This document shows positions 1 through 64,000 of a DNA stretch of 64,000 bases, in pieces (the stretch's first letter is position 1; each line of letters opens with the position of its first letter). Source of the DNA: Mobula hypostoma (Eukaryota); NCBI RefSeq assembly GCF_963921235.1, contig NC_086102.1, forward strand, positions 155,000,001-155,064,000, in the 5' to 3' direction. The translations under genes were made by a program, and so were the position numbers. Under the pieces are notes generated by a model. The model was not told the origin of the DNA and did no database searches. It was given only the letters and a program-made list of their open reading frames with translations.

Positions 1-821
1 TCATTCAGATTTATTGATCACATATACACGGAATCATACAGTGAAATGCACCATTTGTGTTTACAACCAACACACCTAGGGATGTACTTGTGGCAACAGC
101 ATGTGCTGCCCACATTCCAGGACCAATCTAGCACGCCTACGATGCTTGGCAGAGCAACACAGCAAACAGCAAAATGGAACACAACAAGCAACAAAACGAC
201 AACGTCATTACAAGCTCCTTCCCTCCCTCCCTCCCAGCCACCGTCCATCAACCCACACATGTGGGCAGTCCTCCAACTGCAGGACAGCACTCCAGCTTCC
301 TGGCTTCGTCCATTGGGCTTCTGACCTTCTGATATGGACTTTGAGGCTCAGATATCTGGTATCAACCCCTGTACTAACAAAGATGGAACCCTGGACTCCA
401 GGCATGAGCCCCAGGCACGCTTCAGACTGGCTTTTATGACTGTCCTGCCCCTATGTCCCCTGCTTCCATGGATCTATCCAATCCCAGGATCCACTAACTT
501 GGGACAGCCCAATATCACCTGTCCATGTCAATTGCTGTCAAACACTGAGCAGAGGGACTGGATGTCCTTCATCAACTATCCTCATCCCTGACCTACAAGC
601 ATGGAGGAGAGGCCCTTATCGACCTCCACATTGCTGGCCTTCAAACGCAGGACAGAGGCCTGACTTCTAGCTCCTCCACGTCACTGTCCCAAACCCTACT
701 CTGACTTCTAACTCCCCTGCATCACTAACTGGCCCGTAATTCCCGCTCTCTCTGAACCTTTAAAAAAAAACAGCCAAGTCCGAGCCAGGATCTTGATGGT
801 GACGCAGCTCGGCACCATCTT
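1..821 (-). mobile_element. Probable non-autonomous LINE-derived element
   Basis: On the minus strand it starts aagatggtgccg (YY1-like) and ends in an aataaa tail near position 10, like the Rex1-type tails elsewhere in the window. No coherent ORF. Confidence 0.35.
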
Positions 822-1060
822 ACCCGCGAGTTTTGTAACTTGTTTGTTGTCTGAATGAGATCTGAGTGCACAAAATCATGTTCAATTTCTTACAGCAATG
901 CTTAGCTAACAGTACAATGTCCCAATCATCCTCGAATGGTGTTATTACTATTCACAGCCTTTTTTTAAACTTTTAGATACTTACTTTATAGCCACGAAAA
1001 CTTTATAAATAGCTTGGGGTTGGCACCGAATGGGCCGCTGGCTCTGTCTCATCAGAATTT

Positions 1061-1196
1061 GGTCCTGATGAGGGGTCTTGGCCTGAAACGTCAGCTGCAT
1101 ATTCATTTCCATGGATGCTGCCTGACCTTTGGAGTCCCTCCGGCATTTTGTGTGTGTTGCTCTGGATTTCCAAGATTTGCAGAATCTCTTGTTTTT
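1061..1196 (+). mobile_element. Short Penelope-like 3' fragment with a hammerhead motif at 1061-1097 (core intact, stem I degraded)
   Basis: ggtc CTGATGA ggggtcttggcct GAAACGTC agctg, followed by the gatgctgcctg...gcagaatctcttgttt terminus shared with the other PLE copies. Confidence 0.7.
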
Positions 1197-1322
1197 GAAT
1201 AAAAGGTGATGTAATTCCACTAGTCTCTGTGCAATAGTTGTGAAAATGCTGCAGTTATTAATTATATGGATTACAACCATAATATTTATTACCTCATGTC
1301 AAACATATTTGCTTTTCACCAG

Positions 1323-1439
1323 GGAATGGCACTGCTTGTAACAGAACATGGGATGGCTGGCTGTGCTGGGATGATACTCCTCCAGGGACAGTGGCTGTCC
1401 AACGGTGTCCAGATTATTTTCAAGACTTTGATCCATCAG
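1323..1439 (+). CDS. calcrl: calcrl coding exon, extracellular hormone-binding domain part 1
   Basis: Acceptor ttttcaccag, donor gtaaga; 117 nt, phase 1/1. Translates [38 protein letters not shown], with the class [16 protein letters not shown] and CPDYF motifs. Not called by the ORF track in this frame. Confidence 0.95.
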
Positions 1440-2809
1440 GTAAGAACACCCATTAAATCATCATTCTCAGCTGAAGTAATCACCGTGCTAACTTTTGGCA
1501 AAGTTCAGGTTAAAAGACCAATCATCTCCATTAGTTTTGCCTAATCTCAGCAGCAGCTGTGCTTCATATTTCCTTTCATAATTTTTCCTTAGTATGTGAC
1601 AGGCATGAACAGAGGAAGTTCAGAGCTGCAGTGTACTGGCCCTGATTTTAAATACATTTGGCAAATGGATCACAGGAAGGCTGTTTCTGTGGCAGTACAG
1701 GCAGGTTAGTTCAGAGCTGGCAAACTGAAAGAAGCAGCTTCTGAATTGATTTATTGTCCAAAAGAATGAATTGCTCAGTCTGATTGGAGAACTGCCATAA
1801 AATATTGTAAAGTTGTAAGACCCATGTGTTTTCCCCTCCTGCGTTGAAGGGCTCACTATTTATTACCGTAACACCCTTCCGACACTTTACTTTAACTGGC
1901 TCACAATAGTATACAGGGGTACGTCTATGATGTGTCTTTTTCAGGATGTCATCACTCCCTGTATGTTTGTCCAGATGTGAATATTCAACAGCTGCAGAAT
2001 GAACATAGAAGGCAGAGTAGGCCACTATATCTCTTTAAGCCTTTTCGGACATTCATTGAGATTATGACAATTTTGTAACTTTACTTCAAATACCTGTCTT
2101 TTTCCCAACTCCCTTAATACTTCTGCTTAGCATAAAGCTACCTAACAACTGGCGAAGAACCAACTGTTGTTTACAGAAGGAAGTGCATAATGTTCATTTT
2201 TGTTTTTAGTATTGTATTCTTTCTCAATGTCACTAATTTTTAGGCCATATCCCCTATTTGTGCACTCACAATCAGAACAAATGGTTTCCATCTATGACTT
2301 CCTCTGCTTTCAAGGTTGCTATATCCTTCCAAAGGCATGATGTTCAACTGAACACAATCCTCCAAACAAGTTGTTTTAGCTGCAGTGTAATTTATAAGAA
2401 CTTGTATCCTACTCATGTAAATTTCAAACTCACTACTCAAAGCCTTTAAGATTTTTTTCAAAGGTCTATTTAATCTTAACAATCTTAATAACAAAGGGAC
2501 AAAGCCCCCTTTACCACAAAGAACTTTAATAATATCCCTTAACTCATGAAGTTGCAACAACTGAGTTTCTGTATACCTGTAATTCAGGTCATGGAAGAGG
2601 TTTGGAGACCTGCAGAATTTTGTAGTACTATGTACACCTACTGTAGTCATTTCCGTAGACGTGCATTTGGGAAGTTCAGGTAAGGTTGGAATCAAGCAGT
2701 TGACCGATGCATATATCTATCAACAGGATGGAACAGCCCATCTGATCCGATGAGCAGCATACCCAGTAAACCAAGAATTTTACACTATTTTAATCACAGT
2801 ACAATTTTA

Positions 2810-3000
2810 CCAAGACCGATTAACCTACCAACTGGTACGTCTTTAGTCTGTGGGATTGCTTCCTCTGGAGCATATGGAGGAAACCCACGCAGTTACGGGG
2901 AGAATTTACAGAAACCTTACAGAAGGTGCTGGAAATGATTTGCAAATTCCCAGGCCCTGAGCTGTAACAGCATTGTGCTAACTGCTGTGCTAATATAGTG
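2810..3000 (-). mobile_element. SINE remnant (V-SINE/HE1-like)
   Basis: Contains the ggaggaaacccacgcagttacggggaga core; similar decayed copies at about 11350-11540, 16620-16900 and 42375-42477/45748-45810. Confidence 0.5.
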
Positions 3001-4115
3001 CCCCTTTTATGCGGCACCTTATCAAACACCTTCTGGAAATCCAAGTACCCCCCCCCCATCCACTATGTTCATTGCATTCTCAAACTGCAGTGAGTTTGTC
3101 AAATAGAACCTTCGTAAATCCATGCTGTGCCAGCCTGATGGAGCCAGTTCTATTCAGATGTCTTGCTAATTCTTAATGGTAGCTTCAAGCATTTTCCCAC
3201 CTATAGACATTAAACTGCTGACCTACAATAACCTGCCATTTGCCTCCATCTTTTGTTTTGAAACAATAGCGTGACATTCAGTGTCTTCCAATCCACTGTG
3301 CTGGGATTTGTAAGCCCCTCAAGTCAACTGCCATCCCACTCTTACATGCATCAGATACAGTATTTCTTGGTTTATCTCTATGCCATGTAATATTTTTATT
3401 CAGTGGCCTGTAGTTAATTCCCACCAGAGATCTTCCCCCTTTACTATTCCCTGTCTATATCCAGATGGACTCAACATTCTGCTCTTTAGATCTTATATCA
3501 CCTCTCACAATCACCCAGATCTTAATGTTAATTATCAGCGCGATTCCACCTCCTTTACCTTCATGCTTTTCATCGAGTCATAGAGCACTGCAGCACAAAA
3601 ACATGCCCTTCGGCCCATTTAGTTCATGCTGGATTGCTATTTTGCCTGGTCCTATCGACCCGCACCTGAAGGATAGCCCTCCCGTTCATGTACTTATCCA
3701 AACTTCTCTTAAGTGTTGCAATTGAATCTGCATCCACCACTTCTGCTGGCAGCTTGTTTGACATTAGAACTACCTCCAAGGAAAAAAGTGCTCCCTCAAA
3801 ATATTTTATCTTTTGCCCTTAATCTCTGATTTATTCTCATCCAACCTGAGGGGAAATAGCCTGCAAGTATGCTCCTTATCTATGCCCTTCATAATTTTAT
3901 ATACCTCAAGAAGATCTACACTCATTCTCATGTGCTTCAATGAATAACGTCCTAACCTGTCAACCTTTCCCTATAACACAGGTCCTCAAGGCCTGATGAC
4001 ATCCTTGTAAACTTTCTCTGTGCTTTTTCCATCTTATTGATATCTTTCCTGTATGTGGGTGACCAGAACTACACACAATACTCCAAATTTGGCCTGACCA
4101 AAGACTTTTACAAGT
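3000..4115 (-). mobile_element. CR1-clade LINE ORF2 and 3'-end fragments
   Basis: Minus-strand YLDFQKVFDKVPHKR RT motif near 3000-3050; a CR1-type 3' end at about 3575-4115. Confidence 0.6.
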
Positions 4116-4789
4116 TTGTTTCCTACAGTATTACCCAATACCCTTGGATATTTAATTCCCAATTATCTCCAACCTGCAACATTTCTGTGATGGCCAGCAA
4201 GTCATGTCCATTTGCACTAATTTGTGATATTAATTCACTGACCTTGTCTCAAATACTATGGGTGTTCAGATAGAGCGCCCTTACACTCATTAACCTTTAA
4301 GGATCTAGTAACTTCTGTGTCTTTTGCATTTCACCTTTCTGTATGCTACTCTGACTTACCTGAATTTTTGCTTCAGTCTCTGCATTGCTTCTCTTGCCAG
4401 CCTCATTAGGCCCATTGTCTTTTAGTCTCCGTTCTTCCAACACAATAATCCTACGTTACTCAAATTCTTTTTCATTGCATTTCACCTTTCCTTTGAGTTT
4501 CTACACTATAACTTCTCAAATTCCCTTCTTAAAACTTGCTTCATTCCTTCTTTTGAAGTTAGTCCTTAAAATTTGCTTTTGAAAAGAAACTGCTGTAATA
4601 TTATGATGGGATGAGTGTTTGAATCTTGTGAAAAAGGCATGTCATTAACATCCTTTGTGACTTCTTTTTACACTGATGGCATTATATGTTGCTCTTTCCC
4701 CTACTTACCGTGAAGTACCTGAAGGTAAATATGTTTCCCATTATTCAACGGCATAAGTGGACCAGAATACTTTTGTAGCAAAAAAAAAG

Positions 4790-5425
4790 CCACACGAGGA
4801 ACTTAATCAGAATATATGGAGGAAGTAAACAGCCAATTTTTCAGATTGAGACCCTTCATCTGGACTGACACAGCAGAGCAGAGATAGTCAGCATGAATAG
4901 TTGAGGCCAAAGGGTGTGTCAAGAGCTGGCCACAATAGGTGGAGACAACTGATAAGGGGTTGATTGGCAGATGAAGTTAGGTGGGGAGGAAAGGGCAGAG
5001 AGAGTGATGAAGACTTGGAGGCGATAGGTGGAGGTGACAAATGGGAGAAGATTATAAAATCTTAAAAAAAGGAAGATGAAGAGGGTAACCAAATAAGGGA
5101 GGTGGGTGGGCAGGGAGAGGGGTAAGCAGTGTGTGAGGGGTAGAGGGGAAGAAAAGTGCATAAAAGGGGATTGTGTGTGTGGTCTGGGAGAAGAGTGTGT
5201 GTGAAAGGACCTAGATTGCTCAGAAGGGGAAATAAAGAGACAGAGAGGATGCTGATTTCCTGAAACTGGAGTATTCACTGTTCTTGTAGTGCAATATGAG
5301 GTGATGTCCTTCTATTTTGCATTTGACCTCACTGAGCAGTGGAGTTCAAGGGCAGACTGTTTGGCATAGAAATGAAAGTTGAGCTAACTTGCAACTGGCA
5401 GCTCCAATTGTCCATTGTGGACAGA
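4790..5425 (-). mobile_element. Old, diverged Penelope-like 3' fragment
   Basis: Same order as the 6931-7500 copy: decayed hammerhead (gagacccttcatctggactg), purine-rich tract, end of GIY-YIG. Confidence 0.55.
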
Positions 5426-6992
5426 ATAATTTGTGTACATATGCCTTCAGGCTCAAGCATCTTTGCATATTTCATTGAAACTGAATGTACCTAATAGGAA
5501 ATACTTCCAATCTAACAAATTTAATCTTGGATGCTTACTTTATACCAATGATTAAAGTAAAAGCCTTGACAGTAAATTTGGTGTATAACATGAAAAGTGA
5601 TAGTATCTACTAACATGAAAATAGGTGGTATATTATGCTTCCTTGCTGGAGCTTGGTTAAAGACATGGGTACAATAACACCATTTAAAATGTATTTGGTC
5701 AGAAGGTTTATAGAGACCCAGGCCAAACACAAGTGTATAGGACTGGCTCAAATAGTCATCTAGGCTGGCATGGGTGGGTTGGGCTGAATGGCCCATTTCC
5801 ATGCTATATAAATCTATGATGCTATGACTCTGAGATCCCCTAAATAGAGTAACTGCTTTTTACTCTGTGGGAAGATGCTCAGAAACCAAAAATAAATGAA
5901 TTACAGATGCAATTTCCAAACCTGATAAAATGAAGCAAAGCAGGTATTGGTTAGTGTGATGGGTTCTGCTCATTGTAATAAGGCCACAGCTTCTTTGAAG
6001 ACTAAATTACATTATTTTGAAATAAAAGGAACATGAGAAGGTAATTCCAATGTCATTAATCTGCATCAAGAAATGTTACAGCTTTATAGCCTTGAGCATA
6101 TTCTAAATTCAGATTGAATGTGTATTGACCGTTACATTCAGATGCTGTCAGATAGGGATGATGAGCGCCTTACCCCTTGTGTATTCATCGAGATTGAATA
6201 CTTACTCAAGGATAGAACATTTCATAAATGGATCAAATTTATTTTATTTATTCATCTTTAGCTATAGGGCTTCATTTTGATTAATACACACAGTTCTTCA
6301 AACATTTAACAACATTACAATTATGGTAAATATTCTGATTTCTGAAAGTACAGTGGATTCCAGTAAATTGGGCCATTGCTTAAACAGGGCAGCTGTTTAT
6401 TTGGGACAATTCTTAAAGAAAAAAAACTTATCAAGAAAATAGCCATTGTTTATTTGTGGCACTGTGCCACCTAATAGCGACAGAAGACTGTTACCAAACA
6501 ATTTCTAACTAGCATTAGATATGTGGACTTGCATAGCCGTTTTACACTACACTGTGGTTAGAGTGAATAGTTTTTAAATAGTCTCATTTGCATGTGCTTG
6601 TATTTTAAAAAATCATTAATTTTTGTCACTGATAGTTGGTGAGAAATAAGCAGTAAGACCATTTACTGCGGTTTCAAGCATTCAGGCTTGGAAATGCTAA
6701 GAATCGGCCAGGAGTGAAAGTGAAATATTTTCACTATTTCAGCAAGTTGGGAACTATGAAAAAGTTGAAGGTATCAGCAATCATCTTGACTGTTGCAATG
6801 AAAATGAAGAGTTGAAGGATGTAATTGTCAAAAATTGTATGAAGGCAGTCCATTACCTACACTAGATGTTTGCATTGATTTTGTTCATTGGCAGTGTTAG
6901 TCCTCCATTGATAACAATAGGGAACTAATAGCAACACACATCAAAGTTGCTGGTGAATGCAGCAGGCCAGGCATCATCTCCAGGAAGAGGTA

Positions 6993-7030
6993 CAGTCGAC
7001 GTTTCAGGCCGAGACCTTTCGTCAGGATTA
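6993..7030 (-). ncRNA. Minimal type I hammerhead ribozyme motif (core intact, one stem I mismatch)
   Basis: Minus strand reads TAATC CTGACGA AAGGTCTCGGCCT GAAACGTC GACTG. Confidence 0.7.
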
Positions 7031-7320
7031 ACTGAAGGAAGAGTTAGTAAGAGATTTGAAAGTGGGAGGGGGAGGGGGAGATCCAAAATGATAGGAGAAG
7101 ACAGGAGGGGGAGGGATGGAGCCAAGAGCTGGACAGGTGATTGGCAAAGGAGATATGAGAGGATCATGGGACAGGAGGGCCAGGGAGAAAGACAAGGTGG
7201 GGGGGGACCAGAGGATGGGCAAGGGGTATAGTCAGAGGGACAGAAGGAGAAGAAGGAGAGTGAGAGAAAGAATGTGTATAAAAATAAGTAACAGATGGGG
7301 TACGAGGGGGAGGTGGGGCA

Positions 7321-7760
7321 TTAGCGGAAGTTAGAGAAGTCGATGTTCATGCCATCAGGTTGGAGGCTACCCAGACGGAATATAAGGTGTTGTTCCTCCA
7401 ACCTGAGTGTGGCTTCATCTTTACAGTAGAGGAGGCCGTGGATAGACATGTCAGAATGGGAATGGGATGTGGAATTAAAATGTGTGTCCACTGGGAGATC
7501 CTGCTTTCTCTGGCGGACAGAGCGTAGGTGTTCAGCAAAGCGGTCTACCAGTCTGCGTCGGGTCTCGCCAATATATAAAAGGCCACATCGGGAGCACCGG
7601 ACGCAGTATATCACCCCAGCCGACTCACAGGTGAAGTGTTGCCTCACCTGGAAAGACTGTTTGGGGCCCTGAATGGTGGTAAGGGAGGAAGTGTAAGGGC
7701 ATGTGTAGCACGTGTTCCGCTTACAAGGATAAGTGCCAGGAGGGAGATCAGTGGGGAGGG
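7321..7760 (-). pseudogene. PLE GIY-YIG endonuclease with Cys-rich linker
   Basis: PCKRNTCYTC linker is in frame with VIYCVRCSRCGLLYIGETRRRLVDRFAEH...RLEEQHLIFRLGSLQPDGMN. Confidence 0.9.
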
Positions 7761-7829
7761 ATGGGGGGAACGAATGGACAAGGGAGTCGTGTAGGGAGCG
7801 ATCCCTGCGGAAAGCAGGGGGTGGGGGAA

Positions 7830-8360
7830 GGGAAAGATGTGCTTAGTGGTGGGATCCCGTTGGGGGTGGTGGAAGTTATGGAGAATAATATGTTGGACCC
7901 AGAGGCTGGTGGGGTGGTAGGTGAGGATCAGGGGAACCCTATTCCTAGTGGGGTGGCGGGAGGATGGAGTGAGAGCAGAGGTGCGTAAAATGGGGGAGAT
8001 GCGTTTGAGAGCAGAGTTGATGGTGGAGGAAGGGAAGCCCCTTTCTTTGAAAAAGGAGGACATCTCCCTCGTCCTGGCATGAAAAGTCTCATCCTGAGAG
8101 CAGATGCGGCAGAGACGGAGGAATTGTGAGAAGGGGATGGCATTTTTGCAAGAGACAGGGTGAGAAGAGGAATAGTACAGATAGCTGTGAGAGTCTGTAG
8201 GTTTATAGTAGACATCAGTGGATAAGCTGTCTCCAGAGACAGAGACAGAAAGATATAGAAAGGGGAGGGAGGTGTCGGAAATGGACCAGGTAAATTTGAG
8301 GGCAGGGTGAAAGTTGGAGGCAAAGTTAATAAAGTCAATGAGTTCAGCATGCGTGCAGGA
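7830..8360 (-). pseudogene. PLE reverse transcriptase C-terminal/thumb region, truncated and frameshifted relative to the endonuclease
   Basis: FHPALKFT, LPFL(Y)LSV, TDVYYKPTD, SSHP and AIPFSQFLRLCRICS motifs in ORF 7644..8399. Confidence 0.88.
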
Positions 8361-8847
8361 AACTAATAATAATAATAGGGAACTAATATATAGTTTCATA
8401 ATACTGTAGTAGTATTGATTGTGTTTTAATTGTTCTGTATTTCATTTAAATACAGAATTTTTTACTCAGTTAAACGATGGTTTTTTAAAAATACCGTTTT
8501 AACTGTTTCCATGAAAATTTGGTTAATTGTGGCATCAGCTTAATTGTGTCAAAATGTACTGGTCACAATATGTCACAATTAACCAGAATCCACTGTATAT
8601 CATAAAAATTGCAAACCAGGGAAGAACATTTGTAAAGCAGACCCACTGATTTCATTCCTGATGAGTAACATTTAATGCATCTCCAAAAGAATAACGTAAC
8701 CAACCAGAATCCTCAGCAAGGATGAAACAAATTCAGTATTGCAGAGTACAATAATATTTTGTATAGGGTTTACTGAAAGCTGGATACTCATATTATAAAA
8801 GTTGCTGGTGAACGCAGCAGGCCAGGCAGCATCTCTAGGAAGAGGTG

Positions 8848-8885
8848 CAGTCGACGTTTCAGGCCGAGACCCTTCGTCAGGACTA
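8848..8885 (-). ncRNA. Minimal type I hammerhead ribozyme motif (intact)
   Basis: Minus strand reads TAGTC CTGACGA AGGGTCTCGGCCT GAAACGTC GACTG; stem I is UAGUC/GACUG. Confidence 0.8.
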
Positions 8886-9716
8886 ACTGAAGGAAGATTG
8901 AGTAAGGGATTTGAAAGTTGGAGGGGGAGGGGGAGATCCAAAATGATAGGAGAAGACAGGAGGGGGAGGGATGGAGCCAAGAGCTGGACAGTTGATTGGC
9001 AAAAGGGATACGAGAGGATCATGGGACAGGAGGTCCGGGAAGAAAGACAAGCGGGGGGACCCAGAGGATGGGCAAGGGGTATATTCAGAGGGACAGAGGG
9101 AGAAAAAAGAGAGTGAGAGAAAGAATATGTGTATAAAAATAAGTAACAGATGGGGTACGAGGGAGAGGTGGGGCATTAGCGGAAGTTAGAGAAGTCTATG
9201 TTCATGCCATCAGGTTGGAGGCTACCCAGACGGAATATAAGGTGTTGTTCCTCCAACCTGAGTGTGGCCCATTCCCATTCTGACATGTCTATCCACGGCC
9301 TCCTCTACTGTAAAGATGAAGCCACACTCAGGTTGGAGGAAAACCTTATATTCCGTCTGGGTAGCCTCTAACCTGATGGCATGAACATCGACTTCTCTAA
9401 CTTCTGCTAATGCCCCACCTCCCCCTCGTACCCCATCTGTTACTTATTTTTATACACACATTCTTTCTCTCACTCTCCCTTTTCTCCCTCTGCCCCTCTG
9501 AATATACCCGAATATACACCTTGCCCATCCTCTGGGTACCCCCCCCCCGCCTTGTCTTTCTTCCCGGACCTCCTGTCCCATGATCCTCTCGTATCCTTTT
9601 TGCCAATCACCTGTCCAGCTCTTGGCTCCAACCCTCCCCCTCCTATCTTCTCCTATTATTTTGGATCTCCCCCTCCCCCTCCAACTTTCAAATCCCTTAC
9701 TCACTCTTCCTTCAGT

Positions 9717-9754
9717 TAGTCCTGACGAAGGGTCTCTGCCTGAAACGTCGACTG
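9717..9754 (+). ncRNA. Minimal type I hammerhead ribozyme motif (intact, sense to the calcrl pre-mRNA)
   Basis: TAGTC CTGACGA AGGGTCTCTGCCT GAAACGTC GACTG; predicted cleavage after GUC at 9749. Confidence 0.8.
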
Positions 9755-10678
9755 CACCTCTTCCTAGAGATGCTGCCTGGCCTGCTGCGTTCACCAGCAA
9801 CTTTTATGTGTGTTGCTTGAATTTCCAGCATCTGCAGAATTCCTGTTGTTTACTCATATTATTCCACTTTTATGTAAGGAGTTCTGTTTGGGATTGACAA
9901 TAACTTAAGTGCTACAATAGCACTTGGAATTTGCTTGTAACTATGAATTTTTTTTGTAATTATATTATTGATACCATTTCTTAATGCTAAGCTTCAGTTA
10001 CCAATAAAAATAATCTTTATTGGTAACTCATCTTTTTCTCATTATTCCTAAAATTTGGAAAAGTTGTACTTAATATTTAGTAGAATAACCAGTGAATCCA
10101 TTATTAATAAAATGTAGTTCATTAAAATTTTGAACTATTAAATATATTTGTCTATAATATTAAACCACTAAATATATTTGTTTATTATATTAAGAATAGC
10201 CAGTGTAGCAACTGTCATGATACTTAAAAGCTAAATTTTTAAAACTAGTTTTGATATTTAGTATTTAAGTATTTAAATACACTATTAACAAAGTTGTTTA
10301 TGATTTCAAACCAAACGGAAACTGAGGATATCGTATTTTCCTTTTCCATTAATAATGTACAGCCTAAGAAACTCAATCTGTGGCTTTAGGCCATTTTTAG
10401 ATGATTAATAAAAGGTCTCATTGAGTAGGTATCTGCAAATGGAAAGAATAAATGTGAATGTAATTAATATTTATGCAATGGGAGTTTGTTGTGGCAAACT
10501 GTACATTCGCTGCACCTGCAGACTTTTTTCATATTGCAGGTTCGCCTGCTGTTTAAAGTTAATTTCAGCTTTCCATTCTGGTAGAACTATTATTTCTCTT
10601 AGCATAACTTTACAGTAAGTTTTAGTATGATGTTTATTATACTTTGGGTGATATTTATTCTGCTCATTTCTTATATAG

Positions 10679-10791
10679 AGAAAGTAATAAAGATTTGTGA
10701 TGAAACTGGAAAATGGTTTCGACACCCAGAGAGTAACAGAACCTGGACGAACTACACACAGTGTAATGCACACACAAAGGAAAAGCTAAAG
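10679..10791 (+). CDS. calcrl: calcrl coding exon, extracellular domain part 2
   Basis: Acceptor ttatatag, donor gtagaa; 113 nt. Translates (E)[37 protein letters not shown]. Confidence 0.96.
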
Positions 10792-10880
10792 GTAGAATTG
10801 CCGTTTGCAATTCATTGCTTCATTTATAATTAATAGAGAATAAGTGTATAATAATGAACCTTATTTTCTTGTCAATACAG

Positions 10881-10972
10881 ACTGCATTGAATCTATTGTA
10901 CTTGGCAGTGATTGGGCATGGATTATCAGTGGCTTCGCTGCTGATTTCTCTCGGCATATTCTTTTACTTCAA
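10881..10972 (+). CDS. calcrl: calcrl coding exon, TM1
   Basis: Acceptor caatacag, donor gtaagt; 92 nt. Translates [30 protein letters not shown](K). Confidence 0.96.
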
Positions 10973-12315
10973 GTAAGTATTTCACAGTTTTTTTTGTCTA
11001 TGTTACTGATCCATTATATGGATGCTCTTTGAGCCTGAATGTGATGCATTGGAATAGTAGACTCTCTTTAAGTAGCCAAGCAAAGAGTATGCTTGTATTG
11101 TGATGTTGATACTATTCAATAATAAAACAAATTTGTGTAACCTAAATGTCAATGAATGTTATTTTTCTATTTTATTTAAATAGCAAGCTAAATATTCAGC
11201 ATGGGTACATATGCAGAATATTTTTCATATACTCATAGCAGTTCAGAAAGAGATCATGCATCCCATCTGATCCAGGGGAGCAATCTCATCAGTCCCATTT
11301 CCCTTCTTCTCATTTCCCTGTAACTCTGCAATTTACTCCCTTTACACATGCCCAACAACTCCCCATTCAATCCCTTAAGCCGTTTAACTGTGTTAGGGCT
11401 AATTTACTGGAGCCAATTACCCTACCAATGCTTCTGGAACATGGGGGAAATCATATGCAGTAACAAAACATGTGCAAACTTTGCTCAAGCAGCACCAGAG
11501 GTCGGGATTGAACACAGATCTCAGGAGCTGTAATGCATTTTATAGACTGGTGTTGAAAATGTAAGGTCCAACTGAAATAAAAAAAATTGCCAATTTGTGC
11601 TTTGCTGGCTTCTGTTATGTATATCACTGTTATACACTTGCTGTACGAGATTAATTGGGAGTCAGAAATGCTGCATTGCACTTTTAAATTCTCTGCTAAA
11701 TTCTGTGTTGCTGTGAGTCCCAGATAGGAAATGGAGATATGCAAGACAAAGCGTCTGGCTGGGTTTACATGGGTGTCACCAAGATAGGTACTGAAGAATA
11801 TTAGAACTTTGCGCAAGTTACTAATTAGTAAAAGAGAAAAGACATCAGGTCAGGACAGTACATTTATTTGTTAGTAATCTCATTTCAAAGAAGGGTCAGA
11901 GATTAATTACTCACTCCTGCTGAAAACAATGATAGTTGTTTATCTTAGATTTATCTTGCGACACCACTTCCTTGCAGTGGATCTACAGAGGAAATGTAGT
12001 AGCATGTCATTTGTAAAACTCTGATGCACTGATTTGCTTTCTGACATTTGCAGAGTAGAAAGAAAAAATGTTTTCCACCAAGGATTTAAGTTCTTTAGTG
12101 GCCCACTGCTTTGAAGGGAAGAGGTGCTCTGAGAGCCCTATTATATATTATATACATCAGATTGCTGCAAATCAGGTCACTCAAAACGTTCTTCTCAACA
12201 AACACTTCTGGTCACTGAGTACTGGATTACTGGTGTCTTATTATACTAGTCTTGATTCCCACACTAATGTGAAATGCTGTTTATAGGTAGCTGCGGAAGA
12301 TGATAATGATCAGGC

Positions 12316-12513
12316 TGTTGTTGTTCCTTTTCATGCCTCGTGGTGCATTGGGTGGCATTTTTTTTGCCATTTGCTTAGCATCTGTCTGTTTTTTATGAGC
12401 TGGATTGCTAGCTCGATGCTCAACCCAGCGTGGATGGAAAGCACAGCTAGGTTCAAACCTGGGACCATTGGCCTTGAAGTCCTGGTGCTGATCCCATTAC
12501 ACCACCGGCTGGC
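12316..12513 (-). mobile_element. tRNA-derived SINE
   Basis: Minus strand starts gccagccggtggtgtaatgg (A box) then ggtttgaacc (B box) and ends in an (aac)n tail. Confidence 0.55.
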
Positions 12514-13829
12514 TTGTGATCAGGTTAAGGAAGGATTTAATGATGATGAAACAGATTTTGAATTCAGCCCAAGTTGAGGTAGAACTTTAATAAGATCGTC
12601 AAGGAGAGAAGCAATATTAATGAGAGTTAGCAAGTACTGTAGACATGGGGCTATGGATGCATTAGACTTTACATCTGATAGTGAAGTAATGATGAATATT
12701 TCAGCAGCATGGGGCTGAATTAGTGAGATGCAGGAGGTAATAGGAACATGGCAATGTGATAGTCAGCATATGGGTTACAGTCTTCGGCACAAAACCCAAT
12801 TTAATCTAATTCATCAGGAAATGGGTTTCATTGGCAATGTGAGCATCGAACAGCTATTGTTAACTGTACTTCAGGTGGGGATTGACACTTTCTGAAACAC
12901 AACAATCAGCGTACTGTTAGGTAGTGAACTCCAATTTTCATACCCAATGACAATATAATTTTACATGTCAGGATAGTGTGCAGCTTGGAAGGTACTTGTA
13001 GACCCCAGCATTCCTTTTCACATTTGGAACTTCTTCGGGAGGTTGCAAGTTTGAAAATTGCTGTCCAAGAAACAGTGGTGGATTTCATGCATATATTTAT
13101 AGGTGATACACAGTGTAATCAAGTTACTTGACTGTTAGAGGGAATAAGGAGGTAGAGTGAGTTGATGGGTCCCAATCCTAAGTGGTGTCTCAAATGGTGT
13201 TGAGATTATTGAGCGTTGATGAAGCAGCACTCAAGAAGAGCACATTCTATCCTATGCCTGGTTTGCAGTAGGATGGCTTTGGTGGGTGATTCACCAGGTC
13301 AGAACACACAGCCTCTTACCCATATTTTGGGTACATGCCAGTGTTGTAACTGTATTGGAACAGCTTAGCTTGATCTCAAGATAGATCTGAAACACAAGTT
13401 TTCAGTACCACATCTGGAATAGTCAGGTATCATAGCCTTTTCTGTATGCAGCGCTCTCAGTCATTTCCTAATATCATGTGGTGTGAATCAAAATGGCTGA
13501 AGATTAGCTTCTGTGAGAACATGGACCTCAGAACTAGGCAATGATGGATTATCTGTTCGGTACATCTATCTGACAGTGCTTACAGATGTTTCACCCTTGA
13601 CTGAGACATTGATAATGGTGGGGATGTTCATTGGAGATTTGTATCTATTATTTGTTTTATTATACAATGTTATGCATAAATGAATCAGGAAGATATCACC
13701 TGCATTTTGTCTCTTTTGTCCATGATGTGTTGTTTCTGTTGTTTAGAGTGCAGACAGTTCTGTGTTATGGGTTGGTACCTCATTTAGATTATGCTGAATG
13801 CTTTTGCACTGACCAAAGGAATCATGAAG

Positions 13830-15660
13830 TGATTTGAGCGGCTGGTAATGGATCATATAAAATCCCACCTTCCAGCTACATTGAACTCTTTGCATTTCCC
13901 CTACCACTTGAGCTGGTGCACTGATGATGCCATTGGCTCAGCTCCTCACTCCATCCTGTCCCCAAGTTGTTGTTCATCAAAGTCAGCTTGGCATTTAATA
14001 CGATTGTCCTTCAGAGACTGTGAGGTAAACTATCCTTGTTGGGACTCAAAACCTCTCACTGGCTCTCAACAGCCTCTCTGTAACTGGATCTTGGACTTCT
14101 TGACAGAAAGACCCCAGTCAGTCTGAGTTGGCAGCAACATCTCAAGCTCCATCATACTGAGCTCTGGTGCTGCCCAGGGCTGTATGCTGCTGTTCACACT
14201 CCTTCCTGACTCATACCAGATCCAGTTCAAACCATATCACCAAATTCCCTGATGATACAACAGTGATTGGCCTCATCAACAAGTACATGTTAGTATGTGT
14301 TCAGCACAGCATTGTGGGCCAAAGGACCTGTATTGTGCTGTAGGTTTTCTATGCTTCTAACAACAATGATGCATTGGCATACAGAGAGGAGGTAGAGAGG
14401 CTTGTCAAGTGGTGTGAGTATAATACCCTGAGACTCAATGAAAACAAAAGAGATGATTATGGTCTTCAAGAAAGCACAGTTTGACCACTGTCCATTGAGA
14501 TAGATACTTCATTGATCCCAAAGGAAATTACAGTGTCACAGCAGCATTACAAGTGCACAGATATAAATATTAGAAGAGTAGTGGAAAGGAAAAAAAAAGT
14601 TACCACGAACAGTCTAACAGGAGGGGGGGGGGGGGGTCATCACTTCCCTGGCTATAGGTCGACTCATTGTAGAGCCTAATGGCTGAGGGTAAGAATTATC
14701 TCATTTAGCACTCTTTAGAGCAGCGCATTTGTTGTAGTCTATTACTAAAAGGGCTTCTGTTTAACCAATGTGGCATGCAGAGGGTGAGAAACATTGTCCA
14801 GAATAGCCAGGATTTTCCAGAAGGTCCTTTGCTCTGCCACAGCCTCCAGTGTGTCCAGTTTGACACCTATAATAGAGCCTGCCCTTCTAATCAGTTTATT
14901 GAGCCTGTTGGCATCACCCAAGTTGATGCCATTGCCCCAGCACATCACCATATAGAAGTGGAGAGAGTGAAGAGCACGAAGTTCTTGGATGTGCACCAGT
15001 GGACGACCTAACCTGTACCCACACCACTTCTCACTAGGCAAGAAAACACAGCAGTTTCTGCACTTTCTGAGGAGACTGAAGTGTGCAAATCTCCCCATCC
15101 CATTCTAACAGCTTCCTACAGGAGCACCGTCAAGAGTGTCATGTCTGGCTACACTATTGTGTGGTATGGAAGCTACAAGTCAGCAAACTACAAGGCACTA
15201 CAGAACAGAGTAAAAACATCCAAGAGGATAACAGGGGTCTCCTTCCCCCCTACTTGTGACATTTACCGGGACAGTTGTATATGAAGGGCCTGAAGCATTG
15301 CGTAGGATCCCTACCACCTAAACCACAGTTTTTTTGATCCACTACCATCAGGAAAGAAGTACAGGAACATCAGGACTACGTCAGCCAGATTGGAGAACAG
15401 CTTCTTCCCTCAGGCTGTGAGACTAATGAATACCCTGCCACCACCAAGATCCCGTCACTGGGACCTCAAGCTGCTTACTGTTACCATTTACCTGTGCTGC
15501 ACACTACATGAACTTTGAAATATATTTTAACAACTTGCATAACTTTTTGTTTTATGTGCTGTGTGTGATATGTGCTTTGTGGGTGAACAGTTATCCGGAG
15601 GAAGGTTGTTTCAGTTGATTGTGTATACGTACAGTCAGATGACAGTAAACTTGAACTTGA
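13830..15660 (+). mobile_element. Rex1/Babar-like LINE RT and 3' end, with nested insertions at about 14285-14360 and 14497-14940
   Basis: HLPATLNSLHFPY...DDAI and LCNWILDFLTERPQSV motifs; ILTASYRSTVKSVMSGYTIVWYG; aacttg-repeat tail. Confidence 0.7.
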
Positions 15661-15908
15661 CAATTAAATTGACTAGAGCCAGCGGCTTAGACAAGGAGAT
15701 GCTATCAGAGCTAAGGCATGGTGTTTTTGTAGAATTGCAAGTGACACTTTGCTCCTTTTGATTTCAGACAGAAATAGAGGAGCTGCCAGTTCTAAGCAAG
15801 GCAATGCCAGCATGAGTCAAAATGAGTGATTTTAATGATAACATTCAAAGAACAAAGAGAAGAGCAAACAGTTGAATTAATCTGTTTCCTTTCATTTTTC
15901 TTTTGTAG

Positions 15909-16035
15909 AAGTTTAAGTTGCCAGAGGATAACGCTTCACAAAAATCTATTTTTCTCATTTGTTTGTAACTCCATTGTCACCATCATCTCGCTAACAGCTG
16001 TGGCAAATAATCAAAAGTTTGTTGAAAGTAATCCG
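15909..16035 (+). CDS. calcrl: calcrl coding exon, ICL1-TM2-ECL1
   Basis: Acceptor ttttgtag, donor gtaagt; 127 nt. Translates [42 protein letters not shown]. Confidence 0.97.
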
Positions 16036-19000
16036 GTAAGTTTATCAGACAGTTGTTGTAAACTGCAGATATTAGTTTGATATCTGAAGGAGAGCAAAAG
16101 CTTGTTTTTAAACTTGGCAGTGTTTACAGTTCCAGAATATCATAATGTGCTTCACACTTCATTGAAGGGTAGTCATTATTGTAATGTAGCAAATGCAAAT
16201 TTATACAAAACTACAGAAACAACTGAGTGATGAATATACAGATAATCTGTTTCTGGTACAAACAACTGAAAGATAAATACATTATTGAAGAGGAACTGAG
16301 GGAAGACACAGGTCTTCTGTGAAATTGTACCAGGGCATTTTTCACATTTTTCTTCAAGGGTGAATGTGGACATCATTTCTTGTCCTGTGTTCTGGGTGAC
16401 ATCTCTGATAACGAAACACTCTCATAGCTGCATTAACATATAACTGCAGATTCCTGTGCTCATTTTCTGAAGTAAGACTTGAATCCTGAACCTTTCACAG
16501 AGGCAAGAACATCAAAGTCCTAAGCGTTTCTGGTGGAGGAAAACTGTCACTGAATGAACAACATTTTTATACTGCTCCTGTAATGTAGCAAAACATCACA
16601 AGGTACCAAATACAAGTAATAGAAGGATGGCACAATATTACACCTTGACCCAGGTCTAATCCACACCTCAGAGTTTGCCCGATTTGTTTGTGAGTAGGTT
16701 GGAGGAACTGGGTCCTCCCCCATTTCAAAGACCTGTGGACTAGTGGGTTAATTGTCGACTATAAATTGCCCTAGGTGAGTGATAGAATGTGGCGCTGGGT
16801 AGGAGACGTATCTTTGATAAGCATGTGGGCATAAAAAATGGAATTAATATAGGATGGTTGATAGTTGGCAAGGATTTGATGGGCCAAAAGGTCTGTTTAT
16901 CCACTGATGTTAGGTTTTAACACAATTTCATAAAGAAACATTCCGGCAAACATCCAAAAAATTGGCCAAGGTAATTTGTCTAAGAATTTGCAACAACTTA
17001 AAGGAGCAAAGAGTGGAACAAGAGTACAAAGATTTAGTGAACAGTTATAGAGCCTCTGGCTTGGTAGGTGACAGCATGATTATTGACAGCAGGGACAATT
17101 ACATCAAAGAATTGTCAAGTAAAGGAGGAATGTAGAAACGTGAGTAGGTTGTGGGGCTGGGGAGTGAGATGCATGACTATGAACAATTTAATTACAAGGC
17201 TGGGAATTTTAAAATCAAAACACTGCATTACTACACGCTACAGTAGTTCAGAAAGCATGAGGCTAATGGACTTCATATAATTTGTAACTCAGGCAGTGGG
17301 GTTCAAATGACTACAAATTCACAAAAGATAGAAGGAGATAGCCTGGCGCGCAGTGTAACATAATCATTGTTTTCTCTACTGAAACCCTCCATCCTTGGAT
17401 AATCTTTGTCCATGAAGAATTAAAGCAGGGATAGAATCTAATGAAGTTACAGTGGTGGAAGTGCAAGGGAAAAGCTCACCACCAATGTTGCTAACAACCT
17501 GCTTCAGTTTTACTTACACACATTCCACAAAGTAGCAGGAAAAATAGACAACTATGTAGAACTCTTCAACAAATGGCCCGTGACCATGGAGAAGATGAAA
17601 GGGTCAGTTTTCAGGAGATTGATGCAACCTTTAGACTTGCCCTGACATTTCTGCATTGTCTTTTGCTGCTCACATTTATGTTACTCCCCGAGTGGCAGGG
17701 AAGTAAACACAGATGAGTGATTCTGCAGCAAGACAATTAATCAGTATGTGAGAAATGTGTATCAGAATCCTGTAATATTATGGAATCTACTGAGCTTGTT
17801 TAAGCTGCTTCCATCTATTTTAATGACAGCAGGAATTGCTCAGCAAAAGTGAATTGCATTTGTCAGTCTTCAATTGGCTTATTCCCATGGGTAACAGTTT
17901 GCAAACTTCTTTCTGTTTTTGTGGAAGTGCAGGTTACTGACAGTAGTTCCCAATTAACTGAGAAATTAGATAGAAATATCTGCTCACACAATATTAAACA
18001 ACAAAAATGCATTTGACAGCCAAGTTCCCATTTTCAGCATATGTACGTATTCATGTACATTTTTCACAGTTGCTAAACCCCATTAGAGTGAAGAATGACA
18101 GGTATAATTTCTATCAGAAATATGTGTTAAATATGTGTATTTGATATTAATCTAATCGTGCAATTGATCCCAATATTACTATAACAAAAATAGTAATTCA
18201 AAATGATTTGACTCTCAATATTAATATCCCTACTAATTCTGGGCAATAGAGTCATAGAAACAGCACAGCACAGAAACTGGCCCTTCAGCCCATCTAATAC
18301 ATGCCAAACCATTAATCTGCCTAAATTTCTGCCAATGTTTGATGGAAGTGAATTAATACACTGCAAATTACTTTAGGTCAAAAATAAACATGAGTTTTTG
18401 AAAGATTATACTTCTAAAATATTTTTTAAAATATAATTCAAAGCTACCAGAAAAGCATGAAAATAATTTAATCTTGCTTGGAGTGTCACCAAATATTCAC
18501 TGAACTCTTTTCACCTGCTGTGCTCTCATGACAGTAATGATTATTGATCTTAATCTTGCTGGTAGATATGACCTACCTTTGGAAATAATGTTCCCATCAG
18601 ACGGAAATTAATGAGTTTTGTATACAGCATTTCCAGCAACAGTCATCGTGTTGTTCCCATCTTTCCAGCTTTAAGTTAGATGAATATTCTGTATTCTTTA
18701 TCTCAGAGCCAATCAGTGCAGTGAAAGACCTTTCAGCCCATTTTAGTTTATGTGACTCTTTGAAAGAGCATCCTCATTAGTCTCATTCCTTTGCACATTC
18801 ACATACCCTTTCAGTTCTTTCCACTTCAAGCATACATCCATTGCCATGACAATAAAACATATTAAACAACTTTTTAAAAAAAGCATAGTTATTAACTTCT
18901 GCTTAGAGGTCAAAGTGATTAGCTGTGTTTAATTGTGTAGTTCTATGGCACTATTGAAGCTTAATGGAAGTGACTTTGAAATTCCTAATAGGTTATCTGA

Positions 19001-19519
19001 AATGTTACTTTGTGCTAGTAAAGCAAACCAAGGCAGAACAGACGGGGCTCTTAAACTCGGAGACTGAGGGATGCCCCTGATAATGGGCTTGAAAATAGAC
19101 AAAGTTTTGTTCCAGTAAGGTGTTAGGAAAGCAAAATCAGAGACCATAAATATCAGGATCCAATAGAAATTTGGGAGAAACATTTTCACTTGAGGTGTGG
19201 AAAGAGTGCAGAAACACAAGATAAATTGAATATGCAATTGGTTATCAGACAATGAAAAGAAAGAAATATTATGTCAAAGGTTTGAGGACACTCGTGTGGA
19301 AAATAAACACTTCTCATTATGTCTCCTATTTTTGTGCAGTTTTCTCTCCAATATTACCTTTCCAAATTATACATGAATTTTATTACCCTGTTTAAAATGT
19401 CTTTTAACATGGCTGCATCAAAATTTTGTTTGTACCTCAGCTACCTCTCTTCTATTCTTCCATCAATATTTGGCTGAGCTAAGTTCAGTAGTGTTCTGAG
19501 CCTGTCAGCAAAATCATTG

Positions 19520-20280
19520 AGTCACAAGAGGTGTAGATACTGGAATGTGGAACAGCTGGAAAAATCAGCGGGTCAGCCAGAGGCAAAAGGACAGTAAAAA
19601 TTTTGGGAAGGAACTCTGTAACAGGACTAAGAGTGTAGAGGGAGGATAGTCAGTATATAGAGGTGAGAGGGAGGGGCAAGACAGAGGTTGGAAGCTGATA
19701 AGAGAGGATTGATGGACAGATAAACCAAAAGGGGAAGGAGGTAGTAAGGGGTTTGCGGGCAGACTCAGATATAAGGGTAATGAATACTTGGAACAAGATG
19801 AGGGAGGGTGATTCACCTAATTAACAATGGAGGGTGGGGGGATGAATAGAAAAGGTGAACAAAGAGACACCCTAGGTGGACAGGTTTGAGTGAGAAGAGA
19901 ACGCAGGTGGAGTGGATTATCTGAAAATGGAAAAATCAGTACTCATGCTATTAGGCTGAAGGATACACAAGCAGAATATGAGGTGTTATTCTAGTTTGTG
20001 TTTGGCCTCACTGTGACAGTGAAGAAGATTAAGAACAGTTCGTGTTTTTTGATTGGGAAGGAAAGTTGAACTGACACATAACCAGAAGCTCAGGATAGCC
20101 AGATTTGGTCTCCTCAATGCAGAAGAGGCCTCAGCACAAGCACTGAATACAATGGACCAATTTGTAGAAGGTGCACATGAATCTCTGCCTTGCCTGGAAG
20201 GTCTGTTTAGGTCCCTGGATGATGGTGAGGGAGTAGGTATAATGAGAAGTGTTGCACCTCCTCTGGATAAATACAGAGGA
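19520..20280 (-). mobile_element. Old, diverged Penelope-like fragment (GIY-YIG remnant and 3' UTR)
   Basis: LLHCHSEAKHKLE parallels LLYCKDEATLRLE of the 7321-7647 ORF; same purine-rich 3' UTR and terminus. Confidence 0.6.
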
Positions 20281-20351
20281 AAGATTTGAGTCATCTTTTT
20301 ACTGAATTGAGTCAAAAAGTGAAATTGCCCTTAAGTCAGGAACTGGATATA

Positions 20352-20880
20352 CACTCAGTCACCACTTTATTAGAAACACCCTGTACCTAATAAAGTGGTC
20401 ACTGAGTGTATGATCATGGTCTTCTGCTACTGTATGTTGTGCATGCATTCAGAGACACTCTTCTGCACACCACTGCTGTAACACGTGATTATTTGAATTA
20501 CCATTGTCTTTCTCTCAGCTTGAACCAGTCTGGACATTCTCTTCCGAGCTCTCCCATTAAAAAGGCATTTTCACCCACAGAACTGCTGCTCACTGGACTT
20601 GTTTTTTTGTTTTTCACACCATTCTCTGTAAACTCTAGAGACTGTTGTGCATGAAAATACCAGCTGCCCAAGATATTCACATCACCCCATCTAGCACCAA
20701 GAATCATTCCATGGTCAGTGTTACTCAGATCACATTTCTTCCTCGTTCTTGTGGTCTGAACAACAACTGAACCTCTTGACTATGCCTGCATGCTTTTATG
20801 CATCGAGGTTAGCCATATAATTGGCTCATTAGATACTTGCTTTAATGAACAGGTGTACCTCATAAAGTAGCCACGGAGTG
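20352..20880 (-). mobile_element. Tc1-like non-autonomous element with an extra internal TIR copy
   Basis: ta|cactcagtcaccactttattag ... cataaagtagccacggagtg|ta; an extra inverted TIR ends at 20408. Interior resembles a decayed Tc1 transposase N-terminus. Confidence 0.65.
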
Positions 20881-22538
20881 TAATGCCAATGACACAGGCT
20901 CTCTGAGAAAGAACAAAGTGATCCTGAAAACTTGTGGTTAGTTGTGATGTACTACACAGCGCAACAGTCTTGGGCACATATATATAGCTAGCATGCTTAA
21001 GGCTTTTGTACAGTGCTAGATTCATCAATGTGGAGCGGAGAGTGAGTTTGTAGATCTGGCAGGAGCAAAGGATGTTGGGAATGGTGAGGATGGAGTATTG
21101 CGGGAGGGCTGTGCGACAGGTGGCAGAGAAGTAATGTCAGGGGCGGTGGGGAATGAGAGTTGTGGGTGCAAGCACACCCACCCCTGAGATACCAGACAAG
21201 ATTTGATTCCAAGCAACTGGTTTACTGATCATTAGAGAATGTCTCCCTGGTGGTTCTTGCTCCCTCCCCTTTTCCCAATGTTGATTCCCCTCTCCCTGCC
21301 CTCCTTCCCCCTCAGTTCACAATGCTGATGCATATCATAGTCAGGTTTATCATCACTCACATATGTCATGAAATTTGTCTATTTTTGTTGCAGCAGTACA
21401 GTGCAATACACAAAATTACTACAGTGCTGGGCAAAAGTCTGAGGCACTGTGGCTTATGTGCCTAAGGCTTCTGCACAGTATTGAAAATTATCCTTTTCAA
21501 AAGGGGAGGTATAGATTATGATTCTTGTGTTTGACATGTGCTCACAAGTTCAGTGTAGTTGGAGAGAAGGCAAATAATACCAAAGCATATCTTATTAGCT
21601 CTCCATGTCTCATAGTGATTTGTTGCATTCCTGGCAGCTCACACGGTTGGAATGAGAACCTACACACATGCACAAGAATCAACACAAACAGTTTTATGGC
21701 TTGCACTGACAGAGTTAATACTGAATCAGCAGACTTGGCATGCAGAATGTGACAACAGAAGGCCAATGCATTCAAATTAGATGATTCGATTTTTCGATGG
21801 AGAATTCACTTTAAAACTTTTTTTTAGAGTTACTGTTCAAATATATTTACTTTCTCAAAAATAGTTTCTAAATATTTTGTTTTGCAGTGAGGAAATGAAT
21901 TTTCAGATCTTTGAAGTGGGTTAATTTTCTCCAGTCACTGACAATTTTTTGTTACATGAGGAAGGACTAATAGAATTCTGTAATCCTGAACAACCATATT
22001 TCCTTCGTACTTTTTAAAGTCTTTGCATTTTATTTCATTCTTATAATAAACAAACAGTTTATTCCTTGTATTACTGGTACAAGATTAATTAAAGGAGAAG
22101 AATCAACATAACTAAATTGCCTTAGCTTCCTTATTTTCTTCTATCCAGGCTCAATTTCTATCGACCATAGTAATAATTGTTCCCAAGTGTTGCTAGGCTG
22201 CGTGGAAACGCAGGGGAAATGTGCTTTGCTGTTTGCTCGGGTCACCCTCCCAGCTAATTACAGAACAGTTCCCAGTTTTGGACTGGTGTAATTAACTATC
22301 ACCCACTACTTTACATTACATAATTATAAGGAAAGAACTATTGCTTGAGTAGCACAGGCTGCTTTCCATGCCATATAACCATATAACCTTGAATAAAATC
22401 TTTGCCACAAACTTAAACTATATTTAATGCTGGCGTGAATCTGACTTTGGTTCTCAAAGTTCCCATAGTTTCATCTTGTGCTGAGTGAGGTGCCCCAAGC
22501 ACAGTCTCAATGTAAGTATTCTTCCTTTTACCTTGCAG

Positions 22539-22692
22539 GTCAGCTGTAAAGTGTGTACATTCATCCATTTGTACTTAATGGGCTGCAATTATTTCTGGAT
22601 GCTGTGTGAAGGCATTTACCTTCACACACTGATTGTTGTTGCTGTCTTTGCTGAGAAACAACACTTGGTATGGTATTATCTTCTCGGATGGG
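22539..22692 (+). CDS. calcrl: calcrl coding exon, TM3-ICL2-TM4 start
   Basis: Acceptor ccttgcag, donor gtaagt; 154 nt. Translates [51 protein letters not shown](G). Confidence 0.97.
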
Positions 22693-22760
22693 GTAAGTAC
22701 TTTCCAAAGCTCAGTACTGTCCGTCATATGACCCTTGAAATTCTGAAATTCAGCATAGTA

Positions 22761-22899
22761 CAGGTCGACCTTCACTAATCCGGTTCCTTCGATAATTCGG
22801 CACTGATTATGCTTAATCTGATCCTTCTGTAATTTGGCGTTTTCACTAATCCAGCACTCCTCAGGTCTCAATGGTGCCGGATTAGTGGAGGTTGACCTG
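22761..22899. mobile_element. 139-bp MITE (Tc1/mariner-pogo type)
   Basis: TIRs caggtcgaccttcactaatccgg and ccggattagtggaggttgacctg with TA on both sides. Confidence 0.85.
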
Positions 22900-24904
22900 T
22901 ATTTAGCTATTTAATTGCATTGCGTTAATGTTTGTGGAATGCTTACACAGTTTTTAATTTTATCAAGAAAAAGCTTGCCATTCTGAAAATTATCTTTATC
23001 TGAAATTAGATACACAATAATAGTTCAAAGTAAATTTGTTATCAAAGTACATATATGTCACCATATGCCACCCGAAGGTTCATTTTCATGCAGGGATTTA
23101 CAGTAAACACCAAAATACACCCACAATGGAATCAATGAAAAACCACATATGACATAGGTAGGCTACCACCCAATGTGCAAAAGACAAGAAACTGCAAATA
23201 CAAGAGAACCAGAAATAATAACAATAATAATGATAGTAATAAGCAATAAGTATCAGGTCCTTAAAAGTGAGTCCATGGGTTGTGGAGTCAGTTCAGTGTT
23301 GTGGTGAGTGAAGTGACACTTGCGCTATACTGCTGCTGCAAAACAACACAATTCATGATGTATTTTAGTGACAATTCTGATGTCAGATACCATCTGTGGA
23401 GAGAAACAGTCAATATTTTGGCTGAACGGCCAATCGTGTCATTAATTGAAACGTAGACTGTGTCTCTCTCCACAAATGCTACCTGATCTGTTTTATGTTC
23501 CCAACATTTTCTGCTTTAATGCTGGGAGAGTCCTGGATTTGAAAGTCTTGGGGAAAAAAACTCAGGCTTCAAGTAAGCTGGCCAAAGGGAGAAGTTGGGA
23601 AATTTGTAACCAGAAGGGAGAACAATTCAGGATACATTGAGAAACGCTTCTGGGACCAGTGGAAGGTTCGAAGTAAACTTACTATCAATGTATATACAGT
23701 ATATATCATCATATACTACACTGAGAATTACTTTCTTGCAGTTATTCACAGTAGAAAAGAGAAACACAATAGAATCAATGAAAAACTCCACACAAGCAAA
23801 TATTGACAAACAACCAAAATGCAAATAAAGCAAGAATTAAGTAAATAAATAATACTGAGAGCATGAGTTCTCAGACCTTGAAAGCCAGTCCATAGGTTGT
23901 GGAATCAGTTCAGAGTTGAGGTGAATAAACTGAAGAACACTGGTTCAGGAGACTGATGTTTGACAGGTAATAACAGTTCCTGAATGTGGTGCTGTGGGAC
24001 CAAAGGCTGCTGTTCCTCCTTAGGTCATGAGGAAAAGTGATTTGCTCATCAGTGGCCTTGCTTTCTCTGCTGGCAGCTGATGAGTATTATGCACAGAGCA
24101 CAAACAACTTACATAGTTATACTTCACATGTTATTCAGCATTCTTTCACAATGGGCAATTAATGCACAATTAAGGTAAGATTCTGAATTTTAAAGAAGCC
24201 TTTCCCAGGTACTTAAAGTGCCCAGTGATATGGCATGGCCATTCAAAGTTCAAAGTATATTTATTATCAAAGTATATATATGTCACCATATACAACCCTG
24301 AGATTAATTTTCTTGCGGGCATTCACATAAGTACAAAGAAACACAATGAAAGACTATACACAAACAAGAGAGACAAACAGCCAATATGCAAAAGTCAACA
24401 CAATGTGCAAGTACAAAAATAAATTTAAAAATAGTAATAAACAAATAGGAAATGAAGCAATATAGACACAGGAGATGAAGAGCCCTTGAAAGGTGATGGT
24501 CATATATTTCCCTCCATGTCTGCAGCGTTAGAAAATGTTTTTTCTTCTGGTGAGTCAAAGGCAGCAGAATCCACTCAGTGGGAGTTTTTACCTCATTTGA
24601 AACCACCAGTTTGCATGTCTGATGTATCAGGAATCAAACACATCTAAGCATTCATTTTTTTTTCTCTATTGACATCCTGGTAACATTCAAGGAAATGGGT
24701 CATTAGTGGTTTCTATGGAGACACTGTTATTGTATCCAGTGGTGTTCCTGAAGGTTAATGTAAAAAGTGCCCTATTAACTTTACATTACACAAAGGAAAC
24801 TACAGGCTGCCTACTGCAAGCCCTACAGAACAGATCAGTGAAAATAGTCTAGGTTACAAGCAGTTACATTGATCACTGAAACTAATTAATTCTGTATTCT
24901 GCAG

Positions 24905-24965
24905 GTTTCCCACTCATTCCTGCCATGATACATGCAATAGCAAGATTCTTATATTACAATGATAA
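24905..24965 (+). CDS. calcrl: calcrl coding exon, TM4-ECL2
   Basis: Acceptor ttctgcag, donor gtaagt; 61 nt. Translates (G)FPLIPAMIHAIARFLYYND(N). Confidence 0.96.
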
Positions 24966-25080
24966 GTAAGTAACTTTTTGTGTATGTGTGTATTTTTGCA
25001 TTTCAATAAAAAAGATTATATATATCTTTTGATGAAAATAGGATTCTACTCACATTTTGAACTGAATCTCTTATACACAG

Positions 25081-25147
25081 CTGTTGGATTAGTTCAGAAA
25101 CTCATCTGCTATATATCATTCATGGTCCTATTTGCGCAGCATTACTG
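25081..25147 (+). CDS. calcrl: calcrl coding exon, ECL2-TM5
   Basis: Acceptor atacacag, donor gtaagt; 67 nt. Translates [22 protein letters not shown]. Confidence 0.96.
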
Positions 25148-25287
25148 GTAAGTTTACATGAGAAGTAAGTGTAATCTATTTACCAAAAAAAGTGGTAGAA
25201 CAATGGAATATCTATTATGCAAACAGCACAATTGCAAAGAAAGTGTTTACATCTGGAAAATCCTAACAGCTGTTTCTGTATCTGTAG

Positions 25288-25506
25288 GTAAACTTGTTTT
25301 TCTTGCTGAATATCGTGCGTGTCCTTATAACCAAGTTGAAAGTGACACACCGAACAGAATCGAACCTGTATATGAAAGCTGTGAGGGCAACCCTGATATT
25401 AGTCCCACTGCTTGGGATCCAGTTTGTCCTGGTCCCGTGGAAGCCAGAAGGCCGAATAGCTGAAGAAGTCTATGATTATTTGATGCATATTTTAATGCAT
25501 TATCAG
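25288..25506 (+). CDS. calcrl: calcrl coding exon, TM5-ICL3-TM6-ECL3-TM7 start
   Basis: Acceptor atctgtag, donor gtaagg; 219 nt. Translates [73 protein letters not shown]. Confidence 0.97.
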
Positions 25507-25874
25507 GTAAGGAATATTTCCAAGCTTAATTTGAAGGGTCTCAGCCCAGTTCCTTCAGCATTTTGTACGTGTGTGGCTGTGGACTTCTAGCATCTGCAGA
25601 TTTTCTCTTGATAACTAATATTTTTTCCTGCTTGCCCCACACCTGGCCAATGAATAAACATATTTCGAGAAAAATAGATACATTGTTAGAGGAGCTTGGC
25701 AGCATTTTTGTCCCATGCATGATTCTCTCAGCGGGAAACACATCCTTTCTGAAGTGCACAAAACATGTAATATATTAGCAACTTCTATATTAAATCACTG
25801 GAACCATATTTTAGAAGACCAGTGTAATGGTTATCCCTGTTATACTGCATATTTACAACATCTATGTTGTAAAC

Positions 25875-28800
25875 CTCGAAGACCTTTGTTTGGTCAGGGG
25901 AAGTGAGGAGGTGATAGAGAGGATCTATAGGCAAATGGTCACAACGGGGCCTCAGGAGACAGATAAGTGGGTAACAGTCAGAAGATGGAAGGGCAAGAGT
26001 CAGATACTAGAGAGTACCCCTGTGGCTGTTCCCCTTAACAATAAGTACTCCTGTTTGAGTACTGTTGGGGGTATGTCCTACCTGGGGGGAAGCAACAGTG
26101 GCCGCACCTCTGGCACAGAGTCTGGCCCTGTGGCTCAGAAGGGTAGGGAAAGGAAGAAGGCAGCAGTAATAGGGGACTCTATAGTTAGGGAGTCAGACAG
26201 GCGACTCTGTGGACGCAGGAAAGAAACGTGGATGGTAGTTTGCCTCCCAGTTTCCAGGGTCCAGGATGTTTCTGATCACATCCACGATATCTTGAAGTGT
26301 GAAGGTGAACAGCCAGAGGTCTTGGTACATATTGGTACCAACGACATAGGTAGGAAAAGGGAGGAGGTCCTGAAAACAGACTACAGGGAGTTAGGAAGGC
26401 AGTAGAGAAGCAGGACCTCAAAGGTGGTAATCTTGGGATTACAGCCTGTGCCACGCGACAGTGAGTATAGGAATAGAATGAGGTGGAGGATAAATGCGTG
26501 GCAGAGGGATTGAAGCAGGGGGCAGGGATTCAGATTTCTGGATCATTGGGACCTCTTTTGGGGCAGGTGTGAGCTGTACAAAAAGGATGGGTTGCACCTG
26601 AACCCAAGGGGTCCAACATCCTGGTGGGGCGGTTTGCTAAGGCTGTTGAGGAGAGTTTAAACTAGAATTGCTGGGGGTTGGGAACCAAACTGAAGAGACG
26701 GAGGAAGGGACTGTTGGCTCACAAATAGAGAAAGCTTGGAGGCAGTGCGAGAGGGAGAATAGGCAGGTAATATAGAAGGGACACACTCAGACTGATGGTT
26801 TGAGATGTGTCTATTTTAATGCAAGAAGTATCATGAACAAAGCGGATGAGCTTAGAGCGTGGATCAGTACTTAGAGCTATGATGTGGTGGCTATTACAGA
26901 GACTTGGATGGCTCAGGGGCAGGGATGGTTACTTCAAGTGCCGGGCTTTAGATGTTTCAGAAAGGACAGGGAGGGAAGCAAAAGAGGTGGGGCATGGCAC
27001 TGCTGATCAGAGATAGTGTAACTGCTACAAAAAAAGGAAGAAGTCATGGAGGGATTGTCTACTGAGTCTTTGTGGGTGGAAGTTAGAAAGAGGAAGGGGT
27101 TAATAACTCTACTGAGTGTTTTTATAGACCACCAAATAGTAACAGGGATATTGAGGAGCAGATTTTAATTTCCCAAATATTGATTGGCATCTTCCTAGAG
27201 CAAGGGGTTTAGATGTGGTGGAGTTTGTTAGGTGTGTTCCGGAAGGTTTCCTGACACAATATGTAGATAAGCCTACAAAAGGAGAGGCTGTACTTGATCT
27301 GGTATTGGGAAATGAACTTGGTCAGGTGTCAGGTCTCTCAGTGTTTACCATAACACTGGAGAAGGATAGGAACAGATGAGTTAGGGAGGCATTTAACTGG
27401 AGTAAGGGGAAATATGAGGCTATCAGGCAGGAACTTGGAAGCATAAATTGGGAACAGATGTTCTCAGGGAAATGTACAGCAGAAATGTGGCAAATGTTCA
27501 GGGGATATTTATGATGATGATTATGAAGACACGTAGTCCTCTTTTATTGTCATTTAGTAACGCATGCATTAAGAAATGATACATTATTTCCTCCGGTGTG
27601 ATATCACAAAACACAGGACAAACCAAGACTAAAAAAACTGACAAAACCACATAATTATAACATATAGTTACAAACAGTGTAACAATACCATAACTTGATG
27701 AAGAAGTCCATGAGCACAGTAAAGTTCAAAGTTTCTCAAATGTCCCACATTTCACGCAGACGGGAGAAGGAAGAAAAACTCTCCCTGCCATGCCGACCAC
27801 AACCCGACTCTGAGTCATCCGAAAACTTCGAGCTCTGATCAGCTCTCCGACACCGAGTACTGAGCGCCATCTCTGTCCGAACGATTCGACCTCCTTCTCG
27901 GCTGTCAAAAGCAGGCAAGGCCGGAGATTTTGAGGCCTACCCTCTGAAAGATTCCGAACCACACAGTAAGGACAGCAGCAAACGGGCGTTTCAGAAATTT
28001 CTCCAGATGTTCCTCTGTGCTTTCACGTCCATTCTCCATCAAATCAGAATTGTCCACGGCCCCTATTTAACAGATACAATATCATTTTTCAGCGGAGAGC
28101 TGCGCACACGCGGGCGCGCTGCCACCTTCTCCTCCCTTCTTCTCCTTATGTGGCGTTCTGCATAGGTGCGTTCCAACGAGACAGGGAAAGGACGGTAGGG
28201 TACAGGAACCATGGTGTACAAAGGCTGTTGAAAATCTAGTCAAGAAGAAAAGAAAAGCTTACGAAAGGTTCAAAAAATTAGGTAATGATAGAGATCTGGA
28301 AGATTATAAGGCTAGCAGGAAGGAGTTTAAGAATGAAATTAGGAGAGCCAGAAGGGGCCATGAGATGGCCTTGGCGAGCAGGATTAAGGAAAACCCCAAG
28401 GCATTCTACAAGTATGCGAAGAGCAAGAGGATAGGACATGAGAGAATAGGACCAATCAAGTGTGACAGTGGAAAAGTGTATATAGAAGCAGAGGAGATAG
28501 CTGTGATATTTAATGAATACTTTGCTTCAGTATTCACTACGGAAAAGGACCTTGGCGATTGTAGAGATGACTTACAAAGGATTGAAAAGCTTGAGCATGT
28601 AGATATTAAGAAAGAGGATGTGCTGGAGCTTTTGGAAAGCATCAAGTTGGATAACTCTCTGGGACTGGATGAGATGTACCCCAGGCTACTGTGGGAAGTG
28701 AGGGAGGAGATTGCTGAGCCTCTGGCAATGATCTTTGCATCATCAATGGGGATGGGAGAGGTTCCAGAAGTTTGGAGGGTTGCAGCTGTTACTACCTTAT

Positions 28801-30206
28801 TCAAGAAAAGGGAGTAAAGATAGCCCAGAAATTATAGACCAGTGAGTCTTACTTCAGTGGTTGATAAGTTGATGGACAAGATCCTGAGAGGCAGGATTTA
28901 TGAACAGTTGGAAAGGCATAATATGATTAGGAATAGTCAGCATAGCTTTGTCAAAGGTAGGTCATGCCTTACGAGCCTGATTTTTGAAGATGTGACAAAA
29001 CACATTACTGAAGGTAGAGCAGTAGATGTAGTGTATATGGATTTCAGTAAGGCCTTTGATAAGGTCCCCCATGCAAGGCTTATTGAGAAAGTAAGGAGGT
29101 ATGACATCCAAGAGGACCTTACTTTGTGGATCCAGAATTGGCTTGCCCACAGAAGGCAAAGTGTGGTTGTAGACAGGTCATATTCAGCATGGAGGTCGGT
29201 GACCATTGGTGTGCCTCAGGGATCTGTTCTGGGACCCCTTCTCGTCCTGATTTTTATAAATGACCTGGATGAGGAAGTGGAGGGATAGGTTAGTAAAATT
29301 GCTGATGACACAAAGGTTCGGGGTATTGTGGATAGTGTTGGAGGGCTGTCAGAGGTTACAGTGGGACATCGATAGGATGCAAAACTGGGCTGAGAAATGG
29401 CAGATGGAGTTCAACCCAAATAAGTGTGAGGTTGTTCATTTTGGCAAGGGTCAAATATGATGGGAGAATGTAGCATTAATGGTAAGACTCTTGGCAGTGT
29501 GGAGGATCAGAAGGATCTTGGGGTCTGAGTCCATAGGACACTCGAAGCTGCTGTGCGGGTTGACTCTGCGGTTAAGAAGGCATACAGTAAATTGGCCTTT
29601 ATGAACCGTGGGATTGAGTTTAAGAGCCAAGAGGTAATGTTACAGCTATATACTGTAGGACCCTGGTCAGACCCCACTTGGAGTACTGTGCTCAGTTCTG
29701 GTCACCTCACTACAGGAAGAATGTGGAAACTATAGAAAGGGTGCAGAGGAGAATTACAAGGATGTTGCCTGGATTGGGGAGCATGCCTTATGAGAATTGG
29801 TTGAGTGAACTCGGCCTTTTCTCCTTGGAGTGGCAGAGGATGACAGGTGACCTGATAGAGGTGTATAAGATGATGAGAGGCATTGGTCATTTGGATAGTC
29901 AGAGGCATTTTCCCAAGGCTGAAATGGCTACCATGAGAGGGCACAGTTTTAAGATTCTTGGAAGCAGGTACAGAGGAGATGTCAGGGGTATGTTTTTTAT
30001 GCAGAGAATACTGAGTGTGTGGAATGGACTGCCAGCAACGGTGGTGACGGCGGATATGATAGGGTCTTTTAAGAGACTCCTGGAGAAGTACATGGAGCTT
30101 AGAAAAATAGAGGGCTATTTTCTAAAGTAAGTACATGTTCGGCACAGCATTGTGGGCCGAAGGGCTTGTATTGTGCTGTAGATTTTCTATGTTTCTATGT
30201 TTCTAT
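25875..30206 (+). mobile_element. Near full-length, decayed CR1 LINE (ORF1 SGNH esterase; ORF2 APE-RT)
   Basis: ORF1 motifs VIGDSIVR and PEVLVHIGTND. ORF2 motifs [38 protein letters not shown] and EYCAQFWSPHY. (ttctatgt)n tail; many stops and frameshifts. Confidence 0.92.
27514..28145 (-). mobile_element. CpG-rich non-autonomous retroelement nested in the CR1
   Basis: Interrupts CR1 ORF2 with ttatg on both sides. Minus-strand 3' end has aataaaa and a (cat)n tail; the 5' end is GC-rich. Confidence 0.65.
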
Positions 30207-30444
30207 CTAATAGAACTTGAGTTTTAAGGTAACTGCTTTCACTTTTAATATTGTTCCTATTAGAGATGAAGGATAAGCTCCCCATTTAAGGATGTGGATT
30301 GGAAACTTTGTAATGTACAAGAAAAATATAAGGCATTAGTCAGTGACTTTTGTATTTCCTGAAAAGCAGCAAGGAATAAATAGCAACACACATAAGAGTT
30401 GCTGGTGAACGCAGCTGGCCAGGCAGCATCTCTAGGAAGAGGTA

Positions 30445-30482
30445 CAGTTGACGTTTCAGGCCGAGATCCTTCGTCAGGACTA
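30445..30482 (-). ncRNA. Minimal hammerhead motif (core intact, first stem I pair mismatched)
   Basis: Minus strand reads TAGTC CTGACGA AGGATCTCGGCCT GAAACGTC AACTG. Confidence 0.65.
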
Positions 30483-31254
30483 ACTGAAAGAAGAGCTTGT
30501 AAGAAATTTGAAAGTGGGAGGGGGAGGGGGAGATCCAAAATGATAGGAGAATACAGGAGGGGGAGGGATGGAGCCAAGAGCTGGACAGTTGATTGGCAAA
30601 AGGGATATGAGAGAATCATGAGATGGGAGGCCCAGGGAGAAAGAAAGGGGGAGGGGGGAAGCTCAGAAGATGGGCAAGGAGTATAGTGAGAGGGACAGAG
30701 CGTAGGTGTTCAGCGAAACGGTCTCCCAGTCTGCGCTGTGTCTGTCCACCAGAGAAAGCAGGATCTCCCAGTGGCCACACATTTTAATTCCACATCCCAT
30801 TCCCATTCTGATATGTCTATCCACAGCCTCCTCTACTGTAAAGATGAAGCCACACTCAGGCTGGAGGAACAACACCTTATACTCTGTCTGGATAGCCTCC
30901 AACCTGATGGCATGAACATTGGCTTCTCTAACTTCCATTAATGCCCCTCCTCCTTCTCGTACCCCATCTGCTATTTATTTATGTTTTATTATATTTATAT
31001 ATATAGTTTTTTTGCTCTCTTTCCTTTTTCTCCCTCTGTCCCTCTCACTATACCCCTTGCCCATCCTCTGGGCTTTTCCCCCCCTCCCCCTTTACTTTCT
31101 CCCTGGGCCTCCTGTCCCATGATCCTCTCATATCCCTTTTGCCAATCACCTGTCCAGCTCTTGGCTCCATCCCACCCCTCCTGTCTTCTCCTATAATTTC
31201 AAATCTCCCCCTCCCCCTCCCACTTTCAAATCTCTTACTAGCTCTTCTTTCAGT

Positions 31255-31292
31255 TTGTCCTGACGAAGGGTCTCGGGCCAAAATGTCGACTG
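31255..31292 (+). ncRNA. Decayed hammerhead motif (GAAAC changed to AAAAT)
   Basis: TTGTC CTGACGA AGGGTCTCGGGCC AAAATGTC GACTG. Confidence 0.5.
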
Positions 31293-32304
31293 TACCTCTT
31301 CCTAGAGATGCTGCCTGGCCAGCTGCGTTCACCAGCAACTTTTATGTGTGTTGCTTAAAATTCTAGCATCTGCAAATTTCCTCGTGTTTGTGTTAAGGAA
31401 TAAATAGTTTAATTTTTTACATAATTTTTGATAAATAGTTTTAAAATCTATCCTCTGTAAAGATGCTGAGCAACCATAATTTTTCATTATTATGTGGTAC
31501 TGCAGGTTTCTGATAATTAACTGTGTTTGCACAAAAATAACGCAAGCCTGGTTTTGTGAAAATTTAAGTTCAGATCCAAGTATAGATCCAAGTTCATGTA
31601 ACTTGAAACTTGTGCTCTACATGAGCACACTACTCTTCACTTTGACAGCGTACACACAATTTATTAAGGCATTAATAGGCATCAATATTTGCTCTGATTC
31701 AGTTTAATGAAATAACTTAATCAGTAACATTTTTTGGGGGGTTGGGCTTATTGGTGGCAGTTTTACTCCATGACATTTATGTTGGTCAAACCTCTGCTAA
31801 GCTTCATTCAGTAGGAACATCAATCAGTCATTGTGTTCCTCAGGGAACTGATACATGCTGCCTTACTGATCCAAGAATGCTAGACTCTATCCAATTATAC
31901 ATACAACTGCCTTTTCTTTCAACGTTAGACTATCCACCCTTGTAGGCTTGCTTGTGAAAGCTTCCGGGCACCTGGTGACATTGAATACACAGTCCAGCCT
32001 GCTGGGTCCAACTTTCAAATAATGCAAGAACTGGGAAGCGTGATGAAAGATACATTTCCTTCATTTGCAGCCGGTTTATGTATAAATTCTGTCCCACCTA
32101 TTACATGTATTGGGGAAGTAGATCAGGATATAGCAATGTGAGGCTGACCACATCCTCTTGTTCATCACGTCAATCTGATACGCGCTGTCCAAAGCATGGA
32201 TAATGTCTGAGCAAAATGCTGAGGCTACACCATTTAGCTGGTTTAGCTAATACTCAGCAATGAAATTATGTTTTTTCATACTCTTGTAATTTTCCTTTTC
32301 TTAG

Positions 32305-32346
32305 GGCTTATTGGTGGCTACAATATTCTGCTTCTTCAATGGAGAG
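32305..32346 (+). CDS. calcrl: calcrl coding micro-exon, TM7
   Basis: Acceptor ttttcttag, donor gtattg; 42 nt, phase 0/0. Translates GLLVATIFCFFNGE. Confidence 0.95.
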
Positions 32347-33422
32347 GTATTGCATTGTTTTATATTCTACTTCTTTAGAAGAGTAATTAAGATGAAACCT
32401 TTGTGCCTATCCATTTCCCATTTCCTTATTTTTCCAACTGATTTTGCATATCATTTCCATTATAATGCCATTTAATCCTTTTAATCAGTGTAAGCGAGTT
32501 CTATCTGAAGAGATCCTTCGAGAAATTTATTTTTAGAAATCCCGCTTCCCAGGCATTATGAGCCTTTGGAAAACCAGTATTAGTCAGGAGTAACTAAACA
32601 TTTTGTATAGATACAGCATAGTTTTTATCTTCTGATGTGCTTATTTCATTAGGTAGTACTTAATTTTTCATGCGATGTCTGCTGTAGGTTATTTGATATG
32701 GTCTACAACACAGAAATGTTAAAGCGTTCTGATAATTCTATCATTGGGAGATAAATAAACACTGTAAAAATAATAAAATGGTTTGCATTCAGCTTACTAG
32801 GTACAACCCAAATAAACTATTTAATACAGTTTTTATGTAAACTTTGGACAAAATGCTTTTATGAAGTTAAAAGACATGTATAAAGTTCAACTCTCTTTGC
32901 TGAATAGCCATGAAATTATCATGCACAGTTGTTGTAGACAATTTAAAAAAATTGCCACCCTTAATTATAATGAATTATAACATTTGGCTGTATAAATCCT
33001 GGGGAATTTTAAAATCTAGAATATAAAGTTAATTTTCATGAAATCAAAACCTAAATTTTCCATCATTAGACAAAAAAATGAATTATTATGGAGATTTAAT
33101 GGAGAAAAGTTAGTCTTTCGTTGCCAGAGTTAAGTGGAATCATATTCATAGAATAACAATAAATATTCTATGACTAATATTTATCTATTTAGCAAAGATG
33201 AATTCCTCCCCTATTTTTCATGTTAAAACAATTCATAATATTAGGGAACCCATTGTGAAATACTTTGAAATGTTGTGGACAGAATTCAACTGCTCTGTTC
33301 TGTTCTGAAACAAATACTTAACCAATTGCTACCTGATTTATTCCATCAAAATTGCAAATGGAAAACTCTGGGCAGAAGTTGCCATGATAGAAATGATAAA
33401 TGTTGTTCCCTTCTCGTGATAG

Positions 33423-33644
33423 GTTCAAGGTATTTTAAGACGCCACTGGATGCAGTACAACATTCAGTTTGGAAACAGTCTTACTCACTCAGAAGGTCTA
33501 CGATCTACCTCTTGCACTGGAACATCTATCACGGAAGTCCATGGGAGCTTGTACAATCATGATCCCAGCAGCGAATATGCAAATGGAAAGAATTTTCATG
33601 ACATTGAAATCATTGGTGTGAAATCAGGCGAAATGAATACCTAA
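33423..33644 (+). CDS. calcrl: calcrl last coding exon, helix 8 and C-tail, ending in TAA
   Basis: Acceptor cgtgatag. Translates VQGILRRHWMQYNIQFGNSLTHSEGLRSTSCTGTSITEVHGSLYNHDPSSEYANGKNFHDIEIIGVKSGEMNT*, which resembles the CALCRL tail rather than the CALCR tail. Confidence 0.95.
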   Translation, partial: VQGILRRHWMQYNIQFGNSLTHSEGLRSTSCTGTSITEVHGSLYNHDPSSEYANGKNFHDIEIIGVKSGEMNT

Positions 33645-35560
33645 AGAAAATGAAGAGTGCTTGCCATTGATGTGGATTTCAATGACTACAAACTTTCTCC
33701 TTTCATTCCAGTGGAAGAGCTAATTCGATCTCCACTGAAAGTTATTTTCCTCATCAACCATCCTCTTGTTACTTCCCAATTATTTATTTCACCTCATGAA
33801 ATAAAAGTCGGAACAGATAAAACTATGGCCTGTGGCACTGTTGGAAGAAAGTCTCTTCCACTGAAATATGAGACTTGCAAATATTCTTGTATTCTGGGCT
33901 TCACACTAACAGCTGATATTATCTCACAAACCGTCAGGCAGCAAAGGTAGGTGCAATAGTTGATTCTAATTGATCAGAAGGTTGATCCTTGTCACATGGG
34001 TGAATTAATATTCTGATTACTGTACAATCATTCACTTGTGCCAACATTATTATATAGCTGATCAATTCCAATCTCTGTGTCTGGTGTAACTTCAACTGGT
34101 GAAGAATAAAATCTTCTTAACATTCCCTCAGGGTTGAGGCTCACTGCCCTAATGATATATTAATTTTATGTTTTCTATATTTTATATTAAAACAGCCTCT
34201 TATCATTATCATATAAGGAACCCCTTATAACATAGCTATCTTGCAGGATTGAACTTTTGAATTTCTTGATGCTGGAAAATAGAATAGTCTTCAATTATTA
34301 TCTCTTTTTTTCTCTGTAAATATGATTTGTGAAATTTTTGGTGTATTTATTGCCTGGTGAAGAAAAGTTGTAACAAAATGTGCAAAGTGTTCTTTTCACA
34401 TTTTGATCTTTCCTGATAGTGTGACTGTATTTCATATTTGACATGTGCAATGTGTGTTTGAGGTTATATGCCAAAAAGGGAATAAACCTTTGCTTTCTCA
34501 TGTGCCAAGTTTCTCACAGATTCCATCACAACTTGGAATCTTTCACTTCAATTCATCTGTAGGTGGAGAGAGAGGAGAATCTTTGAGGAAAATGAGGGAT
34601 TGATCTTCTTCAAGTTGGCGCTAATTAAAAATACATATTCTATTAGATTTTTTACATTTAAAAATAATTCCAAGCATAACAAAACAATGTGTAGCACCTA
34701 AAGCCACTATCTACTCACTAGATGATACAATATCCAGTGTAGATGCAGTTCCCTGGTTCATTAATTCTGTATTAGTGTTTCTTAGCACACATTGTTTAAT
34801 CCCACTCATTTGCTGCTTACCCTCAAATCTTTCTTGAAGATTCGTGGACTCTTTCGATGATACCTTCACTTTCATCATTACCTCTCTATCAGATTTTACT
34901 TCAAGAAACCAAACAATATGAAAAAAGTGAAATATGTTACATTAAAGAAGGTATATATAAATGCATATATATTTATACTGGCAATAACAGATTTTCCATT
35001 GAAATGGAGGATACTTTTAAAAAATGATTTATAAGAAATATTAAAAAGCAAAATTTCATATTTAATGGCAGAAATAATTCAGATTAATAAGTGGCACATT
35101 TGTCATAATTTCAACTATTTGACAGTTGGCATCTTCAGTTTCCAAACCACTAGATTTTTCCACTGTTGCACAATAGTTACCATATAGAAATGATCTTCTG
35201 TGAAAAATTTTGTCTGCTATAGAGATTAACTGTGGGGATCGAATTAATGAAACAATAGTGGACAGATTGTAAATCTTTGAGAAGGTTTCAGTTTAAAGCA
35301 TATTCTGTTTCTAAAATCTTTAAAATACAGTTTTCATCCAAACCAAAGTGGATCTTTTTTCTTGAACCTATTATGCTATATGAATTTCATAGCTTACTTT
35401 TGGCTGTTTTGATTTTCATGTTTATTAACATTTTCATTGAAATGCTTGTGACCACAGCTGAATGTTTCATTTAGTTACAAAGAGAATAATTTGTTAATCT
35501 TGTGTGATAATGAATATTACAGTCAAGTTCTTAATAAAAGAGTGCTTTCAGTATAACATA
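33645..35560 (+). other. calcrl: Probable calcrl 3' UTR with candidate polyadenylation signals
   Basis: AT-rich stretch after the stop with no recognisable repeats. AATAAA at 34105, 34481 and 35533; the last is followed by GT-rich sequence. The true 3' end cannot be determined. Confidence 0.5.
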
Positions 35561-35803
35561 TCTAAATGACATGCATGTGTGTCTAAATGTGATGGCAAAT
35601 CTGTGTTTTTGCAGGGTGCTATGACCATAACATTTTAAAGAATGATATAAAGTTGTTTTTTAAGTATTTGAGAAAATTAAGATAAAGTTATTCATGTCAT
35701 ATGAAAATATGTTGTTTTTTCATGGGTTGCAAAATGAACCATTAAAGCCAAATTTTCTAGTGAAATTTAGGATATTTTTAGAAAAACAGTAGCAATAGTG
35801 TGC

Positions 35804-35932
35804 AAACAAGAGAAAATCTGCATATGCTGGAAATCCAAGCACCACACTCAAAATGCTGGAGGAACTCAGCAGGCCAGGCAGCATCTATAGAGAAAAGTAC
35901 AGTTGACGTTTTGGGCTGAGATCCTTCGACAG
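35804..35932 (-). mobile_element. Short PLE terminal fragment with a decayed hammerhead
   Basis: Minus strand CTGTCGA AGGATCTCAGCCC AAAACGTC AACTG plus the shared terminus. A similar + strand remnant lies at about 37068-37191. Confidence 0.6.
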
Positions 35933-38900
35933 TATGTTTTAAATTTGCCTCATGCAATGATATTCATAATCTTTTCTGTGATATAGTCCGATAATGAAGA
36001 GACAGATTGTTTGCAAAAGAATCCTAATCTTTTGTGACGGTACTTACAATTTGATCATTTTAATGCCCTACACTCTTCAAATTCAGCAGCCAAACTTACT
36101 TTGAGCCTGGCTATGCTCAATCACTTTGGCTGACATATGAATAACATAGCCTAGATGAGAGAGCTGGAAATGAAAAATCGATCCTTGTAAGCTTATCCTC
36201 AGGGTATCTGGAATGACATAATAGAATGCTGAAATTTGAGCAAAGCCATTGTTTTCGATTCCATTCTTTTTTTTTTACTGAGAATTATAAAAGATCCCTG
36301 CAGGGCTAGGATAAATTGTCCATTCACAATCGCCCCAAAAAGTTGATGTTGAAACACTTTATTAAGCCACTGCAGTCCCCACAATGAGAATGTTCTCATG
36401 CTGTTGGTAGTGTATCTAATTTCTGACCAAAGAACAATGACAAGAAGATAGATATGGCTATGATTCCATACCATGTTGCCGTACTTTACATGGCAGTAGA
36501 GGTAAGTATTTGGGACATGCCATGAAGAAGTCTTGGAAATGGGTCACATGGACAGTACCTTGCCCACTGGGTGTCACTGGTGGAGGGAATCAGGACTATC
36601 AATTTTTGCAGTCAAGTGAAAAATATTGTCCTGGATGGTGATGAGCGTCTTAAATGGTGGATTGACACTACTCTAGACAAGAAGAAAGGAGAAGCTGTCA
36701 AGTCAGGAGGTGAGTCTATCCAGCCTCTGACCTGGTGGACTTGTAGTCACAGTATTTATACTACTATCACAGATCTTTATTAATATTGCACAAGCGACAA
36801 GTAAGCAGCATGAAATGACTTCTAAATTATGTCTTGACTGCAAACTGAGATTAAAAAATTACAGAAATTACTTTCTCAATGATTGTAAACAGCAAGCATT
36901 GTGAATGTACATAAATTGCTTACTCTCTCCTTTGTAGACAGCACAGAACATATTTTTATATCTGCTGACTTCAGTGTAGACTTGTAGAAAACACGAATCG
37001 AGTGCAATGAAATGAATGGTTTGCATGGAAATATTAAACGTACATATCAATTAAAAATGGTACTGTGTAGGATCTCAGTCCAAGATGCTAACTGTTTATT
37101 CCTGTGCATAGGTACTGCCTGACTTGCTGAGTTCCATCAGCATTTTAAATGTTTTACTCTGGACTTGCAGCATCTGCAGAATCTCATGTTTATCAATTAA
37201 AAATGTTAATATTCAAGTTTAATAGGCAGTTCTTTCACAAAATCAGGGTGTTCTACATTCTTCATATATCTATATATCAATACATATGTTGTTTATCTAG
37301 CTGGAACTCTTTTTGTGTGCATCTCTATTCACATGGGTTCAGAATAGCAATAATGAATTATTTTGTAAGCATTGCATCATCCATTTTATATATGATAATC
37401 CATGATATATTAATCAATGTGCTATTGATGTTTGTGCAGGCAAAAATCTATTAAATTACTTAGAATTTAAAGCCTTGTCCCTTTCGCGTACAGTCACATG
37501 TAATGCAGTTCTTCCATAACACATGTAAAGGATTGTCTTCACATAGAAATTCAAAGTGTATGTGTTGGATTATATCTCCATGAAATTAAAGTGGTGCATT
37601 TTTCTTACTTTTATTAGGCAGAAAGGTGCTATTTTCTGTACATCAATATCTCATCCATTGCTGTAGATTATTTACATTTTTCACCAGTCTTAAGGTTATC
37701 TAACAGAGTTTATAATTGTCAAAAAGCTGTAAAAAGAAATGGTCATGACTTCCACCACTTAGCAATTTTGATGCACAGATGAATGCCTTTGTGTCTGTGA
37801 TGCTGCTGCAAAGAAGTTAATCTTTGCACCTGTGCGTACTTGTACTTGTGCATGTGACAATGAGCACGACTTGGATTTCAGCATCACTGACACTGTCCGC
37901 CAAAGTTGCACACTGCCAATATAAGGACTGGAACATCCCACTGGAACACCATGCCAATCAGAAAATGGGCAAACAGGCCAGTGAGTGCTGGCACTAGAAT
38001 CATGACGGTTGAACCTTAAATACAGTAATTCCTAAAAATAAGACCCTGAACTATTATTATGTTAAAGCATTATTATTTCATTGTGCTTTTACCAACAATT
38101 ATGAGCCGTTCAATAATTTGCTACGTTCATTGTGGTTCTGCAAACCATTCTATAAAAAGTGTTAAGCTTAAATATGCTTTTTGCAATACCATGACTTATT
38201 TCACCTTGACATCACCCTACATAATCTAATATTTGTGGATTGCATTTGATCTTCGTGCTTTCAACTTTTCTCTGCACTCAATAGGGCAGATAAAATAGGG
38301 CCTTCTAAGAGACTCTTAGATAGGTACATGAAGCTTAGAAAAATAGAGGGCTACGCACTAGGGAAATTCTAGGCAGTTTCTAGAGTAGGTTACATGGTCG
38401 GCACAACTTGGTGGGCTGTAGATTTCTAAGTTTCTATGTTTCTAAATGTTAAGCATTCCGAATATGAATGTATAAAAAGATATAGTATATGGTTCAAGAT
38501 ATTTAAATTTAACAAATGGCCATGATTTATGCTCACCAACATTTTTGCCATAGCATATTGAAATAATTTTAACTGCAATGGCTACATTACACCTGACCGT
38601 ATTGACAGTCATTACAAAATATTCCTGAGCTCAGGGTACTTTTACTTGCTAATTTTAGTATCCAAAGCTTAGGATAAGATAAAAGTATTATTAAGATATT
38701 TACACTGAGCATGGTTCAATTTTTGGAACTGTGCTATAAATTACTTGAAGGACTTCTTTCGTTCTATATTTAAATGCATAGCAGGCTCTTTCGCTATCTG
38801 CAGACCCAGTTCCAAAAGAGTGGCCTTGGCAACATGAAATGAAATAAAATTTCAATGGAATTTGTTTGTCAATAAAGAACCAGTGTTAGAAAATAAGATG

Positions 38901-39542
38901 TCATCATCATTGATCACTCAGAGAAGCCCTGAAGGGAAATGTCAATATGATTGTGTGGTGATCACTTTCTCCAACGGGGACAGGTAATGAAAACAGAACT
39001 TTGAAATCTCTGGATTTCAATTATGAACCATTGTTATGTACAGGCCTAATCACTGAATATATTCATAGAGCTCTGCAGCACAGAAACAGGCCACTTGGCC
39101 CATCTAATCTGTGCCAAGCTGTTCTATCTAGACTCATCAATCTGCACCTCAACCATAGCCCTCCACATTCCTTGCATCCCTACATATCCAAGCTGCTCTT
39201 AAATATTGAAATTAAGCCCACATCGACCACTTCCTCTGGCAGCTGATTCCACACTTGTACCACCGCCTGAGTGAAGAAAATCTTCCTCAGGTTCCTTTTA
39301 AATATTTCACCGTTCACCCTTAATCTATGTCTTACCCAACCCCAGTGGAAAAGCCATCTTGCATTAAACTTATCTATACTCCTCATTGTTTTGTGTAAGA
39401 AAATGACAAGATCCTTAAGGGCATTGATGAACAGAGGGATTCTGAAGTCCAGGTACTGTACATGTCTCCCGAGAAGTGGATACATAGTTTGATAAGGTGG
39501 TAAAGAAGACATACGGCTTGTTTGCCTTCATTGGTTGAGGCA

Positions 39543-39959
39543 ACACAAAATAATCATGCAGATGCTGGGGTCAAAGCAACACTCACAACACACTGGAGGA
39601 ACTCAGCAGGTCGGGCACCATCAGTGGAAAAGATCGGTCGACATTTTGGGCCAGAACCCTTCGTCAGGACTGTATGGGGAAGGGGCAGAGGCCCTATAAA
39701 GAAGGTGGGGGGAGGGTGGGAAGGAGAAGGCTGGTAGGTTCCAGGAGAAAAATCAGTAAGGGGAAAGATAAAGGGGAGGGGGAAGGGAGGCAGGGAGGTG
39801 ATAGGCAGGAAAGGTGAAGAAAGAATAGGGGAAAACACAGTGGATAGTAGAAGGAGGTGGAACCAAGAGGGAGGAGGTAGGCAGCTGGGAGAGGGGGCAG
39901 AGTGACATAGGGATAGGGGAAGGGAGGGGGAGGGAATTACTGGAAGTTGGAGAACTCTA
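39543..39959 (-). mobile_element. PLE 3' fragment (related subfamily) inserted in a CR1 remnant; decayed hammerhead at 39635-39672
   Basis: 11-bp TSD tggttgaggca at 39532-39542 and 39960-39970. Minus strand CAGTC CTGACGA AGGGTTCTGGCCC AAAATGTC GACCG. Confidence 0.75.
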
Positions 39960-41099
39960 TGGTTGAGGCACTGAGTTCCAAACCCAGAAAATTATGATAC
40001 AATATTACAAAATTCTGGTTAGGGCACAGTCAGAGTATTGCATTCAATCTGCTTACCTCATTATATGGATGTGCAAGTTTTGAAGAGGGTGCAGAGGTTT
40101 ACCAAAGGCTGTTTGCTTTAGGACAGCAGAGGCTAAGGGGACACTTGATAGAAGATCATAAAATTATGCAAGGCATAGATAAGAGTACACACCCAGTAAC
40201 TTTTTCACAGTTATAGCTAGGGCAGTTATTACCAAGGCCAGCATATAATGGAATCAAAGGTTATTGGGAGCAGGGAAGAAAATGAAGTGTGATGAATGAT
40301 CTTATTGAGTTATGGGACATGTTTGAGAAGCTATATGGCTTATTCTTCCTTCTGTTGGGAAGTTGCACATCCTTGTAATGAGGTGAGCAGATTGAATGCA
40401 ACATTCACAGGCAACAACATCCATAGCAACAGTGACTTAGATGAACCAATGACTGTTGGGCATTAAAATTACTTAACAATCATTAAACAAACATGTTATG
40501 CATGGAAAGATTCATTCAAGACTGAATATGAAATATCAAACCTCACTTAATATAAGCACATGAACATATTCTGTTATATTGTGGAGGAAGCCTTGGGCAA
40601 TATTACAGCAAAACGCTATAATTTTATGCTCTCTCTTCCATTTTTGGTACAAAAGCCATTTTGTAAACTTATGCAAGTTTTATACAGAAAATGGAAGAGA
40701 GAACATAAGATTATAGAGCTGAAACGAGTTATGGAGGGATTACAAATGCCCTATTAAAACCTGCCTTACCTTTTTACGGTGATTACCACTGTAATTTTAA
40801 AAATCTGTTTTCAACTTAGAATAATTTTAATTTTTTAAGTTTGTAATTTTGGTGTCAGCGAACAATTAATTTCCATATACCAATTACTGCTAAATTCCCT
40901 CTTCTGAACAAGGCCAGGCTTCTAGCAAACTAACATCTGTTGTCACACAGCAGCATACAAGCAACAGGATTTCATCCACATCAAACAAATAGCTAAGAAG
41001 AGTGGCTTCACTCCTTGCTGGGTCAATTATGCATGTCACGCCTGGAAGGGCAACATTAGGCATAGAATCAGTTTTAACACATTATTTATTTATTTGCTA

Positions 41100-41640
41100 A
41101 TTGGTTTATTATTGTCATATACAGTGAAAAGCCTCTCTTGCAGACTGTTCATGTAGATCAAGTGATTACACGATGCATTGAGCTAGAATAAGGTGAAACA
41201 ATAATAATGCAAGATAAAGTATAAAAGCTGCCAAAAAAGTGCAGTGCAGGTAAATTATAAAATGCAAGATCATAATGGTGCAGATTTTCAGGTCAACAGT
41301 CCATCCTATGAAAGAAGAGGTCTGTTCAAGAGTTTGATAACAGTGGGATGGAAGCTGTCCTTGAGCCTGGTGGGACATGCTTTCAGGCTTTTGTATCTTC
41401 TGCCTGATGGGAGAGGGGAGAAAAAAGAAGGTCCAGGATGGGTGGGGTCATGTGATTATGCTGGCCGCTTTACTGAGTCAGTGAGAAGTATAGACAGAGT
41501 CCATAGAGGGAAAGCTGGTTCCTGTGATGTACTGAGCTGTATCCACAACTTTCTGCAGTTTCTTGTGGTCATGGGCAGAACAGTTGCCATCATTCATCCA
41601 GATGGAGTGCTTTCTATGGTACATCGATAAAAATTGATAA
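41100..41640 (-). mobile_element. Rex1/Babar-like LINE 3' fragment
   Basis: ttgtatcttctgcctgatgggaga and gagctgtatccacaact segments resemble the other Rex1-type 3' ends; starts at a tttatt tail. Confidence 0.55.
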
Positions 41641-43040
41641 GCTTTGAAAAGAATTTCCGTGCTTTCATCAGAATTCTAAACAGGAAGCCACTAGTGATTT
41701 GATATATAGTGATTTTGGACTCCATTAAACCTTGCCTGGAAATACTCAGATTCTAAGTTTAAAGTTCAATCAAAAATTAAATGTTGTGTGAAAATAATGC
41801 ATGGAAATGCCTAAGTGCATGGATCATACAACAGTCCAGCACAGTAACAAGCCTTTCAACCCACCATGTCCGTACCAAGCATGATGCTAATCTAAACTGA
41901 TCTTCTCTGGCTGTATCTGGTCCATGTCCTTCTATTCCCTGCCTTTTCACATGACTGTCTAAATGCTCCTTAAGCATTACTATTAATCTGCTACCCGCTT
42001 CCCTGACACTTACTTAAAAAAAAACTTGCCTTGCACATCTCCTTCAAACTTACCCTCCCTGCGTTAAACTTATGCCTTCTTCTATTTGACATTTCTATCC
42101 TAGGGGGAAAAAATTGGAGGGTCTATTCTGTCTGTTCATCTCATAATTTTGTATTCTTCTATCAGGTTGTTCTCAGCCTCTGACAATGAAGAGTAAACAT
42201 GTTTGTCCAACCTCTCCTTACAGGAAACACTCCCTAATCCAGGCAACATTCTGATGAGTCTCCTTCAGACCCTCTCTTAAAGCCTCAACATCCCTTCTAT
42301 AGCGTGGCAACCAGGACCATACACAGTATTCTAATGTGGCTTTACTGAAGTTTTATGCTGCTACAACGTAAAACTTAGGGTGGTATGGTAGAGTACAGGG
42401 TTCAAGGTAGCATAGCGGTTAGTGCAATCGCATTATGGTTCCAGCGGGCATTGATTGATGTTTGATTCTGTGAGAATTGTGATGCTTTGTAACTTTAAAT
42501 CATTAAATTAATTCAATGGAAAACAAGATAGCTGGGAGATAAGACATGTACGTCAATTTTACTTTCAATGAGGCACACACTTATCATGTGGTAGTGTCAG
42601 GACGTATACAATTCACGTTTTTACACATAAACTATAATAAATTATTTAAACAAATAAAGAGTGCTTAATCAACAACATATATACAAGATTACTCAAATAT
42701 TACTGAAATATTAAATAAACAACACTACTCCCAGCTTAGCTATAAACTGCAACTCAATATAGAATGCATCTTAACTGACTGCATGCACATTAATGATACA
42801 ACTATTATACTGACATCCACAGCGTAGTAAATTTTAAATTGCTCCATCAGGCCTAAACATTTAATTGCTGCGGAAAATTTCTTACTCTTGTGGGATAACA
42901 TCCTTCCTGACAAAGGAGGTCACTCTGCTTGGCAGGTGAGACATGGCCATGAAAACAATCTCAGATCCTGGGGCCTCCTCTGTGGTGGTTGTAGGAGTCG
43001 ACTCTGGAACTGCAGGAAGTGGTTTTGATAGTTCTGGATA

Positions 43041-44045
43041 ACTTTCTTCTGCTTCCTTTTTCTTCCTCTAGTTTGTGTATCTTGATCTTGAGGAGGTATA
43101 TTTAGTTCTCTTATTAATCCTTCTTTTGCTTCTTTAATGATCTGATCTCTCCTCTTGGTTTTCTTATTCACAACTCTAAACTGATTAGAAAGGCTGGCTC
43201 TGTTTTATGAGTCAAACTGGACACACTGGAGGCTGTGGTAGAACAATGGACCCTATGGAAACTTCTAGAAATTCTGGACAATGTTTCTCACCCTCCGCAT
43301 GCTACCTTGGCTGAACAGAGGAGCACTTTTGGTAATAGTCTAAGACAACCGTGCTGCTTCAAAGAGCGCGAGATGAGATCATTCTTACCCTCGCTCATTA
43401 GGCTCCATAATGAGTCAATTTATAGCCGGGGATGTGATGACCGCCCTCCTGTTAGACTGTTTGTGGTAATTTATTTTTTTTATTCTTTCTACATCTCCTC
43501 TAATATTTATATTTGTGCACATGTAATGCTACTGTGACGCTGTAGTTGCCTTCGGGATCAATAAAGTATCTATCTATCCATCTACCTGATGAATCCTCTG
43601 TTTTTGTATCTCTATTGAATCCTTCTCCTTGGACTTACATTCATCCAGCCGGGCTTTGGACTTTGCACCTACTTTGACAAATAACTTTTCGTCTCCCACT
43701 TGAAGTTCATTCAATAACCTTAATGCACACAGAGAGGATTTAAGTTCTTTATACTCACAAAAGCCGAATGCTTGCAAATTTCTTGAAGCTCCTTGAGCTC
43801 TATTGCAGCTTAAAATAAAGCCACATTTTGCAAGTAACTGCCTGATTAGCATATCAAAGGTTTTCTCAGATATGTTACCTTATAAAACTGTTGTAATTGG
43901 ACCACTGCTTTCATCACTTTCACACTTCTTCTGAGCAGCATGGTCCTTTGTCTAACATGCTTTCCAAACAGAGTCACAGAGGTTGGCACCAATATGTTTG
44001 CCATCTGTTGGGCAAGGGTTCATAGTGTATACCATGGAGACAGTT
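43041..44045 (-). pseudogene. RBM25: Processed (intronless) RBM25 fragment covering the RRM and flanks, interrupted by a Rex1-like insertion at about 43178-43582
   Basis: SGPITTVL*GNISEKTFDMLIRQLLAKCGFILSCNRAQGASRNLQAFGFCEYKE...LQVGDEKLFVKV and, beyond the insertion, KTKRRDQIIKEAKEGLIRELNIPPQ. These match my recollection of vertebrate RBM25 (GPTTTVFVGNISEKASDMLIRQLLAKCG...; ETKRRDQMIKGAIEVLIRE). Contains a stop and frameshifts. Confidence 0.9.
43178..43582 (+). mobile_element. Rex1/Babar-like LINE 3' fragment
   Basis: ILDNVSHPPHATLAEQRSTF...RSFLPS; gggatcaataaagta(tcta)n tail. Same family as the 14497-14940 insert. Confidence 0.75.
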
Positions 44046-45810
44046 GTGGCATCACCTAGTACCTTTCTTAATCTGCCTTCAGCTGACTGTTGTATGGGAA
44101 GTGACATGCAGATGGTGTATGGGTGTCCCGTTAAGCTGTAGTTGTCTCAGCCATTCATGCCTCCACAATACAGGCCCTCCTGTTTTTACCACATACAAGC
44201 CCATGTGGCTTATTGCTTGTTGCATTTCACTGTTACTAATGTCATTCCCACAAGAGTTATCTTTTCTCTCGTGTAAGTTCTTAGTTGGATATCTGCAGCC
44301 TTCAGTTGAGTATCTTTTGAAATGCCTCTCAAACTCATTTTGTGGAATTACTGAAACAGCTGTGCCAGTGTCAAATTCTATTTTAATTAATTTGCCGTTC
44401 AACTCTGGTGTAACTCATATTGCTTGTCTATTATTAGTTTTCACATTGTAAATCTCAAGGCTATGCAGTCCTGCGTCACTCTCATCATTATCAGATTTTT
44501 CATCATCAACATACAGATTAATACTCTTTTTGAAACTGCAATTTAACTTTTATTTTTTTATCTTTCCTGTGCAGTCATTTACTCTTGTCTGCTCGACATG
44601 CTGTTTGTATGTGTCTTACTTTGTTGTATTTTCTGCAAGTTTTACCCTTAAACCTGCATTAGTCTGGTGTACGTGAGCCCATGCCACAACTGTAACAAAA
44701 TTTATGTGGCCAGGCTAGTTTCTGATCAGACATTGCAATTTTGTTCACACACACGTTTGTTTCTGACTGCAACTCAGTTGTGTCTCTGGCTGCTGTTTCC
44801 ATTAACAAAGCTATTTCAACTGCTCTGTTTTTTTCAATGTAAGTTGTACTTCAGTTAGCAGCCATTCTTGAATGCTTTTTGTAAGATTCCACAAACGAAA
44901 CAATCTCTCTTTGCAACATTAAGCTCATTACTGAACTGACAATGCTTAGGCAGCTACTTCAATTCACCAATGTGTGTTGAAATGGAATCCCTTTCCTTTA
45001 TGAAATCTAAAGTGTTCTGCAATCAGCAATGGTTTTGGTTCTAAGTGATCCTACATTATTTTCACGATATCAGCAAAGCTAATTTCAGCTGCTTTAGTTG
45101 GGGCAGTCAAACTTCAAAACAGACTATGCCTTTAAACCCAATGTACTCATCAAAATTGGTACTTGTTTCTCATTAGCTATTTCATTTGCTTTAAAATATT
45201 GCTTAATCTGTTCAGTATACAAAATCCAGTTATCTTTTATTTATTCAAACACATCAATATTTCCGATGTAGCTAGTCATTCCTGCTCTTACTTTTATGTA
45301 TGGTTATTATTGCCAGTACTCACCATTTATGAATCCATGAATTCTTCAGTTTTCTGCTGTTTTTTTTAATTCAATTGTTTGTCTCTCTCTCTTCTGAAGA
45401 CATGCGCTGTGTCACTTTTTTTAAACTTGAATGTCTTGCTGCACTTCCATGGTTATATAGTCATCTCAGGTTTGTTTTAAAAATACCTCATTGTCACTGC
45501 TATGTTTTGTAACTTCAAAGCATTAAACTAGTTCAAAGGAAAACAGGAGAGCCGGGAGATAAGCTGTGCACTTCAGATCATACTTTAAATGAGGCATGCG
45601 CTTGTCATGTGGTAGTGTCATGACATATACATTTCACGTATTTTTACATATAACCAGTAAGGAATTATTTAAACAAATAAAGAATACTTAATCAACAACA
45701 TATTTACAAGATTACTCACATGTTACTGAAGTATTAAATGCACAACAAGGATTTTGTACATTCTTCCTGTGACCATCTGAGTTTCCTCCAGGTGCTCTGG
45801 TTTCTTTCCT

Positions 45811-46085
45811 CCATTGAAATAAAACTTGAGGAAAAGAATTTTAATAAAGGTGAAGGTCTTGCTCTAAGTAAGAACTGGAATTCAATTGGAAGCAAGGTGG
45901 GAGAGCAGAAACCTGACTGGATGAGATCTAAACAATCAGGAAGAATGGACTGTGGGTGTACAAATACCACCAGACTAGACATGCCCAGGCATCATCTCTG
46001 ATGAAGATGGCAGAGTTTATCATCAGAAAGTTGGTTAAAATTGATATCTGTATGCGACTGGAAGCCTGAGAAGAGTTTATTTGTC
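45811..46085 (+). mobile_element. 3' end of a second Penelope-like lineage (Poseidon/Penelope-type) with a decayed hammerhead at about 45993-46036
   Basis: IEIKLEEKNFNKGEGLALSKNW resembles the EAIEI...NFNRDEG..LS..W end of PLE GIY-YIG domains. Downstream: CTGATGA AGATGG cagagttta TCATC AGAAAGTT. Confidence 0.6.
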
Positions 46086-46104
46086 ACATATACCGGTAAA
46101 ACAT

Positions 46105-48530
46105 TAGATGCTTTTTCAAGGGAAGTCAAAGCCAACATAAAAGCCAAGGAGAGGGCATATAATACAGCAAAAATTAGTGGGAAGTCAGAGGATTGGGAAG
46201 CTTTTAAAAACCAACAGACGGCAACTGAAAAAGTCATTAAGAAGGTAAAAATGGAATATGAAAGTAAGCTAACTAATAATATTAAAGAGGATACCAAAAG
46301 TTTCTTCAGATACATAAAGTGTAAAAGAGAGGTGAGAGTGGATATCAGACCACCAGAAAATGATTTAGGAGAGGTAGTAAATGGGGACAAGGAAATGGCA
46401 GATGAATTGAATAAGTATTTTTCATCAGACTTCACTGAGGAAGACACTAGTAGTATGGTGGAAGTTACAGGTGTCAGGGCTCATGAAGTGTGTGGTTACC
46501 ATTATTAGGGAGAAGGTTCTTGGAAAACTGAAAGGTCTGAAGGTAGATAAGTCACAAGATCACAAGATCACAAGACAAAGGAGCAGAAGTAGGCCATTCG
46601 GCCCATTGAGTCTGCTCCGCAGCTCCCCCATGAGCTAAACTATTCATCCATCTAGTTCCAATTTACGGCTCTTTTCCCATATCCCTTGATACCCTGACTA
46701 ATTAGATACCTGTCAATCTCCTCCTTAAACACCCTCAATGATCTGGCCTTCACAGCTGTATGTGGCAACGAATAGCACAAATCCACGACCCTCTAGCTAG
46801 AAAATTTCTCCTCATCTCTGTTTTAACTGGATACCCTCTAATTCTAAGACTATGGCCTCTTGTCCTGGACTCACCCACCAAGGGAAACAACCTTTCCACA
46901 TCTACTCTGTCCAACCCTTTCAACATTTGAAATGTTTCTATGAGATCCCCTGTGGTCTAGTCACTGGTTTTGTCACCTGGACCAGATGGTGTACATCCCA
47001 GTGTTCTGAAAGATGTGGCAGAAGAGATCATGGAGACATTAGAAATGAACTTTCAAGTATCTCTAGATTCTGGGATGGTTCTGGAAGACTGGAAAATTGT
47101 AAATGCCACTCCACTCTTCAAGAAGGGAGAGAGGCAAAATAAAGGAAACTATAGGCCAGTTAGTCTGACCTCAGTGGTTGAGATGATATTGGAGTCGATT
47201 GTTAAAGTTGACGTTTTGAGGTACTTAGAGACACATAATAAAATAGACTATAATTGGCATGGTTTCGGCAAGGAAAAATCTTGCCTGACAAATCTGTTGG
47301 GATTCTTTGAAGAGGATAAACAAAGGAGAATTGGTTGATGTTGTGTACTTGGATTTTCAGAAGGCCTTTGACAAGGTGCCACACATGAGGTTGATTAACA
47401 AGCTACAAGCCCAAGGTATTACAGGAAATATTCTAGCATGGATAAAACAGTGGCTGATTTGCAGGAAGCAAAGAGTGGGTATAAAGGGTGCCTTTGCTAG
47501 ATGGCTGCCAGTGACAAGTAGTATTCCACAGGGGTCGGTGTTACGACCGTTTCTTTTTACGTTATATGTTAATGATTTGAATGATGGAATTGAAGGCTTT
47601 GTTGCAAAGTTTTCAGATGGTACCATGATAGGTGGAGAGGCAGGTAGTTTTGAGGAAGTTGAGAGACTTCAGAGGATCTAGACAGATTAGAAGAATGGGC
47701 AAAAACTGGCAAATGGGTCACAGTGTCGGTAAGTGTTTGGTCATGCACTTTGGTAGAAGATATGAAAGGGTTGACTATTTTCTAAATGGAAAGAAAATAC
47801 AAAAAAACTGAGGCACAAAGGGACTTGAGAGTCCTTATGCAGGATTCCCTAAAGGTTAATTTGCAGGTTGAATCTGTGGTGAGGTAGGCAAATGTGATGT
47901 TAGCATTCATTTCAAGAGGACTAGAATATGAAAGCAAGATGTAATGTTGAGACTTTATAAGTCACAGGTGAGGCCTCACATGGAGTACTGTGAGCTGTTT
48001 TGGGCCCCTTATTTTTGAAAAGATGTGCTGAAACTGGAGATGGTTCTAAGGGGCTTCCCGAAAATAATTCCAGGTTTGAACAACTTGTCATATGAGGAGT
48101 GTTTGATGGCTCTGGGACTTTATTCACTGAATGAGGGGTGACCTCATTGAACCCTATTGAATGGTGAATGGCCTTGATAGAGTGGATGTTGAGAGGATGT
48201 TTTCTATACTGGGAGAATCTAAAACCAGAGGACACGATCTCAAAATAGAGCAGCTTCCTTTTAGAATGGAATAGAGGAGGAATTTCTTTAGTCAGAGAGT
48301 GGTGAATCTGTGGAATTCATTGCCACAGGCAGCAGTGGAGGCCAAGTCATTGGGTATATTTAAGGGAAAGGTTCATAAATTCTTTATTGGTCAGGGTACG
48401 AAGGGGTACAGGGAGAAAGCAGGAAATTGGGGCGAAGAGGGAAAATGGATCAGCAATGATGAAATGATGGAGCAGACTTGATGGGCCAAATAGCCTAATT
48501 CTGCTCCTATTGCTGACGGTCTTATGGTCA
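46105..48530 (+). mobile_element. CR1 LINE ORF2 fragment to the 3' end, with an antisense CR1 3' fragment nested at about 46556-46950
   Basis: [32 protein letters not shown] and PQGSVL motifs; the nested copy has a (cacaagat)n tail. Confidence 0.88.
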
Positions 48531-48840
48531 TATTCCAACACTGCCTTGCCTGGAAAAACTTGTTTTTCCCTTTATAAGCCTGGATTTAATTAGTCCAATG
48601 CTTTCTTAATTGGATTCTCTCAATTGGCCTTTATTACAAGGAGAATGCCATATTTCTTATAACATATTAGGGGGACAATTCACCTCACCAAGTTCAGGTC
48701 CTTCATCACTCATCCACTAATTATCCAAATAGATTGCTAGCACAAACTAGCATATAATTTGCACATACGAACAGATAGGAATAGGTCCAATTTCTTGACA
48801 TTGATTTTGTTCTTTTTCTTGGTTTAACTTCTAATGATAA

Positions 48841-49280
48841 ACCTCCAAGTGGACCACAATCTTGTTATGGTTTGGAGACTTGCATACTTAAAAAGAGCTG
48901 GAGAGCTATGTTGGCTGGAGTCAGGGTTTTATGCTTTGGCTCTTGATAGAGTCATGCCAAACAGGTCAAAGGGTAGAGGGCAGACTAAGAGTGGTCTACT
49001 GGTCCTTCAGGTTCGGGAGTTCAGCTCAGGGCTAACAACCTTGAGTGCTAAAGCAAAATTGCTGCAGAAACAGCAGTGAAGAATTCTAAATCTGAGTGCA
49101 ATGGTATTCCTGAGTCTCCAGCTGGGACTTGTGTGACTGACAGTGGTGAAAACCGAGTGGAAGCTACTGAAATAATGAAGGAAGCCCAGACTGCACCAGA
49201 GATGGAGAACCATCTCCATCTCCATAAATGCCAGCGGCCTAACAGGCAGGAAGTAAATAAGTTTTAGTTGTGAAGGCAAG
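48841..49280 (+). mobile_element. RTE-clade (Expander/BovB-like) 5'-end-derived element
   Basis: ggaccac...gagctatgtt...gccaaacaggtc...cagactaagagtggtc...gggctaacaacc resembles RTE 5' UTRs as I recall them. Confidence 0.5.
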
Positions 49281-52200
49281 AATCAACGGAAGCTGAAATA
49301 ATTTATGTAACAGTGGTACTTATTGAAATTGTGTAACATGTGGCATAATGGAATGGACGTGTAGTCTGCATGAGAAGACAGGTCCTTAATTTGAAGAACA
49401 CTTTTTTTTAAAGGAGATACATTTTCAAACATCCTATCTGACATCTTGAGGAGACAGTACATTGAAATCCATTAGAAGTGATTAGACAAATAGTCACCCA
49501 GTGTGCAACGTCCTTGAGGCTGCTATTTGTGTAAAATAGACCTTACCAGAGGACAATGGAAATCAATTTATAACTGCTGTCATCATGACTTACCCAAAGA
49601 TAACTTGACTTTTCTGTGCTCAAGACCATTTTGCTCTATAAAGGGAGGGAATATCGAATGCTCCCTCCCCTCCCCTCCCTCTATAAAGCTATACAGATTC
49701 GTTTTAAAACTGAGGCTAAACTTAAGGCATAAAGTATGTTCACATCAGATATTAATAAGATGCAGCTTTCATTTAAACACATTCACTGATTCATTCAAGA
49801 TTTGAAAATTAATGATTTGGAGATAGCATACATAGACGGTATTCTTAAGTGCAAGTTTTCAGCATGCAGACCAGCCCAACAAATTCTTTCAGTTTTTTTG
49901 GAATCTAATGGTTGATTTTCTGATCTCATATGCAAGGAATTTGCAGGTATTTCCACCCTATGCACAATCGTGCACATTTTATGTTAATGACTATCACAGA
50001 TGTCTGTACAATAATGTTTTGTGCCCTCTCCTGCACAGCCCCGCCTTGTCATTAGCTTATTTCTGTTTACAGAAATAATACACCATTGTATGAAATCCCT
50101 TGAGTCAATATATATAATCCTTTAATCTAGTAAAACTGGTGCACAACAAAACCAGCACAGTAAGTGCAAAAGATTTCACAAAAGTATACAAAGACTATTC
50201 TGCTAGGATTTTTAATAGGCCTGTTATCATATACACTACAGAATATTAACAGTATTGAAACCTATCACTATTAATACATCAGATTGATCATTCAACAGTA
50301 TAACTTGTCCAGGAGCTTTTCATGACACTGCAGCATCTCTTTCTGTGTCGATTCCAATCTCAGTGTTCTGAGGTCAGGCTTGCTCCCACAAGACAGTACT
50401 GCCTTACCTCAAAAGGTTTAGAGCGTATATATTGGATACAGCAAGAAAGCAAACATGGTCACCAGCAGGTGGTGGCCAAGTCTATGACTGTGGAGGTATC
50501 ACGCATTTGGAGTGTCTAGCAGGAAGAGTTTTGGGCAGTTTTAGTGGTGGAGGTGAAGACTTCTGGAGTGTGTATTGCAGAGAAGATTGCCGTCTGTGTT
50601 TCAGGAAATAATTGGCATGTGCGTTTGAAAAGATTATTATCTAAGTGAACTGATGGTGCAGATGAGTAGACTAAAGAGAAATTCAGGTGTTATTGTGTAT
50701 GTATCACAAAAAATCAGCAGGCAGGTGCAGCAAATTGTTAGGTTGACAAATTGCAAGGGGATTAGGAACAAAGAAGTATTGCGACAACTGTGGAGGGTAC
50801 GGGTGAGACCACACCTCAGGTTTGTGTAGTTCTGTTTTCCTTTTAAGAGAAGGGAATCATTTGTCCTCCAATTTTGCTTTGATGAGGCAGTGAATTTTCT
50901 ATTAACAAAATAAGCACTATTTCATAATTTGTTTTACAAAGTCATGCTGGCATGCTGGCCATGTATTTGATTTTGGGTTCTACCTTTTGTCTTCTCTTCA
51001 TTGGACAGACTTCTGTAGTTGCGTAGTGGAGAGTGTACTAATAGCCTGGTGCTGGAACACCAATGCCCAGGAATGGAAAAGTCTGTAGAAAGTGCTGGAT
51101 ACAGCCCAATCCATCACAGGCAAAGCCCTTCCCACCATTGAGCAGATTTACATGCAGCACAACCACATGAAAGCAGATACATCATCAACGGTTCCCACCA
51201 TCCAAGCCATGCTCTCTTCTTGTTACTACAATCATGCAGGAGGTAGAGGTCCCACATCACCAGGTTCAGCAGCAGTCATTAAACTACATAGATCAGGCTC
51301 ATGAACTAGCATGGATAATTTAACTCACCACAACTCCCAAATGATTTCACAGCCTGCAGACATATTCTCAAGGACACCATAACTCATGTCCTCATTGTTA
51401 TTTATTTTTTATTTGCACAATCTGTCTTCTTTTGCAGTTTTTCATAAATTCTATTGTATTTTTTAATTTTCCTGTAAATGCCTGTAAGCAAAAAATCTCA
51501 AGGTGGTATATGATAACATATACATACTTCGACAATAAAATTACTTTGACTTTGACTTCTAAACAGAGAAACCTCAGACTGCTTCAGTCCTCCTGCACCA
51601 CACATCTCCTGACATTCTGGTTTAAGTGCTTGATAAAAGGAGTCTAGACTCACTTAAGAAGCGGAGAATGTTCAAACTATCAGAGGGCAATTTACATATT
51701 CACGGTTCAGGGAGAATCAATGCCTTCGTGAGAGGATTGGTTAAGGATAAACTGGAAGATAAAACAATATATTTTAAGTCATCAAATTAATTCAACTTAA
51801 TGTTGAGTTAGTTTACTCTTATGTATGTTACCAGGGCAACAATGATCAGATTTGCCATAAGCTTCTGCATTCACTGTAACACATTTGGATCGATCTCCAG
51901 TCTCTGCTTTATATTCTGCTGAATAAAGCAAGTTGCAGGTGATTCCTAAGGGTCATTTTGCTTTGAGCTATTGTGTAACACCCCACTTCCCTTCCATGCC
52001 CCATTCCAGAGAAGGTTCATTTGTAAACAGAGCAAGCTACTTAACCCACAATGTGCATTTTAATCTATTGTAAATTAAGAACATTTAAAGATAATCTGAA
52101 CAGGGATTGTTTTGTATACAATTTCTTAGCTTTGACGCATATTTGCAAAAGTCTACACAAGTGACATTTTGCACATGATCTTATATTATTTCTGGCAAAC

Positions 52201-53109
52201 ATTGATGATATCCAGGAAGTGGGCTCCTAGACTCATTAAGACTGATGAGAACAGACCAAAATTTCCAAGGCTAATCGGTGTAATGTACTTGTTTATTGAA
52301 GCTGTGCTGCTGCTCTTCCCTGATGCTTTATGCCGGCTACAAGTTGGTATCTATTGCAGCTAGGACACTCAGCAAATATTTACTGTATTCAGCTTATTTT
52401 CAAAATCAATTTGTTGAAGTGCTTATTGTATTCCCAGTCAAATTAAAGTGTTATAAAATATTGCACAGTGAATTCAAGGAAATATAAAGTGGAGATGAAT
52501 TGAATGGTAGGTAAGGGAGTTATTTCCTAAGTACAAATTATGAATCCACTTAGTGTATCAAATCACATGGCAGAAGTAGAATGGTCAAGGCTCTAATGAG
52601 ATTTACATGATCTTAAACAAGCATATCATGTAGTACTTTCATTCACCATTGTTACGTTATGTAACTCCAAAGCATAAAACTAATTCAAGGAAAAACAAAA
52701 CAACTGAGCCCAAGAGATGCATGTAAACTTCATTTTTACTTTAAGTGAGGCAGGCACTTATGACTTTGTGGCATATGCCATTCACATACTTTTAAATATA
52801 ACACGTATATAATACAACTACTATATAGACATCCACAGCATAGTAAATTTTAAATTGTTCTATTCTGGCCTAAAAATTTAATCGATGTGGAGGATTTCTT
52901 ATTCTTGTGGGATAATATCTTTGTTGACAAAAGGGGTCACTGTGCTTGGCAGGTGAGATGTGGCTGTGAAGCAAACTCATTTCTGGGGCCTCTTCCATAG
53001 TGGTTGTAGGAGTTGATTCTGGGACTGCAGGAAGTGGTTTCTAACAGCTCTGGACATATTTCCCCTGGATGCATTGGCATCCTGAACAGCGTATGATAAG
53101 ATGCTCATG

Positions 53110-53542
53110 CAGCACACATGAAAGTTGCTGGTAAACGCAGGAGGCCAGGCAGCATCTCTAGGAAGAGGTACAATCGACGTTTCCGGCCGAGACCCTTCAT
53201 CAGGACTAACTGAAAGAAGAGCTGGTAAGAGATTTGAAAGTGGGAGGGGGAGGGGGAGACCTGAAATGATAGGAGAAGACAGGAGGGGGAGGGATGGAGC
53301 CAAGAGTTGGAAAGGTGATTGGCAAAAGGGCTATGAGAGGATCATGGGACAGGAGGCCTAGGGAGAAAGAAAAAGGGGGAGGGGGGGAAAACCCAGAGGA
53401 CAGGCAAGGGGTATAGTGAGAGGCACAGAGGGAGAAAAAGGAGAGAGAGAAAAAGAATGTGTGTATATAAATAAATAATGGATGGGGTACAAGGGGGAGG
53501 TGGGGCATTAGCAGAAGTTAGAGAAGTTAATGTTCATGCCAT
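53110..53542 (-). mobile_element. PLE 3' fragment
   Basis: Closely similar to 6931-7355. Confidence 0.85.
53171..53208 (-). ncRNA. Minimal hammerhead motif (core intact)
   Basis: Minus strand reads TAGTC CTGATGA AGGGTCTCGGCCG GAAACGTC GATTG; stem I is kept through G-U pairs. Confidence 0.7.
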
Positions 53543-53685
53543 CTGCTGATCTACCCCAGGCCTCCAGACAAAGTTTCAAGCTGACACTTTCATTTTGACT
53601 ATGCCTAGATGACCAAAGTGTAGCTGATCCCACACCTTAATATGCCCAGAAGAATGGTTTTGGTTCTAAATTTTCTTATGTTATT

Positions 53686-54425
53686 GAATTGAATTGAATT
53701 GACTTTAATACTTACATCCTTTATATACATGAGGATTGAAGGTCTTTACGTTACACCTCCGTCTAATTGTGAAATGTGCAATTTATAGTAATTTGTAATA
53801 AATAGTATGTACAACAGGATGGTTAATATAACATAGAAATACAGTTGTGCCAGCATGAATTAAGCAGTCTGATGGTCTGGTGGAAGAAGCTGTCCCGGAG
53901 CATATTGGTCTTGACTTTTAAGCTGCAGTACCGTTTCCCGGATGGTAGCAGCTGGAACAGTTGGTGATTGGAGTGATCGAGTCCCCAATAATCCTTTGGG
54001 CCCATTTTACACACCTGTCTTTGAAAATGTCCTGAATAGTGGGAAATTCACATCTACAGCTGCGCTGTGCTGTCCACACCACTCTCTGCAGAGTCCTGCG
54101 ATTGAGGGATGTACAGCTCCCATACCAGGCAGTGATGCATCTAGTCAGGATGCTCTCAATCGTACTCCTATAGAAAGTTCTTTGGATTTGGGGACCCACA
54201 CCAAATTTCTTCAATCGTTTGAGGTGAAAGAGACATTGTTGTTCTTTTTTCACCACACATCCGGTATGTACAGACCACATGAGATCCTCGGTGATGTTTA
54301 TGCCGAGGAACGTAAAGCTGTTCACCCTCTCAACCCCAGATCCGTTAATGTCACTAGGGGCTAGCGTCAATAGGGGGTAGCCTGTTTCCATTCTTCCTGT
54401 AGTCTACAACCAGCTCCTTTGTTTA
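53686..54425 (-). mobile_element. Rex1/Babar-like LINE 3' fragment
   Basis: VERVNSFTFLGINITEDL...FYRSTIESILTRCITAWYG; (attga)n tail. Confidence 0.85.
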
Positions 54426-54892
54426 CTTTTATGATATCAACAAAGCTCATTTTGGCTTGTTTTGTTGGAGCAGTCAAACATCTAAGCAAACAGTATGCCT
54501 TTAAACCCACAGCTCTCCACTAAACTGAAGTGTAGTGGGTTAAATTCACTTTTCATTAGCCATTTCATTTGCTTGAAAATATTGCTCAATTTGTTCTGTA
54601 TAGAAATTTCAATTACCTCATGTGCAATCAAGTGCACCTATCCTTCTGATGCAGCTAGCCATTTTTGCTTTTTTAAAAAATTATGTAAATCCAGTACTTA
54701 CTGTTCACAAAGCTATGAATTCATCCATTTTTTGCCTTTTAAAAAAATTGACTATCTTTGTTCCTTCCTGAAGAAGCAAATGGTGCATTAGTTTTTTACT
54801 CAAATGTTTCTTGCTACAGATTAAAAAAAACTCAAATGTCTCACTACACTTCAACAGGTAGGCAATTATCTCAGTTTCGTTTAAAACACTCA

Positions 54893-55243
54893 TTTTTATG
54901 CACACATTCTTTCTCTCACTCTCCTTTTTCTCCCTCTGTCCCTCTGAATATACCTCTTGCCCATCCTCTGGGTCACCCCCCCCTTGTCTTTCTTCCCAGA
55001 CCTCCTGTCCCATGATCCTCTCGTATCCCCTTTTGCCTATCACCTGTCCAGCTCTCGGCTCTATCCCTCCCCCTCCTGTCTTCTCCTATCATTTTGTATC
55101 TCCCCCTCCCCCTCCAGCTTTCAAATCCCTTACTCACTCTTCCTTCAGTTAGTCCTGACGAAGGGTCTTGGCCTGAAACGTCGACTGCACCTCTTCCTAT
55201 AGATGCTGCTTGGCCTGCTGCGTTCACCAGCAACTTTGATGTA
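54893..55243 (+). mobile_element. PLE 3' fragment
   Basis: Closely similar to 9446-9807. Confidence 0.85.
55150..55187 (+). ncRNA. Minimal hammerhead motif (intact)
   Basis: TAGTC CTGACGA AGGGTCTTGGCCT GAAACGTC GACTG; predicted cleavage after 55182. Confidence 0.8.
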
Positions 55244-55407
55244 TATTCATTGCCATTGTTATGTTTTTGGACTTCAAAGCCCAAAACTATTTGAAAGAAA
55301 AACAGGCGATCCTGACAGATTTCATAAACTTTGTTTTTAAGTGAGCTGCCCATTTGTGACATGATGACATAATGATGTGTGCCATTCACATACTTCTACG
55401 ATTTTTT

Positions 55408-56025
55408 AAAACTGGACTGGTCAAAGAACACTGAGGCTGTCTACAAGAAGGGTCAGAGCCGTCTCTACTTCCTGAGGAGACTGAGGTCCTTTAACATCTG
55501 CCGGACGATGCTGAGGATGTTCTACGAGTCTGTGGTGGCCAGTGCTATCATGTTTGCTGTTGTGTGCTGGGGCAGCAGGCTGAGGGTAGCAGACACCAAC
55601 AGAATCAACAAACTCATTCATAAGGCCAGTGATGTTGTGGGGATGGAACTGGACTCTCTCACGGTGGTGTCTGAAAAGAGGATGCTGTCTAAGTTGCATG
55701 CCATCTAGGTCAATGTCTCCCATCCACTACATAATGTACTGGGTGGGCACAGGAGTACATTCAGCCAGAGACTCATTCCTCCGAGATGCAGCACAGAGCG
55801 TCATAGGAAGTCATTCCTGCCTGTGGCCATCAACTTTACAACTCCTCCTTTGGAGGGTCAGACACCCTGTGCCGATCGGCTGGTCCTGGACTTAGTTCAT
55901 AATTTACATATTACTATTTAACTATTTATGGTTATATGACTATTTATTATTTATAGTGCAACTGTAACGAAAACCAATTTCCCCCTGGGATCAATAAAGT
56001 ATGACTATGACGATGACTATGACTA
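55408..56025 (+). mobile_element. Rex1/Babar-like LINE 3' fragment inserted in a Gypsy LTR
   Basis: KLDWSKNTEAVYKKGQSRLYFLRRLRSF...FYESVVAS; gggatcaataaagt(atgact)n tail. Confidence 0.85.
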
Positions 56026-57114
56026 ATCTGTAAGAAATATATAAACAACAAAGAATGCTTAATCAACAACGTATTTACAATATTACTGAAAAATTAAATA
56101 CACAACAACCGTCTTCTCCTGCATGTTTTATACTTGGAGATTGTGGTTTAAATTAAGGTTGTTAATACAGAGCATATTGTGTTTCTGATCTTCTGAATAA
56201 CTGTTTTAATCTAGAAATGTAATATATCTGAGTATCTATTTAACTTGCATCATGAAGTCTTTAGATAGCGGTACTAAGTGTGAAAAAATTTTGAGATTGG
56301 CTTTCTGTGGAGAATGTTAAATAACAGCTCAAAATTTGTGAGAGTGGGGGAGATTGGAAACAAATTTATTTCTTCCAAAATAAAACTTTATAATACTTGC
56401 ACAGATATTTACTTCAAAAACTATAACACATTTTGTTCTTTAATATTCTTATTACTACCAAATTTCAGTTGTTAGTTCCTAACTGATATTTGGTTATTTC
56501 CAAAGATGCTAATAATTCTTGCAAGCAAAAATGAGAATAAAGTTTAATAGGGTAAATTACTATGGGGATAGATCACAATTTGGAAGTTATCTTAAAGTTG
56601 TACAAGTTTCAATAGGTACATTTAATGTCAGAAAAATGTATACAACAGACATTCTGGAATTTTTTTTCTTCGCAAACATCCACGAAAACAGAGGAATGCT
56701 CCAAAGAATGAATGACAGTTAAATGTTAGAACCCCAAAGACCCCCTCAGCTCCCCCTTCCCAAACACATATAAAAGCTTCATCAGAGAACAGATGAAGCC
56801 GCTAACAGACCATAATGTAAAAAAAGATATTGGTGCACTAAAGTACATAAAAATGATTGAATTGGCTGGATACCTTATGTCAATATTATTGCAATGACCT
56901 TTTCACCAGCCCAGTATCTGGAGAGCTATACAATTACAATAGTTGACAAAGTGAACATAAAAAAGACCTGAAATAGATGGCATAAATATTAATAGATCCA
57001 GAATAATTTTCAGGAGAACTTTCTCTACCTAGATGACATTTGGAATGTACAAATTGATACGCGTAGAGTAACTAAGTGGAATAGCATGTCAGGTTTGTTA
57101 AGGAGCAACTAGAT

Positions 57115-58309
57115 CAGCGGTCCCCAACCACCGGGCCGTGGACCGGTACCAGGCCGCAAAGCATGTGTTACCGGGCCGCGAGGAAACAATATGAGAGTCA
57201 GCTGCACCTTTCCTCATTCCCTGTCACGCCCTCTGTTGAACTTGAACGCATGCGAAGTCATTACCCACACGTCATCCATGTCAGCGCGGGAAGGAGATCA
57301 ACTCCTGGAGTTTGCAGATGATGGCGGGCTGAAAAGTATGTTTGAAATAACATCTCTGCCGGCATTCTGGATCAATGTCAAGGCTAAATATCCTGAGATA
57401 GCCACGAAAGCACTGAAAACGTTGCTTCCATTTCCAACATATCAGTGCAATGAATGCAATGAAAACTAAACTGAGGAGTAGACTGGACATAAGGAACCCC
57501 CTTCGAGTATCGCTGTCTCCCATCACCCCTTGATAGGACCGTCTTGTTGCAGGAAAACAAGCCCAGGGCACCCACTGATTCAGTGATATTGGTGTGTTGT
57601 AATGATTTTATATGTTCATGCAGGGAAAGTATATGCTGTGTGTTTAATATCCAAACGTTACTTAAAATGTTATGATGCTATTGACTTACTTATATAACCA
57701 TATAACAATTACAGCACGGAAACAGGCCATCTCTGCCCTTCTAGTCTGTGCCAAATGCTACTCTCATCTAGTCCCACCGACCTGCACTCAGCCAATAACC
57801 CTCCATTCCTTTCCTGTCCATATACCCATCCAATTTTTCTTTAAATGATAATATCGAACCTGCCTATACCACTTCTACTGGAAGTTCGTTCAACACTTAC
57901 TTCAAGCTCCCCTGATAATTGACTTATCACTATATTCATGCGAGGAAAATATGCGCTGTGTGTTTAATATTAAATTCATTAGATAAACCCTTTTCGAAAC
58001 GAAATTGAGTGTATTAGCTAATTACAATCTATATTCCAGTTGTGATTAACACTCCCCCCCCGCCAAACAGAATTGCCAAAAATGATTTGTAGAAAGAAAT
58101 ATTGGCACGTACACGCATGCGCACTGGTGCCTGCACAAGGCTTCATGGTCTTTGTCGTCTTTCTCGGGGTAAACACAACGTATTTGACTGCTACTCTTAT
58201 CCGTTGGCAACCCTACCACTCCCCCCCCACCCCCGCCGGGTCGGCCAGTCCGCAAGAATATTGTCAATATTAAACTGGTCCGCAGTGCAAAAAAGGTTGG
58301 GGACCCCTG
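57115..58309 (+). mobile_element. hAT-Charlie-type non-autonomous DNA transposon
   Basis: TIRs cagcggtccccaacc and ggttggggacccctg; perfect 8-bp TSD aactagat at 57107-57114 and 58310-58317. hAT dimerisation remnant LPAFWINVKAKYPEIATKALKTLLPFPT. A CR1 tail is nested at 57692-57894 with an acttactt duplication. Confidence 0.92.
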
Positions 58310-58389
58310 AACTAGATAAATGCAGGAGGTTAACAGGAATGGAAGGGTACATTCAAATTTGGAATGGAAACAATGTTTTGGGTTGATGA

Positions 58390-61300
58390 GTTGTACCTTA
58401 TTTGAGGGACTACAATATCCTCACAGGGAGGTTGCCTAGCGCTACTTCGGACGGATTAAACTAGAGTGGCAGGGGTTGGGACCCAGAGCAGCAGGTCAAC
58501 AAGTGGAGGAATTGAGGGGAAACTCAATGTTATAGCCAGTAGATTTAAAGGAAGGACAGGCAAGAAGAGGTTAAAGAACACAGTGGGACTGATGGATTGA
58601 ATTGTGCTTATTTCAATGTAGGGAGTGAAATAGATAAAGCAGATGATTTAAGAGCCTGGATCACTGCATGGAACTATGATGTTGTGGTCATTACAAAGTG
58701 GCAAGAGCAATAGACCTGGCAGTGTTTTTCCTCATTTTGATGTGACACAGAGGGAGGTAAAAAAGGTACAGCAGTTACATTGCTAATCTGGAAGAATGTC
58801 TTGCTGTTCTCCCAGTAAACATACTGGACGACTCATGCACTGAGGTAATATAGGTGGATCTCAGTGGGTGATCCCTCTAGTATGTCCTCTCTGAGCTCCA
58901 AAATAAGAAAGATGCTATCACATTGATGGGATTTTAGTGTAAACCTTCTAATAGCAACTGGGAGAAAGAAGAACAGATATGCAGATGAATATGGAAAGAT
59001 GTAAAAGCAATAGAGTTGCTTCAGTGGGTGACTTCCATAATATTGGCTGGGACTTCTTGAGTCAAGGGTCTTAGATGGAGCAGAATTTCTTAGGTGTATT
59101 CAAAAGCGTTTCTGGAAACAGTACTTGGATAATACTTGGATCATACTGGAATTTGTTCCAGGAGATCAGCCCAGCCAAGCTGATCTCCTGGAACTTTCTA
59201 TTTAAAACTAGGCCTTTAAGTAGATAGTATTTTGGGAACAGTGATCACACTTTCTTAATTTTTAAGATAGTTATGAATAAGGCTAAGTCTGGACCTTGTG
59301 AGAAAGTACTAAATTGGGAGAAGGCAAATTATGACATTATTAGACAAGAGCAGGAGAGATTTAATTAGGAACAGCTGTTATCAGGCAAATTGGTATCTGA
59401 CATGTGGGGGTTGTTCAAACACTAGCTGATCAGAGTTCAGGCCTGGCATGTTCTGGTAAGGAGTAAGGACAAGTAGGGCAAGGTAAGGGAACCTTGAATG
59501 ATGAGAAAGGTTGTAAATGCAGTCAAGAAGGAAAAAGGAAGCGTATGTAAGGTTTAGGAAACTGAACTTGAGGAATATAAAGCAAGCAGGTAAGAAGTGA
59601 AGTAATGTATTAGGATGTCCAAAAGGGAGCATTAAATGTCCTTGGCAAGAAGGGTTAAAAAAAAACCAAAGCATTTTATACTAGCAGTAAAAACCAGAGG
59701 GTAACTGGGGTGTAGATAGTACCACTCAAGAGAAAAGAAGCAATTTATGCCTGGAGTCAGAGGTTGTGGGTGAGGTACTACCCAAGTAATTTCATATTCA
59801 CCCAGCAGAGCAACATTGGGTGTACTGTTGTGCCAGAGCATTTTGAGTCTCTTGGTCTCTTGAAGAGCATTTAGATGTATAAGTCCTTGAAGCCTCATGG
59901 GATAAATCCCAGGTTACTGAAAGAGGCAACAGAGAGTATTGCTGGGGCCTTGATGAAAAATTTTGTATCCTCACTAGCAGTAGGCAAGGTCCCAGAGGAC
60001 CGGAGAATAACTAATGTTTCTTCTTTGTTCAAAAAGTGAAATGGGGATAATCCAGGAAATTATAGACTGGTGAGTTTGGAGAAGATTCTTAGAGATAGGA
60101 ATTACATGCATTTTGAAAGGTATGGTGTGATTAGGGGCAGTCAACATGGTTTTGTGTGAGGCAGGTCATGTCTTAATAACTTGATTGAGTGTTTGAGGAG
60201 GTGCCAATGTGATTGATGAGGGTAAGGCAGTAGATGCTGTCTACATGGATTTTACTAAGACATTTGACAAAATCCCTCAAGGTAGAGAATTAAGATGCAT
60301 GGTGATTTAGTAGTTTGGATTCAGATTTGGCCTGCCTGTAGAAGACAGAGGGCAGTGATACAATATGTTATTCTGGCTAGAGGTCCATTATGAGTGGTTT
60401 TCTGCAGGGGTTTCTGTGTTGTGGCTTGGATGGAAATGTTGATGGGTGAGTTATTACGTTTGCAAATGACAAAAAGATTGGTGGAGCTGAGGACAGTGAC
60501 GAAGGTTGCCAAAAAATTTAGCAGGATATAGATTAGAACCTGACATCAGAACATCCTATAAGAGAGTGAACCATTGCAAGGTGTCAGGCCCCAGTGGTGT
60601 ACATGACAGAGTACTGAAAACCTGCGCCAATTAACTGGCTGGAGTGTTCAAGGATATCTTCAACCTCTGACTGCCGCAGTAGGAGGTTCCAACTTGCTTC
60701 AAAATGGCATCAATCACACTGGTGCTGAAGAAGAACAAAGTGAGCTGCCTCACTGACAATTGCCTGGTAGCTTTCATATCCACTGTGATAAAATGCTTTG
60801 AGAGGTTGCTGATGGTTCAAATTAACTCCTACCTGAGCAAAGACCTGGCCCACTGCACATTAGGTCTAAAGTGGGCAGTATCTTACTGGCTCAGCATTCA
60901 ACACCATCATCCCTACATTACTAATAAAAACCTTCAAAACCTGGTTCTTCTGCGACTGGACCTTTGACTTCTTTATTGGGAGAACACAGTCAATGTATAT
61001 CAGTAATGACATCTCTTATTGCTGAAAATCGACACAGGCGTATCTCAAGGATGGTGACTGTACAGGAAGTAGAGCAGTGGGCTGAGAATCGTTGAGGTGT
61101 TCCTGTGTCAATTGTCAGTGACAACAGTGGTGTCATCGGCGAGGCACGGCTCAAACTGCTGTACTCCTGCCGCCAAACAACAGCTTTCACAACCAAAGGC
61201 AGTAAGAGAATTCTGATCAGTTACAGATATGGGCAGACAAATGGCACCTGGAGTTTAATCCATGTAAGTCTGAGGAGTTGCATTTTGGGAGGTCAAATGT

Positions 61301-62010
61301 AAAGGGAAAGTATAATGGCAGGATCCTTAACAGGATTCATATAGAGCTAGATCTTGGAGTCCAAGTCCAGAGCTCCCTAAAAGTGGCCATCCAAGTAGAT
61401 ATAGTTGTTTTCATTGGTTGGGACATTGAGTATAAATGTAACAAATTCACGTTGCAGCTATTTTAAACTTTGAGTAGACCGCACTTACAGCTTTGCATAC
61501 AATCCTGGTCACTCCATTACAGGAATGCTGTGGAAGTTTTGGAAAGGGTACAGAAGAGAATTATCTGGATGCTTCCTGGATTACAGGGTATAATCCATAC
61601 TGAGAAGTTGGACAAACTTGTCTTGTTTTCTTAGGATTTTAGGAGATTGACAGACGCCTGATAGAAGATTAGAAGATTATTATAGAAGATAAGAAGATTA
61701 TGATAAGGTAGTTAGCCAGAATCTTTTCCCAAGGTAGAAACATCAAATACTAGAGAACATGCATTTGAGGAGAGAAAGGAGATAGGTTTTTCACACTGAA
61801 AATCAGGTGGATGCCTGAAATTGTCTCCCGGGGTAGAGGTGGAAGCAGATACAATAGTGGCATTAAGAGGTTTTTAGATAGTCTCATGAATTTGCAGGGA
61901 ATGGAGGGATATGGATCATGTGCAGGCAGAAGAGATATTGTTTATTTCGGCGTTGTGTCAGGCACAGGCATTATGGACTGAAGGACCAGCTATACTGTTT
62001 TATGTTCTAT
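58390..62010 (+). mobile_element. Heavily decayed CR1 LINE with a Rex1-like fragment nested at about 60535-61215
   Basis: Collinear with 26560-30200 (APE, RT, 3' end). The nested piece has LTDNCLVAFISTVIKCFERL. Confidence 0.8.
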
Positions 62011-62761
62011 ATGATCACAAAGGTGCTTTCAGCCTCTATCAACATCACAGGATATTTCCATGCCACCAGAAAGCAGCCAGGACATCCAGTGAATATCTCA
62101 ACGAAAAGGTAATGTCTTGAACAGTGGAGAACACCCTCAGTATTCCACTGATGTTACAGAATGGAAATTTATGCCCATGTCTATGAGTCAGTGTGCTGCC
62201 TGCCAATTGAAGGGCACCTGGCACTTACACAAGATCTCATCAATTTAATAACTGCAAAAAGTACTTCCATCTGCATTTTCGGAAGGAGCAGAAACTCTCT
62301 GACAGCAGCTTTCTGAATTTCCCCAGAAGTTCCTGTCAATTTCACAGGGCGAGGGTTGTGAAGCTGACAGTTTTGATGACACTATTACTAAGAAATCTGG
62401 ACCTCTGTCTTTCATATCAGTAATATATTCGCTGGCATCCCTGTTTGAACTCCCAAATAAATTGCATTTATGCTATTCAGGTAAAAACAAACTATTCCCT
62501 TTTTCCACAATAGCCCTAAGCAGGCTCATGTTCTTGTTTGTTTGAACTCACATGAGTCATCAAACAGACTATCTTTACACCCACTTAGTTTCTGTGAGCA
62601 AATTAATAGTGGACTACCTATGAAAGGGCGGAAAAGAAGTAAAGAAATATCTATCTATCATTGAGTTTGAAGTTCATGATTTGACTTGCAAATTTGTTTT
62701 ATGTTGTTTGTAAAATTGAACTAAATATAACATTAAAGTCTAGAAATTCAATTATTTATTT

Positions 62762-62980
62762 AACACAAACACGAGAAAGTCTGCAAATGCTGGAAATCCA
62801 AGCAGCACACTCAAAATGCTGGAGGAACTCAGCAAGCCAGGCAGCATCTATGGAAAGGAGTAAATAGTCAACAGGTAAACAGGTCCTGATGAAGGGTTTC
62901 AGTCCAAAACGTCAACTGTTTACTCTTTTCCATAGATGCTGCCCGGCCTACTGACTTCCTCCAGCATTATGTTTATGTGG
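62762..62980. mobile_element. About 220-bp fold-back mini-element made only of PLE termini; decayed hammerhead at 62881-62918 (+)
   Basis: atgctggaggaactcagc...gcagcatctatggaaaggagtaaa is inverted against tttactcttttccatagatgctgc...ttcctccagcat. Flanking duplication attcaattattta at 62746-62758 and 62981-62993. Confidence 0.75.
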
Positions 62981-63348
62981 ATTCAATTATTTAACATTTT
63001 TTTTAAGCACAACATGAAATGAGACTGAAATAGGTGAAATTTTGCCAACCACCAAACTGGATGCAGCATTACCACATGCAGCAAACATCCTGCTAGAAGA
63101 ACTCAGCTGGAGCAGCATTTATATGAGGAAAGTAATCGTCAGCATTTCAAGCTGAAACTTTGAGTTGATGCTGGGACTCACCATCCTTTGAAGGATAGCA
63201 TCTTGAAGACCCAGGCCCTCTGAGAGAAAAAGATTTAGCATCATCGGTGACTTATAAAGACAACTCATTATTTTTAAACTATGACCTCAGTTCAATATCC
63301 TCCACAAATTCACCCCGTCAACACCTACAAATTTCAAAGCTCAAATCT

Positions 63349-64000
63349 TCAAAGTTCAAAGTAAATTTATTCACAAAGTACATATGTCACCATATACTAC
63401 CCTTAGATTCATTTTCTTGCTGGCGTTCACAATAGAATCCATGATATAACTACATACAAAGATTGTGAAACAGCCAGTGTTAGTGTTGAAAAGAAGACAA
63501 ACTATGCAAATACAAAAAAGTGAAGAATAAATAAATAATATTGAGAACATAAGTTGTAGAGTCCTTGAAAATGAGTCTATAGGTTGTAGAGTAAGTTCAG
63601 AGTATGAAGTTATCCATACTGGTTCAGGAGACTGATGGTTGAGGGATAATAACTGTTCCTGAACCTAGTGGTGTGAGTTCTAAGGCTTTTGGATCTTCCT
63701 CCTGGTGGCAGCAACATGAAGAGAGCATGACCTAGTGGTGGGGGACCCTGATGATGGATGCTGCTGCCTTGTGTTAGTGCTTTTTGTTGTTGTGTTCAGT
63801 GGAGGGCTTTGCCTCTGACGGACTGAGCTGTATCCACCACTTTTTGCGGGCTTTTCCTTACTTGGGCATTGGTGTTTCCGTACCAGATCATGATGTAACC
63901 GGTCAGAATACCCACAACCTTGCATCCACTGAAGTTTGTCAACTTTCAGATGACATGCCGAATCTGCACAAACTTCTAAGGGCGTAGAGGCGTCGTTTCA
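63349..64000 (-). mobile_element. Rex1/Babar-like LINE 3' part, running off the window
   Basis: ttcaaagttcaaagtaaatttatt tail shared with copies at about 23023 and 24242; RT C-terminal remnant near 63700-64000. Confidence 0.65.

What the first reader, a model, noticed from the sequence alone, without database searches (positions are those of the whole stretch)
8785..9862. 1-kb palindromic PLE insertion with an intact hammerhead on each strand, inside a calcrl intron
Seen: two near-identical inverted arms of about 475-490 bp (8795-9268 and 9321-9807) around a 52-nt spacer, bounded by one 12-bp TSD, so this is a single insertion event. Whichever strand is transcribed contains one intact hammerhead and its near-exact antisense. 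In the calcrl pre-mRNA the sense hammerhead lies about 925 nt upstream of the exon at 10679. Inference: the upstream arm is transcribed first and would trap the ribozyme in a long hairpin. That would be a built-in off switch letting such insertions be tolerated in introns, while creating an ADAR or Dicer substrate.
Basis: partly seen in the sequence, partly recalled or inferred. Interest (0 to 1): 0.72.

Follow-up and report, generated by a model that had tools for sequence, protein, structure and literature searches.

The report
Penelope retroelement inverted-pair insertion, calcrl intron
The 1-kb palindrome is real, but it is an ordinary, decaying insertion of a Penelope-like jumping gene, which typically lands as a back-to-back inverted pair carrying a small, probably inert hammerhead motif on each arm.

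Summary
Two inverted arms (8797-9268 and 9321-9807) lie inside an exact 12-bp target duplication (8785-8796 / 9851-9862), in the 9.2-kb calcrl intron between exons 1323-1439 and 10679-10791.

One correction changes the reading. The 52-nt "spacer" is element sequence: the end of a GIY-YIG endonuclease ORF that other copies share. The insertion is therefore a 5'-truncated Penelope-like element (9269-9850, with a 43-nt tail) plus an adjacent inverted, shorter, tail-less copy.

This head-to-head layout with a one-sided tail is published as a hallmark of these elements. It occurs twice more in this window, and earlier notes of this scan record it on other DNA of the same genome.

The hammerheads are the published "minimal" type without helix III. 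Every core base is present, but 10.1-11.1 is a G·U wobble, Rfam finds nothing, and a single motif of this type (tested for Schistosoma mansoni) showed no detectable cleavage in vitro.

That follows from how the element integrates and is no evidence for a selected off switch. Editing and small RNAs could not be tested. Verdict: sound, ordinary, low interest.

The parts
8785..8796 (.). Left copy of the 12-bp target-site duplication TACTCATATTAT
   Evidence: Exact direct repeat D13, flush with the outer end of the left arm.
8797..9268 (-). Inverted, 5'-truncated, tail-less copy of the PLE 3' end. Read on the - strand it is element sense, equivalent to 9321-9807.
   Evidence: Alignment of the arms; blastn 92.9% to the right arm. 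At 9268/9269 the antisense copies elsewhere in the genome continue with element sequence, so this arm is truncated there (table 7).
8845..8885 (-). Minimal hammerhead motif of the left arm (helix I 5' strand, core, helix II, GAAAC GUC, helix I 3' strand). Predicted cleavage after C8853.
   Evidence: Pattern scan; alignment A1.
9269..9850 (+). Direct, 5'-truncated PLE copy: ORF end, 3' untranslated region and tail.
   Evidence: Copies at 7521-6930(-) and 30741-31388(+) share the sequence from 9268/9269 onwards. Sense copies elsewhere in the genome continue 5' of 9268 with ORF sequence (table 7).
9269..9410 (+). Remnant of the last 47 codons of the PLE ORF (C-terminus of the GIY-YIG endonuclease). 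The family stop is TAA 9408-9410; a private premature TAA lies at 9369-9371.
   Evidence: The sister copy translates to ...GVIYCVRCSRCGLLYIGETRRRLVDRFAEHL...DGMNIDFSNFR* and matches Pfam GIY-YIG PF01541 at 24.1 bits, above the 22.6 cutoff. C>T at 9369 is listed.
9717..9754 (+). Minimal hammerhead motif on the calcrl sense strand: helix I 9717-9721/9750-9754, core C3-A9 9722-9728, bulged A 9729, helix II 9730-9733/9738-9741, G12-A14 9742-9744, ACGU 9745-9748. Predicted cleavage after C9749.
   Evidence: No Rfam hammerhead hit.
9808..9850 (+). 43-nt 'tail' extension, present on the right arm only.
   Evidence: The arm alignment ends at 9807. The same tail is present in some and absent from other copies in the window, matching the optional 30-40-bp one-sided PLE tail (PMC8557442, PMC3846280, PMC11167929).
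9851..9862 (.). Right copy of the target-site duplication
   Evidence: D13.
1323..1439 (+). Upstream calcrl exon (context): 5' boundary of the host intron 1440-10678.
   Evidence: Its translation matches CALCRL 6e3y_R residues 72-108, E=1e-15. AG acceptor and GT donor are visible.
10679..10791 (+). Downstream calcrl exon (context).
   Evidence: Matches CALCRL residues 110-146. A 3855-nt RNA-type contig covers only 10677-10789 with no mismatch, so it is spliced (table 8). The next exon, 10881-10973, matches CALCRL 147-177 at E=7e-11 against 4e-4 for CALCR.

Best explanation
This is one retrotransposition event of a canonical endonuclease-bearing Penelope-like element (PLE) into an AT-rich site of a calcrl intron. 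As is typical for this class, it landed as a head-to-head inverted pair inside one 12-bp target duplication. The pair consists of a 5'-truncated sense copy (9269-9850: end of the GIY-YIG ORF, 3' region with a minimal hammerhead motif, 43-nt tail) and an adjacent inverted, slightly shorter, tail-less copy (8797-9268). Inferred mechanism: the PLE endonuclease cuts both target strands about 12 bp apart, each 3'-OH primes reverse transcription near the 3' end of element RNA at one of two nearby start sites (with or without the tail), and the two cDNAs are joined at their 5'-truncated ends with 0-1 nt of microhomology. Self-priming (snap-back) of a single cDNA is the alternative route and is not excluded for this copy. 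Since insertion the arms have decayed independently (about 3.9% apart). In the calcrl pre-mRNA the insert is predicted to fold into a roughly 470-bp imperfect hairpin with a 52-nt loop, which buries the sense hammerhead motif. That motif is a helix-III-less, dimer-dependent type with a G.U at 10.1-11.1 and is most likely inert with or without the hairpin. The insertion is best read as a neutral passenger. The sequence anatomy is shown; the mechanism and the inertness are inferred.
For: Arms, target duplication and boundaries. The 'spacer' is element ORF sequence shared with other copies; family continuation at 9268/9269 in thousands of genomic contigs: table 7. GIY-YIG domain on the sister copy. 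Tail on one arm only, and optional among copies. Two more target-duplication-flanked head-to-head pairs lie in the same window (30371-31408; 62747-62986), each with the tail on one arm only. In those two, the arm that would be the copy under snap-back carries sequence the other arm lacks (45 nt of ORF in one, the tail in the other), which favours two independent primings. At all 18 sites where the arms differ, at least one arm matches other family copies (16 cleanly, 2 split), i.e. private decay after insertion. [quoted passage not shown] Folding: -948.9 kcal/mol hairpin; 48 of 49 motif bases paired to the other arm, and the right copy alone does not adopt the hammerhead helices either; the isolated monomer prefers a rod that pairs core G5-G8 with C15.2-C17.
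Against: No read-level proof of the palindrome: only short contigs were available, and none listed spans the centre or the whole insert. The reverse-transcriptase part is absent from this truncated copy, so assignment to a PLE clade rests on the endonuclease end and the architecture. There is no covariation support for the hammerhead helices among the 11 window copies. For this particular copy the left arm is a strict subset of the right, so snap-back self-priming fits equally well. Inertness of the ribozyme is inferred from published assays on other PLE motifs, not measured here.
Confidence: 0.85

Rival explanations
1. One reading: the palindromic form is a built-in off switch. The upstream antisense arm traps the sense hammerhead, so such insertions are tolerated in introns where solo sense copies would be selected against, and the hairpin also acts as an ADAR or Dicer substrate.
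For: The hairpin is predicted to sequester 48 of 49 motif bases, and the antisense arm is transcribed first (gene on the + strand). A 2026 preprint reports that tandem hammerhead retrozymes, which it derives from PLEs, are depleted from introns in Xenopus (10.64898/2026.07.22.740005), so some selection against genic hammerhead repeats may exist. No paper proposing this idea turned up.
Against: The layout is produced by the integration mechanism whatever the site (PMC8557442, PMC3846280). The motif lacks helix III and needs a second sense copy to form an active dimer; the single motif tested from Schistosoma mansoni showed no detectable cleavage (PMC4209133), and no cleavage-site read ends were seen for the anole element (PMC11167929). 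A solo sense copy with an intact core lies 127 nt upstream of calcrl exon 1323 without a partner. Even without the left arm, the predicted fold does not adopt the hammerhead helices. The window census is far too small for an orientation test.
Confidence: 0.06
2. Same element and same single event, but formed by snap-back: one cDNA primed on the bottom strand reached 9269, folded back with a 52-nt loop, copied itself, and was joined to the upstream target end.
For: In this copy the left arm is a strict subset of the right at both ends, and the arms look identical at origin. Self-priming was proposed for PLE inverted junctions in PMC3846280.
Against: The two other inverted pairs in the window carry sequence in one arm that the other lacks, in both directions. 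The left arm ends close to where tail-less copies of the family end; that is expected from an independent internal start of reverse transcription (PMC11167929) and would be a coincidence for read-back synthesis. The anole PLE protein extends both strands in vitro.
Confidence: 0.3
3. Assembly artefact: a fold-back chimeric read or a mis-join created an inverted duplication of a single PLE copy.
For: PLE tandem and inverted structures are known to cause assembly problems (PMC8557442). No contig listed spans the centre.
Against: The arms differ at 18 substitutions and 3 indels, including a 10-bp duplication, which a chimeric copy of one locus would not show. An exact 12-bp target duplication brackets the whole unit. 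The same architecture recurs with target duplications twice more in 64 kb. A 246-nt contig matches 8576-8821 without mismatch across the left junction, though with only 25 nt inside the element (table 8).
Confidence: 0.03
4. Two independent PLE insertions that happen to abut head to head.
For: The family is extremely abundant (summed contig depths in the millions), and PLEs can target PLE sequence (PMC11167929 used an ORF-pLTR junction as target).
Against: A single 12-bp target duplication flanks the composite and none flanks either arm alone. The arms belong to the same subfamily and share diagnostic bases.
Confidence: 0.02

Closest known systems
Canonical EN+ Penelope-like elements (Penelope/Poseidon/Neptune clades): inverted-pair ('inverted pLTR') insertions with a one-sided tail
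   Same: C-terminal GIY-YIG endonuclease ORF end, heavy 5' truncation, adjacent inverted 5'-truncated copy, one target duplication around the whole unit, an optional 30-40-bp tail on one end only, AT-rich target, and a hammerhead motif in the terminal repeat region (PMC8557442, PMC3846280, PMC11167929).
   Different: Nothing in kind. This copy is so truncated that it has no reverse-transcriptase part and no direct pLTR, only the two inverted 3' ends. The clade was not determined.
Minimal hammerhead ribozymes (min-HHR) of metazoan PLEs (Cervera & de la Pena 2014, PMC4209133)
   Same: Type I topology, CUGANGA and GAAA boxes, no helix III or loop 3, palindromic 15.1-16.1 stretch (ACGU) that allows a dimeric helix III, an unpaired base between positions 9 and 10.1, a short helix I (5 bp), and occurrence as two motifs on opposite strands a few hundred bp apart.
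   Different: 10.1-11.1 is G.U rather than the highly conserved G-C. Helix II is only 4 bp (two are G.U) with a tetraloop. Related subfamilies in the window keep G-C or have lost G12, and both changes are CpG transitions.
Inverted-repeat Alu pairs in primate introns (ADAR1 editing substrates)
   Same: Two retroelement copies in opposite orientation within one intron are predicted to form long intramolecular dsRNA.
   Different: Alu pairs arise from two independent insertions, with arms of about 300 bp and 10-20% divergence. Here one event made a 470-bp pair 4% apart. Editing is documented for Alu pairs and untested here.
L1 twin-priming inversions
   Same: Both target strands are used as primers, giving an inverted 5' segment inside one target duplication.
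   Different: In twin priming, as I recall it (Ostertag & Kazazian 2001; no paper fetched here), the inverted segment is the part of the element upstream of the direct segment, so no palindrome forms. Here both arms are the same 3' region.

Membership tests
EN+ Penelope-like element | GIY-YIG endonuclease domain at the C-terminus of the single ORF | tested here: met
   Sister copy 7324-7803(-) hits Pfam PF01541 at 24.1 bits (cutoff 22.6), E=4.5e-5. The target copy keeps only the last 47 codons (9269-9410), which align to that ORF end.
EN+ Penelope-like element | PLE-type (telomerase-like) reverse transcriptase | not tested
   Absent from this 5'-truncated copy. The sequence upstream of the sister copy is full of stops and was not searched.
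EN+ Penelope-like element | Insertion architecture: adjacent inverted 5'-truncated copy, one target duplication, 30-40-bp tail on one end only | tested here: met
   The same architecture is found at 30371-31408 and 62747-62986. The description comes from PMC8557442 and PMC3846280.
EN+ Penelope-like element | Hammerhead motif in the terminal repeat / 3' region | tested here: met
   Motif about 100 nt from the 3' end in all full 3' ends of the family in the window.
Hammerhead ribozyme, minimal PLE type | Conserved core C3 U4 G5 A6 N7 G8 A9 / G12 A13 A14 / A15.1-U16.1 / H17 | tested here: met
   Both arms read CUGACGA ... GAA A C G U C. The arms differ only at 9737, in loop 2.
Hammerhead ribozyme, minimal PLE type | G10.1-C11.1 closing pair of helix II | tested here: not met
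   G.U in both arms. Across the 11 window copies the pair is G.U 5, G-C 4, A-U 1, unpaired 1.
Hammerhead ribozyme, minimal PLE type | Unpaired base between 9 and 10.1; palindromic 15.2-16.2 | tested here: met
   A9729 is unpaired; ACGU lies at 9745-9748. Criteria from PMC4209133.
Hammerhead ribozyme, minimal PLE type | Helices supported by compensatory changes | tested here: inconclusive
   85% of cells are paired, against at most 46% in slid registers, but there are no double-sided changes and the result is no better than shuffles. The sample is only 11 decaying copies.
Hammerhead ribozyme (Rfam families) | Match to an Rfam hammerhead covariance model | tested here: not met
   No hit at gathering score over the whole window or at E<=10 over 8700-9950. 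This is expected if those models require a helix III, which this motif lacks.
Hammerhead ribozyme, minimal PLE type | Self-cleavage | not testable with these tools
   Published tests of other PLE motifs: a single motif showed none detectable, and dimers showed low activity (PMC4209133).
Endogenous long-dsRNA substrate of ADAR/Dicer | Clustered A-to-G differences in RNA, or 21-22-nt small RNAs over the arms | not testable with these tools
   All runs are kept as contigs, and the family is so abundant that the arms collect contigs from thousands of copies. Only the duplex prediction is available.

The most novel reading that the evidence does not exclude
Among PLE copies that put a core-intact hammerhead on the sense strand of an intron, the inverted-pair form could be preferentially retained over solo copies, because the co-transcribed antisense arm masks the ribozyme (and any cryptic signals) and routes the RNA to ADAR editing. 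The integration by-product would then double as a tolerance device. Nothing here excludes this, but nothing supports it beyond the folding prediction.
Probability: 0.05. Interest if true: 0.55.

Novelty: already known. Interest (0 to 1): 0.15.

Why it matters
It matters little by itself. It is one more copy of a very abundant retroelement family, with the architecture already described for the class. Three points are practically useful. (1) Annotators should read such 'palindrome plus spacer' units as two 5'-truncated PLE copies with different truncation points, not as a foreign loop. (2) The three target-duplication-flanked pairs in one 64-kb window, each with a one-sided tail and non-nested arms, are natural data that fit the two-strand priming seen in vitro for an anole PLE. 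(3) Genomes this rich in PLE inverted pairs contain many long intronic dsRNA-forming units, which would be a ready test bed for ADAR editing outside mammals if raw RNA reads were analysed.

Tried and rejected
1. Rfam at gathering score over the whole window and at E<=10 over 8700-9950 found no hammerhead. The MIR408 (E=2e-5) and PrrB/RsmZ matches are artefacts of the long hairpin and of the arm sequence, both far below their gathering scores, and were rejected.

2. Covariation test of helices I and II on the 11 motif copies in the window showed no compensatory change and no excess over shuffles. The motif call therefore rests on the core and on published criteria.

3. Public runs. All are kept as contigs of about 85-250 nt over the arms. 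Summed depths run to millions because the family is very abundant, so the 'other letters' reflect paralogues rather than editing or alleles. No listed contig spans the centre. Presence or absence of the insert in the related organisms B and C could not be decided. The useful results were the family continuation at 9268/9269, the variable flanks after 9850, the perfect contig across the left junction, and the spliced contig on exon 10679-10791.

4. Reading the 52 nt as a foreign spacer or captured host DNA was rejected after alignment to the copies at 7521-6930 and 30741-31388.

5. An apparent shared palindrome centre in the copies at 7.5 kb and 30.7 kb proved on reading the sequence to be the inner end of the 30-kb left arm, which reaches 45 nt further into the ORF.

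6. The pair 53105-53543(-) / 54888-55242(+) was considered as a fourth palindrome. It has 1.35 kb of unrelated sequence between the arms and no obvious target duplication, so it was left open.

7. The large protein searches were not used because the family scans settled the protein questions.
Full report
**1. The observation**

Region 8785-9862 was read directly. The repeat finder reports inverted arms 8795-9058/9544-9807 (264 nt, 97%), 9077-9251/9335-9509 (175 nt, 94%), 9053-9086/9510-9543 and 9248-9268/9321-9341. It also reports an exact 12-bp direct repeat, TACTCATATTAT, at 8785-8796 and 9851-9862.

A gapped alignment joins these blocks into one arm pair, 8797-9268 against 9321-9807. Three indels interrupt it: 3 bp, a 10-bp local duplication at about 9510-9519, and a poly-C length difference. 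The arms differ at 18 of 469 aligned positions (p = 0.038, K2P = 0.039). The right arm continues for 43 nt (9808-9850) that the left arm lacks, up to the right target duplication.

An arm pair of this length and identity, bracketed flush by an exact 12-mer, is far beyond chance.

**2. What the 'spacer' is**

A blastn search of the right arm against the window finds further copies. These are 7413-6930(-), 30849-31388(+), 30685-30382(-), 53543-53105(-) and 54888-55242(+), plus shorter 3'-end fragments.

Alignment with flanks shows that the copies at 7.4 kb and 30.8 kb contain the 52 nt of 9269-9320 immediately upstream of the arm sequence, and continue further 5'.

Read on the minus strand, the 7-kb copy translates to ...YPCKRNTCYTCPY...GVIYCVRCSRCGLLYIGETRRRLVDRFAEHLRSV...DGMNIDFSNFR*. 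Its last 160 codons match Pfam GIY-YIG (PF01541, 24.1 bits, above the 22.6 cutoff).

The 'spacer' is therefore the continuation of the right-hand copy into the end of the element's endonuclease ORF:
- The ORF remnant spans 9269-9410.
- The family stop codon is at 9408-9410.
- A private premature TAA lies at 9369-9371.

The read-laying table agrees. At 9268/9269, contigs from other genomic copies run on with ORF sequence on the sense side and with its complement on the antisense side. After 9850 the continuations are heterogeneous flanks (table 7).

The unit is therefore laid out as follows:
- Target duplication, 8785-8796.
- Inverted copy of element positions equivalent to 9321-9807, at 8797-9268.
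- Direct copy, 9269-9850, including the tail.
- Target duplication, 9851-9862.

The inner junction has 0-1 nt of overlap (C9268).

**3. Host gene**

The exons were searched one by one by reference.
- 1325-1438 matches CALCRL chain 6e3y_R residues 72-108.
- 10681-10791 matches residues 110-146.
- 10881-10973 matches residues 147-177 at E = 7e-11, against 4e-4 for the calcitonin receptor.

The splice signals are visible in the sequence.

A 3855-nt contig from a run guessed to be RNA of the same organism lies on 10677-10789 only, without mismatch, as a spliced transcript would (table 8).

The gene is calcrl on the + strand. The host intron is 1440-10678, and the predicted ribozyme cleavage site (after C9749) is 929 nt upstream of the exon.

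**4. The hammerheads**

Rfam finds no hammerhead, either at gathering score or at E<=10 on the region. By hand and by pattern scan, both arms carry the following parts:
- Helix I, 5 bp: 9717-9721 with 9750-9754.
- Core C3-A9, CUGACGA: 9722-9728.
- One unpaired A: 9729.
- Helix II, 4 bp with a tetraloop: 9730-9733 with 9738-9741.
- GAA: 9742-9744.
- ACGU: 9745-9748.
- C17: 9749.

There is no helix III hairpin. The palindromic ACGU can form helix III only between two molecules or two motifs. This is the 'minimal hammerhead' that Cervera & de la Pena (PMC4209133) described in the terminal repeats of metazoan PLEs. It has the extra base between positions 9 and 10.1 and the palindromic 15.2-16.2.

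One of their conserved features is not met. The pair 10.1-11.1 is G·U here.
- Related subfamilies in the window have G-C, or have G12 changed to A.
- C11.1-G12 is a CpG, so both states are ordinary methyl-CpG transitions. This last step is inference.

The 11 motif copies in the window give 85% paired cells in this register, against at most 46% in slid registers. They show no compensatory change and no excess over shuffles.

Predicted folding of the isolated 51-nt motif prefers a rod in which core bases G5-G8 pair with C15.2-C17. That rod scores -12.0 kcal/mol, against -7.5 for the hammerhead helices.

The published tests point the same way:
- A single minimal motif from Schistosoma mansoni had no detectable self-cleavage, and dimers had low activity (PMC4209133).
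- For the anole element, cleavage was not needed for insertion in vitro, and no read ends were seen at the cleavage site (PMC11167929).

'Intact' is thus true for the core bases. It does not imply an active ribozyme.

**5. The architecture is the known one, and it recurs here**

Craig et al. (PMC8557442) state that PLE insertions are highly 5'-truncated. [quoted passage not shown]

Arkhipova et al. (PMC3846280) describe inverted pLTRs inside one target duplication, with a 31-bp tail on one of them.

Cervera & de la Pena noted pairs of minimal hammerheads 100-700 bp apart on opposite strands.

Two further units in this window have the same anatomy.
- **30371-31408.** The target duplication is AAGGAATAAAT. 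The tail is on the right arm only. The left arm reaches about 45 nt further into the ORF than the right arm, and has a 240-nt internal deletion at a CTCTGTCC microhomology.
- **62747-62986.** The target duplication is the 12-bp TTCAATTATTTA. The arms are about 100-130 nt. The tail is on the left arm, which is the shorter one.

Earlier notes of this scan report the same layout on other pieces of this genome, with follow-ups calling it ordinary. I treat those as agreement, not as evidence.

**6. How it formed**

Two published routes exist.
- **Priming on both target strands.** The purified anole PLE protein cleaves and extends both strands. It starts reverse transcription at two nearby internal sites that delimit the tail (PMC11167929).
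- **Self-priming of one cDNA** (PMC3846280).

For the calcrl copy the left arm is a strict subset of the right, so both routes fit. In the other two pairs each arm holds sequence the other lacks, which a simple snap-back cannot give.

The left arm here also stops close to where tail-less copies of the family end. That is expected from an independent start at the inner initiation site.

I favour two-strand priming at roughly 55:30. At all 18 sites where the arms differ, at least one arm matches other family copies (16 cleanly, 2 split), so the arms were near-identical at insertion and have decayed separately.

**7. What it does**

As RNA, 8785-9862 folds into one hairpin of -948.9 kcal/mol with the 52-nt ORF piece as the loop. 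In that fold, 48 of the 49 motif bases pair with the other arm, and the local duplex is -99 kcal/mol.

The step from there to a selected 'off switch' is not supported:
- The layout is a by-product of integration.
- The motif type needs a partner motif and is poorly active even with one.
- The right copy alone is not predicted to adopt the hammerhead helices.
- A solo sense-strand copy with an intact core but a weak helix I ends 127 nt upstream of calcrl exon 1323, with no inverted partner within 2.4 kb.

A preprint reports depletion of tandem hammerhead retrozymes from Xenopus introns. This leaves some room for selection against genic hammerhead repeats, but it concerns tandem arrays that can form dimers.

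Whether the hairpin is edited or diced could not be tested. All runs are stored as contigs, and the family is so abundant that the arms collect paralogous contigs.

**8. Artefact check**

No listed contig spans the centre, so the reads neither confirm nor refute the palindrome. Four points argue against an artefact:
- The arms differ by 18 substitutions and 3 indels.
- The unit has an exact target duplication.
- A 246-nt contig matches 8576-8821 perfectly across the left junction, though with only 25 nt inside the element.
- The layout recurs.

**9. Verdict**

The feature is real, single-event and correctly placed in calcrl. It is a known kind of object in its known form, with a speculative functional gloss that the evidence does not need.

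Noticed in passing
window 30371-31408: Second head-to-head PLE pair in another calcrl intron (between exons near 25288-25500 and 32305). Target duplication AAGGAATAAAT; tail on the right arm only. The left arm reaches about 45 nt further into the ORF and has a 240-nt internal deletion at a CTCTGTCC microhomology. The sense-strand hammerhead is dead (G12>A, C15.2>U).
   Followed up: partly
window 62747-62986: A tiny (about 216-bp) head-to-head PLE pair with an exact 12-bp target duplication TTCAATTATTTA. The left arm is truncated inside the hammerhead but carries the tail. The right arm has the whole motif (G12>A) and no tail.
   Followed up: partly
window 1030-1196 (+): Solo sense-strand PLE 3' end of a different subfamily, with tail, ending 127 nt upstream of calcrl exon 1323-1439. 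The hammerhead core is intact (CUGAUGA...GAAAC GUC) but helix I is weak. No inverted partner within 2.4 kb.
   Followed up: partly
window 6930-7800 (-): Longer 5'-truncated antisense PLE copy in the same intron, keeping about 170 open codons of the CCHC-like and GIY-YIG endonuclease end. Its 3' end lacks the tail. Further upstream the frame is full of stops.
   Followed up: partly
hammerhead positions 11.1-12 in window copies (e.g. 9741-9742, 31279-31280, 39647-39648): C11.1-G12 is a CpG. Copies show either C>U at 11.1 (giving G.U) or G>A at 12 (killing the core), so methyl-CpG decay appears to be the main way these motifs die.
   Followed up: no
window 53105-53543 (-) and 54888-55242 (+): Two more PLE 3' ends facing outwards, separated by 1.35 kb of unrelated sequence and without an obvious target duplication. 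This could be two insertions or a disrupted pair. The + copy has an intact core.
   Followed up: no
window 8500-8660: Another high-copy repeat just upstream of the insertion: contig depths run to thousands in all four runs, and there is a 29-nt imperfect inverted repeat at 8529-8593. Not identified.
   Followed up: no
window 9137-9448 (-): Rfam MIR408 (a plant microRNA precursor family) matches at E=2e-5, 31 bits against a gathering score of 64. It is an artefact of the long hairpin centre and a reminder that PLE palindromes can produce false hairpin-RNA hits.
   Followed up: yes
window 15826-16077, 22485-22775, 25061-25165, 25288-25587, 32305-32472 (+): Further open stretches carrying class-B GPCR motifs ([37 protein letters not shown]) look like downstream calcrl exons. 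They were found by short-motif scan only and not verified.
   Followed up: no
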